Shown: one piece after another, positions 1-27,653 of the stretch
How the letters are laid out: every line of letters starts with the position of its first letter
Position numbering within the stretch: the first letter of the stretch is position 1
Notes under the pieces: generated by a model
What the model was told of the DNA's origin: nothing
The model's database searches: none
The model's input: only the letters and a program-made list of their open reading frames with translations
Assembly: GCA_039803745.1 (NCBI GenBank)
Contig: JBDRZD010000023.1
Coordinates: forward strand, 1-27,653
Direction: 5' to 3'
Length of the DNA: 27,653 nt
DNA from: a candidate division WOR-3 bacterium
Lineage (GTDB): Bacteria; Hydrothermota; Hydrothermia; Hydrothermales; Hydrothermaceae
Position numbers and translations under genes: made by a program

Positions 1-20
1 TATAAAAATTTCCCTCCTAC

Positions 21-69
21 TTGACAAGGTAGTATAAAAATACTTTAAAATTTTATTCTGTGGTAAAAT
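21..69 (+). promoter_or_regulatory. Candidate sigma70 promoter(s) of the dcw operon
   Basis: Perfect TTGACA at 21-26; the nearest -10-like TAAAAT is at 46-51 (19-bp spacer, suboptimal). An alternative extended -10, TGgTAAAAT at 61-69, overlaps the MraZ boxes. Confidence 0.45.
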
Positions 70-83
70 GTGGGAAAAAGTGG
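60..83 (+). promoter_or_regulatory. MraZ operator: three GTGG direct repeats at 10-bp spacing
   Basis: GTGG starts at 60, 70 and 80 (GTGGTAAAAT GTGGGAAAAA GTGG), directly upstream of the mraZ ATG at 85. This matches the established GTGG-N6 / TGGG repeat architecture of MraZ sites. Confidence 0.85.
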
Positions 84-84
84 T

Positions 85-519
85 ATGAATAGAAATAATA
101 GGTTAAACAGTGTAGATGCAAAAGGGAGGGTTTCTTTCCCTGTATTTTTAAGAAAAAAATTTGGTAAAAAAATTATTTTAACAAAGGGTTATGATCCCTG
201 TATTTATGTTTATAGTCAAGAAGAGTGGAAATTATTTATAGAAAGAATTAAAAAGGATTGGGCATTATATGATATTGAAAAAAGGAAAACAGTAAGAGAA
301 ATAATAGGGATTCACCAGGAAATTGAATTTGATACTTATGGAAGAATACTTCTGCCAGGTGGTTTAATGGAATATGCGGGTATTAAAGATAAATGCCTTT
401 TTATTTCTATGCCAAGGTGGATTGAAATATGGAATCCTGAAAAATATGAGGAGTATCAAAAAGATGTAATAGAAAAAATACAGAAAGGTATTATAAATAT
501 GGAGGGATTTCCCCTCTGA
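85..519 (+). CDS. mraZ: Division/cell wall cluster transcriptional repressor MraZ
   Basis: Two AbrB-like repeats (VDAKGRVSFP, FDTYGRILLP) and IEIW near the C-terminus; first gene of the dcw cluster. ATG at 85 is preferred over the track's GTG at 70, which lies inside the operator. Confidence 0.93.
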   Translation: MNRNNRLNSVDAKGRVSFPVFLRKKFGKKIILTKGYDPCIYVYSQEEWKLFIERIKKDWALYDIEKRKTVREIIGIHQEIEFDTYGRILLPGGLMEYAGIKDKCLFISMPRWIEIWNPEKYEEYQKDVIEKIQKGIINMEGFPL

Positions 520-1370
520 AATACCATATACCTTGCATGGCTAATGAGGTTTTAAATTTATTAAATCCAAAGAAAGGAGACATAATTATTGATGCAACTT
601 TTGGTTTTGGTGGTCATTCCCTTAAATTTTTAGAAAGGGAAAAAGATATTCTGATCATAGGAATTGAAAAAGATAGAGAAATATTTGAGATTTCAAAAAA
701 AGAATTTGAAAAATATGAAAATGTTAAAATTTTCAACGAAGATTTTGAAAACATTGATATTATTCTAAAAGAATTGAATATAAAAGAAATTGATAAAGTT
801 CTATTTGATTTTGGAATCTCATCCTACCATATTGAGCATTCAAAAAGGGGATTTTCTTTTAAAAGGGATGAAATACTTGATTTAAGATATGATACATCAA
901 AAAATTTACCTTTATGGAAAAAAATAAAAAAGTTAAACAAAGGAGAAATTGAAAGGATATTGAAAGAATTTGGTGAAGAGCCCTTTTATAGAAAAATTGC
1001 TTATTATATATTTAAAGAAAAAGAAAAAATAAAAACAACAAGTGATTTAAATAAAATAATTGAAAAAACTTTGCCTTACAAAAGATGGGAAAAAACAAAA
1101 CAAAGGGTATATCAAGCTTTTAGAATTTATATAAATGATGAACTTGAAAAAATAAAAAATGCCCTCTTTAAGGCTTATAATTTCTTAAAAATAAATGGCA
1201 GAATACTCTGTCTTTCATACCATTCACTTGAAGATAGAATTGTTAAGAACTTTTTTAAAGAAATGAAAATGAAAATAATAACAAAAAAACCTTTGACCCC
1301 GAGTATATCTGAGATTGAGGAAAATCCAAGGTCAAGGTCTGCTAAACTTAGATGTGCTGAAAAGATATGA
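516..1370 (+). CDS. rsmH: 16S rRNA m4C1402 methyltransferase RsmH (MraW)
   Basis: Motifs DATFGFGGHS, DFGISS, LDLRYD, QAFRIYINDE, SYHSLEDRIVK and ENPRSRSAKLR. The conserved N-terminal H-I-P motif is encoded upstream of the track's ATG at 537, so the start is probably CTG at 516. Confidence 0.93.
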   Translation: MKYHIPCMANEVLNLLNPKKGDIIIDATFGFGGHSLKFLEREKDILIIGIEKDREIFEISKKEFEKYENVKIFNEDFENIDIILKELNIKEIDKVLFDFGISSYHIEHSKRGFSFKRDEILDLRYDTSKNLPLWKKIKKLNKGEIERILKEFGEEPFYRKIAYYIFKEKEKIKTTSDLNKIIEKTLPYKRWEKTKQRVYQAFRIYINDELEKIKNALFKAYNFLKINGRILCLSYHSLEDRIVKNFFKEMKMKIITKKPLTPSISEIEENPRSRSAKLRCAEKI

Positions 1371-1585
1371 AAATGATTTTTAAAACTCTTTTAATCTTAA
1401 TAATTATTTTCTTAACCCTTTTTATAAGAGGGAAAATTATAAAAGTAGGAGCAGAAATAAAAAGACTTGAAAAGGAATGTGCAAAAATTGAAGAGGAAGT
1501 TGATAAACTGAGAAAGGAAGTCGCTGAAATGGAAAAAATGGAAAGCATTGAAAAAATGGCAAGAGAAAAAGGAATAATAAAATGA
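1367..1585 (+). CDS. ftsL: Cell division protein FtsL-like
   Basis: 72 aa with an N-terminal TM helix, a coiled coil and ..IEKMAREKG; sits between rsmH and ftsI. Confidence 0.75.
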   Translation: MKMIFKTLLILIIIFLTLFIRGKIIKVGAEIKRLEKECAKIEEEVDKLRKEVAEMEKMESIEKMAREKGIIK

Positions 1586-3099
1586 AAATTAGAAAAATAA
1601 TATTACACTTTTTTATATTTGGGACTTTTATTTTTTACATATACAATCTAATAAATTTTCAATTTTCAAAAGAAGGGGCTTTTTATAAAGAAATGGCAAA
1701 AAAGCAATTTTTCATTAAAAGGATAATTCAAGGTAAAAGAGGAACAATATACGATAGAAAATCAAAAATTCTTGCTGTATCTTTAAGAGAAGGAAATGAA
1801 TGGAAAAGGGTATATCCCTACGGGGAAATATGTGCCCCATTTATAGGAATCGTAGGAAAAGATGGAAGGGGTCTTGAAGGAATTGAGTATTATTATGATA
1901 GAGTGCTGTCTGGTGAAAAGGGTTTTCAAGTTCTTTATAGAACGAGAAATGGAAAACTCGTAAATTTACCTGATTTTAAAAATAAAGAACCAAAAGATGG
2001 AAAAGATATTATTCTTACAATAGATGTTGATCTTCAAGAAATATCTTATAAAAATTTAAAAGAATGTATAAGGGAAAATAATGCAAAGAGAGGATTTGTA
2101 ATAATTATGAACCCAAAAACAGGCGAAATTTTAACATGTGTATCCTATCCATCTTTTGATCCTCACAAAATTCCAAATAATTTTTTACCCGACTGGAGAG
2201 CATTACCCATAACCTATCTTTATGAGCCGGGTTCTGTATTCAAAATTGTAACTTACGGAGCTTTTATCAAAGAAAGATTGTATAATAAATTTCAACAGAT
2301 TGATATTACACCAGGCTCCCTTATTATAAGGGGATTAGAAATTCATGATCCTGAACCCCATTTAAGAAAGAAAAATTTAGTTTTACCTTCTGAAGTTATA
2401 GTATATTCATCAAATATAGGGATAAGTAAAATAGCACTATTACTTCCTCCAAAGAAGATATACGAGACTGCTCTTTTAATGGGTTTTGGGATAAAAACAG
2501 GTATAGATTTTCCAGGAGAAGAAAGCGGTAAATTAAAAGACTATAGAGAATGGGACGAGCATTATCAGGCTAATTTTTCTTTTGGACAGGGGGTTTTTGT
2601 GAATGGCCTCCAAATCGCACTTGCCTATGCAATAATAGCAAATGGAGGATATCTTCTTGAACCCTTTATTTTAAAAGAAGTTATAGATGGGGAGAAATTA
2701 AAGGTGAGAAATTATCCAAAAATAATAAGAAAAGTTTTTAACGATGAAGAAATAAGGATTATAAAAAACACTTTGAGAATGGTAATAGAAGAGGGAACAG
2801 GAAGAAATGCAAAGATTCCGGGTATTTCTGTATGTGGTAAAACAGGAACTGCCCAGAAATTTGATGTTTATGAGAGAAAATATGATATGGATAAAGGGAT
2901 AATGAGTTTTGTTGGTTTTTTCCCTGAAGAAGACCCTGAATATTTAATCTATATAATGATTGATGAACCTGAAAAAGGAAGATTTGCATCAGAAATTGTT
3001 GCTCCTTATTTTAAAAAAATTGTTCAGGAAATGCTTCCTTTAATAAAACCTTTAAAAGAATTTGAAAAAAGTTTAATTGCAAGAAATGAAATTGAGTGA
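1582..3099 (+). CDS. ftsI: Class B penicillin-binding protein (FtsI/PBP3-type transpeptidase)
   Basis: N-terminal TM, RGTIYDR, RVYPYG, GLEGIE, SxxK (EPGSVFK), SxN (YSSN) and KTGTAQ; no PASTA domains. Confidence 0.92.
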   Translation: MKIRKIILHFFIFGTFIFYIYNLINFQFSKEGAFYKEMAKKQFFIKRIIQGKRGTIYDRKSKILAVSLREGNEWKRVYPYGEICAPFIGIVGKDGRGLEGIEYYYDRVLSGEKGFQVLYRTRNGKLVNLPDFKNKEPKDGKDIILTIDVDLQEISYKNLKECIRENNAKRGFVIIMNPKTGEILTCVSYPSFDPHKIPNNFLPDWRALPITYLYEPGSVFKIVTYGAFIKERLYNKFQQIDITPGSLIIRGLEIHDPEPHLRKKNLVLPSEVIVYSSNIGISKIALLLPPKKIYETALLMGFGIKTGIDFPGEESGKLKDYREWDEHYQANFSFGQGVFVNGLQIALAYAIIANGGYLLEPFILKEVIDGEKLKVRNYPKIIRKVFNDEEIRIIKNTLRMVIEEGTGRNAKIPGISVCGKTGTAQKFDVYERKYDMDKGIMSFVGFFPEEDPEYLIYIMIDEPEKGRFASEIVAPYFKKIVQEMLPLIKPLKEFEKSLIARNEIE

Positions 3100-4525
3100 A
3101 ATTTTAAAAATAGTAAAAGGAGAAGTTTTCAATTTTGAAGATGTTGAAATAAATGAAATATATGATAATTCAAAGGAAGTTAAAAAGGGCGGAATTTTTG
3201 TATGTATAAGGGGAATTAAAAATGATGGACATGATTTTGTAAAAGAAGCAGAAAAAAATGGAGCCTTTGCTTTTATATGTGAGAAAAAAATAGATACAAA
3301 AAAACCTTTTATAGTTGTTCCTGATACAGTGGTGGCACTTCACAAAATTGTGAAAAAAATTTATGGTCCTTTTGATTTCAAAATAATCGGTGTAACAGGA
3401 ACAAATGGCAAAACTACTTCTGTTTTTTTGATAAAGGAAATATTAGAAAAAGCAAATGAAAAAGTTGGAATGATAACAACTCTTTATTCATCCTTCAATT
3501 CAGAAAAAATAGAAACAGGTTATACATGTCCTCCTCCTTTGATTCTTTATAAAATATTTAAAAAATTTAAAGAAAAAAATATCAAATGGTGCGTAATGGA
3601 AATAACTTCCCATGCTCTTAAATTAAAAAGATTTTATGACTTTGAAATAGAGGGAGGAATATTCACAAATTTAACACAGGACCATCTTGATTTTCACATA
3701 ACAATGGAAGATTATTATCTTTCAAAGAAAAAAATGTTTGAATATATAAAAAATGGAATTGCTTCGATAAATATTGATGATGAATACGGTAAAAGACTTT
3801 ATAAAGAATTAAATTTTAAAAAAGTATCTTTCGGAATAAAAGAAGAATGCGATTATAAAGGGAGAATACTAAACATTTTACCCTTTTCTATGAAAGTTGA
3901 GATAACTCATAAAAAAGAAAAAACTATTTTATCTACAGGATTAATTGGTGAGCCAAACCTTTATAATATCCTTGGTGTTTTTTCTCTTTTAAAAGAAATG
4001 GGCTTTGAAAAAGAAATGATATTAGAAGGGATTAAAGAATTTAAAGGTGTGCCTGGAAGACTTGAAAAAATTGAGAATAAAAAGAATAAAAAAATTTATG
4101 TTGATTATGCCCATACACCTGATGCACTTAGAAATGTTTTAATTACTTTAAAAAGTTTAAATCCAAAAAGATTAATTGTTATATTTGGAGCAGGTGGGAA
4201 TAGAGATAAAAGTAAAAGACCTTTGATGGGAAAAGTGGCATCAGAAATAGCAGACATTGTTATTTTAACTTCTGATAATCCAAGATTTGAAGATGAATTG
4301 GAAATAATAGAGGATATTAAGAAAGGAATTAAATATAAGGAAAAGTGCTTAATAAATCCTGATAGAAAAGAAGCAATAAGAATGGGAATAAAAATGATGG
4401 AAGAAGATGATATTTTACTTATAGCAGGTAAAGGGCATGAAGAATATCAAGAAATTAAAGGAATAAAATATCCCTTTAACGATAAAAAGGTTATTCTTGA
4501 AATAATTGAAAAAGATGAATATTGA
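3086..4525 (+). CDS. murE: UDP-MurNAc-L-Ala-D-Glu:meso-DAP ligase MurE
   Basis: GVTGTNGKTT, TNLTQDHLDFH, VDYAHTPDAL, DNPR (meso-DAP specificity motif) and AGKGHE. ATG at 3086 is preferred to TTG at 3077. Confidence 0.96.
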   Translation: MKLSEILKIVKGEVFNFEDVEINEIYDNSKEVKKGGIFVCIRGIKNDGHDFVKEAEKNGAFAFICEKKIDTKKPFIVVPDTVVALHKIVKKIYGPFDFKIIGVTGTNGKTTSVFLIKEILEKANEKVGMITTLYSSFNSEKIETGYTCPPPLILYKIFKKFKEKNIKWCVMEITSHALKLKRFYDFEIEGGIFTNLTQDHLDFHITMEDYYLSKKKMFEYIKNGIASINIDDEYGKRLYKELNFKKVSFGIKEECDYKGRILNILPFSMKVEITHKKEKTILSTGLIGEPNLYNILGVFSLLKEMGFEKEMILEGIKEFKGVPGRLEKIENKKNKKIYVDYAHTPDALRNVLITLKSLNPKRLIVIFGAGGNRDKSKRPLMGKVASEIADIVILTSDNPRFEDELEIIEDIKKGIKYKEKCLINPDRKEAIRMGIKMMEEDDILLIAGKGHEEYQEIKGIKYPFNDKKVILEIIEKDEY

Positions 4526-5795
4526 AGAAATTTTAAAAATTGCAAGGGGAATTAAAATTGATTCAAGGGAAATTGAAGAGGGTGATATTTTTATAGGAAT
4601 AAAAGGAGAAAAAATAAATGGCTCTATGTTTGCTGAAGATGCAATAAAAAGAGGAGCAATTTTTGCTTTTGTTGAAAGAGGATTTAAGCAAAAATTTTCA
4701 CCCTCTTCTAAAATTGTTGAAGTTCCTGATACTTTAAATTTCTTATGGAAAATAGCAAGGATAAAAAGAAAAATGAATAAAAAAATAAAAGTAATCGGAA
4801 TAACAGGTTCTGTTGGTAAAACAACTTTGAAAGATTTAATACACCATTTTTTAATTAAATTGAATAAAAATGCATTAAAAAGTAAAAAAAGTTATAACAA
4901 TTTCATCGGTGTTCCTTTAACACTTTGTGAAATTAAAGATGAACATGAGTATCTTGTATGTGAAATCGCAACAAATAAAAAAGGTGAAATTGAAAAATTA
5001 ACTAAACTTGTGAAACCTTCTGCAGGAATTATCACAAAAATAGCACCTGCTCATATTGAATTTTTTGGAAGTATTAAAGAAATATTTAATGAAAAAATAA
5101 ATCTTTTTAAGTTTATTAAAAAGCCGAGATATTTAATATTCAATGAAAATACATATGGGACATCTTATATTAAAAAAAATTTTAAAAATGTAATTTTTTA
5201 TAACATAGAAAAGGAGGATTATAAAATAGATGGAGAAGAAGTTAATTTAAACTATAAAGGAATCTCTTTTAAATACAAAGGAGGTGGATATGCTTTTTTA
5301 GAAAATCTTTTATGTGCATTAAAATGTATTGAGTGTGAAGGTTTTGAAATAAAGGATTTGAAAGATGCTCTTTTAGATTTTAAATTGCCACCTTTGAGAA
5401 TGGAGAAAATTGAAAAAAATAAAATAACTTTTATTTATGATTGCTACAATTCAAACCCCGCTTCCTCTGAAGCACTTTTTAAAACATATAAAGATTTAAA
5501 AAAGAGAAAAATTTTTGTTATGGGTGATATGCTTGAATTAGGGAAAAGATCAAAAATTTATCATATGCAAATTGCAAAAATGGCAAAAGAAAACGGGATA
5601 GAAATTATCCTTGGAATTGGAAAATATACAAAATACACAATAGAAAAAGCAAAAGAACTCGGAATCTATGGAGAGCATTTTGAAGATTTTAAAAAACTTT
5701 CAGAAAAATTAAAAGAAATTTCAAAAGAAAACGACCTTATACTTATAAAGGGGTCAAGAAAGATGGAAATGGAAAAATTAAAGGAGTACTTATAA
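4515..5795 (+). CDS. murF: UDP-MurNAc-tripeptide:D-Ala-D-Ala ligase MurF
   Basis: IDSR, GITGSVGKTT, SYNNFIGVPLT, DCYNSNP, GDMLELG and KGSR. ATG at 4515 is preferred to TTG at 4506. Confidence 0.95.
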   Translation: MNIEEILKIARGIKIDSREIEEGDIFIGIKGEKINGSMFAEDAIKRGAIFAFVERGFKQKFSPSSKIVEVPDTLNFLWKIARIKRKMNKKIKVIGITGSVGKTTLKDLIHHFLIKLNKNALKSKKSYNNFIGVPLTLCEIKDEHEYLVCEIATNKKGEIEKLTKLVKPSAGIITKIAPAHIEFFGSIKEIFNEKINLFKFIKKPRYLIFNENTYGTSYIKKNFKNVIFYNIEKEDYKIDGEEVNLNYKGISFKYKGGGYAFLENLLCALKCIECEGFEIKDLKDALLDFKLPPLRMEKIEKNKITFIYDCYNSNPASSEALFKTYKDLKKRKIFVMGDMLELGKRSKIYHMQIAKMAKENGIEIILGIGKYTKYTIEKAKELGIYGEHFEDFKKLSEKLKEISKENDLILIKGSRKMEMEKLKEYL

Positions 5796-6877
5796 TGCTT
5801 TATTATCTCCTTTATCCTTTAAAAAAGTATTCAATAATATTTAACTTATTTGGATATGTTACAGTGAGAGGAACCCTTGCAGGAACTTTTTCATTTCTCA
5901 TTGTGCTAATTTTTTCTAAAAATTTAATTTCTTATTTAAAAAGTAAAAGATTAATTGAAAGAATAAGCGAGGATGTTCCTGAAAGACACAAAGTAAAAGA
6001 AGGGACACCTACAATGGGAGGTGTTATAATAATAATTGGAACAATTACAGGATTAATATTATGGGGAGATTGGGGAAATCCATTTTTATATGCAATAATT
6101 TTTCTTTTCATTTCCTTTGGAGTGCTTGGATTAATTGATGATATTTATAAAATGAAAGGAGTAAAAAAGAAAGGAATCTCAAAAAGAATAAAAATAATTT
6201 ATCAATCAATTGCTACACTTATTTTTTTCTTCATAATGTTTTTTCTTTTTGAAAAAAGTTTGCTTACAAAAACTCAGATATTATTTTTTAAAAATTTCCT
6301 TTTAAATTTTGGTTTGCTTTACCCTGTTTTTTTATATTTTGTTTTAGTTGGAACAACAAATGCGGTTAATCTCACTGATGGCCTTGATGGGCTTGCTGTC
6401 GGGGTCTCTGCAACAGTTGTGGCTGTTTATATAATACTTGCTTATGTTGGTGGACATAAAGTAATAAGTAATTATTTAAACATCTTATTTATATCAAAAA
6501 GCTGGGAATTGGCAGTTTTCGGGGCATCCCTCCTTGGAGCCCTTTTAGGATTTTTATGGTATAATTTTTATCCTGCAGAAATATTTATGGGTGACACAGG
6601 CTCACAAGCAATAGGAGGGGCAATAGCTGGAATGGCAATACTTACAAAACAGGAACTTCTTTTACCTATTGCAGGAGGTGTATTTTTAATAGAGGCACTT
6701 TCTGTTATAATTCAAGTAATATATTTTAAAAAAACAGGAAAAAGAGTTTTCTTATGCGCACCGATTCACCACCATTTTGAATTAAAAGGATTAAAAGAAC
6801 CAAAAATTGTAATAAGGTTCTGGCTTTTGAGCATAATATTTTCGCTTGTGGCTTTAAGCACATTAAAAATAAGATGA
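5795..6877 (+). CDS. mraY: Phospho-N-acetylmuramoyl-pentapeptide transferase MraY
   Basis: KEGTPTMGG, GLIDD, NAVNLTDGLDGL, FMGDTGS and APIHHHFE; multiple TM segments. Confidence 0.98.
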   Translation: MLYYLLYPLKKYSIIFNLFGYVTVRGTLAGTFSFLIVLIFSKNLISYLKSKRLIERISEDVPERHKVKEGTPTMGGVIIIIGTITGLILWGDWGNPFLYAIIFLFISFGVLGLIDDIYKMKGVKKKGISKRIKIIYQSIATLIFFFIMFFLFEKSLLTKTQILFFKNFLLNFGLLYPVFLYFVLVGTTNAVNLTDGLDGLAVGVSATVVAVYIILAYVGGHKVISNYLNILFISKSWELAVFGASLLGALLGFLWYNFYPAEIFMGDTGSQAIGGAIAGMAILTKQELLLPIAGGVFLIEALSVIIQVIYFKKTGKRVFLCAPIHHHFELKGLKEPKIVIRFWLLSIIFSLVALSTLKIR

Positions 6878-8166
6878 AAAAAATTGGAATAATAGGTGCA
6901 AAAAGGGCAGGCACTTCCTGTGCCTTACTTTTGAATAAACTTGGATATAAAATATTTTTATCGGAGATTAAAAAAATCCCTTCTTATTATAAGAAAAAAT
7001 TGCCAAGAGATATATACCTGGAAGAAGGTATTAATTCAGATAAAATTTTAATGAACGATTTGATAATAGCAAGTCCTGGTGTTTCAGAAAAAGAAAGAAT
7101 AATTAAAAGAATAAGGGAAAAGGGGATTCCTTTAGTTGATGAGATTGAAATTGGTTATAGGTTTATTGAAGGTAAAATTGTAGCAATAACAGGAACAAAT
7201 GGCAAATCAACAGTTACAAAATGGATATATGAATGTCTTAAGGATGATAATGAAGTTTATATGGGTGGGAATATAGGAACACCCCTGACCGAATTTGCAT
7301 TTAAAAAGGGAACTTTTATAGTTGAAGTTTCTTCTTTTGAGTTAAAGAGAATAAAATTTTTCAGACCGTATATAGGTATAATTCTCAACATAGATAAGGA
7401 CCATATTGACTGGCATATAGATTTAGATGATTATATAAGTTCAAAATTTAACATATTTAAGAACCAAAATGAAGAAGACTTCTTAATAATTGATGAAGAA
7501 ATTGAATTAAAAGGAAAAATAAAACCAAAAGTATTCAGAGTCTCTTTAAAGAAAGAAGTTGAAGGAATATTTTTAAAAAATGATAAAATAATAATTAATA
7601 TTCCGGGATGTTTTGAAGAAGTAAAAATAAATTTCCCCTTAAATCAAAATTTCAACATTAAAAATGGACTTTTTGTGCTCCTTACTTTAAAGATTCTGGG
7701 TAAAAATTTAGAAGATATAAAAGAAAAATTTGAAAAATTTAGAGGACTCCCCCATAGACTTGAATACATAGGTGAAAAAAATGGAATAAAAGTTTTTAAT
7801 GATTCTAAATCAACAAATCCCCATTCAGTTAAAAATGCAATTGAATCCTTTGAAGAAAATATTATCCTTTTAATGGGGGGACTGAATAAAGGATTGAGTT
7901 TTAAAGAAATTAAAAAATTAATAAAGAAAAAATGCAAAGGAATAGTTCTATTTGGAAAATCAAGATTTGAAATACTTAAAGATATAGAAGATAAGGAAAT
8001 AAAAATAGAAATGGCTGAAAAAGTAGAAGATGCACTCAAAATTGCCTTTAAAATGGCAAAAAAAGATGACATAATACTTTTTTCTCCAGGATGCGCAAGT
8101 TTTGATATGTATAAAAATTATGAAGAAAGAGGGGAGGATTTCAAAAATGCTTTCAAAAGAATATAA
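6874..8166 (+). CDS. murD: UDP-MurNAc-L-Ala:D-Glu ligase MurD
   Basis: SPGV, AITGTNGKSTV, GGNIG, EVSSF, DHIDWH, HRLE, NDSKSTN and SPGCASFD..YEERG..F. Confidence 0.96.
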   Translation: MKKIGIIGAKRAGTSCALLLNKLGYKIFLSEIKKIPSYYKKKLPRDIYLEEGINSDKILMNDLIIASPGVSEKERIIKRIREKGIPLVDEIEIGYRFIEGKIVAITGTNGKSTVTKWIYECLKDDNEVYMGGNIGTPLTEFAFKKGTFIVEVSSFELKRIKFFRPYIGIILNIDKDHIDWHIDLDDYISSKFNIFKNQNEEDFLIIDEEIELKGKIKPKVFRVSLKKEVEGIFLKNDKIIINIPGCFEEVKINFPLNQNFNIKNGLFVLLTLKILGKNLEDIKEKFEKFRGLPHRLEYIGEKNGIKVFNDSKSTNPHSVKNAIESFEENIILLMGGLNKGLSFKEIKKLIKKKCKGIVLFGKSRFEILKDIEDKEIKIEMAEKVEDALKIAFKMAKKDDIILFSPGCASFDMYKNYEERGEDFKNAFKRI

Positions 8167-9280
8167 ATATATTTATATTTCATTAATAATATGCTTCCTT
8201 TTAATCCTGTTTGGAATTTTTATGATATACAGTTCAAGTTTTTATCAAATAGCATTTTTAAATAAATTTGAATTTGATGTTTTTAAGAGTTTATTTACAA
8301 GAATAATTTCTGGAGTGGCAGGATTTATTTTGTTCTTTAAAATACCTAAAAAATTCTGGCAAAAATATAGCTTCATAAATCTTCTTATTTGTTTTATACT
8401 TCTTATAAGTGTTCTTTTATTTGGTCAAAGAATACAGGGAGCAAAAAGATGGATTGATTTAAAATTAATACAATTTCAACCCTTTGAAATATTCAAACCC
8501 CTTTACATTGCATACATTAGTGCATTTTTTTATAAATACGGAAAAGAATTATTTTTTACCAAAAAGTTATACTATATAATTACTGTTTCTTTAGTATTTT
8601 TCCTTTTAGTTGCCCTGGAACCGAATTTCAGTTCAGCAATCTCAATAATTTTTGTATTAACTTTACTTTTATTTATTAAAGGGCTTCCTCTTTTAAAAAT
8701 TTTTAGACTTTCGTTAATTATGGCTATTTTCTCTTTGTTTATAATAATCGCAGGCAAAAGAAGTTTTTCATCCCATTTAATTGAAAGAGTGCAGAGAGAA
8801 TTTAAAGAAAAGAGAGAATATGAACAGGTAACCCAGGCAAAAATTGCTATTGCATCAGGATCATTTTTTGGTAAAGGGATAGGGAAAGGCGAAGCAAAAT
8901 ATCTATATCTACCTGAGATTAAAAAGGATTTTATATTTTCACTCATATGTGAAGAATTTGGGGTATTGGGTGCTGCTTTTCTCATCTTTTTATACACCGC
9001 TCTTATAATATCTCTTTTAAAAGTTTCCTTTAAAACAAGCGATCAATTCCTCTCAACTTATACTGCTGGTTTTGCAATATTTATTTTTTATTATGTAGCA
9101 GTGCATATAGGAGTGAATATGGGAATATTGCCACCAGCAGGACTTCCTTTGCCCTTTATAAGTTTTGGCGGTTCTTCACTCCTTTCAAATTTTATTTTTC
9201 TTGGAATAATTTTGAGGGCTTTGAAAGATAAAGAGGAAAATTTTGAAGAAAGAGGTTTTGAAAAAGTGGTGATTTTATGA
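8147..9280 (+). CDS. ftsW: SEDS peptidoglycan glycosyltransferase FtsW
   Basis: GAKRWI, FQPFE, LEPNF, G.GIG, LPE..DFIF..I.EE.G and G.PLPFISFGGSS. ATG at 8147, preceded by GGAGG, is preferred to TTG at 8102. Confidence 0.93.
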   Translation: MLSKEYKYIYISLIICFLLILFGIFMIYSSSFYQIAFLNKFEFDVFKSLFTRIISGVAGFILFFKIPKKFWQKYSFINLLICFILLISVLLFGQRIQGAKRWIDLKLIQFQPFEIFKPLYIAYISAFFYKYGKELFFTKKLYYIITVSLVFFLLVALEPNFSSAISIIFVLTLLLFIKGLPLLKIFRLSLIMAIFSLFIIIAGKRSFSSHLIERVQREFKEKREYEQVTQAKIAIASGSFFGKGIGKGEAKYLYLPEIKKDFIFSLICEEFGVLGAAFLIFLYTALIISLLKVSFKTSDQFLSTYTAGFAIFIFYYVAVHIGVNMGILPPAGLPLPFISFGGSSLLSNFIFLGIILRALKDKEENFEERGFEKVVIL

Positions 9281-10293
9281 AATTTATTATAATAACAGGA
9301 GGAACTGGTGGCCACATATTTCCTGCATTGAGAATAAAAGAAGAAATGGAAAAAGAAAATTTTAAAGTAATATTTGTTTTAGGAGGAAATTTGAGGATAC
9401 CCTTTGAAGAAAAATTAATTTATATAAGTGCAGCACCATTTATGGGAAAAGACATTAAGGCAGTTTTAAAAAATGTTTTTATAAATATTAAAGGAATATA
9501 TGAGTCAATTAATCTTTTGAGTAAAAATCCATTCCCTATTATAGCAACAGGTAGTTATGCATCTTTTCCACTCCTTTTCTATGCATTCATAAGAAATATC
9601 CCCTATTTCATTCTTGAACAAAATAGTATTCCTGGAAGGGTAAACAAAATATTTTCTAAAAAAGCAAGGATCAATTTTTTAGGCTTTGAAGAAGCAAAAA
9701 ATTATTTAAAAGGTAAAAAAATATTTGTAGGCAATCCTTTAAGAAAATTTAAGGAGATTGAAAGAAATGAAGCAAGAAAAATTTTAAATTTGAAAGAAGA
9801 TGAAAAGGTGATCTTAATATTTGGAGGGAGCCAGGGCTCAAGATTTTTAAACAATTTAGGAATAGAAATTTCAAAAATAATGGAGGATTATAAATTTATA
9901 CTGGTTTCAGGCAAAAATTTCTATGAAGAAATTAAAGAAAAGAAAAGAGAAAATATAATACTTTTCCCTTTTTATAAAGAAATGGAAATTCTTTATACTG
10001 CCTCTGATGTAGCGATAACAAGAGCAGGAGGCATTACAATTTATGAACTCCTCTATTTTGGGATTCCCTCTCTTTTAATCCCCTTCCCCTATGCAACTGA
10101 CAATCATCAGTTCTATAACGCCCTGTGTATTTCTAAAAAATATGATTTTTTTGAAATGATTGAGGAAAAGGAAGCGAATACAGAGAAAGTTATTGAAAAG
10201 GTAAAAAAGTTGTTTTTTAAAAAAGGGGAAAAAATAAGATTTTCTGCAGAGAAAAAAATAATTGAGGAAATTAAAAAATGCTTTTTAAATTAA
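9277..10293 (+). CDS. murG: Lipid II GlcNAc transferase MurG
   Basis: GGTGGHIFP, EQNSIPGRVN, VGNP.R, FGGSQG, TRAGG and HQFYNA. Confidence 0.95.
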   Translation: MKFIIITGGTGGHIFPALRIKEEMEKENFKVIFVLGGNLRIPFEEKLIYISAAPFMGKDIKAVLKNVFINIKGIYESINLLSKNPFPIIATGSYASFPLLFYAFIRNIPYFILEQNSIPGRVNKIFSKKARINFLGFEEAKNYLKGKKIFVGNPLRKFKEIERNEARKILNLKEDEKVILIFGGSQGSRFLNNLGIEISKIMEDYKFILVSGKNFYEEIKEKKRENIILFPFYKEMEILYTASDVAITRAGGITIYELLYFGIPSLLIPFPYATDNHQFYNALCISKKYDFFEMIEEKEANTEKVIEKVKKLFFKKGEKIRFSAEKKIIEEIKKCFLN

Positions 10294-11645
10294 AAGGAAT
10301 TGAAAAATTACATCTTGTTGGAATTGGTGGAAGCGGAATGAGCGGGCTTGCCGAAATCTTAATTTCCATGGGTTTTAAGATTACAGGTTCTGATATTAAA
10401 AAAACAGAGGTTACAGAAAGACTTGAAAAGCTTGGTTGTAAAATATATTACAATCACTCTCCTTTAAATGTGAGGGAGGCAAACCTCGTAATAATTTCTT
10501 CAGCAATAAAAGAAAATAATCCTGAAGTGCGTGAAGCAAGGAGATTGCACATTCCAGTTATAAGAAGACTTGAAATGGTTGCAGAATTAACGAGAACAAA
10601 ATACTCAATCTGTATATCAGGTGCACATGGGAAAGGCACTGTCACAAGTATGACAGCAAAAATAATGGAAGAAGCAGGGCTTTCACCGACAATTATGATT
10701 GGAGGGATAATAAAGGGATTCTCAACAGGAAGTTTTTTAGGAAAAAGCGAATTCCTTGTTGCAGAGGTTGATGAAAGTGATAAATATTTTTTAAATTTAT
10801 TCCCCACAATCGCGGTTGTGACAAATATTGATAGAGAACATCTTGATACTTATAAAAATTTAAATGGTGTAAAAAGGGCTTTTAAAGAGTTCCTTAAAAG
10901 AGTTCCATTTTATGGATGTGTAATAATTAACGGTGAAGATAAAAATTTAATGGAAATTGTTAAAGATATAAAGAAGAAAGTAATAACTTTTGGCTTTTCA
11001 GAAAAGTTTGATATCCATCCAAAAGATTTAAAAATTGAAAGCAATTATTCTATTTTTGAGATAAGATATAATGGAGAAAAAGTAAGAATAAAAATAAATA
11101 TACCCGGTAAACATAATGTTTTGAATGCCCTTGCGAGCATCGCAGTAGCCTATGAACTTAAGATATCTCCAAATATAATAAAAAAAGCCCTTGAAGAATT
11201 TAAGGGAATGCAAAGAAGATTTGAATTTAAAGGAGAAAGAAACGGAATTGGATGGCTTGATGATTATGCACACCATCCCACTGAAATAAGAGAAACACTT
11301 ATAACCTGTAAAAACTTCTGGAAAAAAGGGAGAGTTATTGCTGTATTTCAACCTCATAGGTATACAAGAACTTACTATCTTTTTAAAGATTTTGCAAAAC
11401 CTCTTTCAATTGCTGACATTGTATTTTTATTACCAATATATCCTGCAGGTGAGAAAAAAATAAAAGGGGTAAAAAGTAAACTTATATACGATGAGATTAA
11501 AAAAATAAAAAAAGAGGTTTATCTTGTAAATGAAAAAAATTTAGAGGAAAGGATTAAAAAAATTATTAAAAAAGGAGACCTTATAGTATCGCTTGGTGCT
11601 GGTGATGTCTGGAAAATTGTAAAGAATATTTTTGAAAAATTATGA
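10278..11645 (+). CDS. murC: UDP-MurNAc:L-Ala ligase MurC
   Basis: GIGGSGMSGLA, GAHGK, EVDESD, TNIDREHLD, DDYAHHPTE and FQPHRYTRT. Confidence 0.97.
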   Translation: MLFKLKGIEKLHLVGIGGSGMSGLAEILISMGFKITGSDIKKTEVTERLEKLGCKIYYNHSPLNVREANLVIISSAIKENNPEVREARRLHIPVIRRLEMVAELTRTKYSICISGAHGKGTVTSMTAKIMEEAGLSPTIMIGGIIKGFSTGSFLGKSEFLVAEVDESDKYFLNLFPTIAVVTNIDREHLDTYKNLNGVKRAFKEFLKRVPFYGCVIINGEDKNLMEIVKDIKKKVITFGFSEKFDIHPKDLKIESNYSIFEIRYNGEKVRIKINIPGKHNVLNALASIAVAYELKISPNIIKKALEEFKGMQRRFEFKGERNGIGWLDDYAHHPTEIRETLITCKNFWKKGRVIAVFQPHRYTRTYYLFKDFAKPLSIADIVFLLPIYPAGEKKIKGVKSKLIYDEIKKIKKEVYLVNEKNLEERIKKIIKKGDLIVSLGAGDVWKIVKNIFEKL

Positions 11646-12493
11646 AAGGAATTATAAGAAATTATCCGTTAAAGAGATTAACCACAATAAGAGTAGGAGG
11701 AAATGCTCTTTTCTTTTTTGCACCAGAAAGAATGGAAGAAATTTTTGAAGCAATTAATTTTTCAGAGAAAAATTCAATCCCAATTTTTATACTCGGCGGT
11801 GGCTCAAATTGCATCTTTGGTGACGGAATAATAGAAAGACTTGCAATTTCAATGAAAAATCTTAGAGAAATAAAAATAGAGGGAAATAAACTAATTGCGC
11901 AAGCCGGAGTAAAAACGCAGGAAATTCTTAAAGAATGTGAGGATAAAAATCTTTCAGGACTTGAATTCATAGCAGGTGTTCCTGCAACAGTTGGAGGAAT
12001 GATTTACATGAATTTTGGAAGTATGGGAAAAGAAATCTGTGAATATTTAAAAAGAGTGGTAATAATAAAGGAAAGAGAAATAAAAACTCTGGAAAGGAAT
12101 GAATTAAAATTCTCTTACAGGAAAGGAATTCAGGATGGGATAATAATAGAAGCAGAATTTGAACTTGAAATGAAGGATAAGAAAGAGATAAAAGAGGCTA
12201 AAAGAAGAGTAATTTTTATGAGAAAAGAAAAACAACCCATCGATAAAAAAACAGCAGGATGCATATTCAAAAATCCACCAGGAAATTTTGCAGGGAAATT
12301 AATTGAAGAGGCAGGGTGCAAAGGAAAAAGAATAGGAGATGCAATGGTGTCATTAAAACATGCAAATTTTATAGAGAACATGGGAAATGCAAAATTTGAA
12401 GATGTCAAAAATTTAATAGAATATATAAAAGAAAGGGTTTATAAAAAATTTGGAATAAATCTTGAGGAGGAGGTAATAATAATTGAAAAATAA
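11642..12493 (+). CDS. murB: UDP-N-acetylenolpyruvoylglucosamine reductase MurB
   Basis: GGGSN, GLEF..GVPATVGG..MN.G, FSYR, QP..AGCIFKNP, KHANF and LEEEV. Confidence 0.96.
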   Translation: MKGIIRNYPLKRLTTIRVGGNALFFFAPERMEEIFEAINFSEKNSIPIFILGGGSNCIFGDGIIERLAISMKNLREIKIEGNKLIAQAGVKTQEILKECEDKNLSGLEFIAGVPATVGGMIYMNFGSMGKEICEYLKRVVIIKEREIKTLERNELKFSYRKGIQDGIIIEAEFELEMKDKKEIKEAKRRVIFMRKEKQPIDKKTAGCIFKNPPGNFAGKLIEEAGCKGKRIGDAMVSLKHANFIENMGNAKFEDVKNLIEYIKERVYKKFGINLEEEVIIIEK

Positions 12494-12971
12494 AAGAAGA
12501 AAGAAAACAAATAAGAAATTTTTAATACTATTCTTGCTAATATTTTTATTTGCCTTCTTATTTAAAAATAAAGTAACAAATCTCGGAGCAAAAAAGGAAT
12601 ATTTTGAACCTATATGTAAGTTAAATGAGAACATTTTTGTTAATGAGGAAGCAAAACTGATGAAAATGTATAAAAACTTGAATTTACCTTATGTAAAGGG
12701 TAATATAGAAATAGTTTTTAATAAGAAAATATCCTCTTTATATCCATGCATAGAAATCTTAAAAATAATTAAAAAAGATTTTCCGGAATTTTTTGATTCA
12801 ATAGAATGTATCAATTTAGATAATTATAAAATAATCTTTAAAAATAAAAAGGTGGTAACTCTTGGACTCGGTAATTTTGAAGAAAAACTCTTTTTTTTAT
12901 TTGAAAATTATAAGTATATCAAGAATGAAATTGATTTGAAATTTTTAAGTTTTAAAAAAAAGGAGGATTGA
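12483..12971 (+). CDS. Short FtsQ/DivIB-like bitopic membrane protein
   Basis: Basic N-terminus and a single TM helix, C-terminal IDLKF resembling the FtsQ IDLR motif, located between murB and ftsA. TTG start with GAGGAGG upstream; only 162 aa. Confidence 0.6.
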   Translation: MKNKRRKKTNKKFLILFLLIFLFAFLFKNKVTNLGAKKEYFEPICKLNENIFVNEEAKLMKMYKNLNLPYVKGNIEIVFNKKISSLYPCIEILKIIKKDFPEFFDSIECINLDNYKIIFKNKKVVTLGLGNFEEKLFFLFENYKYIKNEIDLKFLSFKKKED

Positions 12972-12972
12972 T

Positions 12973-14184
12973 GTGGCCAATCAAGAACTTGTTGTTGGAT
13001 GTGATTTAGGAAGTTATAAAGTTGTAGGATTAGTAGGTGTTAAAGAAGAAGATAAAATAAAAGTTTTAGGATGGGGGGAGGCGGAAAGTAAGGGAATTGA
13101 AAAAGGTGTAATAATTAACATTGAAAAGGCATCAGAATCAATAGAAGAAGCATTAAAAGGGGCATTCAGAATGGCGGGTAAAGATAAAAAGGAAATAATG
13201 GTCTCAATTTCAGGTGAACATGCAGAAGGTAAAATAGAAAAAGGATTTGTGGTTATACAAACGCCTGATAACGAAATAAGAAGAGAAGATGTTAAAAAGG
13301 TAATAGAACAGGCTAAAACAAGATCCTATTCTGAAGAAAAAGAAGTAATTTTTGTCTATCCCAATCACTTTATAGTGGATGATCAAAAAGGAATCAAAGA
13401 GCCAGTAGGAATGATAGGAGTAAAACTTGAAGTGGAAGCTTTTGTTTTAAAGGCAAAAAAGAATGTATTAAAAACAATAGAAAAATGTTTCAAAAGAGTT
13501 GGTTTTGAAATAGAAGGTTATATAACCCAACCACTTGCTTCCTCATTTGCAGTTTTAGATGAGGAAGAAAAAAGTCAGGGATGCGTTTTGATAGACATAG
13601 GAAAAGGGACAACAGACCTCGCAATATGGAAAGATGGAGGAATTCAATATACAAGTACTTTGAAAATTGGCGGGGATTTTTTAGCTGGTGACCTTGCCAC
13701 TTGTTTAAAAATACCAAAGATAAAAGCTGAAGAACTTTTAAAAAAATATAGTTTTGCTCATCCAAAATTTGCAGAGGGAAAAGAGACTGTTTTAATTGAA
13801 AGAACAGGTGGAAGACCACCTATAAAGGTAACTCCTGAAGAATATGCCCAAATAACTGAAGCAAGACTTATTGAGATATTCAGATTTTGTGAATTAGAAA
13901 TCCTTAAATGGGGAGGAAAGGAAAACCTTATAGCAGGAATAGTTTTAACAGGTGGATATGCTAACCTTGAAGGAATAGAAGAAATAGCTGAAGAGGTTTT
14001 TAAACTGAGTGTGATTAAAAAGGGGGCAAAAGATGTGATCGGATTATCCAATGAAATAACGCATCCCTCTTATTCAGCAGCAATAGGAGTCCTAAAAATA
14101 GGAATAATGGAAAGAGAAAAAATTAAGAAAATGAAAAAGAAAAGTTTTTTTAGAAAATTAATTGATTTTTTAGAAAAAATTTAA
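12973..14184 (+). CDS. ftsA: Cell division protein FtsA
   Basis: DLGSYKV, S.GIEKG.I.NIE, P.GMIGVKLE, IDIGKGTTD and VLTGG.ANL.G. GTG start with AGGAGG upstream. Confidence 0.96.
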   Translation: MANQELVVGCDLGSYKVVGLVGVKEEDKIKVLGWGEAESKGIEKGVIINIEKASESIEEALKGAFRMAGKDKKEIMVSISGEHAEGKIEKGFVVIQTPDNEIRREDVKKVIEQAKTRSYSEEKEVIFVYPNHFIVDDQKGIKEPVGMIGVKLEVEAFVLKAKKNVLKTIEKCFKRVGFEIEGYITQPLASSFAVLDEEEKSQGCVLIDIGKGTTDLAIWKDGGIQYTSTLKIGGDFLAGDLATCLKIPKIKAEELLKKYSFAHPKFAEGKETVLIERTGGRPPIKVTPEEYAQITEARLIEIFRFCELEILKWGGKENLIAGIVLTGGYANLEGIEEIAEEVFKLSVIKKGAKDVIGLSNEITHPSYSAAIGVLKIGIMEREKIKKMKKKSFFRKLIDFLEKI

Positions 14185-14204
14185 GTTTAAAAGGAGGTTT
14201 AAAA

Positions 14205-15302
14205 ATGATAAAATTTGCTGAAAGCCCTTATAAGGGAATAACAATAAAAGTAATAGGTATAGGAGGAGGCGGCTCCAATGCAGTATCTTATATGAGCAGA
14301 AATAATATAAAAAATATCGTCACGATCGCATTAAATACTGATGCCCAACATCTTGCAAGGGTTAATGCTGATGAAAAAATAGTAATTGGTAAAAAAATTA
14401 CAGGAGGGCTTGGAGCAGGTGGAGATCCTCAAATAGGGAAAAGGGCTATGGAAGAATCTCTTGAAGAAATTAAGGAAAAAATAAGGGATGCCGATCTTGT
14501 TTTTTTAACAGCTGGACTTGGTGGCGGAACCGGAACCGGTGGAATTCCTGTACTTGCAAACGCAATTAAGGAAATGGGAATACTTACAGTAGGAGTTGTA
14601 ACAAAACCTTTCAGAGAAGAAGGCAAAAAAAAGATGGAAAAAGCAGAAAGAGCCCTCCTTGAACTAAAAGATAAAGTAAATACATTGCTTATTATACCTA
14701 ATGATAAACTTCTTCAAAGCGATCAAAAGATATTATTCAAAACAGCTCTTGAGAAGGCAGACGAAGTTCTCTACAGAGCAGTAAAAGGAATCGTGAACAT
14801 AATTCAAGAACCAGGATATATAAATGTTGATTTTGCTGATGTAAAAAATATACTCACACTTGGAGGAAGAGCAATAATAGGAATGGGAGAAGGAAAAGGA
14901 GAGAAAAGGGGAATTGAAGCAATAAGAAGTGCAATTTCCTCGCCACTTTTAGAAGAAGTCGATGTGAAAAAGTCCAAAGGTATACTCATAAACATAAGAG
15001 GAAAAGATATAAGAACAGAAGAAATCCAAGAGATTTTTGGATATCTTGCTTCAGAGATAAATCAAAAAGAAGATATAGAAACAATATTGGGAGTTGATAT
15101 TACCGATGAAGTTTCTGAAGGAACAGTGGAAATTACTTTAATAGCAGCCGGTATAGAAGATGAAAGGATAAGGAAAAAGGAACTCGAACCTTTCCCTGAA
15201 AGAACTTCTGAAGAAGAAATTATGGTTCCAACATTTTTAAGAAAATTCCGTAAAGAAGATAAAAAATTTGAGTATCCGGAAAACGGGGATACAGAAATTT
15301 AA
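14205..15302 (+). CDS. ftsZ: Cell division protein FtsZ
   Basis: GIGGGGSNA, NTDAQ, GLGAGG.P, GGGTGTG tubulin signature, INVDFADV and C-terminal VPTFLRK. AGGAGG ribosome-binding site. Confidence 0.98.
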   Translation: MIKFAESPYKGITIKVIGIGGGGSNAVSYMSRNNIKNIVTIALNTDAQHLARVNADEKIVIGKKITGGLGAGGDPQIGKRAMEESLEEIKEKIRDADLVFLTAGLGGGTGTGGIPVLANAIKEMGILTVGVVTKPFREEGKKKMEKAERALLELKDKVNTLLIIPNDKLLQSDQKILFKTALEKADEVLYRAVKGIVNIIQEPGYINVDFADVKNILTLGGRAIIGMGEGKGEKRGIEAIRSAISSPLLEEVDVKKSKGILINIRGKDIRTEEIQEIFGYLASEINQKEDIETILGVDITDEVSEGTVEITLIAAGIEDERIRKKELEPFPERTSEEEIMVPTFLRKFRKEDKKFEYPENGDTEI

Positions 15303-17095
15303 AAATTAATAAAAACAGTGAGCATTTCGCCCTCAGAAGAGTTAATTCTTACTTCATTTTGAGAAATTTCTAAATTTTTAATTTCCTTTTCCCCTTTAAA
15401 ATCAAGAAGTTTTAATTCCTTTGGTGGAGTAAGAAAATTTATGCTAAAAGAATTTCCAATAGAGACCCCCCTTAATATAAATTTCTTGGAATCGACCTGC
15501 CTCATTGAGCAGAGAAGAAAAATTCCATCTTTTATTGTAAACATTTTACAAATATTCTTTTCCTTAATCCTAAGAGGTGAATAAATGAAGGGTAAAAATT
15601 TATCCCATATATTTTTTTCATTCTCCGGGAATGGATAAAATACCATTAAAAAGGGACCTTCTTTGAATTTCAGTTCTATTCCCTTATCCCTGATTTTGAA
15701 AAAATAGGGAAATGGAGAAAAAATTGCAAAATCAAAATCTTGGGGATATAAAAGATAAGCAAAGCCTTCTCCTTTTGCATTTAAAATTTTGAATCTGTGA
15801 GAAAGAGTTTTTATAATTTCCCCTTTAAGGTTGACTCTAAAAAGAATTTCACAATTTTTCTCCTTTATATTCCCTTCAAATATCACATAGGGATAGAATT
15901 GAGAAAATATTTTCTTTAATTTTATTTCTCCTTCTGAAAGTTTAAAATTTTCAAAATATATTTTATAATACCTTCCCTTTTCAAAGAAAACTTCTTTTAA
16001 AGAATCCTTTATAATTTTTCCATCCCTTTTTATTTCAATGTTTAAATTTAAAGGAGAGAAATCTTCTCTTTTTTTGTGAACAAAAACAAAATTATTTCCC
16101 ATTCTTCTCACTTTAAAATTCCTTGAAACTTTTAAAAATTCTTTTTCAAAAACAAATTCAAAAGGCTTTAACTCTTTCAGCAAATACCTTTTCCTGTCAG
16201 GAAAGAAAAGAGTGAAGGGATAGGGATTAAAAAGTTTACCATTTTCTACATTTTTAAATCCAATTTTTTCTAAAACTTTATTTAGAATAGCTTTAAATTC
16301 CTTTAAATTTGATTTCTTTTTAGAAAGGGAAGTAAATTCTTCGAAAATGTAATCAATTAAAAGGGAAAGATTTAAAGAGTTTGAAAAGCCGGAATAGGAA
16401 ATTAAATATTCTGTTTTAAATAGCAAATCCTCAATCTTTTTCATATACATTAAATTCTCTCTTTTTTCTTTATATAAAAAATTCTCGGAATTCTCAAAAT
16501 ACTTTTCAGTTAAGTAAAAAAATTCTTCTGGAGAAGAATTAATATAAATTGCCTCATTTTCTTTATCTTCGCAAATTTCTTCCTTAAAAACCATTTTGTA
16601 TGGAGAATTTGTATTTTTTTTGCCTACCGGATTATAAATCATTATCATTCCATTTTTAAGTTTTATTTTTGAAAATTCAGGATAATCTTTATCAAAAAAA
16701 ATAATTTTATTAAAGCCGAGAGCAAAAATTTCTTCAGAAATCTCATTCAGATCAAAAATTTTATCTAAAAAAAATATTTTAATTCCTCCTCCTATTCTTG
16801 AAGAAATTCTTTTTGCCATTTCATAAAATCTTATAAGGGAAACAACCCGCATATTTGAAAAATCAAAATTTTTATAAATTAAAGGAAAAGAAATTTTTTT
16901 TAACTTCCCCCAATTAAAAATTTCCTTTTCAAGAGAGGGATTAAATTTTAAAAGTTCCTCGATTCTCTTTGTATAAAAAGAAAGGAGAAGATGATTTATT
17001 TTATTTTCCCTTATTTTTTCAATAAAAGTACCTATTTTTGAAAAATAATCCACTGAGGATGGTTTTACAAAATAGATTTTGTAAATTGTTTTCAT
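15299..17095 (-). CDS. Hypothetical protein resembling a degenerate GH38 alpha-mannosidase (probable pseudoenzyme)
   Basis: By eye, the N-terminal ~150 aa track the GH38 N-terminal pattern, a central LFNPYPF matches VFNPL.W, and the C-terminal beta region (CSMRQVDSKKFILR...EMLTV) matches SALK.AED...LR...EI.T. The Zn-binding HxD motif is absent. Confidence 0.55.
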   Translation of the reverse strand: MKTIYKIYFVKPSSVDYFSKIGTFIEKIRENKINHLLLSFYTKRIEELLKFNPSLEKEIFNWGKLKKISFPLIYKNFDFSNMRVVSLIRFYEMAKRISSRIGGGIKIFFLDKIFDLNEISEEIFALGFNKIIFFDKDYPEFSKIKLKNGMIMIYNPVGKKNTNSPYKMVFKEEICEDKENEAIYINSSPEEFFYLTEKYFENSENFLYKEKRENLMYMKKIEDLLFKTEYLISYSGFSNSLNLSLLIDYIFEEFTSLSKKKSNLKEFKAILNKVLEKIGFKNVENGKLFNPYPFTLFFPDRKRYLLKELKPFEFVFEKEFLKVSRNFKVRRMGNNFVFVHKKREDFSPLNLNIEIKRDGKIIKDSLKEVFFEKGRYYKIYFENFKLSEGEIKLKKIFSQFYPYVIFEGNIKEKNCEILFRVNLKGEIIKTLSHRFKILNAKGEGFAYLLYPQDFDFAIFSPFPYFFKIRDKGIELKFKEGPFLMVFYPFPENEKNIWDKFLPFIYSPLRIKEKNICKMFTIKDGIFLLCSMRQVDSKKFILRGVSIGNSFSINFLTPPKELKLLDFKGEKEIKNLEISQNEVRINSSEGEMLTVFINF

Positions 17096-17874
17096 ATTAT
17101 TTTTTTAAAAATTTTTTCCTTTATATTTAAAGGTAAATAAAAATTTTCAAAATCAGGATGAATCATCTCAACCTTTCCTAAAATAAGTATTCCATCTTTT
17201 TTTAGAGAAGAAGTTAAATTCTCAAAAACTTTTCTTTGTGCATCTTTTTGCATGTATATTAAAACGTTCCTGCAAAGAATGATATCAAAATCATTATCAA
17301 AAGGCGAAGAGAGAAGATCATGAATTTTGAACTCTATATGTTTTTTAACAAAATCTTTTACTTTAAATTTATTATTTATTTTTTCTATATACTTAATCCT
17401 TAAATAAAAAGGAAAATCTTCAAGTTTCTCTCCTTCAAAAATTCCGTTTTTTGCCATTTCAATAATTTCTGAGTCAAAATCTGTTGCAAATATTTTAAAA
17501 TTTTCAAAACCCTGATCTAAAAAGAGAATTGAAAGCGTGTATGCTTCCTCACCTTGTGCACATCCTGCACTCCATATTTTTATAAAATCTCTATTTTTAA
17601 AATAAGGTAAAATAGTATTTTTAATTGTTTCAAAAACATCCCTGTCTCTAAAAAAAACCGAAACATTTATTCCAATTGTATCTATTAGATTTTGAGATTC
17701 TTTTTCTTCTTTCAAAAGTAAATTGTAATAAGAAGAAAGGGTATGAGAACGGGTTTTTGCCATCCTTATCTTTACCCTTCTTAAAAGATAACTCTCCCTG
17801 TAAGCTGAAAGGTCTATTCCCATTTTTCTTTTAATAAAATTTTTAATAAGTTCAAGGTATCTAAGGTCCTCCAT
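17092..17874 (-). CDS. cheR: Protein-glutamate O-methyltransferase CheR
   Basis: GIDLSAYR...L.RR, INVSVFFRD, IWSAGCAQGEEAYT, ATD, HDLL, FDIILCRNVLIY and GILILGKVE. Confidence 0.93.
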   Translation of the reverse strand: MEDLRYLELIKNFIKRKMGIDLSAYRESYLLRRVKIRMAKTRSHTLSSYYNLLLKEEKESQNLIDTIGINVSVFFRDRDVFETIKNTILPYFKNRDFIKIWSAGCAQGEEAYTLSILFLDQGFENFKIFATDFDSEIIEMAKNGIFEGEKLEDFPFYLRIKYIEKINNKFKVKDFVKKHIEFKIHDLLSSPFDNDFDIILCRNVLIYMQKDAQRKVFENLTSSLKKDGILILGKVEMIHPDFENFYLPLNIKEKIFKKII

Positions 17875-19441
17875 TTTTTAAACTTTTTTCAAGGAGTTCA
17901 AGATTTCTTTTTAAAAGTTTATTTTGAGGCTCGATTTTTTCAGCCTCTTTCCAAAAATTAAGTGCCTTTTCTCTCATACCCTCCCTTAAATAGAGAATCC
18001 CCAGCCTGAAAAAAGACCTAAAATGTTTTGTCCTTTGAATCACTTTTTCATACTGTAAAATAGCATTATGAATATCTTGAACTTGATAATAAGTTTCTGC
18101 CAGTAAAAAATTAAATCTCCATTCGTCAGGATAAAGGGAAAGACCTTTATTTAAAACTTCTATGGCATTTTCATATTTTTTTATAATGTGGAAAATGAAT
18201 CCTTTTAAAATTAATAAGTTCTTATTTTCCGGTTCGGTTTTTTCAATTAAATTTAAAACTTCTTGAGCATTCAAATATTTTTTTTCTTTTATATATATTA
18301 ATGCAAAATATAAAAAGGATGTCTTTAAATCAGGAAAATCCTTTATAACCTTTTTAAAATATTCTTTTGCAACCTGTATATTGCCACTTTCGTATTCAAG
18401 AATTCCTTTTAAAAGTAAAAACTTTTTATCCTTCTCATCCTTTATTTCTTCTAATAACTTATTAGCAGATTCAAAATCCTTTAATTTATAACAGGTAAAA
18501 GCAATATTATGAATTAACTTCTTATTATTTGGAGTAATTTCTTTTGCCTTTTCAAAAAATTTTTTTGCAATTTCATAATTATTTCTATATACTTCAAGAA
18601 TACCCATAAAAAAGTAACCTTCAGAAGAATTAGGTGCCATTTCTATCACTCTTTTAAATTCCCTTTCTGCTTCCTCGAAAAGATTTATTTTTAAAAATGC
18701 CATCCCAAGGTTCAGATGTTCTAATATTTTTTCCTTTTGGGATTCCTTAGGAATTAGAAATGGGGCATGTTTTCTAACAGCCCCTTTTGTAATAAGAGAT
18801 TGTAAAATTTCAGCAGCTTCAATTATTCCAAGTCCGGAAGATTCAATTATTTCTTTTACATTTTTTTCTCCATCTATTTTTTCATAAATTATTTTTTCTT
18901 TTTCATTAAGGGTAAAAACACCTGAATAATTTTTTGTAAGGACCATTTCAAGAGGATAGATTATTTCTTTAACCTTCTCCCATTCATCATACTTTGTAAT
19001 TGATTCTATTAAAAACCTTGAAGGATCTATTTCCACAACAGGTCTTTGTTTGGGATATTCATCAGGAATAAAATTGAAAAAACCCTCTTCCCACAAAATT
19101 GCTTCTCTCAAATATTCCATTATTTCTTTCTCTTTATATTTTTTTAAAATTTCTTCATCAAATCCCATTTCACAAAGAACATAACCTATATTTGGATACC
19201 CCTGATCAAGTAATGAAATTGCTTTTTTGAAAGTTTTTTCATCTATTAAATTATCTTTTAAAAGAAGTTCCCCTAACTTTTCTTTTCGGTTTACCATCAG
19301 TGAATATACTATAATCCCGTCTTTTAAAAATACTTCTAAAAAATCATTACCATTTGTTATTGAAAGTTTACCCGTTTTTTTACCTATATGAAGAAGTTGA
19401 AAAACATCCGTTACAGGAACCTCCTTCAAACTGCCCCTCAT
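17861..19441 (-). CDS. DUF4388 (PatA-N-like) domain protein with an MshEN-like insert, a winged-helix segment and C-terminal TPR repeats
   Basis: MRGSLKE...DVFQLL..GKKTGKL.I...F.DG.I and W.EG.F.F are the DUF4388 pattern. IDGEKNVKEII...L..L...G is wHTH-like, and about 7 TPR-like repeats follow. ATG at 19441 (ATGA overlap with the upstream gene) is preferred to TTG at 19453. Confidence 0.82.
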   Translation of the reverse strand: MRGSLKEVPVTDVFQLLHIGKKTGKLSITNGNDFLEVFLKDGIIVYSLMVNRKEKLGELLLKDNLIDEKTFKKAISLLDQGYPNIGYVLCEMGFDEEILKKYKEKEIMEYLREAILWEEGFFNFIPDEYPKQRPVVEIDPSRFLIESITKYDEWEKVKEIIYPLEMVLTKNYSGVFTLNEKEKIIYEKIDGEKNVKEIIESSGLGIIEAAEILQSLITKGAVRKHAPFLIPKESQKEKILEHLNLGMAFLKINLFEEAEREFKRVIEMAPNSSEGYFFMGILEVYRNNYEIAKKFFEKAKEITPNNKKLIHNIAFTCYKLKDFESANKLLEEIKDEKDKKFLLLKGILEYESGNIQVAKEYFKKVIKDFPDLKTSFLYFALIYIKEKKYLNAQEVLNLIEKTEPENKNLLILKGFIFHIIKKYENAIEVLNKGLSLYPDEWRFNFLLAETYYQVQDIHNAILQYEKVIQRTKHFRSFFRLGILYLREGMREKALNFWKEAEKIEPQNKLLKRNLELLEKSLKNGGP

Positions 19442-21174
19442 ATTTCTTCCCAAATAATTTCTTCAAGATAAATAAAATCAAAAGCAATTTCATCAATTAA
19501 ACTTTTTTCTTCCCTTGGAATCCCTATCTCAAAATCCTCGCATGTAATTTTTTCTTTTGGTAATGAAAGAATTTCATTGAGAAAATTTGTAAGTGCTTTT
19601 AAATCCTCCCATCTCCTTTGAATTATTTTCTGCATTGCATCTTCTTCAATAATTTTGCCTTTTGAAGAAGAATACAAGATTATTATTTTCTCAATAGCAT
19701 CAGGAGTTGGTGAATTTATATAAATTTTCTTTACAGGAATTTCAATATCTATTTCTTCATGGGAACCAACCACAACTTTCTTCCCTTCACTTATCCACTT
19801 TTTTAAAAGTTTTTCCAAATTTTTACGGATTTCTTCAATTTTTAGAAAGGAATGGAGATCGTCTATGAATAAATATTTATACTCGGAAAGAATGGGAAAT
19901 TCTTCAACACCTTTTGAAACAAATTCAAAATTACTTATTATTTCATTTAAAAATATCTTCTCTTTTTCTTTTAAAATTTTAAATCCATAATTAAGTAAAG
20001 AAGTTATGCCATTCCTTCCTTTGCTTATTATAGCAAAAATACCCGGGGGCTCTTTATCCAATCTTTTTAAAAAATCAAAAGCATCTTTATTAAATTCACC
20101 AACAACTATTTCAGGGATTTCTTCTATTTCAACAATTTCTTCTTCCTTTTTCTTTACAAGTTCATCCATCTTTTTTTCAATTTCCTCTATTTTGTCAGGG
20201 TCAAATAACATCCTCTCTATTTCTTCATCGGTTTCACCTATCTCTCCGTATCTTTTTTGAAGCTCAACAAGTTTTTTAATATCTTCAACAAATCTATCGT
20301 ATTCTTTTTTGATAGTTTCAAGAGAAGCATTTCTAAGAGATTCAAGTCTTTTAACTTCAAAGCCTTTCATACTCCATATATATATTTTCTCTTCAAGAAA
20401 TTCTTTTATTTTTTTTGCATCTTCAATTTCTTCTACAAGTTGTGAAATACTTTCTTCAATCTTCTCCTTTAAATCAGGGAAAATAACTTCTTCATACTGC
20501 CCTCTTTGGAAAGTATAGGCTATATCCCGATAATCAATATTTCCTTTTTTCACAATATTTAAAAGAATAAGTTTATTAACTATGCCTTCTATTTTCCTTA
20601 AATTTATTTTCTCTGAAACTCTTATAATCTTTATTAAATTCTCATCAATTTCTACTCCTTTTTTTATTAATTTAAATTTTATAATTTCGTAAACTTCATT
20701 TAGATCAGGTGGTAAAATTCCAACTTCTATCCCGCTTGATAATCTTGACTTCAAAAGTAATATAAGTTCTTTAAAATTTTCAATCTCATGAAGAGATGAT
20801 AAAATAAATTGGTTATCCTGAGCAAGAAAGGTTTCAAAGTTAATCAAAAAGACCTTCTGAATTTCTTCGCCCATTTTAATAAAATCATGAAAATCATCAA
20901 CTATTATCCATGAATTCTTTGGAATTTTACGGGAAGAAATCATTTCTTGAAATTCAAAAGGATTAAGAAATAAAACATTTTCATTTTTTTGAATAAGATA
21001 ATTTGCACAGGCTGATAAAATATGTGTTTTACCCAAACCTTCTTCTCCATATATGTATAAAGGATTGAACATACCCTTGTTTTTCAAAACTGCGTCACAG
21101 GCAGCATAAACAAGCCTCACACCTTCATATACATAAAAATTTTCAAAAGAATATTTTGGATTTGGATTAGCCAT
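19438..21174 (-). CDS. DnaA/Hda-family protein with tandem AAA+ modules (not the replication initiator)
   Basis: N-terminal KYSFENF, FNPLYIYGEEGLGKTH (Walker A), IIVDD (Walker B), LKSRLSSG (box VII) and NLRKIEG (sensor 2). An acidic helical linker follows, then a second degenerate module (VVGEFN..A, SKGRNGITSLL, YLFIDDLH). No DnaA domain I or domain IV. Confidence 0.85.
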   Translation of the reverse strand: MANPNPKYSFENFYVYEGVRLVYAACDAVLKNKGMFNPLYIYGEEGLGKTHILSACANYLIQKNENVLFLNPFEFQEMISSRKIPKNSWIIVDDFHDFIKMGEEIQKVFLINFETFLAQDNQFILSSLHEIENFKELILLLKSRLSSGIEVGILPPDLNEVYEIIKFKLIKKGVEIDENLIKIIRVSEKINLRKIEGIVNKLILLNIVKKGNIDYRDIAYTFQRGQYEEVIFPDLKEKIEESISQLVEEIEDAKKIKEFLEEKIYIWSMKGFEVKRLESLRNASLETIKKEYDRFVEDIKKLVELQKRYGEIGETDEEIERMLFDPDKIEEIEKKMDELVKKKEEEIVEIEEIPEIVVGEFNKDAFDFLKRLDKEPPGIFAIISKGRNGITSLLNYGFKILKEKEKIFLNEIISNFEFVSKGVEEFPILSEYKYLFIDDLHSFLKIEEIRKNLEKLLKKWISEGKKVVVGSHEEIDIEIPVKKIYINSPTPDAIEKIIILYSSSKGKIIEEDAMQKIIQRRWEDLKALTNFLNEILSLPKEKITCEDFEIGIPREEKSLIDEIAFDFIYLEEIIWEEI

Positions 21175-21571
21175 ATATCTCTTTTAAAACTTCATTAAAT
21201 TTTTTAAAAAACCTTTTTGCCTGCGTATCAACTATACCAAGAATTGTCCTGTCATCAAAAAAGGCTGCAAGAAAGAAATCCCCCTCTAAAAGTATATAAT
21301 ATATATTCCATTTTTTTCCTTCCTGGTAAAAAACTCTAAAACCTCTTTCCCCCACAATTCTTGCCAGTTCCTTTGTGCTCTGAAATATACCTGCACATAG
21401 GGCAGAAACAGCAAGCAGAGTGAATGTATCTTTAAATCCTGAAGATGCAATCAATTGACCACTTAATGTGCTTAACATAGCAGAATATACACCCGCTCTT
21501 AATGTAAATTCCTCTATCATATTTTGAATTTTTTCTATTTCTTTTTCTTTTAATATTAATGTATCCCACAT
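21167..21571 (-). CDS. Roadblock/LC7 (MglB-like) protein
   Basis: 134 aa with AML...SGQLIA..G, SALCAGIFQSTKELARIVGE..F...YQEG...IY and F.DRTILG, which is the MglB-like pattern. Confidence 0.85.
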   Translation of the reverse strand: MWDTLILKEKEIEKIQNMIEEFTLRAGVYSAMLSTLSGQLIASSGFKDTFTLLAVSALCAGIFQSTKELARIVGERGFRVFYQEGKKWNIYYILLEGDFFLAAFFDDRTILGIVDTQAKRFFKKFNEVLKEIYG

Positions 21572-21583
21572 TTTTTAAATATT

Positions 21584-21612
21584 ATTATAACTCACAAATG
21601 AGTTTAAATCAA
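21584..21612 (-). promoter_or_regulatory. sigma70-type promoter of the roadblock operon with an inverted repeat in its spacer
   Basis: Minus-strand TTGATT (21612-21607), 17 bp, TATAAT (21589-21584). The inverted repeat AACTCA-caaa-TGAGTT occupies 21589-21604. Confidence 0.65.
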
Positions 21613-21614
21613 AA

Positions 21615-22559
21615 TTATTTATAAAAACCTTTTGGGATGTTATCTAAGGTTCCATGAGTTAATCTATGAAGATTTAAAAGCCTCTCAAAATTCTTTTGAA
21701 CACCTTTTTCCATCTCTTCTATTTCTTCATCAGATAAATGTTTAAATCTTCCCTGAATTTTTATAAATTCTTTTAGTGGCTTTTTATTTGGTATAAAATT
21801 TAATGTATATTTTTCACCATCTTCTATCTCATAAAGGGGAAAGAAATTTGTTTCAACGGCAAGCCTTGAAATCTTTATCGTGATTTCAGAAGAAGGGAGT
21901 CTCCATCCAGGTGGGCAGGGAGAATAGATTAAAAGAAATCTAACTCCTCTGCCTTTTAATTCTTTTGCCTTTTTCACTTTTTTCATCAAATCATCAAGAT
22001 AGGCAATTGAAATTGTTGCAACATAAGGAATTCTATGAGCAGCCATTATCCCTATTATATCTTTTTTAGGTCTTGGATTAGGTCGCGTATAAGGAGTTGT
22101 TGTTGTCCATGCTTTATAAGGAGTTGCACCGCTTCTCTGTATTCCTGTATTCATATATGCTTCGTTATCATAGCAAATATAGATTATATCATCACCCCTT
22201 TCTGCTGCACCTGATAGTGCCTGAATCCCTATGTCATATGTTCCACCATCTCCTGCCCATGCAACAACATTAACATCTTTAAATCCTTTTGCTTCCAAAC
22301 CTGCTTTCAGTCCAACAGCAGAGATTGCTGCTGTTTCAAAGGCAACATGCAAAAGAGGAACCTTTAAAGAATGCATAGGATAATTGCCATCTATTATTGT
22401 CCAGCAACATGCAGGAATTGCAAATACTGTATTTTTACCAAGAACCCTTAAAACATGCCTCATCGCAATTGGCGCACCGCATCCCTGGCAGGAAAGAATT
22501 CCTGGATTTAAAAATTCTTCTCCTTTTGTTTCCTTAATTTCTTCAAAATAAAATTTCAT
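21615..22559 (-). CDS. porB: 2-oxoacid (pyruvate/2-ketoisovalerate):ferredoxin oxidoreductase beta subunit (TPP-binding)
   Basis: CQGCG, ACCW, GDGG..DIG, YDNEAYMNTG.QRS and SPCP. ATG at 22559 (ATGA overlap with the alpha subunit) is preferred to the track's start at 22574. Confidence 0.92.
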   Translation of the reverse strand: MKFYFEEIKETKGEEFLNPGILSCQGCGAPIAMRHVLRVLGKNTVFAIPACCWTIIDGNYPMHSLKVPLLHVAFETAAISAVGLKAGLEAKGFKDVNVVAWAGDGGTYDIGIQALSGAAERGDDIIYICYDNEAYMNTGIQRSGATPYKAWTTTTPYTRPNPRPKKDIIGIMAAHRIPYVATISIAYLDDLMKKVKKAKELKGRGVRFLLIYSPCPPGWRLPSSEITIKISRLAVETNFFPLYEIEDGEKYTLNFIPNKKPLKEFIKIQGRFKHLSDEEIEEMEKGVQKNFERLLNLHRLTHGTLDNIPKGFYK

Positions 22560-23707
22560 TTCTTTAACCCCCAAAAGTTTATTTCTTCAAACTTTTTCCT
22601 CTTTAAAAAATCAGAAACTATCTCTTCAATAGTTGAAGGCGTTATATCTCTTCCACCAAGTCCTAAAATATAACCTGCACATTTTGTTTTCTTCTGTCCA
22701 AAAAGTGCAGATTTTATTTCCTGGAAAAATATTCCACCTGCACCAAAAGAAATATTTCTATCAAGAACTATAACTTTTTTACCAACAAGATATTTTCTTA
22801 TTTCATCATAAGGGAATGGTCTGAAAACCCTTATCCTTAAAACACCGATATTTTTTCCATTTTCTCTCATCTTTTTAACCGCATATTTAACTGTTGATGA
22901 ATATGCACCTGCACAAACTATCACTATTTCTGAATCTTCTGCAAAGAAGGATTCAACAAGCCCCCAGTATCTTCCAAATTTTTCTTCAAATTTTTTCCCT
23001 TCCTCTTTAATAATATCTATTGCTTCTTCCATCGCCTTTTGAATTTTATATCTGAATTCCATATAAAAATCTGGTGATGTAACAGCACCAATTGCTCTTG
23101 GATTTGAAGTATTTAAAGCAAGGGGATTTTTATAAGGTGGTAAAAAATCGTCAACAATTTTCTGATCTGGAATTTCAACAGGTTCTGATGTATGTGATAA
23201 AACAAATGCTTCAAGCACTATCATTGTGGGAAGAAAAACCCTTTCCCCTACTTTATAACTTAAAATAACACTATCAAGAACTTCTTGATTTGATTCACAA
23301 TAAATTTGCATCCAGCCTGTATCCCTCTGAGAAAGGGAATCTGTCTGCTCGGTCCATATTGACCATGGAGTTGCCATTGCCCTGTTTATAACACCCATGA
23401 CAATAGGAGTTCTTGCAGAAGATGCCCAGTGTAAAAGTTCATGCATTAAAGCAAGTCCCTGAGCAGAAGTAGCAGTAAATGCCCTTGCACCTGCTATTGA
23501 TGCACTTATACAAACAGCAAGTGCCGAGTGCTCTGATTCTACATTAACAAATCTTGCATTAAGTTCACCGCTCCCAACCATCTCAGAAAGAAGTTCAACA
23601 ACCTGGGTTTGTGGAGTTATAGGATATGCAGAAATCACTTCAACCCTTGAAAGTTTTGCACCATAAGATAAGGCATGATTCCCCATTATAACTTTTAAAT
23701 TTTTCAT
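22556..23707 (-). CDS. porA: 2-oxoacid:ferredoxin oxidoreductase alpha subunit
   Basis: GNHA, AYPITPQT, VESEHSA, TATSAQGLALMHE, NRA, RPFP and GLGGRD. Confidence 0.93.
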   Translation of the reverse strand: MKNLKVIMGNHALSYGAKLSRVEVISAYPITPQTQVVELLSEMVGSGELNARFVNVESEHSALAVCISASIAGARAFTATSAQGLALMHELLHWASSARTPIVMGVINRAMATPWSIWTEQTDSLSQRDTGWMQIYCESNQEVLDSVILSYKVGERVFLPTMIVLEAFVLSHTSEPVEIPDQKIVDDFLPPYKNPLALNTSNPRAIGAVTSPDFYMEFRYKIQKAMEEAIDIIKEEGKKFEEKFGRYWGLVESFFAEDSEIVIVCAGAYSSTVKYAVKKMRENGKNIGVLRIRVFRPFPYDEIRKYLVGKKVIVLDRNISFGAGGIFFQEIKSALFGQKKTKCAGYILGLGGRDITPSTIEEIVSDFLKRKKFEEINFWGLKK

Positions 23708-25378
23708 TTATTCCTCCTCTAACATTGTTATAATTCCTCTTGGACATTCTTTTGCACATATTCCACAACCCTTACAATAATCATAATCAACTTCAGGTTT
23801 TTCATTTATCCATAATATTGCTGCATCAGGACAATAGGAATAACATATTCCACAGGAATTACACACCCCACAGGAAAAACATCTTAAAACTTCTTCAAGT
23901 GCCTCTTCTTTTGTAAATCCAGGGTTTTCTTCTACCTCAAGGGATTTTATTCTTTCAGAAGGTGATAGTTCTTTTGGCCTTAATGCATTTTTCTTTTCAA
24001 AATATTCCATTTGAATTTGCATAAAGGAAACTGTTTTTTCTGGAGGCTCTACTTTTAAAACCTCTTCGCCTTTTAAATATCTCTCTATTGCCTCTGCACT
24101 TTTCCTTCCCCATCCAAAGGCTTCAACAACAGTAGAAGGTCCTTGAACAAAATCGCCTCCTGCAAAAACCCCGGGGATTTTTGTTGCACCAGTCCTTTTA
24201 TCTGCATATACCCATCCATCCTCTCCGAGAATTTCAGGAGGAACACATGTTCTATCACTTTCTTCACCTATTGCAGTTATAACTGCATCAAAAATTTCGT
24301 CCTCTTCAGAACCTTCAATTGGGACAGGTCTTCTTCTTCCTGATTTATCGGGCTCACCAAGTTTCATCTTTATATTTGTTAAAATTATTTTATCATTTTC
24401 CTTTCTTGCTTTTACAGGTAATGTCAAAAATCTAAACTCTATTCCATCTTCCTTTGCCTTTTCTATTTCTTCTTTTAATGCAGGCATTTCATTTTCAGTT
24501 CTTCTATAAAGTAAAACAGGCTTTGCTCCCATCCTTAAAAGTGTTCTTATAACATCCATTGCAACATTGCCACCACCAACAACTGCAACTTTTTTACCAG
24601 GCGGCTCCCTTTTCCCAAGAGAAACCTCTTTTAAAAATTCAGAACCTGAAATAAAATTCTCCTCCCCTTCTATTCCCATTTTCTTTTCTACATGAGCACC
24701 TATTCCTATAAATATTGCATCAAAATCCTTTTTTAAATCATAAACATTTATATCTTTACCAAGTTCTTTTTTAAATTCAAATTCAATGCCCATCTCTATA
24801 AGTATTTCAATTTCTTTATCAAGGATTTTTTTTGGCAATCTATATTCAGGAATTCCGTATCTTAAAATTCCTCCTGCCTTTTCTTCTTTTTCAAAAATTA
24901 TAACCTTATAACCCATTTTCCTTAAATAAAAGGCACAGGAAAGACCAGCAGGACCTGCACCGATAATTGCTATCCTTTTATCTTTTTCTTCTTTTGGCTT
25001 TTGCTCAATTTTATATGGCAAATATAAATCACCAACAACCCTTTCAATCTCTCTTATTGATATCCTCTCATCAAATTTCCTTCTATTGCAAGCAGTCTGA
25101 CAAAAAGCAGGACAAACTCTTCCTGTTATTGAAGGAAATGGATTGTGTAAAGTTAAAATCCTTCCAGCCTCTTTTATATTCTCATCAATAAAAAAATTGA
25201 AATATTCAGGAATTAAAGTATTTGTTGGACATGCTTTTGAACATGGAGCAGATTTATTTTTTATCAGAGGTCTTAAATTTCTCCAACTTCCTGTTTTATT
25301 ATGCCTTGTTGTTGCTGTTGAAATTGGTATTTCAGGATAATCTTTGAATTTTTCAAATTTAATTTTTTCTTCATTCAT
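23708..25378 (-). CDS. PorD-like ferredoxin (delta) subunit fused with an internal GltD/NfnB-like FAD/NAD(P)H oxidoreductase
   Basis: N-terminal PorD motif KTGSWR..RP. GltD-like core: PC..ACP, NPFP..TGRVCP..C...C.R, IIGAGPAG, YGIPEYRLP, VVGGGNVAMD, YRRT and FAGGD. C-terminal RCFSCG followed by two CxxCxxCxxxCP motifs (DYDYCKGCGICAKECP). Confidence 0.88.
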   Translation of the reverse strand: MNEEKIKFEKFKDYPEIPISTATTRHNKTGSWRNLRPLIKNKSAPCSKACPTNTLIPEYFNFFIDENIKEAGRILTLHNPFPSITGRVCPAFCQTACNRRKFDERISIREIERVVGDLYLPYKIEQKPKEEKDKRIAIIGAGPAGLSCAFYLRKMGYKVIIFEKEEKAGGILRYGIPEYRLPKKILDKEIEILIEMGIEFEFKKELGKDINVYDLKKDFDAIFIGIGAHVEKKMGIEGEENFISGSEFLKEVSLGKREPPGKKVAVVGGGNVAMDVIRTLLRMGAKPVLLYRRTENEMPALKEEIEKAKEDGIEFRFLTLPVKARKENDKIILTNIKMKLGEPDKSGRRRPVPIEGSEEDEIFDAVITAIGEESDRTCVPPEILGEDGWVYADKRTGATKIPGVFAGGDFVQGPSTVVEAFGWGRKSAEAIERYLKGEEVLKVEPPEKTVSFMQIQMEYFEKKNALRPKELSPSERIKSLEVEENPGFTKEEALEEVLRCFSCGVCNSCGICYSYCPDAAILWINEKPEVDYDYCKGCGICAKECPRGIITMLEEE

Positions 25379-25942
25379 TTAATCCTCCTTTAAAAAAACT
25401 TTTTCAAAGGCTTCCTGTGCAGCCTTTTTATTCTCCTCAATTTTCACAGGGACCTCTTCTTCAATTGCTTCAAGCAAACTTTCTAACTTACATAATCCTG
25501 TTATTCTTATAAATGCACCAAGTATAGCAGTGTTAACAATTGGCTCTGTTTTTGAACCAAGTCCATATTTAATAGCAATAGAGTTTGCATCAACTGTTGC
25601 AATTTTCAATTTAAAGGGCGCTTTGATTTCAGAAGGTAAAGATTTTGAATTTATAAGAATGGAACCGCCTTCTTTTATCCCTTCAAAAACATTTACTGTT
25701 TGCATTAAAACAGGATCAAGAACAATAACATGATCAGGATTATAAATTCCTGAACGCAGAATTATCTCTTCGCCCTTTTCCTGTATCCTCAAAAAAGCAA
25801 GGACAGGCGCACCTCTTCTTTCAACTCCAAACTGTGGATATGCAAGAACCTTTTTACCTTCCTTAAATAAAGAAACTGCAAGAATCTTTGAAGCGATAAC
25901 AGCACCCTGCCCACCTCTTCCATGAAACCTTATTTCAATCAT
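25379..25942 (-). CDS. porC: 2-oxoacid:ferredoxin oxidoreductase gamma subunit
   Basis: [28 protein letters not shown] and [14 protein letters not shown] ribosome-binding site. Confidence 0.93.
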
Positions 25943-25967
25943 AATTCCTCCACATTTAAAGAACTTA

Positions 25968-25997
25968 AATATAAAGTCTAAAAATTTTATTTTTCAA
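25968..25997 (-). promoter_or_regulatory. Candidate sigma70 promoter for the por operon
   Basis: Minus-strand TTGAAA (25997-25992), 18 bp, TATATT (25973-25968). The region is AT-rich, so a chance match is possible. Confidence 0.4.
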
Positions 25998-25998
25998 T

Positions 25999-26027
25999 TT
26001 GACAAAAGATTAAAAAAACCTTATAAT
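25999..26027 (+). promoter_or_regulatory. Perfect-consensus sigma70 promoter for the S8 protease
   Basis: TTGACA (25999-26004), 17 bp, TATAAT (26022-26027). The ribosome-binding site GGAGGTGA lies at 26063-26070. Confidence 0.85.
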
Positions 26028-26076
26028 AAATTTTCTAAATTTTTAATTTTTGGATAATGATGGGAGGTGATGTAAA

Positions 26077-27653
26077 ATGAGTATGGTATATGGGGTACTC
26101 CTGAGTGTGGTAATAAATATGGGGATGGATAAAATAATGCCATCCCTGAAGGAAATCATGCAGAATACAGGTCCTGATGAAAAAATAGCAATACTTGTCC
26201 ATATGGCTGAAAAACCAGACTTTGAAGCAATAAAAAATCTCCCACCAAAAGAATATGTGGAATACATTAAAAATTTTGCAGAGAATTCACAAAGGGATAT
26301 AATCAATTACCTAAAAACTAATTTCTCAAATAAAATAGAAGGATTAAATCCTTACTGGATATTCAATGGATTCTATGTTAAGGCAACTAAAGAAGTAATA
26401 GAAGAACTTGCAAAAAGAGAGGATGTTGAATACATAATTGAAGATTTTGTAATCCAACTTGAAGAAGTTAAACCTGCTGATCCGACAATCCTTACACCAA
26501 CATGGAATGTAACAAAAGTAAAAGCAGATTCCTGCTGGAATGCAGGTTATACAGGAGCAGGAGTAATAATTGGACATATGGATACAGGTGTTGATATAAA
26601 CCATCCAGCATTACAGGGAAAATGGTTATCACCTTACTGGTATGACCCCATAAATGGACAACCCAATCCTTATGATGATAATGGACATGGAACCCATACA
26701 ATGGGGACAATTCTTGGAGGCGATGGAAATGGACCATTTGCAAATGATATAGGTGTTGCTCCTGGTGCAAAATTTGTAGCATGCAAGATATGTAATTCAG
26801 GCGGTTCATGTCCTTCCTCAGCAATTCATGCAGGATTCCAGCAGATTGCTACATGGAGATCACAGGGAGTTCTAATTGTGGCTGCATCAAACTCATGGGG
26901 TTCAACTGCTACAACCTCTACTGAATTCTGGCAGGATTGTACAAACTGGAGAAATGTTGGTATTTTCCCTGTATTTTCAATTGGAAATAGCGGACCTAAT
27001 CCAAACACTGCAGGAACACCTGGTAATTTCCCAATTGTTATAGGTGTTGGTGCAACTGATGCAAGTGATAATATTGCTTCATTCTCTTCAAGAGGACCTG
27101 CTCCAAACCAGGCACCATGGAATCAAACTCAATACTGGATGAGACCTGATTGGAACAGGACGAAACCTGATATATCTGCCCCTGGAGTAAATGTTTATTC
27201 TTCATTACCTGGTGGCTCTTATGGAAATATGAGTGGAACATCTATGGCATGTCCACATGTAACAGGTGCAATTGCAATAATCAATCAGAAAAATTCTGCC
27301 CTTGATGTCCCAACAATTTATAATTTACTCCTTGACTGGGCTGACAAACCTTCTCAGGGAGCACCTTATCCTAATAATAATTATGGATGGGGGAGATTAA
27401 ATGTATATCAAGCACTTTTACATACACCTACTCCAAATATGCCAAATGTTTATCTTGAATCTTATACATTGCAGGATGCAGGCGGAAATGGTTATTGGGA
27501 TCCAGGAGAAACTGCATATATAAGAGTAACATTAAGAAATACAGGTGCAAATGCAACAAATGTTAATGGAACTCTAAGAACAACATCCCCATATGTAACA
27601 ATTCAGGATTCAACATCAAGTTTCGGAAATATTCCACAGGGAGGAAGTGCAAA
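26077..27653 (+). CDS. S8 subtilisin-like serine protease (bacillopeptidase F-like) with an I9-type propeptide and a downstream Ig-like domain; 3' end lies beyond the window
   Basis: Manual translation from ATG 26077 stays open to the window end. The catalytic triad is in frame: MDTG (Asp 26581), GHGTH (His 26686) and GTSMACPHVTG (Ser 27241). Also FSIGN, FSSRGP and KPDISAPG; propeptide YWIFNG; post-catalytic DAGGNGYWDPGE...LRN.G. Confidence 0.93.
   Translation, partial: MSMVYGVLLSVVINMGMDKIMPSLKEIMQNTGPDEKIAILVHMAEKPDFEAIKNLPPKEYVEYIKNFAENSQRDIINYLKTNFSNKIEGLNPYWIFNGFYVKATKEVIEELAKREDVEYIIEDFVIQLEEVKPADPTILTPTWNVTKVKADSCWNAGYTGAGVIIGHMDTGVDINHPALQGKWLSPYWYDPINGQPNPYDDNGHGTHTMGTILGGDGNGPFANDIGVAPGAKFVACKICNSGGSCPSSAIHAGFQQIATWRSQGVLIVAASNSWGSTATTSTEFWQDCTNWRNVGIFPVFSIGNSGPNPNTAGTPGNFPIVIGVGATDASDNIASFSSRGPAPNQAPWNQTQYWMRPDWNRTKPDISAPGVNVYSSLPGGSYGNMSGTSMACPHVTGAIAIINQKNSALDVPTIYNLLLDWADKPSQGAPYPNNNYGWGRLNVYQALLHTPTPNMPNVYLESYTLQDAGGNGYWDPGETAYIRVTLRNTGANATNVNGTLRTTSPYVTIQDSTSSFGNIPQGGSA

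Follow-up and report, generated by a model that had tools for sequence, protein, structure and literature searches.

Five overlapping genes on the minus strand

The window is a 27,653-nt stretch of DNA from an uncultured hot-spring bacterium. ORF calls confirmed five tightly packed genes on its minus strand, preceded by a sigma-70-like motif:

21584–21612, minus strand: sigma-70-like motif TTGATT-17-TATAAT, in the 43-nt gap after porB
21167–21571, minus strand: MglB-like Roadblock/LC7 protein, 134 aa (Pfam PF03259)
19438–21174, minus strand: tandem DnaA-domain-III ATPase, 578 aa (Pfam Bac_DnaA)
17861–19441, minus strand: PATAN(DUF4388)-TPR protein, 526 aa, or 530 aa from 19453 (Pfam DUF4388, TPR_2)
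17092–17874, minus strand: CheR, 260 aa (Pfam CheR, CheR_N)
15299–17095, minus strand: GH38-fold protein, 598 aa (assigned with AF2 and Foldseek)

Each gene overlaps the next, as the initial annotation had stated. The overlaps comprise 8 nt between the Roadblock and DnaA-like genes (21167–21174), 14 nt between the PATAN-TPR and CheR genes (17861–17874) and 4 nt between the CheR and GH38-like genes (17092–17095). The overlap of the DnaA-like and PATAN-TPR genes at 19438–19441 is valid if translation starts at the ATG at 19441; the TTG start at 19453 chosen by the ORF tool would extend it to 16 nt. The ATG is supported because PATAN-TPR orthologues open with MRGSLKE.

The five genes had been assigned a promoter of their own. 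The motif is present and fits 10 of 12 positions, but such motifs were about as frequent as in shuffled sequences (57 versus 51.3 ± 6.6) without enrichment in the region, and in G001, a sister genome, the start of the Roadblock gene lies 2 nt after porB. Its promoter role is therefore unproven. At the other end of the cluster, ftsZ terminates 4 nt within the last gene. In a second family of the same order (f2) the cluster is flanked by gdh and an M28 peptidase gene, so the proximity to ftsZ and por is incidental and the cell-cycle link that had been proposed from the convergence on ftsZ is unsupported.

Domain architecture of the encoded proteins

The Roadblock protein matched Pfam PF03259 (Robl_LC7) with 27.3 bits at a cut-off of 23 and the NCBIfam MglB equivalog with 32.9 bits, below the cut-off of 200. 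It shares 31.6% identity (E 3e-16) with the canonical MglB of G001 and is shorter than the canonical MglB proteins of sister genomes (134 versus 162–164 aa). Judged by its sequence, it is an MglB-like, cluster-specific paralogue. Its QEG and FDDRT motifs are invariant among the orthologues, which are 39–85% identical to the protein of the window and thus more conserved than those of the ATPase (25–67%).

The ATPase matched Bac_DnaA (E 7.9e-21, 75 bits). Its scores against the DnaA equivalog TIGR00362 (122.9 bits) and the Hda model TIGR03420 (62.8 bits) remained below the cut-offs of 343.9 and 194.8, in the latter case by far. The AF2 model (pLDDT 78.4) matched DnaA 3r8f in a Foldseek search (E 3.8e-14). 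Residues 1–223 form the AAA+ domain, with 28–30% identity and an rmsd of about 3 Å to Aquifex aeolicus DnaA; motif alignment identified Walker A (GLGKTH), Walker B (VDD), box VII (SR) and box VIII (NLRKIEG). This part shares the domain III fold, both Walker motifs and the box VII and VIII arginines with DnaA and Hda. Unlike these proteins, the ATPase lacks domains I, II and the DNA-binding domain IV and contains a conserved helical middle domain (residues ~233–343), a family signature without a Pfam model, followed by a degenerate second P-loop domain (residues ~360–548; GRNGITS, IDD). Comparison of the N- and C-terminal domains by hhalign (probability 99.5%, E 4e-22) bears out the tandem arrangement. 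The protein ends in an acidic-hydrophobic tail (IIWEEI). A conserved acidic-aromatic C-terminus is typical of the family: with a single regular expression, ELIE(E/D)N(Y/F)-like ends were found in 36 of 68 orthologues and in 46 of 1078 other ORFs. Literature searches by DnaA and DnaA-like terms retrieved no description of this family.

The third protein consists of a PATAN domain (DUF4388, E 2.5e-21; residues ~1–160) and about eight TPRs (TPR_2, E 3.1e-29; residues ~235–525), and is predicted to be a scaffold. Alignment of orthologues placed an MshEN-like motif (defined in PMC5013675) in an alpha-helical insertion of the PATAN domain. In relatives this motif suggests c-di-GMP input; in the window it is degenerate, and the NCBIfam c-di-GMP motif scored 16.3 bits, below the cut-off of 38.

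The CheR protein is of the protein-glutamate O-methyltransferase type (CheR, E 5e-50, 170 bits; CheR_N, E 8.2e-13).

The last protein had been called a dead GH38 enzyme, a designation supported at the level of the fold. It gave no match to Pfam, including GH38, or NCBIfam and no hit among PDB sequences. The AF2 model (pLDDT 68.8, pTM 0.71) retrieved GH38 alpha-mannosidases as top Foldseek matches (6lz1, E 4e-15, probability 1.00, TMq 0.64). It shares with these enzymes (Ams1, PDB 6lz1) the alpha/beta N-domain, helical bundle and C-terminal beta-sandwiches. In contrast to them, it is about half the size and lacks the conserved His/Asp set for a metal site or nucleophile: no invariant His or Asp was present in a 12-sequence alignment, and the sole invariant Asp within residues 1–210 of the window's own group (D115, with no invariant His) is Lys in the f2 proteins. 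A word-index search yielded only nine homologues. Identity to the 606-aa f2 proteins is 22–25%. The protein is cytoplasmic by sequence. For a GH38-fold gene, no role in chemosensory or polarity pathways is known.

Conservation of the cluster in related genomes and metagenomes

The order of the five genes is identical in two families of the order, namely in two genomes of the same genus (G001 and G003) and in G005–G009 of f2, with different flanks. This conserved synteny shows an arrangement beyond chance and confirms the five genes as a unit.

A homologue of the DnaA-like ATPase (E ≤ 1e-25) was detected in 62 of 150 genomes of a phylum sample, and 20 loci were drawn from the matching genomes. 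The ATPase gene was followed by PATAN-TPR in 18 of them and then by CheR in 17. The gene directly 5′ of the ATPase encoded MglA in 12 loci and Roadblock in four, one of these with MglA before it. In a set of 57 metagenome loci, the ATPase ORF was labelled in 48. Directly upstream of the ATPase lay Roadblock in 27 of the 48 (nine with MglA before it), MglA in 14, the contig edge in four and another gene in three. Among loci whose contig did not end first, PATAN was the next gene in 41 of 46 and CheR the one after it in 37 of 41. These loci span GC contents of 0.29–0.58 and have varied flanks.

The core of ATPase, PATAN-TPR and CheR is thus nearly invariant across the phylum and the metagenomes, and the adjacency of Roadblock and ATPase, which the initial annotation had emphasized, recurs outside the window. 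In its usual full form the module reads [MglA and/or MglB-like Roadblock]-ATPase-PATAN-TPR-CheR-CheD-CheB-TPR(-AAA22-CheW-MCP-CheW) and often lies beside pilT. The GH38-fold gene is restricted to this order, where it fills the place of CheD-CheB-TPR. CheA and CheY were in none of the genome and metagenome clusters examined, so the tie of the cluster to the kinase operon rests on the single Che set of the genome. All 62 ATPase-positive genomes encode a Roadblock protein (31 of the 88 others) and 61 encode MglA (37 of the 88 others), counts that overstate the support since kin genomes, like duplicate metagenome contigs, are not independent.

Chemosensory, polarity and pilus genes elsewhere in the genome

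The initial annotation had pointed out that the usual partners of CheR and Roadblock are missing. They are indeed absent from the operon, but most Che genes are encoded elsewhere in the assembly (G000), spread over at least six contigs: two to three MCPs, a CheW-CheY-CheA-CheC/X-TPR-PATAN_TPR cluster on C32, CheB on C19, CheD on C15 and TPR247 with AAA22 on C46. As the CheR of the cluster is the sole PF01739 match in the assembly, these partners account for its presence. Two PilB-like and two PilT-like ATPases were found, and flagellin was not found in this genome.

In contrast to the Che genes, neither MglA nor a canonical MglB was found in the window's own assembly (93.5% complete). The gene group mglB-mglA-cinA is present in G001, G004 and all six f2 genomes, and sister genomes with a Roadblock-type cluster hold the canonical mglB-mglA pair elsewhere. 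Since cinA is also absent from the window's assembly, these genes may have been lost or may fall into a gap of the assembly. The picture of a free-standing switch is only partly upheld. The genes are a conserved unit, but relatives carry a fuller Mgl/Che cluster and the Che genes of the organism are dispersed, so that the five genes amount to a trimmed piece of a larger Mgl/Che/pilus cluster, with the Che partners encoded elsewhere.

Discussion

We favour, with moderate confidence, the interpretation that the five genes represent a shortened, lineage-specific version of the conserved module and that this module is part of the organism's single chemosensory pathway, which would control type IV pili and not flagella. 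The analysis establishes which genes the module contains, their synteny, their domain anatomy and their co-occurrence; its function, including every physical interaction and the pilus output, we infer from gene context. CheR would methylate the MCPs encoded on other contigs and form an adaptation arm with the dispersed CheB and CheD. The PATAN-TPR protein may be the adaptor to the pilus motor. In cyanobacteria, a preprint reports binding of PATAN to the N-terminal domain of PilB and to PilC, and reversal of phototaxis by PATAN alone (bioRxiv 10.1101/2021.06.11.447907). MglA and MglB are reported to be encoded near PATAN proteins (PMC4316618), and the Myxococcus TPR protein SgmX, with which PATAN proteins co-occur, is described as an MglA effector recruiting PilB (PMC11580455). 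The DnaA-derived ATPase might act as an ATP-dependent scaffold or switch, coupled to an MglA/MglB-type polarity GTPase system via the Roadblock paralogue. It retains one or more intact DnaA-type sites with an arginine finger, so that it could assemble head to tail as DnaA does. Its acidic-aromatic tail might dock onto the TPR domain or onto CheR, the products of the next two genes. The GH38-fold pseudoenzyme, which would have taken the place of CheD-CheB-TPR in this order, is probably a structural partner and not a glycosidase.

Alternatively, the genes might be only loosely co-located, with CheR as housekeeping MCP methyltransferase, Roadblock, ATPase and PATAN-TPR as a separate pilus or polarity device and the GH38-fold protein as passenger. 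The scattering of the Che genes indicates a fluid gene order in this lineage, and Che genes are absent beside ATPase and PATAN-TPR at L126 in the genome set and at L145 and L185 in the metagenome set. We consider this unlikely, as CheR follows PATAN-TPR in most loci despite varying flanks, stop and start codons overlap on both sides of the CheR gene, and two families with different flanks keep the five-gene order.

An autonomous switch, in which a Roadblock dimer directly regulates the ATPase on PATAN-TPR without MglA and CheR has a cluster protein instead of MCPs as its substrate, appears quite unlikely. The overlap of the Roadblock and ATPase genes, their frequent adjacency in other loci, the lack of a detected MglA in the assembly and the higher conservation of Roadblock agree with it, and Koonin and Aravind reportedly proposed in 2000 that Roadblock-family proteins are general NTPase regulators. 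However, MglA stands upstream without Roadblock in many metagenome and most genome loci, the order mglA-robl-ATPase occurs in both sets, and sister genomes with the Roadblock-type cluster retain mglB-mglA. Moreover, there is one CheR for two to three MCPs in a genome with CheB and CheD, and fuller clusters contain an MCP and two CheW genes within the same operon.

A regulator of replication or the cell cycle, controlling initiation or division in the manner of Hda or DnaA, is very unlikely: residues 1–223 are a good DnaA domain III with a weak Hda match, and ftsZ is convergent, but domain IV is absent, both model scores are under their cut-offs, a true DnaA of 438 aa is encoded on C7, ftsZ is not a neighbour of the cluster in f2 or at any other locus, and the context is always Mgl/Che/PATAN. 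Anti-phage defence by a STAND-like or AAA ATPase with TPR sensor repeats and a methyltransferase is extremely improbable, since the PADLOC matches (mad8, 32.1 bits, ATPase; mad2, 31.1 bits, CheR; PDC-M71B, 29.6 bits, TPR region) reflect generic P-loop, SAM-methyltransferase and TPR likeness beside 170 bits for CheR and 75 for DnaA, and, sub-threshold Pfam nSTAND matches notwithstanding, a cluster that is conserved vertically beside chemotaxis genes, MglA and pilT in 62 of 150 genomes of the phylum does not look like a defence island.

A close known counterpart of the favoured chemosensory pilus module is the Myxococcus xanthus Frz system, which acts on the polarity module MglA/MglB(/MglC/RomR) and in which SgmX is the TPR effector for type IV pili. 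Common to both are ATPases of type IV pili, scaffolds built from TPRs, a Ras-like GTPase with partners of the Roadblock type, and chemotaxis-type adaptation enzymes (CheR, joined in relatives by CheB and CheD). FrzF is a CheR fused to TPRs. In Myxococcus, however, the Frz and Mgl genes do not form one operon and the module lacks a DnaA-fold ATPase, whereas the invariant core here is the tandem DnaA-domain-III ATPase with the PATAN-TPR fusion; the cluster of the window contains no MglA, CheD, CheB, MCP or CheW. As with the cyanobacterial PatA-type (PATAN-REC) Tax/Pix regulators, which control type IV pili, PATAN is encoded in a chemosensory cluster. Here it is fused to TPRs instead of a receiver domain, so any control would act via protein partners or nucleotide state and not via phosphorylation.

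The gene cluster is widespread and apparently undescribed. By its gene content it links enzymes of the chemotaxis type and a cell-polarity switch, which probably steer type IV pili, to a DnaA-derived ATPase, and its remaining novelty lies in this ATPase family.

Gene order and flanks of the cluster

Assembly G000, of which the window is contig C23, comprises 1.67 Mb in 100 contigs with a G+C content of 29.7% and is rated 93.5% complete. DNA nearly identical to the window was found in hot-spring metagenome runs only. All runs listed were hot-spring DNA, and none among them was an RNA run containing the stretch. The window is arranged as follows.

Plus strand: dcw division genes up to ftsA and ftsZ
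25942-21615, minus strand: por-type 2-oxoacid:ferredoxin oxidoreductase operon
15299-21612, minus strand: region of the five-gene cluster (Roadblock, tandem DnaA-like ATPase, PATAN(DUF4388)-TPR, CheR and a 598-aa GH38-fold protein)

The cluster follows the por operon after a gap of 43 nt. Its description in the initial annotation was confirmed, including the gene overlaps at 21167-21174, 19438-19441, 17861-17874 and 17092-17095. The second overlap, between the ATPase and PATAN-TPR genes, measures 4 nt provided that translation starts at the ATG at 19441, a start that is favoured because the orthologous proteins start with MRGSLKE. A promoter belonging to the cluster itself had also been proposed. 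The motif in question, TTGATT-17-TATAAT, is present upstream of the Roadblock gene, but sigma-70-like motifs occurred 57 times in this A+T-rich stretch compared with 51.3 +/- 6.6 times in shuffled sequences, a count that lends the proposal no statistical support. As the Roadblock gene of the sister genome G001 moreover begins 2 nt after porB, an independent promoter is not established.

Two further genes of the window deserve mention. The por operon contains a fusion of a delta-subunit ferredoxin domain to a GltD-like NAD(P)H flavoprotein (23708-25378, minus strand; 556 aa; NCBIfam PRK12771, 525.9 bits, cut-off 516), which suggests a pyridine-nucleotide-linked 2-oxoacid oxidoreductase. On the plus strand, a 162-aa ORF without Pfam match (12483-12971) lies between murB and ftsA, the usual position of ftsQ in dcw clusters.

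The module is conserved independently of its flanks

Full-length relatives of the ATPase were found in G001 and G003, which belong to the same genus as G000, and in G005-G009, which represent family f2 of the same order; none was found in G004. In f2 the same five genes occur in the same order, flanked by an M28 peptidase gene on one side and a divergently oriented gdh gene on the other. Conservation thus covers the module itself but not its por and ftsZ flanks. A link to the cell cycle, which had been suggested from the convergence of the cluster on ftsZ, was rejected on these syntenic grounds.

A fuller form is present at locus L075 of genome G061, which is more distantly related, where the order is pilT ... 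mglA - ATPase - PATAN_TPR - CheR - CheD - CheB - TPR - AAA22 - CheW - MCP - CheW and both P-loops of the ATPase are intact. Scanning contigs with strict patterns recovered just three loci, and the wider survey derives from a genome search and a metagenome scan. The ATPase was detected at E<=1e-25 in 62 of 150 sampled genomes of the phylum of G061. This sample includes the window's own order, since several of its entries repeat contigs of G005-G009. Twenty genome loci were taken from the matching genomes. The metagenome scan yielded 57 loci, 48 of them with a labelled ATPase ORF; some of these contigs duplicate one another.

Neighbours of the ATPase gene

Genome loci, PATAN_TPR directly downstream of the ATPase: 18/20
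Genome loci, CheR next after PATAN_TPR: 17/20
Genome loci, MglA directly upstream of the ATPase: 12/20
Genome loci, Roadblock directly upstream of the ATPase: 4/20, one with MglA before it
Genome loci, neither MglA nor Roadblock upstream: 4/20
Metagenome loci, Roadblock upstream of the ATPase: 27/48, 9 preceded by MglA
Metagenome loci, MglA upstream of the ATPase: 14/48
Metagenome loci, contig edge upstream of the ATPase: 4/48
Metagenome loci, another gene upstream of the ATPase: 3/48
Metagenome loci, PATAN downstream of the ATPase: 41/46 (only where the contig does not end first)
Metagenome loci, CheR next after PATAN: 37/41 (only where the contig does not end first)

Neither CheA nor CheY was found inside the clusters of the genome and metagenome loci examined. 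Upstream of Roadblock-type clusters lie housekeeping genes (recR, yajC, def, fmt, rsmB). The cluster MglA and the cluster Roadblock seem to replace each other between lineages. A Roadblock protein is encoded in all 62 ATPase-positive genomes compared with 31 of the 88 others, and MglA in 61 of the 62 compared with 37 of the 88, counts that are inflated by kinship. Genomes with MglA-type clusters (L075, L120-L125, L136 etc.) usually carry two MglA paralogues, one in the cluster without an adjacent MglB and the other in a canonical mglB-mglA pair elsewhere (as in G061, contigs C19 and C9).

The ATPase is a tandem DnaA-type protein distinct from DnaA and Hda

The N-terminal domain of the 578-aa ATPase corresponds to DnaA domain III (PF00308, E 7.9e-21) and matched Aquifex aeolicus DnaA (3r8f) in a Foldseek search with E 3.8e-14, 28-30% identity and an rmsd of about 3 A. 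Walker A, Walker B, the box VII SR and the box VIII arginine are all intact, as in a DnaA-type AAA+ domain III. The DNA-binding domain IV was absent among the Pfam matches, and the protein stayed far below the cut-offs of the equivalog models for DnaA (TIGR00362, 122.9 bits compared with 343.9) and for the single-domain Hda (TIGR03420, 62.8 bits compared with 194.8). The true DnaA of G000 is encoded on contig C7.

The C-terminal half forms a second DnaA-type P-loop domain (hhalign against the N-terminal domain, 99.5%, E 4e-22). In the window's lineage this second domain no longer contains the lysine of Walker A, box VII or the arginine of sensor 2. Which site is intact differs between orthologues: both, only the N-terminal or only the C-terminal one. 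Short forms that consist of the N-terminal and middle domains only also exist. The constant signature of the family is the middle domain, a helical region of about 110 residues without Pfam family and without usable match in an ESM Atlas look-up, which displays the pattern K(I/L)Y(I/V)W(E/K)MKGF ... LFDP. A conserved tail resembling ELIE(E/D)N(Y/F) lies at the C-terminus; a single regular expression applied to the same loci detected it in 36 of 68 ATPase orthologues compared with 46 of 1078 other ORFs.

When 1.84 billion representatives were searched with a profile covering the middle and C-terminal regions, just 173 proteins matched at E<=1e-3. The label reads Gemmatimonadota 'AAA family ATPase' for one of them and 'chromosomal replication initiation ATPase DnaA' for others; the evidence for a spread beyond the phylum consists of this one Gemmatimonadota-labelled homologue and metagenome contigs without taxon labels.

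Related architectures were noted as well. Proteins P0026, P0029 and P0057 from the profile search are 1248-1348 aa long and carry the helical middle domain in tandem repeat, with eight matched stretches in P0026 and P0029 and eleven in P0057. After the repeats, P0026 and P0029 each have a single, strongly matching DnaA ATPase domain (E ~1e-70), and P0057 gave no Pfam match at all. A paralogue of 607-609 aa has a DnaA-like N-terminal domain fused to an ABC_tran domain (PF00005, E 4e-40). Its gene lies in the order lptC - lptA-like - fusion - rpoN at the following loci.

L187, 9995-11818: DnaA-like/ABC_tran fusion
L131, 9348-11177: DnaA-like/ABC_tran fusion
L134, 1948-3771: DnaA-like/ABC_tran fusion
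L190 and L192: DnaA-like/ABC_tran fusion

From this fusion and its gene context, an LptB-type ATPase seems to have acquired a DnaA-like module. In G003 the ATPase gene itself is broken into two ORFs by one TGA and three TAA codons inside the match (L050, contig C16). In G001 the orthologue of the gene for the 598-aa protein is likewise split, giving one ORF of 219 aa and another of 435 aa (L049, 8855-10818). Both could be assembly errors or decay.

The Roadblock protein and the missing MglA

The 134-aa Roadblock protein matched the Roadblock/LC7 family (PF03259, 27.3 bits, cut-off 23) and shares 31.6% identity with the canonical MglB of G001 (164 aa). With 32.9 bits compared with a cut-off of 200, it did not reach the level of the equivalog model NF052242 for MglB, the GAP of MglA. 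Conservation among its orthologues is high, the motifs QEG and FDDRT being invariant, and mglA precedes this Roadblock type in nine metagenome loci and one genome locus. A complex prediction with two Roadblock copies and the full ATPase scored 0.00 compared with a mark of 0.32, a value that says nothing for or against binding.

MglA was found neither in the window nor elsewhere in the 93.5% complete G000 assembly, and canonical MglB and CinA were not found in the assembly either. An mglB-mglA-cinA locus is located on another contig in G001, in G004 and in all six f2 genomes. In G001 mglB is preceded by a DUF4416 gene, whose counterpart lies 364 nt from the end of contig C65 in G000; this tail is non-coding and does not contain mglB. 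It is plausible that the missing mglBA genes reflect an assembly gap. A second Roadblock-like ORF of G000 follows ruvA without a GTPase neighbour and scored below the cut-off (PF03259, 21.2 bits).

G000, contig C28, 24645-25001 (L057, 7646-8005): Roadblock-like ORF, 119 aa

PATAN-TPR, CheR and the chemosensory proteins

The PATAN domain was clearly recognized (PF14332, 76.4 bits, cut-off 25). In many orthologues of the PATAN-TPR protein, a helical insertion closely matches the two-part MshEN c-di-GMP motif as defined in PMC5013675. The window protein has K at position 1 and N at position 10 of motif I, lacks Q at position 24, mismatches motif II at several positions and remained below the cut-off of an MshEN-type receptor model (NF053729, 16.3 bits compared with 38). 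The G061 orthologue fits motif I in full and motif II except for P instead of R at position 1. As judged from these sequences, the MshEN-like feature therefore looks ancestral and decayed in the window.

CheR has the standard two-domain form (PF01739, E 5e-50; all-alpha N-terminal domain PF03705, E 8.2e-13) and is the only CheR of G000. Its expected substrates and partners are encoded on other contigs of the assembly.

C6 and C39: MCPs
C32: core operon CheW-CheY-CheA-CheC/X-TPR(815 aa)-PATAN_TPR(372 aa)
C19: CheB
C15: CheD
C46: TPR and AAA22 pair

Two PilB-like and two PilT-like ATPases were found and no flagellin was detected in G000. Of a Frz/Mgl-type set, the assembly thus contains all Che parts and the pilus ATPases, and MglA and canonical MglB were not detected in it at 93.5% completeness. 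Directly upstream of the C32 operon are genes for a 1002-aa adenylate/guanylate cyclase-AAA_16-TPR protein and an 898-aa HEAT-repeat protein, which may provide cyclic-nucleotide input to the same pathway.

G000, contig C32 (L056, 4900-7908): cyclase-AAA_16-TPR and HEAT-repeat region

The 598-aa protein has a GH38 fold

The last protein of the cluster matched no family in Pfam or NCBIfam, and its profile gave no match at E<=10 in a PDB sequence search. Relatives were limited to nine retrieved by the word index and the 22-25% identical 606-aa proteins of f2. An AlphaFold2 model of moderate quality (pLDDT 68.8, pTM 0.71; N-terminal domain weak) retrieved GH38 alpha-mannosidases at Foldseek ranks 1-39 throughout (6lz1, E 4e-15). 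In GH38 enzymes, His and Asp residues bind the metal and an Asp is catalytic. No His or Asp is invariant in an alignment of twelve sequences of the family; D115 is the sole conserved candidate within residues 1-210 of the window's own group and is replaced by Lys in f2. By sequence conservation, the family thus shows no conserved His/Asp set, and since the model matches GH38, its designation as a dead GH38 stands at the level of the fold. Only in the window's order does such a gene occupy the place of CheD-CheB-TPR (loci L189, L191 and L195 are of this type).

Discussion

The initial annotation had interpreted the cluster as a free-standing, repurposed switch. Its conservation partly supports this interpretation, but the Che partners missing from the operon were found elsewhere in the genome. 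The opposing view, in which the cluster of relatives is a fragment of an Mgl/Che locus with its missing partners encoded elsewhere, largely holds where CheR is concerned; for the Roadblock protein it largely holds on the evidence of the sister genomes. Even so, this is no 'ordinary' locus. Its invariant core consists of the DnaA-fold ATPase, PATAN-TPR and CheR. A defence-system reading was rejected.

The window holds a local, trimmed form of a conserved cluster, and this cluster is seemingly undescribed in the literature searched. No description of the core was found in the open literature searched, and the terms DnaA, CheR and chemotaxis do not occur in a survey of MglA gene neighbourhoods (PMC4316618).

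MCP adaptation is carried out by CheR, CheD and CheB. PATAN binds PilB and PilC (bioRxiv 10.1101/2021.06.11.447907), PilB is recruited by MglA effectors that are TPR proteins, such as SgmX (PMC11580455), and MglB-type Roadblock proteins partner MglA (PMC4316618). On the basis of these relationships we infer that the module probably belongs to a chemosensory and polarity pathway directed at pili. The ATPase would act in it as a nucleotide-dependent scaffold or switch, and its conserved tail is a candidate for a peptide that docks onto the TPR domain or onto CheR.

A more specific proposal is tentative and, in our estimation, rather unlikely. The ATPase would be an unrecognised core part of MglA/MglB polarity switches, an ATP-driven, self-assembling landmark that couples the GTPase cycle to chemoreceptor methylation. 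Its middle domain would bind MglA or a Roadblock dimer, and the ELIE(E/D)N(Y/F) tail would either tether CheR, as the MCP pentapeptide does, or dock in the TPR clamp of PATAN-TPR, the adaptor engaging PilB/PilC. The window's lineage would have lost the dedicated MglA, leaving the Roadblock paralogue alone to link the ATPase to the remaining polarity system.

To our knowledge, little is known outside Myxococcus about how the pole of type IV pili is set and switched. The cluster, whose ATPase occurs in 62 of the 150 phylum genomes sampled, places a DnaA-derived protein between a Ras-like switch, an adaptor for the pilus motor and enzymes that modify chemoreceptors. It also bears on annotation, as proteins of this kind go by the names 'chromosomal replication initiation ATPase DnaA' or 'AAA family ATPase' in source databases. 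The ATPase family is of moderate to high interest, and the reduced copy in the window of less. If the ATPase truly partners the switch, it would be a new kind of nucleotide-driven component in bacterial polarity control and a clear example of signalling having recruited the fold of a replication initiator.

Follow-up and report, generated by a model that had tools for sequence, protein, structure and literature searches.

The window, the whole stretch of 27,653 nucleotides of a candidate division WOR-3 bacterium that was analysed, encodes on its minus strand a tandem DnaA-type AAA+ protein of 578 residues (AAA2x, 19438..21174), which is best explained, with fair confidence, as a descendant of the DnaA motor domain that has no part in replication, most likely an ATP-dependent switch or scaffold in a conserved chemosensory and polarity module. 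The open reading frame is as an earlier, sequence-only reading gave it, and has an ATG start. That reading also proposed an intact and a degenerate DnaA-type AAA+ module in tandem, on which Pfam, NCBIfam, the VIA-align fold comparison and the motif table agree, and the positions of all of the motifs it named (Walker A at 21048-21025, VDD, SRL, NLR, SKGRNGIT with Ile in place of Lys, and FIDDLH) were verified. The order along the chain is an intact AAA+ module (residues 1-224), a helical middle domain, a second module of DnaA fold (residues 352-555) and an acidic tail, the two modules being held apart by a helical spacer of about 125 residues. Homologues are 56-90% identical across their full length, and no description of the family was found in the literature searched.

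Module 1 (20503..21174, minus strand) is a motif-complete DnaA-type AAA+ domain with its lid, matched by Bac_DnaA of Pfam over residues 5-151 (E 7.9e-21; 75 bits, cut-off 23) and by the NCBIfam DnaA profile TIGR00362 over residues 4-216 (profile positions 104-329, E 1.8e-35). Its Walker A (GEEGLGKT, residues 43-50, 21025..21048), Walker B (IIVDDFH, residues 90-96, 20887..20907), sensor I, box VII arginine (LKSRLSSG, residues 141-148, 20731..20754, aligned to RLVSRFQWG) and sensor II (NLRKIEG, residues 191-197, 20584..20604, aligned to NIRQLES), all on the minus strand, align with their counterparts in the DnaA of this genome. R144, at the arginine-finger position, is nearly invariant across the family, and R193 of sensor II is invariant in A6. 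Module 1 thus retains the full set of catalytic motifs of DnaA domain III, and is predicted from them to be a competent ATPase; a nucleotide-controlled oligomeric switch, as suggested earlier, is compatible with them. Two DnaA-specific stretches have been lost, GKERTQEE after Walker B and TSDRPP after sensor I.

As had been claimed, AAA2x is a DnaA paralog; it is not the initiator. The genome of the window (G000) has its canonical dnaA, of 438 aa, on contig C7 (Bac_DnaA 232.6 bits, Bac_DnaA_C 96.5 bits), the only place in the genome where PF08299 is matched, and the score of AAA2x against TIGR00362, 122.9 bits, is about one third of the 343.9-bit equivalog cut-off. The alignment to that profile begins at position 104, DnaA domain I and the linker being absent. 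Neither Bac_DnaA_C (PF08299) nor DnaA_N (PF11638) matches AAA2x, at E<=1 for the whole protein and E<=10 for three parts of it, in keeping with the proposed lack of a DNA-binding domain.

Module 2 (residues 352-555, 19510..20121, minus strand) is weak by sequence and clear by fold: modelling makes it an initiator-clade AAA+ core with a lid. Its match to Bac_DnaA is under the cut-off (E 0.059, 14 bits), and so, where two N-type matches and no C-domain match had been foreseen, one significant Bac_DnaA match and the missing C domain were found and the second N-type match fell short. The best NCBIfam match of the C-terminal half is holA (delta; E 2.7e-4), and an HMM built from module 1 reaches E 1.2e-4 over residues 378-538. 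Residues 226-578 were modelled with AlphaFold2 (pLDDT 82), and the model was compared with the PDB. Among 48,161 PDB chains, the top four VIA-align matches, aligned to model residues 127-330 (residues 352-555 of the protein), are all DnaA domain III: 8btg_A (Z 17.9, rmsd 3.1, 200 residues aligned), 8bv3_A (Z 17.7), 2z4r_A (Z 17.5) and 1l8q_A (Z 15.7). The fifth is an RFC-like loader subunit (7sgz_C, Rad24-RFC, Z 15.2), and Foldseek likewise matches the model to DnaA domain III (8bv3_A, E 3.2e-7, TMt 0.63). The AAA+ fold that had been expected of the C-terminal half is therefore what structure prediction gives. Within this fold the P-loop reads SKGRNGIT (residues 384-391, 20002..20025), with the Walker A lysine replaced by isoleucine, and Walker B is present as FIDDLH (residues 436-441, 19852..19869). 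Two further losses, absent from the sequence-only reading, are the deletion of box VII, the arginine finger, at IPVKKIY (19720..19740), where relatives are 7-9 residues longer, and the replacement of the sensor II arginine by lysine; the P-loop, the Walker B and the box VII site are all on the minus strand. Having no Walker A lysine, no box VII and a lysine at sensor II, module 2 cannot be a normal ATPase in the lineage of the window. Towards its end, residues 535-542 read ILSLPKEK (ILSLP being 535-539), loosely resembling a clamp-binding motif.

Relatives differ in how much of module 2 they have kept. In an alignment of 53 rows (A2), the second Walker A has lysine in 36, arginine in six and an aliphatic residue in 11, these 11 being the window, its close clade, P0018 and P0139. 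P0024-type relatives, copies of which occur in soil metagenomes, have a second module with GxGKT, DD and RLxSRxxGGL intact, and two Bac_DnaA stretches (338 bits). Stahliibacteriota-type relatives have GTGK/RT and DN without the box VII arginine, and box VII is wholly lost in the window clade. The stem branch of module 2 is 3.5 versus 1.65 for module 1, in a tree that gives no resolution of how the two modules arose. Because more distant relatives retain a complete second module, the pseudo-ATPase state came late in the lineage of the window.

The middle domain (residues 250-345, 20140..20427, minus strand) is all-helical, of about 95 residues in three helices, and shows the strongest conservation in the family (EKIYIWxMKGF ... 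LxxLQ ... LFDPD). Other proteins carry it in 6-9 tandem copies. In the sample taken from the phylum of the window, its profile was matched in 76 of 201 genomes, in 58 of the 152 high-quality ones and in 34 of 90 genera.

The gene lies in a string of overlapping minus-strand genes, with overlaps of 8, 16, 14 and 4 nt in order. Upstream is a Roadblock/LC7 (MglB-like) gene of 134 aa (21167..21571, Robl_LC7 E 3e-6), which overlaps the start of AAA2x by the 8 nt; the stop of AAA2x is overlapped, by the 16 nt, by a gene of 530 aa that combines PATAN (DUF4388, E 2.5e-21) with TPR families (17861..19453). A CheR methyltransferase of 260 aa (17092..17874, CheR E 5e-50) follows, and the last gene of the operon, of 598 aa, matches no Pfam family (U598, 15299..17095). 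The U598 orthologue at locus L004 is split in two, and a language-model lead points toward GH38/GH57-like proteins. The operon contains neither an MCP nor CheA.

This neighbourhood is conserved, and the cluster carrying AAA2x occurs in several uncultured lineages. Eighteen genome loci were examined, in 16 of which AAA2x is a whole open reading frame. PATAN-TPR directly follows it in 15 of these 16, the remaining locus reaching the contig end, and CheR comes after it in 14. A Roadblock orthologue is upstream in 17 of the 18 loci, CheD and CheB come after CheR in 12-13, and a Ras-like GTPase is adjacent in nine. In the metagenomes, 25 loci have a tandem-type gene: PATAN-TPR is next in 24, a Ras/Arf-like GTPase is just upstream in 23, and CheR is present in 19. 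At two loci (L057 and L069) CheY-CheA-CheC were identified upstream by Pfam, and the fullest clusters add CheA, CheW, CheY and CheC to Roadblock, PATAN-TPR, CheR, CheD, CheB and the Ras-like GTPase. No MCPsignal domain was found among the ORFs scanned (11 at L057, four at L069 and a further set of 28), and no replication gene is among the labelled neighbours of AAA2x. Canonical dnaA had Che or PATAN neighbours at none of 15 loci from the same metagenome scan. Its place in this conserved operon with cell-polarity and chemotaxis genes indicates that AAA2x probably serves in signalling, as a switch or scaffold, and not in replication.

The acidic C-terminal tail (residues 557-578, 19441..19506, minus strand, KSLIDEIAFDFIYLEEIIWEEI) offers a candidate contact within the cluster. 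It was predicted together with PATAN-TPR and CheR as three chains with custom alignments, in three runs and with three controls. The tail entered the PATAN-TPR groove with ipSAE 0.70, 0.66 and 0.67, the best of the controls reaching 0.00, which was also the score with the tail and CheR retained and the PATAN-TPR chain swapped. In calibration, 116 of 157 solved complexes passed the ipSAE mark, as did two of 215 mismatched pairs, counts that are only approximate for the tail because its prediction ran on three chains with custom alignments. Solved structures include many TPR-peptide complexes, so that the pass may partly reflect likeness to them. Contacts were predicted between tail residues 557-578 and TPR residues 251-479, with none listed for CheR; the runs share at least 70% of contacts, at a modest partner pLDDT of at least 58 (59-65). 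The predicted groove is lined by Asn, Lys and Arg (N316 is 96% conserved, K344 mostly basic), and its contact residues show no higher conservation than the remaining TPR residues (top-residue frequency averaging 0.543 versus 0.527, a value reached by 3519 of 10000 random subsets). Elements of the tail are conserved in all three lineages, including four loci with no CheR nearby. The tail ends in IWEEI or IWETL after a flexible stretch in the window clade and in IEDNY/F or IEELR in other lineages, so its tryptophan is not conserved. As a controlled prediction, then, the basic TPR groove of the adjacent PATAN-TPR protein receives the acidic tail.

Elsewhere in the genome of the window, which is 93.5% complete, parts of the fuller clusters lie apart: CheD on C15, CheB on C19 and TPR296 with AAA_22 on C46. 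An MglA-like GTPase was not found in it by tblastn or with profile A9, and is present on a separate contig in a genome of the same genus (G108). Two MCPsignal proteins over the cut-off and a weak third are encoded outside the operon, the CheR of which is the only one found in the genome (one match); this CheR therefore has ordinary substrates. Four T2SSE (PilB/PilT-type) genes are over the cut-off, and FHIPEP/FlhA was not found in what is sequenced of this genome. On the basis of the PilB/PilT-type ATPases, the lack of a FlhA match and excerpts of the PATAN literature, the module probably steers type IV pili.

As a switch or scaffold, AAA2x might work as follows. Module 1 would bind and hydrolyse ATP and self-assemble in DnaA style through its arginine finger, as its motifs suggest, while module 2 would serve as a structural or regulatory half-site and the middle domain as a spacer or partner surface. 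The tail would hold the PATAN-TPR protein in its TPR groove, and the complex could relay chemosensory or MglAB-type polarity information to type IV pili. A more ambitious version, put forward tentatively, is that this DnaA-derived double ATPase forms the energy-consuming core of a polarity or chemosensory device as yet undescribed. Initiator-type polymerisation through the arginine finger, independent of DNA, would in this device build or reset a cytoplasmic or polar scaffold that holds PATAN-TPR by the tail, and the inactivation of the second module in this lineage would leave a one-site switch where there had been a two-site ATPase. LC7/Roadblock acts on the AAA+ motor dynein, and by analogy the adjacent Roadblock protein may, in this device, regulate the AAA+ protein itself.

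An ATPase that uses ATP-driven assembly to place or partition a cytoplasmic chemosensory or polarity complex, without itself being the signalling switch, would suit a gene encoded inside che clusters, with CheW and CheA in the fullest versions. ParA-like ParC/PpfA position chemoreceptor arrays, the DnaA clade makes nucleotide-dependent polymers, and the long repeat arrays of the middle domain in related proteins have the look of a spacer or ruler. However, AAA2x has no DNA- or membrane-binding element, domain IV being absent and the tail acidic; such a positioning role, which is doubtful, also overlaps with the switch or scaffold so far that sequence cannot separate the two. It is quite improbable that AAA2x replaces an MCP as the methyl-accepting substrate or the tether of CheR, CheD and CheB, its xWEEx end resembling the NWETF pentapeptide of receptors. 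The three genes do come after it at most loci, the scanned ORFs are without MCPsignal, and the terminus of the window clade sits behind a flexible stretch, but the tail is predicted in the TPR groove and scored nothing when CheR was kept and the TPR chain swapped, its terminal tryptophan varies between lineages, and it is retained where CheR is not nearby. MCPs are moreover encoded in the genome of the window and, in Stahliibacteriota-type genomes, likewise at other locations.

A role in replication, in which an Hda-like or DnaA-poisoning paralog joins the true DnaA or the sliding clamp and tunes initiation, is the least probable of these readings and very unlikely. With its arginine finger and sensor II, module 1 might in principle be added to a DnaA-ATP filament or cap it, and the Hda profile TIGR03420 matches residues 5-184 (E 3.2e-17), but at 62.8 bits, far under its cut-off of 194.8. 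Clamp-binding motifs are of the QLSLPL or QL[SP]LPL type; ILSLPKEK and V[SP]LGLPGEE, which is repeated in relatives, are loosely similar, yet the N terminus, MANPNPKYSFENF, holds nothing like the motif. The loss of GKERTQEE and TSDRPP from module 1 also speaks against it. The co-assembly with the true DnaA that the sequence-only reading envisaged is disfavoured on the same grounds as any replicative role, the neighbours being polarity and chemotaxis genes that are absent at canonical dnaA loci, no labelled gene nearby belonging to replication, and the tail being predicted on a TPR protein.

To our knowledge, AAA+ domains of the DnaA type have hardly been described outside replication, where they occur in DnaA, Hda and the helicase loaders; here a DnaA motor lacking a DNA-binding domain is a fixed member of a chemotaxis and MglAB-type polarity cluster. 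If its proposed role is true, the initiator motor would have had a second, non-replicative career, its relatives would mark out a natural progression, from ATPases with two sites to those with one site and a pseudo-ATPase half, and a concrete contact would be named between tail and TPR groove. Both modules share the initiator-clade AAA+ fold and lid of DnaA domain III, but AAA2x lacks domain I, the linker and the domain IV HTH, carries two modules per chain joined by a new helical domain, and is, among polarity and chemotaxis genes, not the initiator of its genome. Hda/HdaA is likewise a DnaA-like AAA+ protein with no DNA-binding domain. Hda, however, consists of one module, some 230 aa long, that carries a clamp-binding motif at its N terminus, whereas AAA2x combines tandem modules with a middle domain and a tail and differs in gene context.

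The pairing of a catalytically complete module with one that is dead in motifs and conserved in fold recalls NSF, in which D1 and D2 are an active and a degenerate AAA+ domain in tandem, and the pseudo-ATPases among clamp-loader (delta) and ORC subunits; NSF D2 itself is among the VIA-align matches of the C-terminal half (1d2n_A, Z 13.6). NSF, the clamp loader and ORC form closed rings and are members of the classic or clamp-loader clades, whereas both modules of AAA2x are of the DnaA clade, their spacer is about 125 residues long, and the dead state is specific to a lineage. The TPR domains of Hop and CHIP bind the acidic EEVD C-terminal peptides of Hsp70 and Hsp90, and the acidic, hydrophobic-studded C terminus of AAA2x is similarly predicted in the concave groove of a TPR superhelix, with a different sequence motif and about 22 residues engaged versus 5-8.

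The closest parallel in gene content is the Frz and MglA/MglB polarity system of Myxococcus xanthus (PMC3441718, PMC7519303), with TPR effectors such as SgmX: AAA2x clusters likewise join Che proteins, a Ras-like GTPase, Roadblock and TPR scaffolds, the operon of the window has Roadblock and CheR in the same string of overlapping genes, and its genome encodes type IV pilus ATPases. According to the excerpts of PMC4316618, the Myxococcus parts are not in one operon, and MglA/MglB genes are noted near PATAN genes in passages that do not mention DnaA. The excerpts of these sources describe no DnaA-like ATPase or PATAN-TPR partner in Myxococcus, and unlike Frz, the AAA2x clusters are without an MCP among the ORFs scanned and have the tandem AAA+ protein as a fixed member.

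The open reading frame at 19438-21174 on the minus strand exists as the sequence-only reading proposed, encodes 578 residues, and is the second gene of a five-gene minus-strand string in which successive stop and start sites overlap by 8, 16, 14 and 4 nt. It is preceded by a gene for a Roadblock/LC7 protein of 134 aa (Robl_LC7, E 3e-6) and followed by genes for a DUF4388 (PATAN) protein with TPR repeats (530 aa; DUF4388, E 2.5e-21; hereafter PATAN-TPR), CheR (260 aa; E 5e-50) and, last, a protein of 598 aa with no Pfam family (15299-17095). Language-model features associate the 598-aa protein with GH38/GH57-like glycoside hydrolases (score 0.95, 189 shared features), as a lead only; its orthologue in one related locus (L004) consists of two ORFs of 219 and 435 aa, and distant relatives have CheD-CheB-TPR genes in its place. 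Directly upstream of the operon is a minus-strand 2-oxoacid:ferredoxin oxidoreductase set (21615-25942) comprising the gamma subunit, a GltD-like flavoprotein with ferredoxin domains, and the alpha and beta subunits; a plus-strand S8 subtilase gene (26077-27651) runs past the end of the window. A complete plus-strand dcw cluster (70-15302: mraZ, rsmH, PBP transpeptidase, mur/ftsW, ftsA and ftsZ) was recognized by Pfam on six ORFs, its mur/ftsW genes being assigned from size and order. It converges on the operon, ending 3 nt within the stop of the 598-aa gene. The G+C content of the window is 26-36%, and the maximum of cumulative GC skew, at about 15-16 kb, falls at the exact point where gene orientation switches from plus to minus, which fits strand-biased genes and is no evidence of an origin or terminus.

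Within the N-terminal AAA+ module (module 1, residues 1-224), residues 5-151 match Pfam Bac_DnaA (E 7.9e-21), and residues 4-216 align with profile positions 104-329 of TIGR00362, the DnaA equivalog, with a score of 122.9 bits that is one third of the 343.9-bit cut-off. Because the alignment starts at TIGR00362 position 104, the N terminus of the protein corresponds to the start of DnaA domain III. Walker A (GEEGLGKT), Walker B (IIVDDFH), sensor I, the box VII arginine (LKSRLSSG) and sensor II (NLRKIEG) align in register with the DnaA of the same genome, at the motif coordinates that the sequence-only reading had assigned. That reading had described a DnaA paralog with one intact and one degenerate AAA+ module and no DNA-binding domain. 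Consistent with it, Pfam searches of the whole 578-aa protein and its parts gave no signal for DnaA_N or Bac_DnaA_C, so that no domain IV was detected; the C-terminal half is predicted to have an AAA+ fold; and a canonical dnaA of 438 aa, carrying both Bac_DnaA and Bac_DnaA_C, is present elsewhere in the genome, on contig C7.

By sequence, the C-terminal half has only a faint likeness to DnaA (Bac_DnaA, E 0.059; holA, E 2.7e-4), and an HMM built on module 1 of the family matches residues 378-538 (E 1.2e-4). When residues 226-578 were modelled with AlphaFold2 from a 53-row alignment (pLDDT 82), the best four matches among 48,161 chains were all DnaA domain III (Z 17.9, 17.7, 17.5 and 15.7), covering residues 352-555 (module 2), and Foldseek agreed with this assignment. 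The P-loop of module 2 reads SKGRNGIT, with Ile at the Lys position; Walker B (FIDDLH) is retained, box VII is deleted, and Lys is found at the sensor II position. The full-length relatives from a word-indexed search have 56-90% identity, with another relative at 33% and a further set at 26-31%, and an exhaustive search returned 23 representatives at E <= 1e-30. The second Walker A motif has Lys in 36 of the 53 aligned rows, Arg in six, and an aliphatic residue in eleven, which are the window protein, its close clade and the relatives P0018 and P0139; the relative P0137, with GRNGKT, represents an intermediate state. Proteins of the P0024 type, one cluster member of which is labelled 'DnaA/Hda family protein' and comes from a Gemmatimonadales MAG, have a second module that is canonical throughout (GxGKT, DD and RLxSRxxGGL), and Bac_DnaA matches them in two stretches (338 bits). 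The second module of the Candidatus Stahliibacteriota type has GTGK/RT and DN and lacks the box VII arginine, and box VII of module 2 has been lost in the window clade. Since the second module is canonical in P0024-type proteins and shows graded loss in other lineages, the putative pseudo-ATPase state, as judged from these motifs, is derived and lineage-specific. In a module tree made by a quick method with SH-aLRT as its only support measure, the stem is 3.5 for module 2 of the window and 1.65 for module 1; dating of the duplication from this tree was abandoned because its backbone lacks resolution and its branches are long, and it permits no conclusion on the origin of the two modules.

Most of the invariant positions of the family (E262, W267, G271, F272, L302, Q306, F324 and P326) lie between the two modules, in a middle domain (residues ~250-345) that is carried by 82 of the 283 fetched proteins and, modelled in isolation, forms three long helices (pLDDT 85). 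Pfam gave only sub-threshold matches to this domain, a profile search of PDB sequences reached a best E of 0.087, Foldseek found nothing at E <= 0.001, and the ESM Atlas gave no usable match. The top VIA-align scores, Z 7.2 for an EbhA repeat (2dgj_B; rmsd 3.4, 120 aligned) and Z 6.5 for EzrA (4uy3_A), are both below chance level for helical bundles, and likeness to a spectrin-type three-helix repeat is no more than a lead. Three relatives of ~1100-1400 aa (P0155, P0161 and P0173) have six to nine tandem copies of the middle domain followed by a single DnaA-type module and a zinc ribbon, and an HMM search placed the same repeats ahead of a DnaA-type module in P0158 and P0234, which are outside the Pfam-scanned set. 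Giant proteins of ~1900-2000 aa (P0157 and P0176) combine MshEN with two DnaA AAA+ modules. A Pfam scan of 11 such unusual architectures gave no Bac_DnaA_C match. Among 201 genomes searched in the window's phylum, the presence of the middle-domain gene follows an all-or-none pattern at family level (for example, 20/20, 10/10 and 13/14 versus 0/19, 0/11 and 0/8). One family carries it in open frames of only ~385-400 aa, and short one-module forms therefore exist.

The gene neighbourhood is conserved in other genomes. A genome scan, in which ORFs were called anew and labelled with phmmer (labels that Pfam confirmed on 28 ORFs), yielded 18 loci, several of them from Candidatus Stahliibacteriota. 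Sixteen of these contain the tandem gene as a whole ORF; PATAN-TPR is the next gene in 15 of the 16, the remaining locus stopping at a contig end, and CheR is downstream in 14. A Roadblock gene is upstream in 17 of the 18 loci and a Ras/Arf-like GTPase gene in nine, and CheD and CheB follow CheR in 12-13. A metagenome scan with P0024-type proteins (seven rows) yielded 80 loci, among which 25 of at least 6 kb had a tandem-type gene and labelled neighbours. Of these 25, 24 have PATAN-TPR as the next gene, 23 have the GTPase directly upstream, and 19 have CheR; genes for CheD, CheB, CheW and a 290-aa TPR protein usually come afterwards. Two of the metagenome loci (L057 and L069) have CheY, CheA and CheC upstream; they also encode a TPR protein of ~900 aa, another PATAN-TPR and a protein combining TPR with Roadblock, all by Pfam. 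The DnaA-type protein could be read as a regulator of replication, but its gene context speaks against this, and such a role is unlikely; none of these neighbours was found at 15 control loci with dnaA of canonical length from the same metagenome scan.

In the genome of the window the cluster is trimmed, with CheD on contig C15, CheB on C19, and a TPR protein (TPR296) and an AAA_22 ATPase on C46. TPR296 and the AAA_22 gene are still adjacent, and CheD adjoins a TPR gene. The CheR of the operon is the only one found in the genome, two MCPs score over the cut-off, and four PilB/PilT-type ATPase genes are present; FlhA was not found in this 93.5% complete assembly. An MglA-like GTPase was likewise not found in it, but a same-genus genome encodes one on another contig (E 1e-91); given this copy and the completeness value, its absence is not read as loss and may be an assembly gap. 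The idea that the GTPase was lost and that Roadblock hence regulates the ATPase was dropped on account of the same-genus gene.

Although poorly ordered in the AlphaFold2 model, the acidic C-terminal tail has elements conserved in all lineages (EEKSLIDEI, REERFIxxEI or REKxVWxWP) and a second element at or near its end (EEIIWEEI, GELIEDNF or DRVIEELR). Docking was predicted with three chains, namely whole PATAN-TPR, CheR and, as partner, the tail segment 533-578, from alignments of 25 rows per chain in identical locus order (24 rows for the tail). The tail scored 0.70, 0.66 and 0.67 and all three controls 0.00, including one that retained the tail and CheR and replaced the PATAN-TPR chain. Confident predicted contacts join tail residues 557-578 with TPR residues 251-479; at least 70% of contacts agree between runs, and the partner has a pLDDT of 58 or more. 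In the calibration of the docking tool, 116 of 157 solved complexes passed its mark, as did 2 of 215 mismatched pairs, counts that are only a rough guide for this job. The model supports the putative binding of the tail in the TPR groove; complexes of TPR with peptide are well represented among solved structures. The groove is basic, and its N316 is conserved at 96%; the TPR residues predicted to be in contact are no more conserved than the rest of the TPR region, and their conservation was discarded as independent support. In the disordered linker of Stahliibacteriota-type proteins (L007, L009, L012, L019, L021 and others; columns ~690-790 of the family alignment A6) there are one to three copies of V[SP]LGLPGEE, to which ILSLPKEK (residues 535-542) corresponds at the aligned place in the window. 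This motif, which presumably bears a loose resemblance to clamp-binding motifs, makes no contacts to TPR or CheR in the prediction.

The IWEEI end of the tail had been considered as an NWETF-like tether for CheR, but the tail went to the TPR groove, the score was 0.00 when the TPR chain was replaced, and the Trp is not conserved outside the window clade, so the pentapeptide idea was lowered to a rival. The reading of the tandem protein as an MCP surrogate has lost its main support through the same three-chain prediction. No MCPsignal domain was found among the cluster ORFs scanned with Pfam, and MCPs are present outside the cluster in the genomes checked.

The two-module architecture and the gene context are best explained if the tandem protein works outside replication, as a DnaA-derived ATP switch or scaffold belonging to a chemosensory-polarity module. 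The protein would assemble in an ATP-driven manner and may be physically coupled to the PATAN-TPR adaptor through the predicted tail contact, and the output of the module would likely be type IV pili. No description of the family was found in the full-text literature searched, the coverage of which does not extend to subscription journals. In passages that leave DnaA unmentioned, one published study reports genes for MglA and for MglB, which the Roadblock protein resembles, near PATAN genes (PMC4316618).
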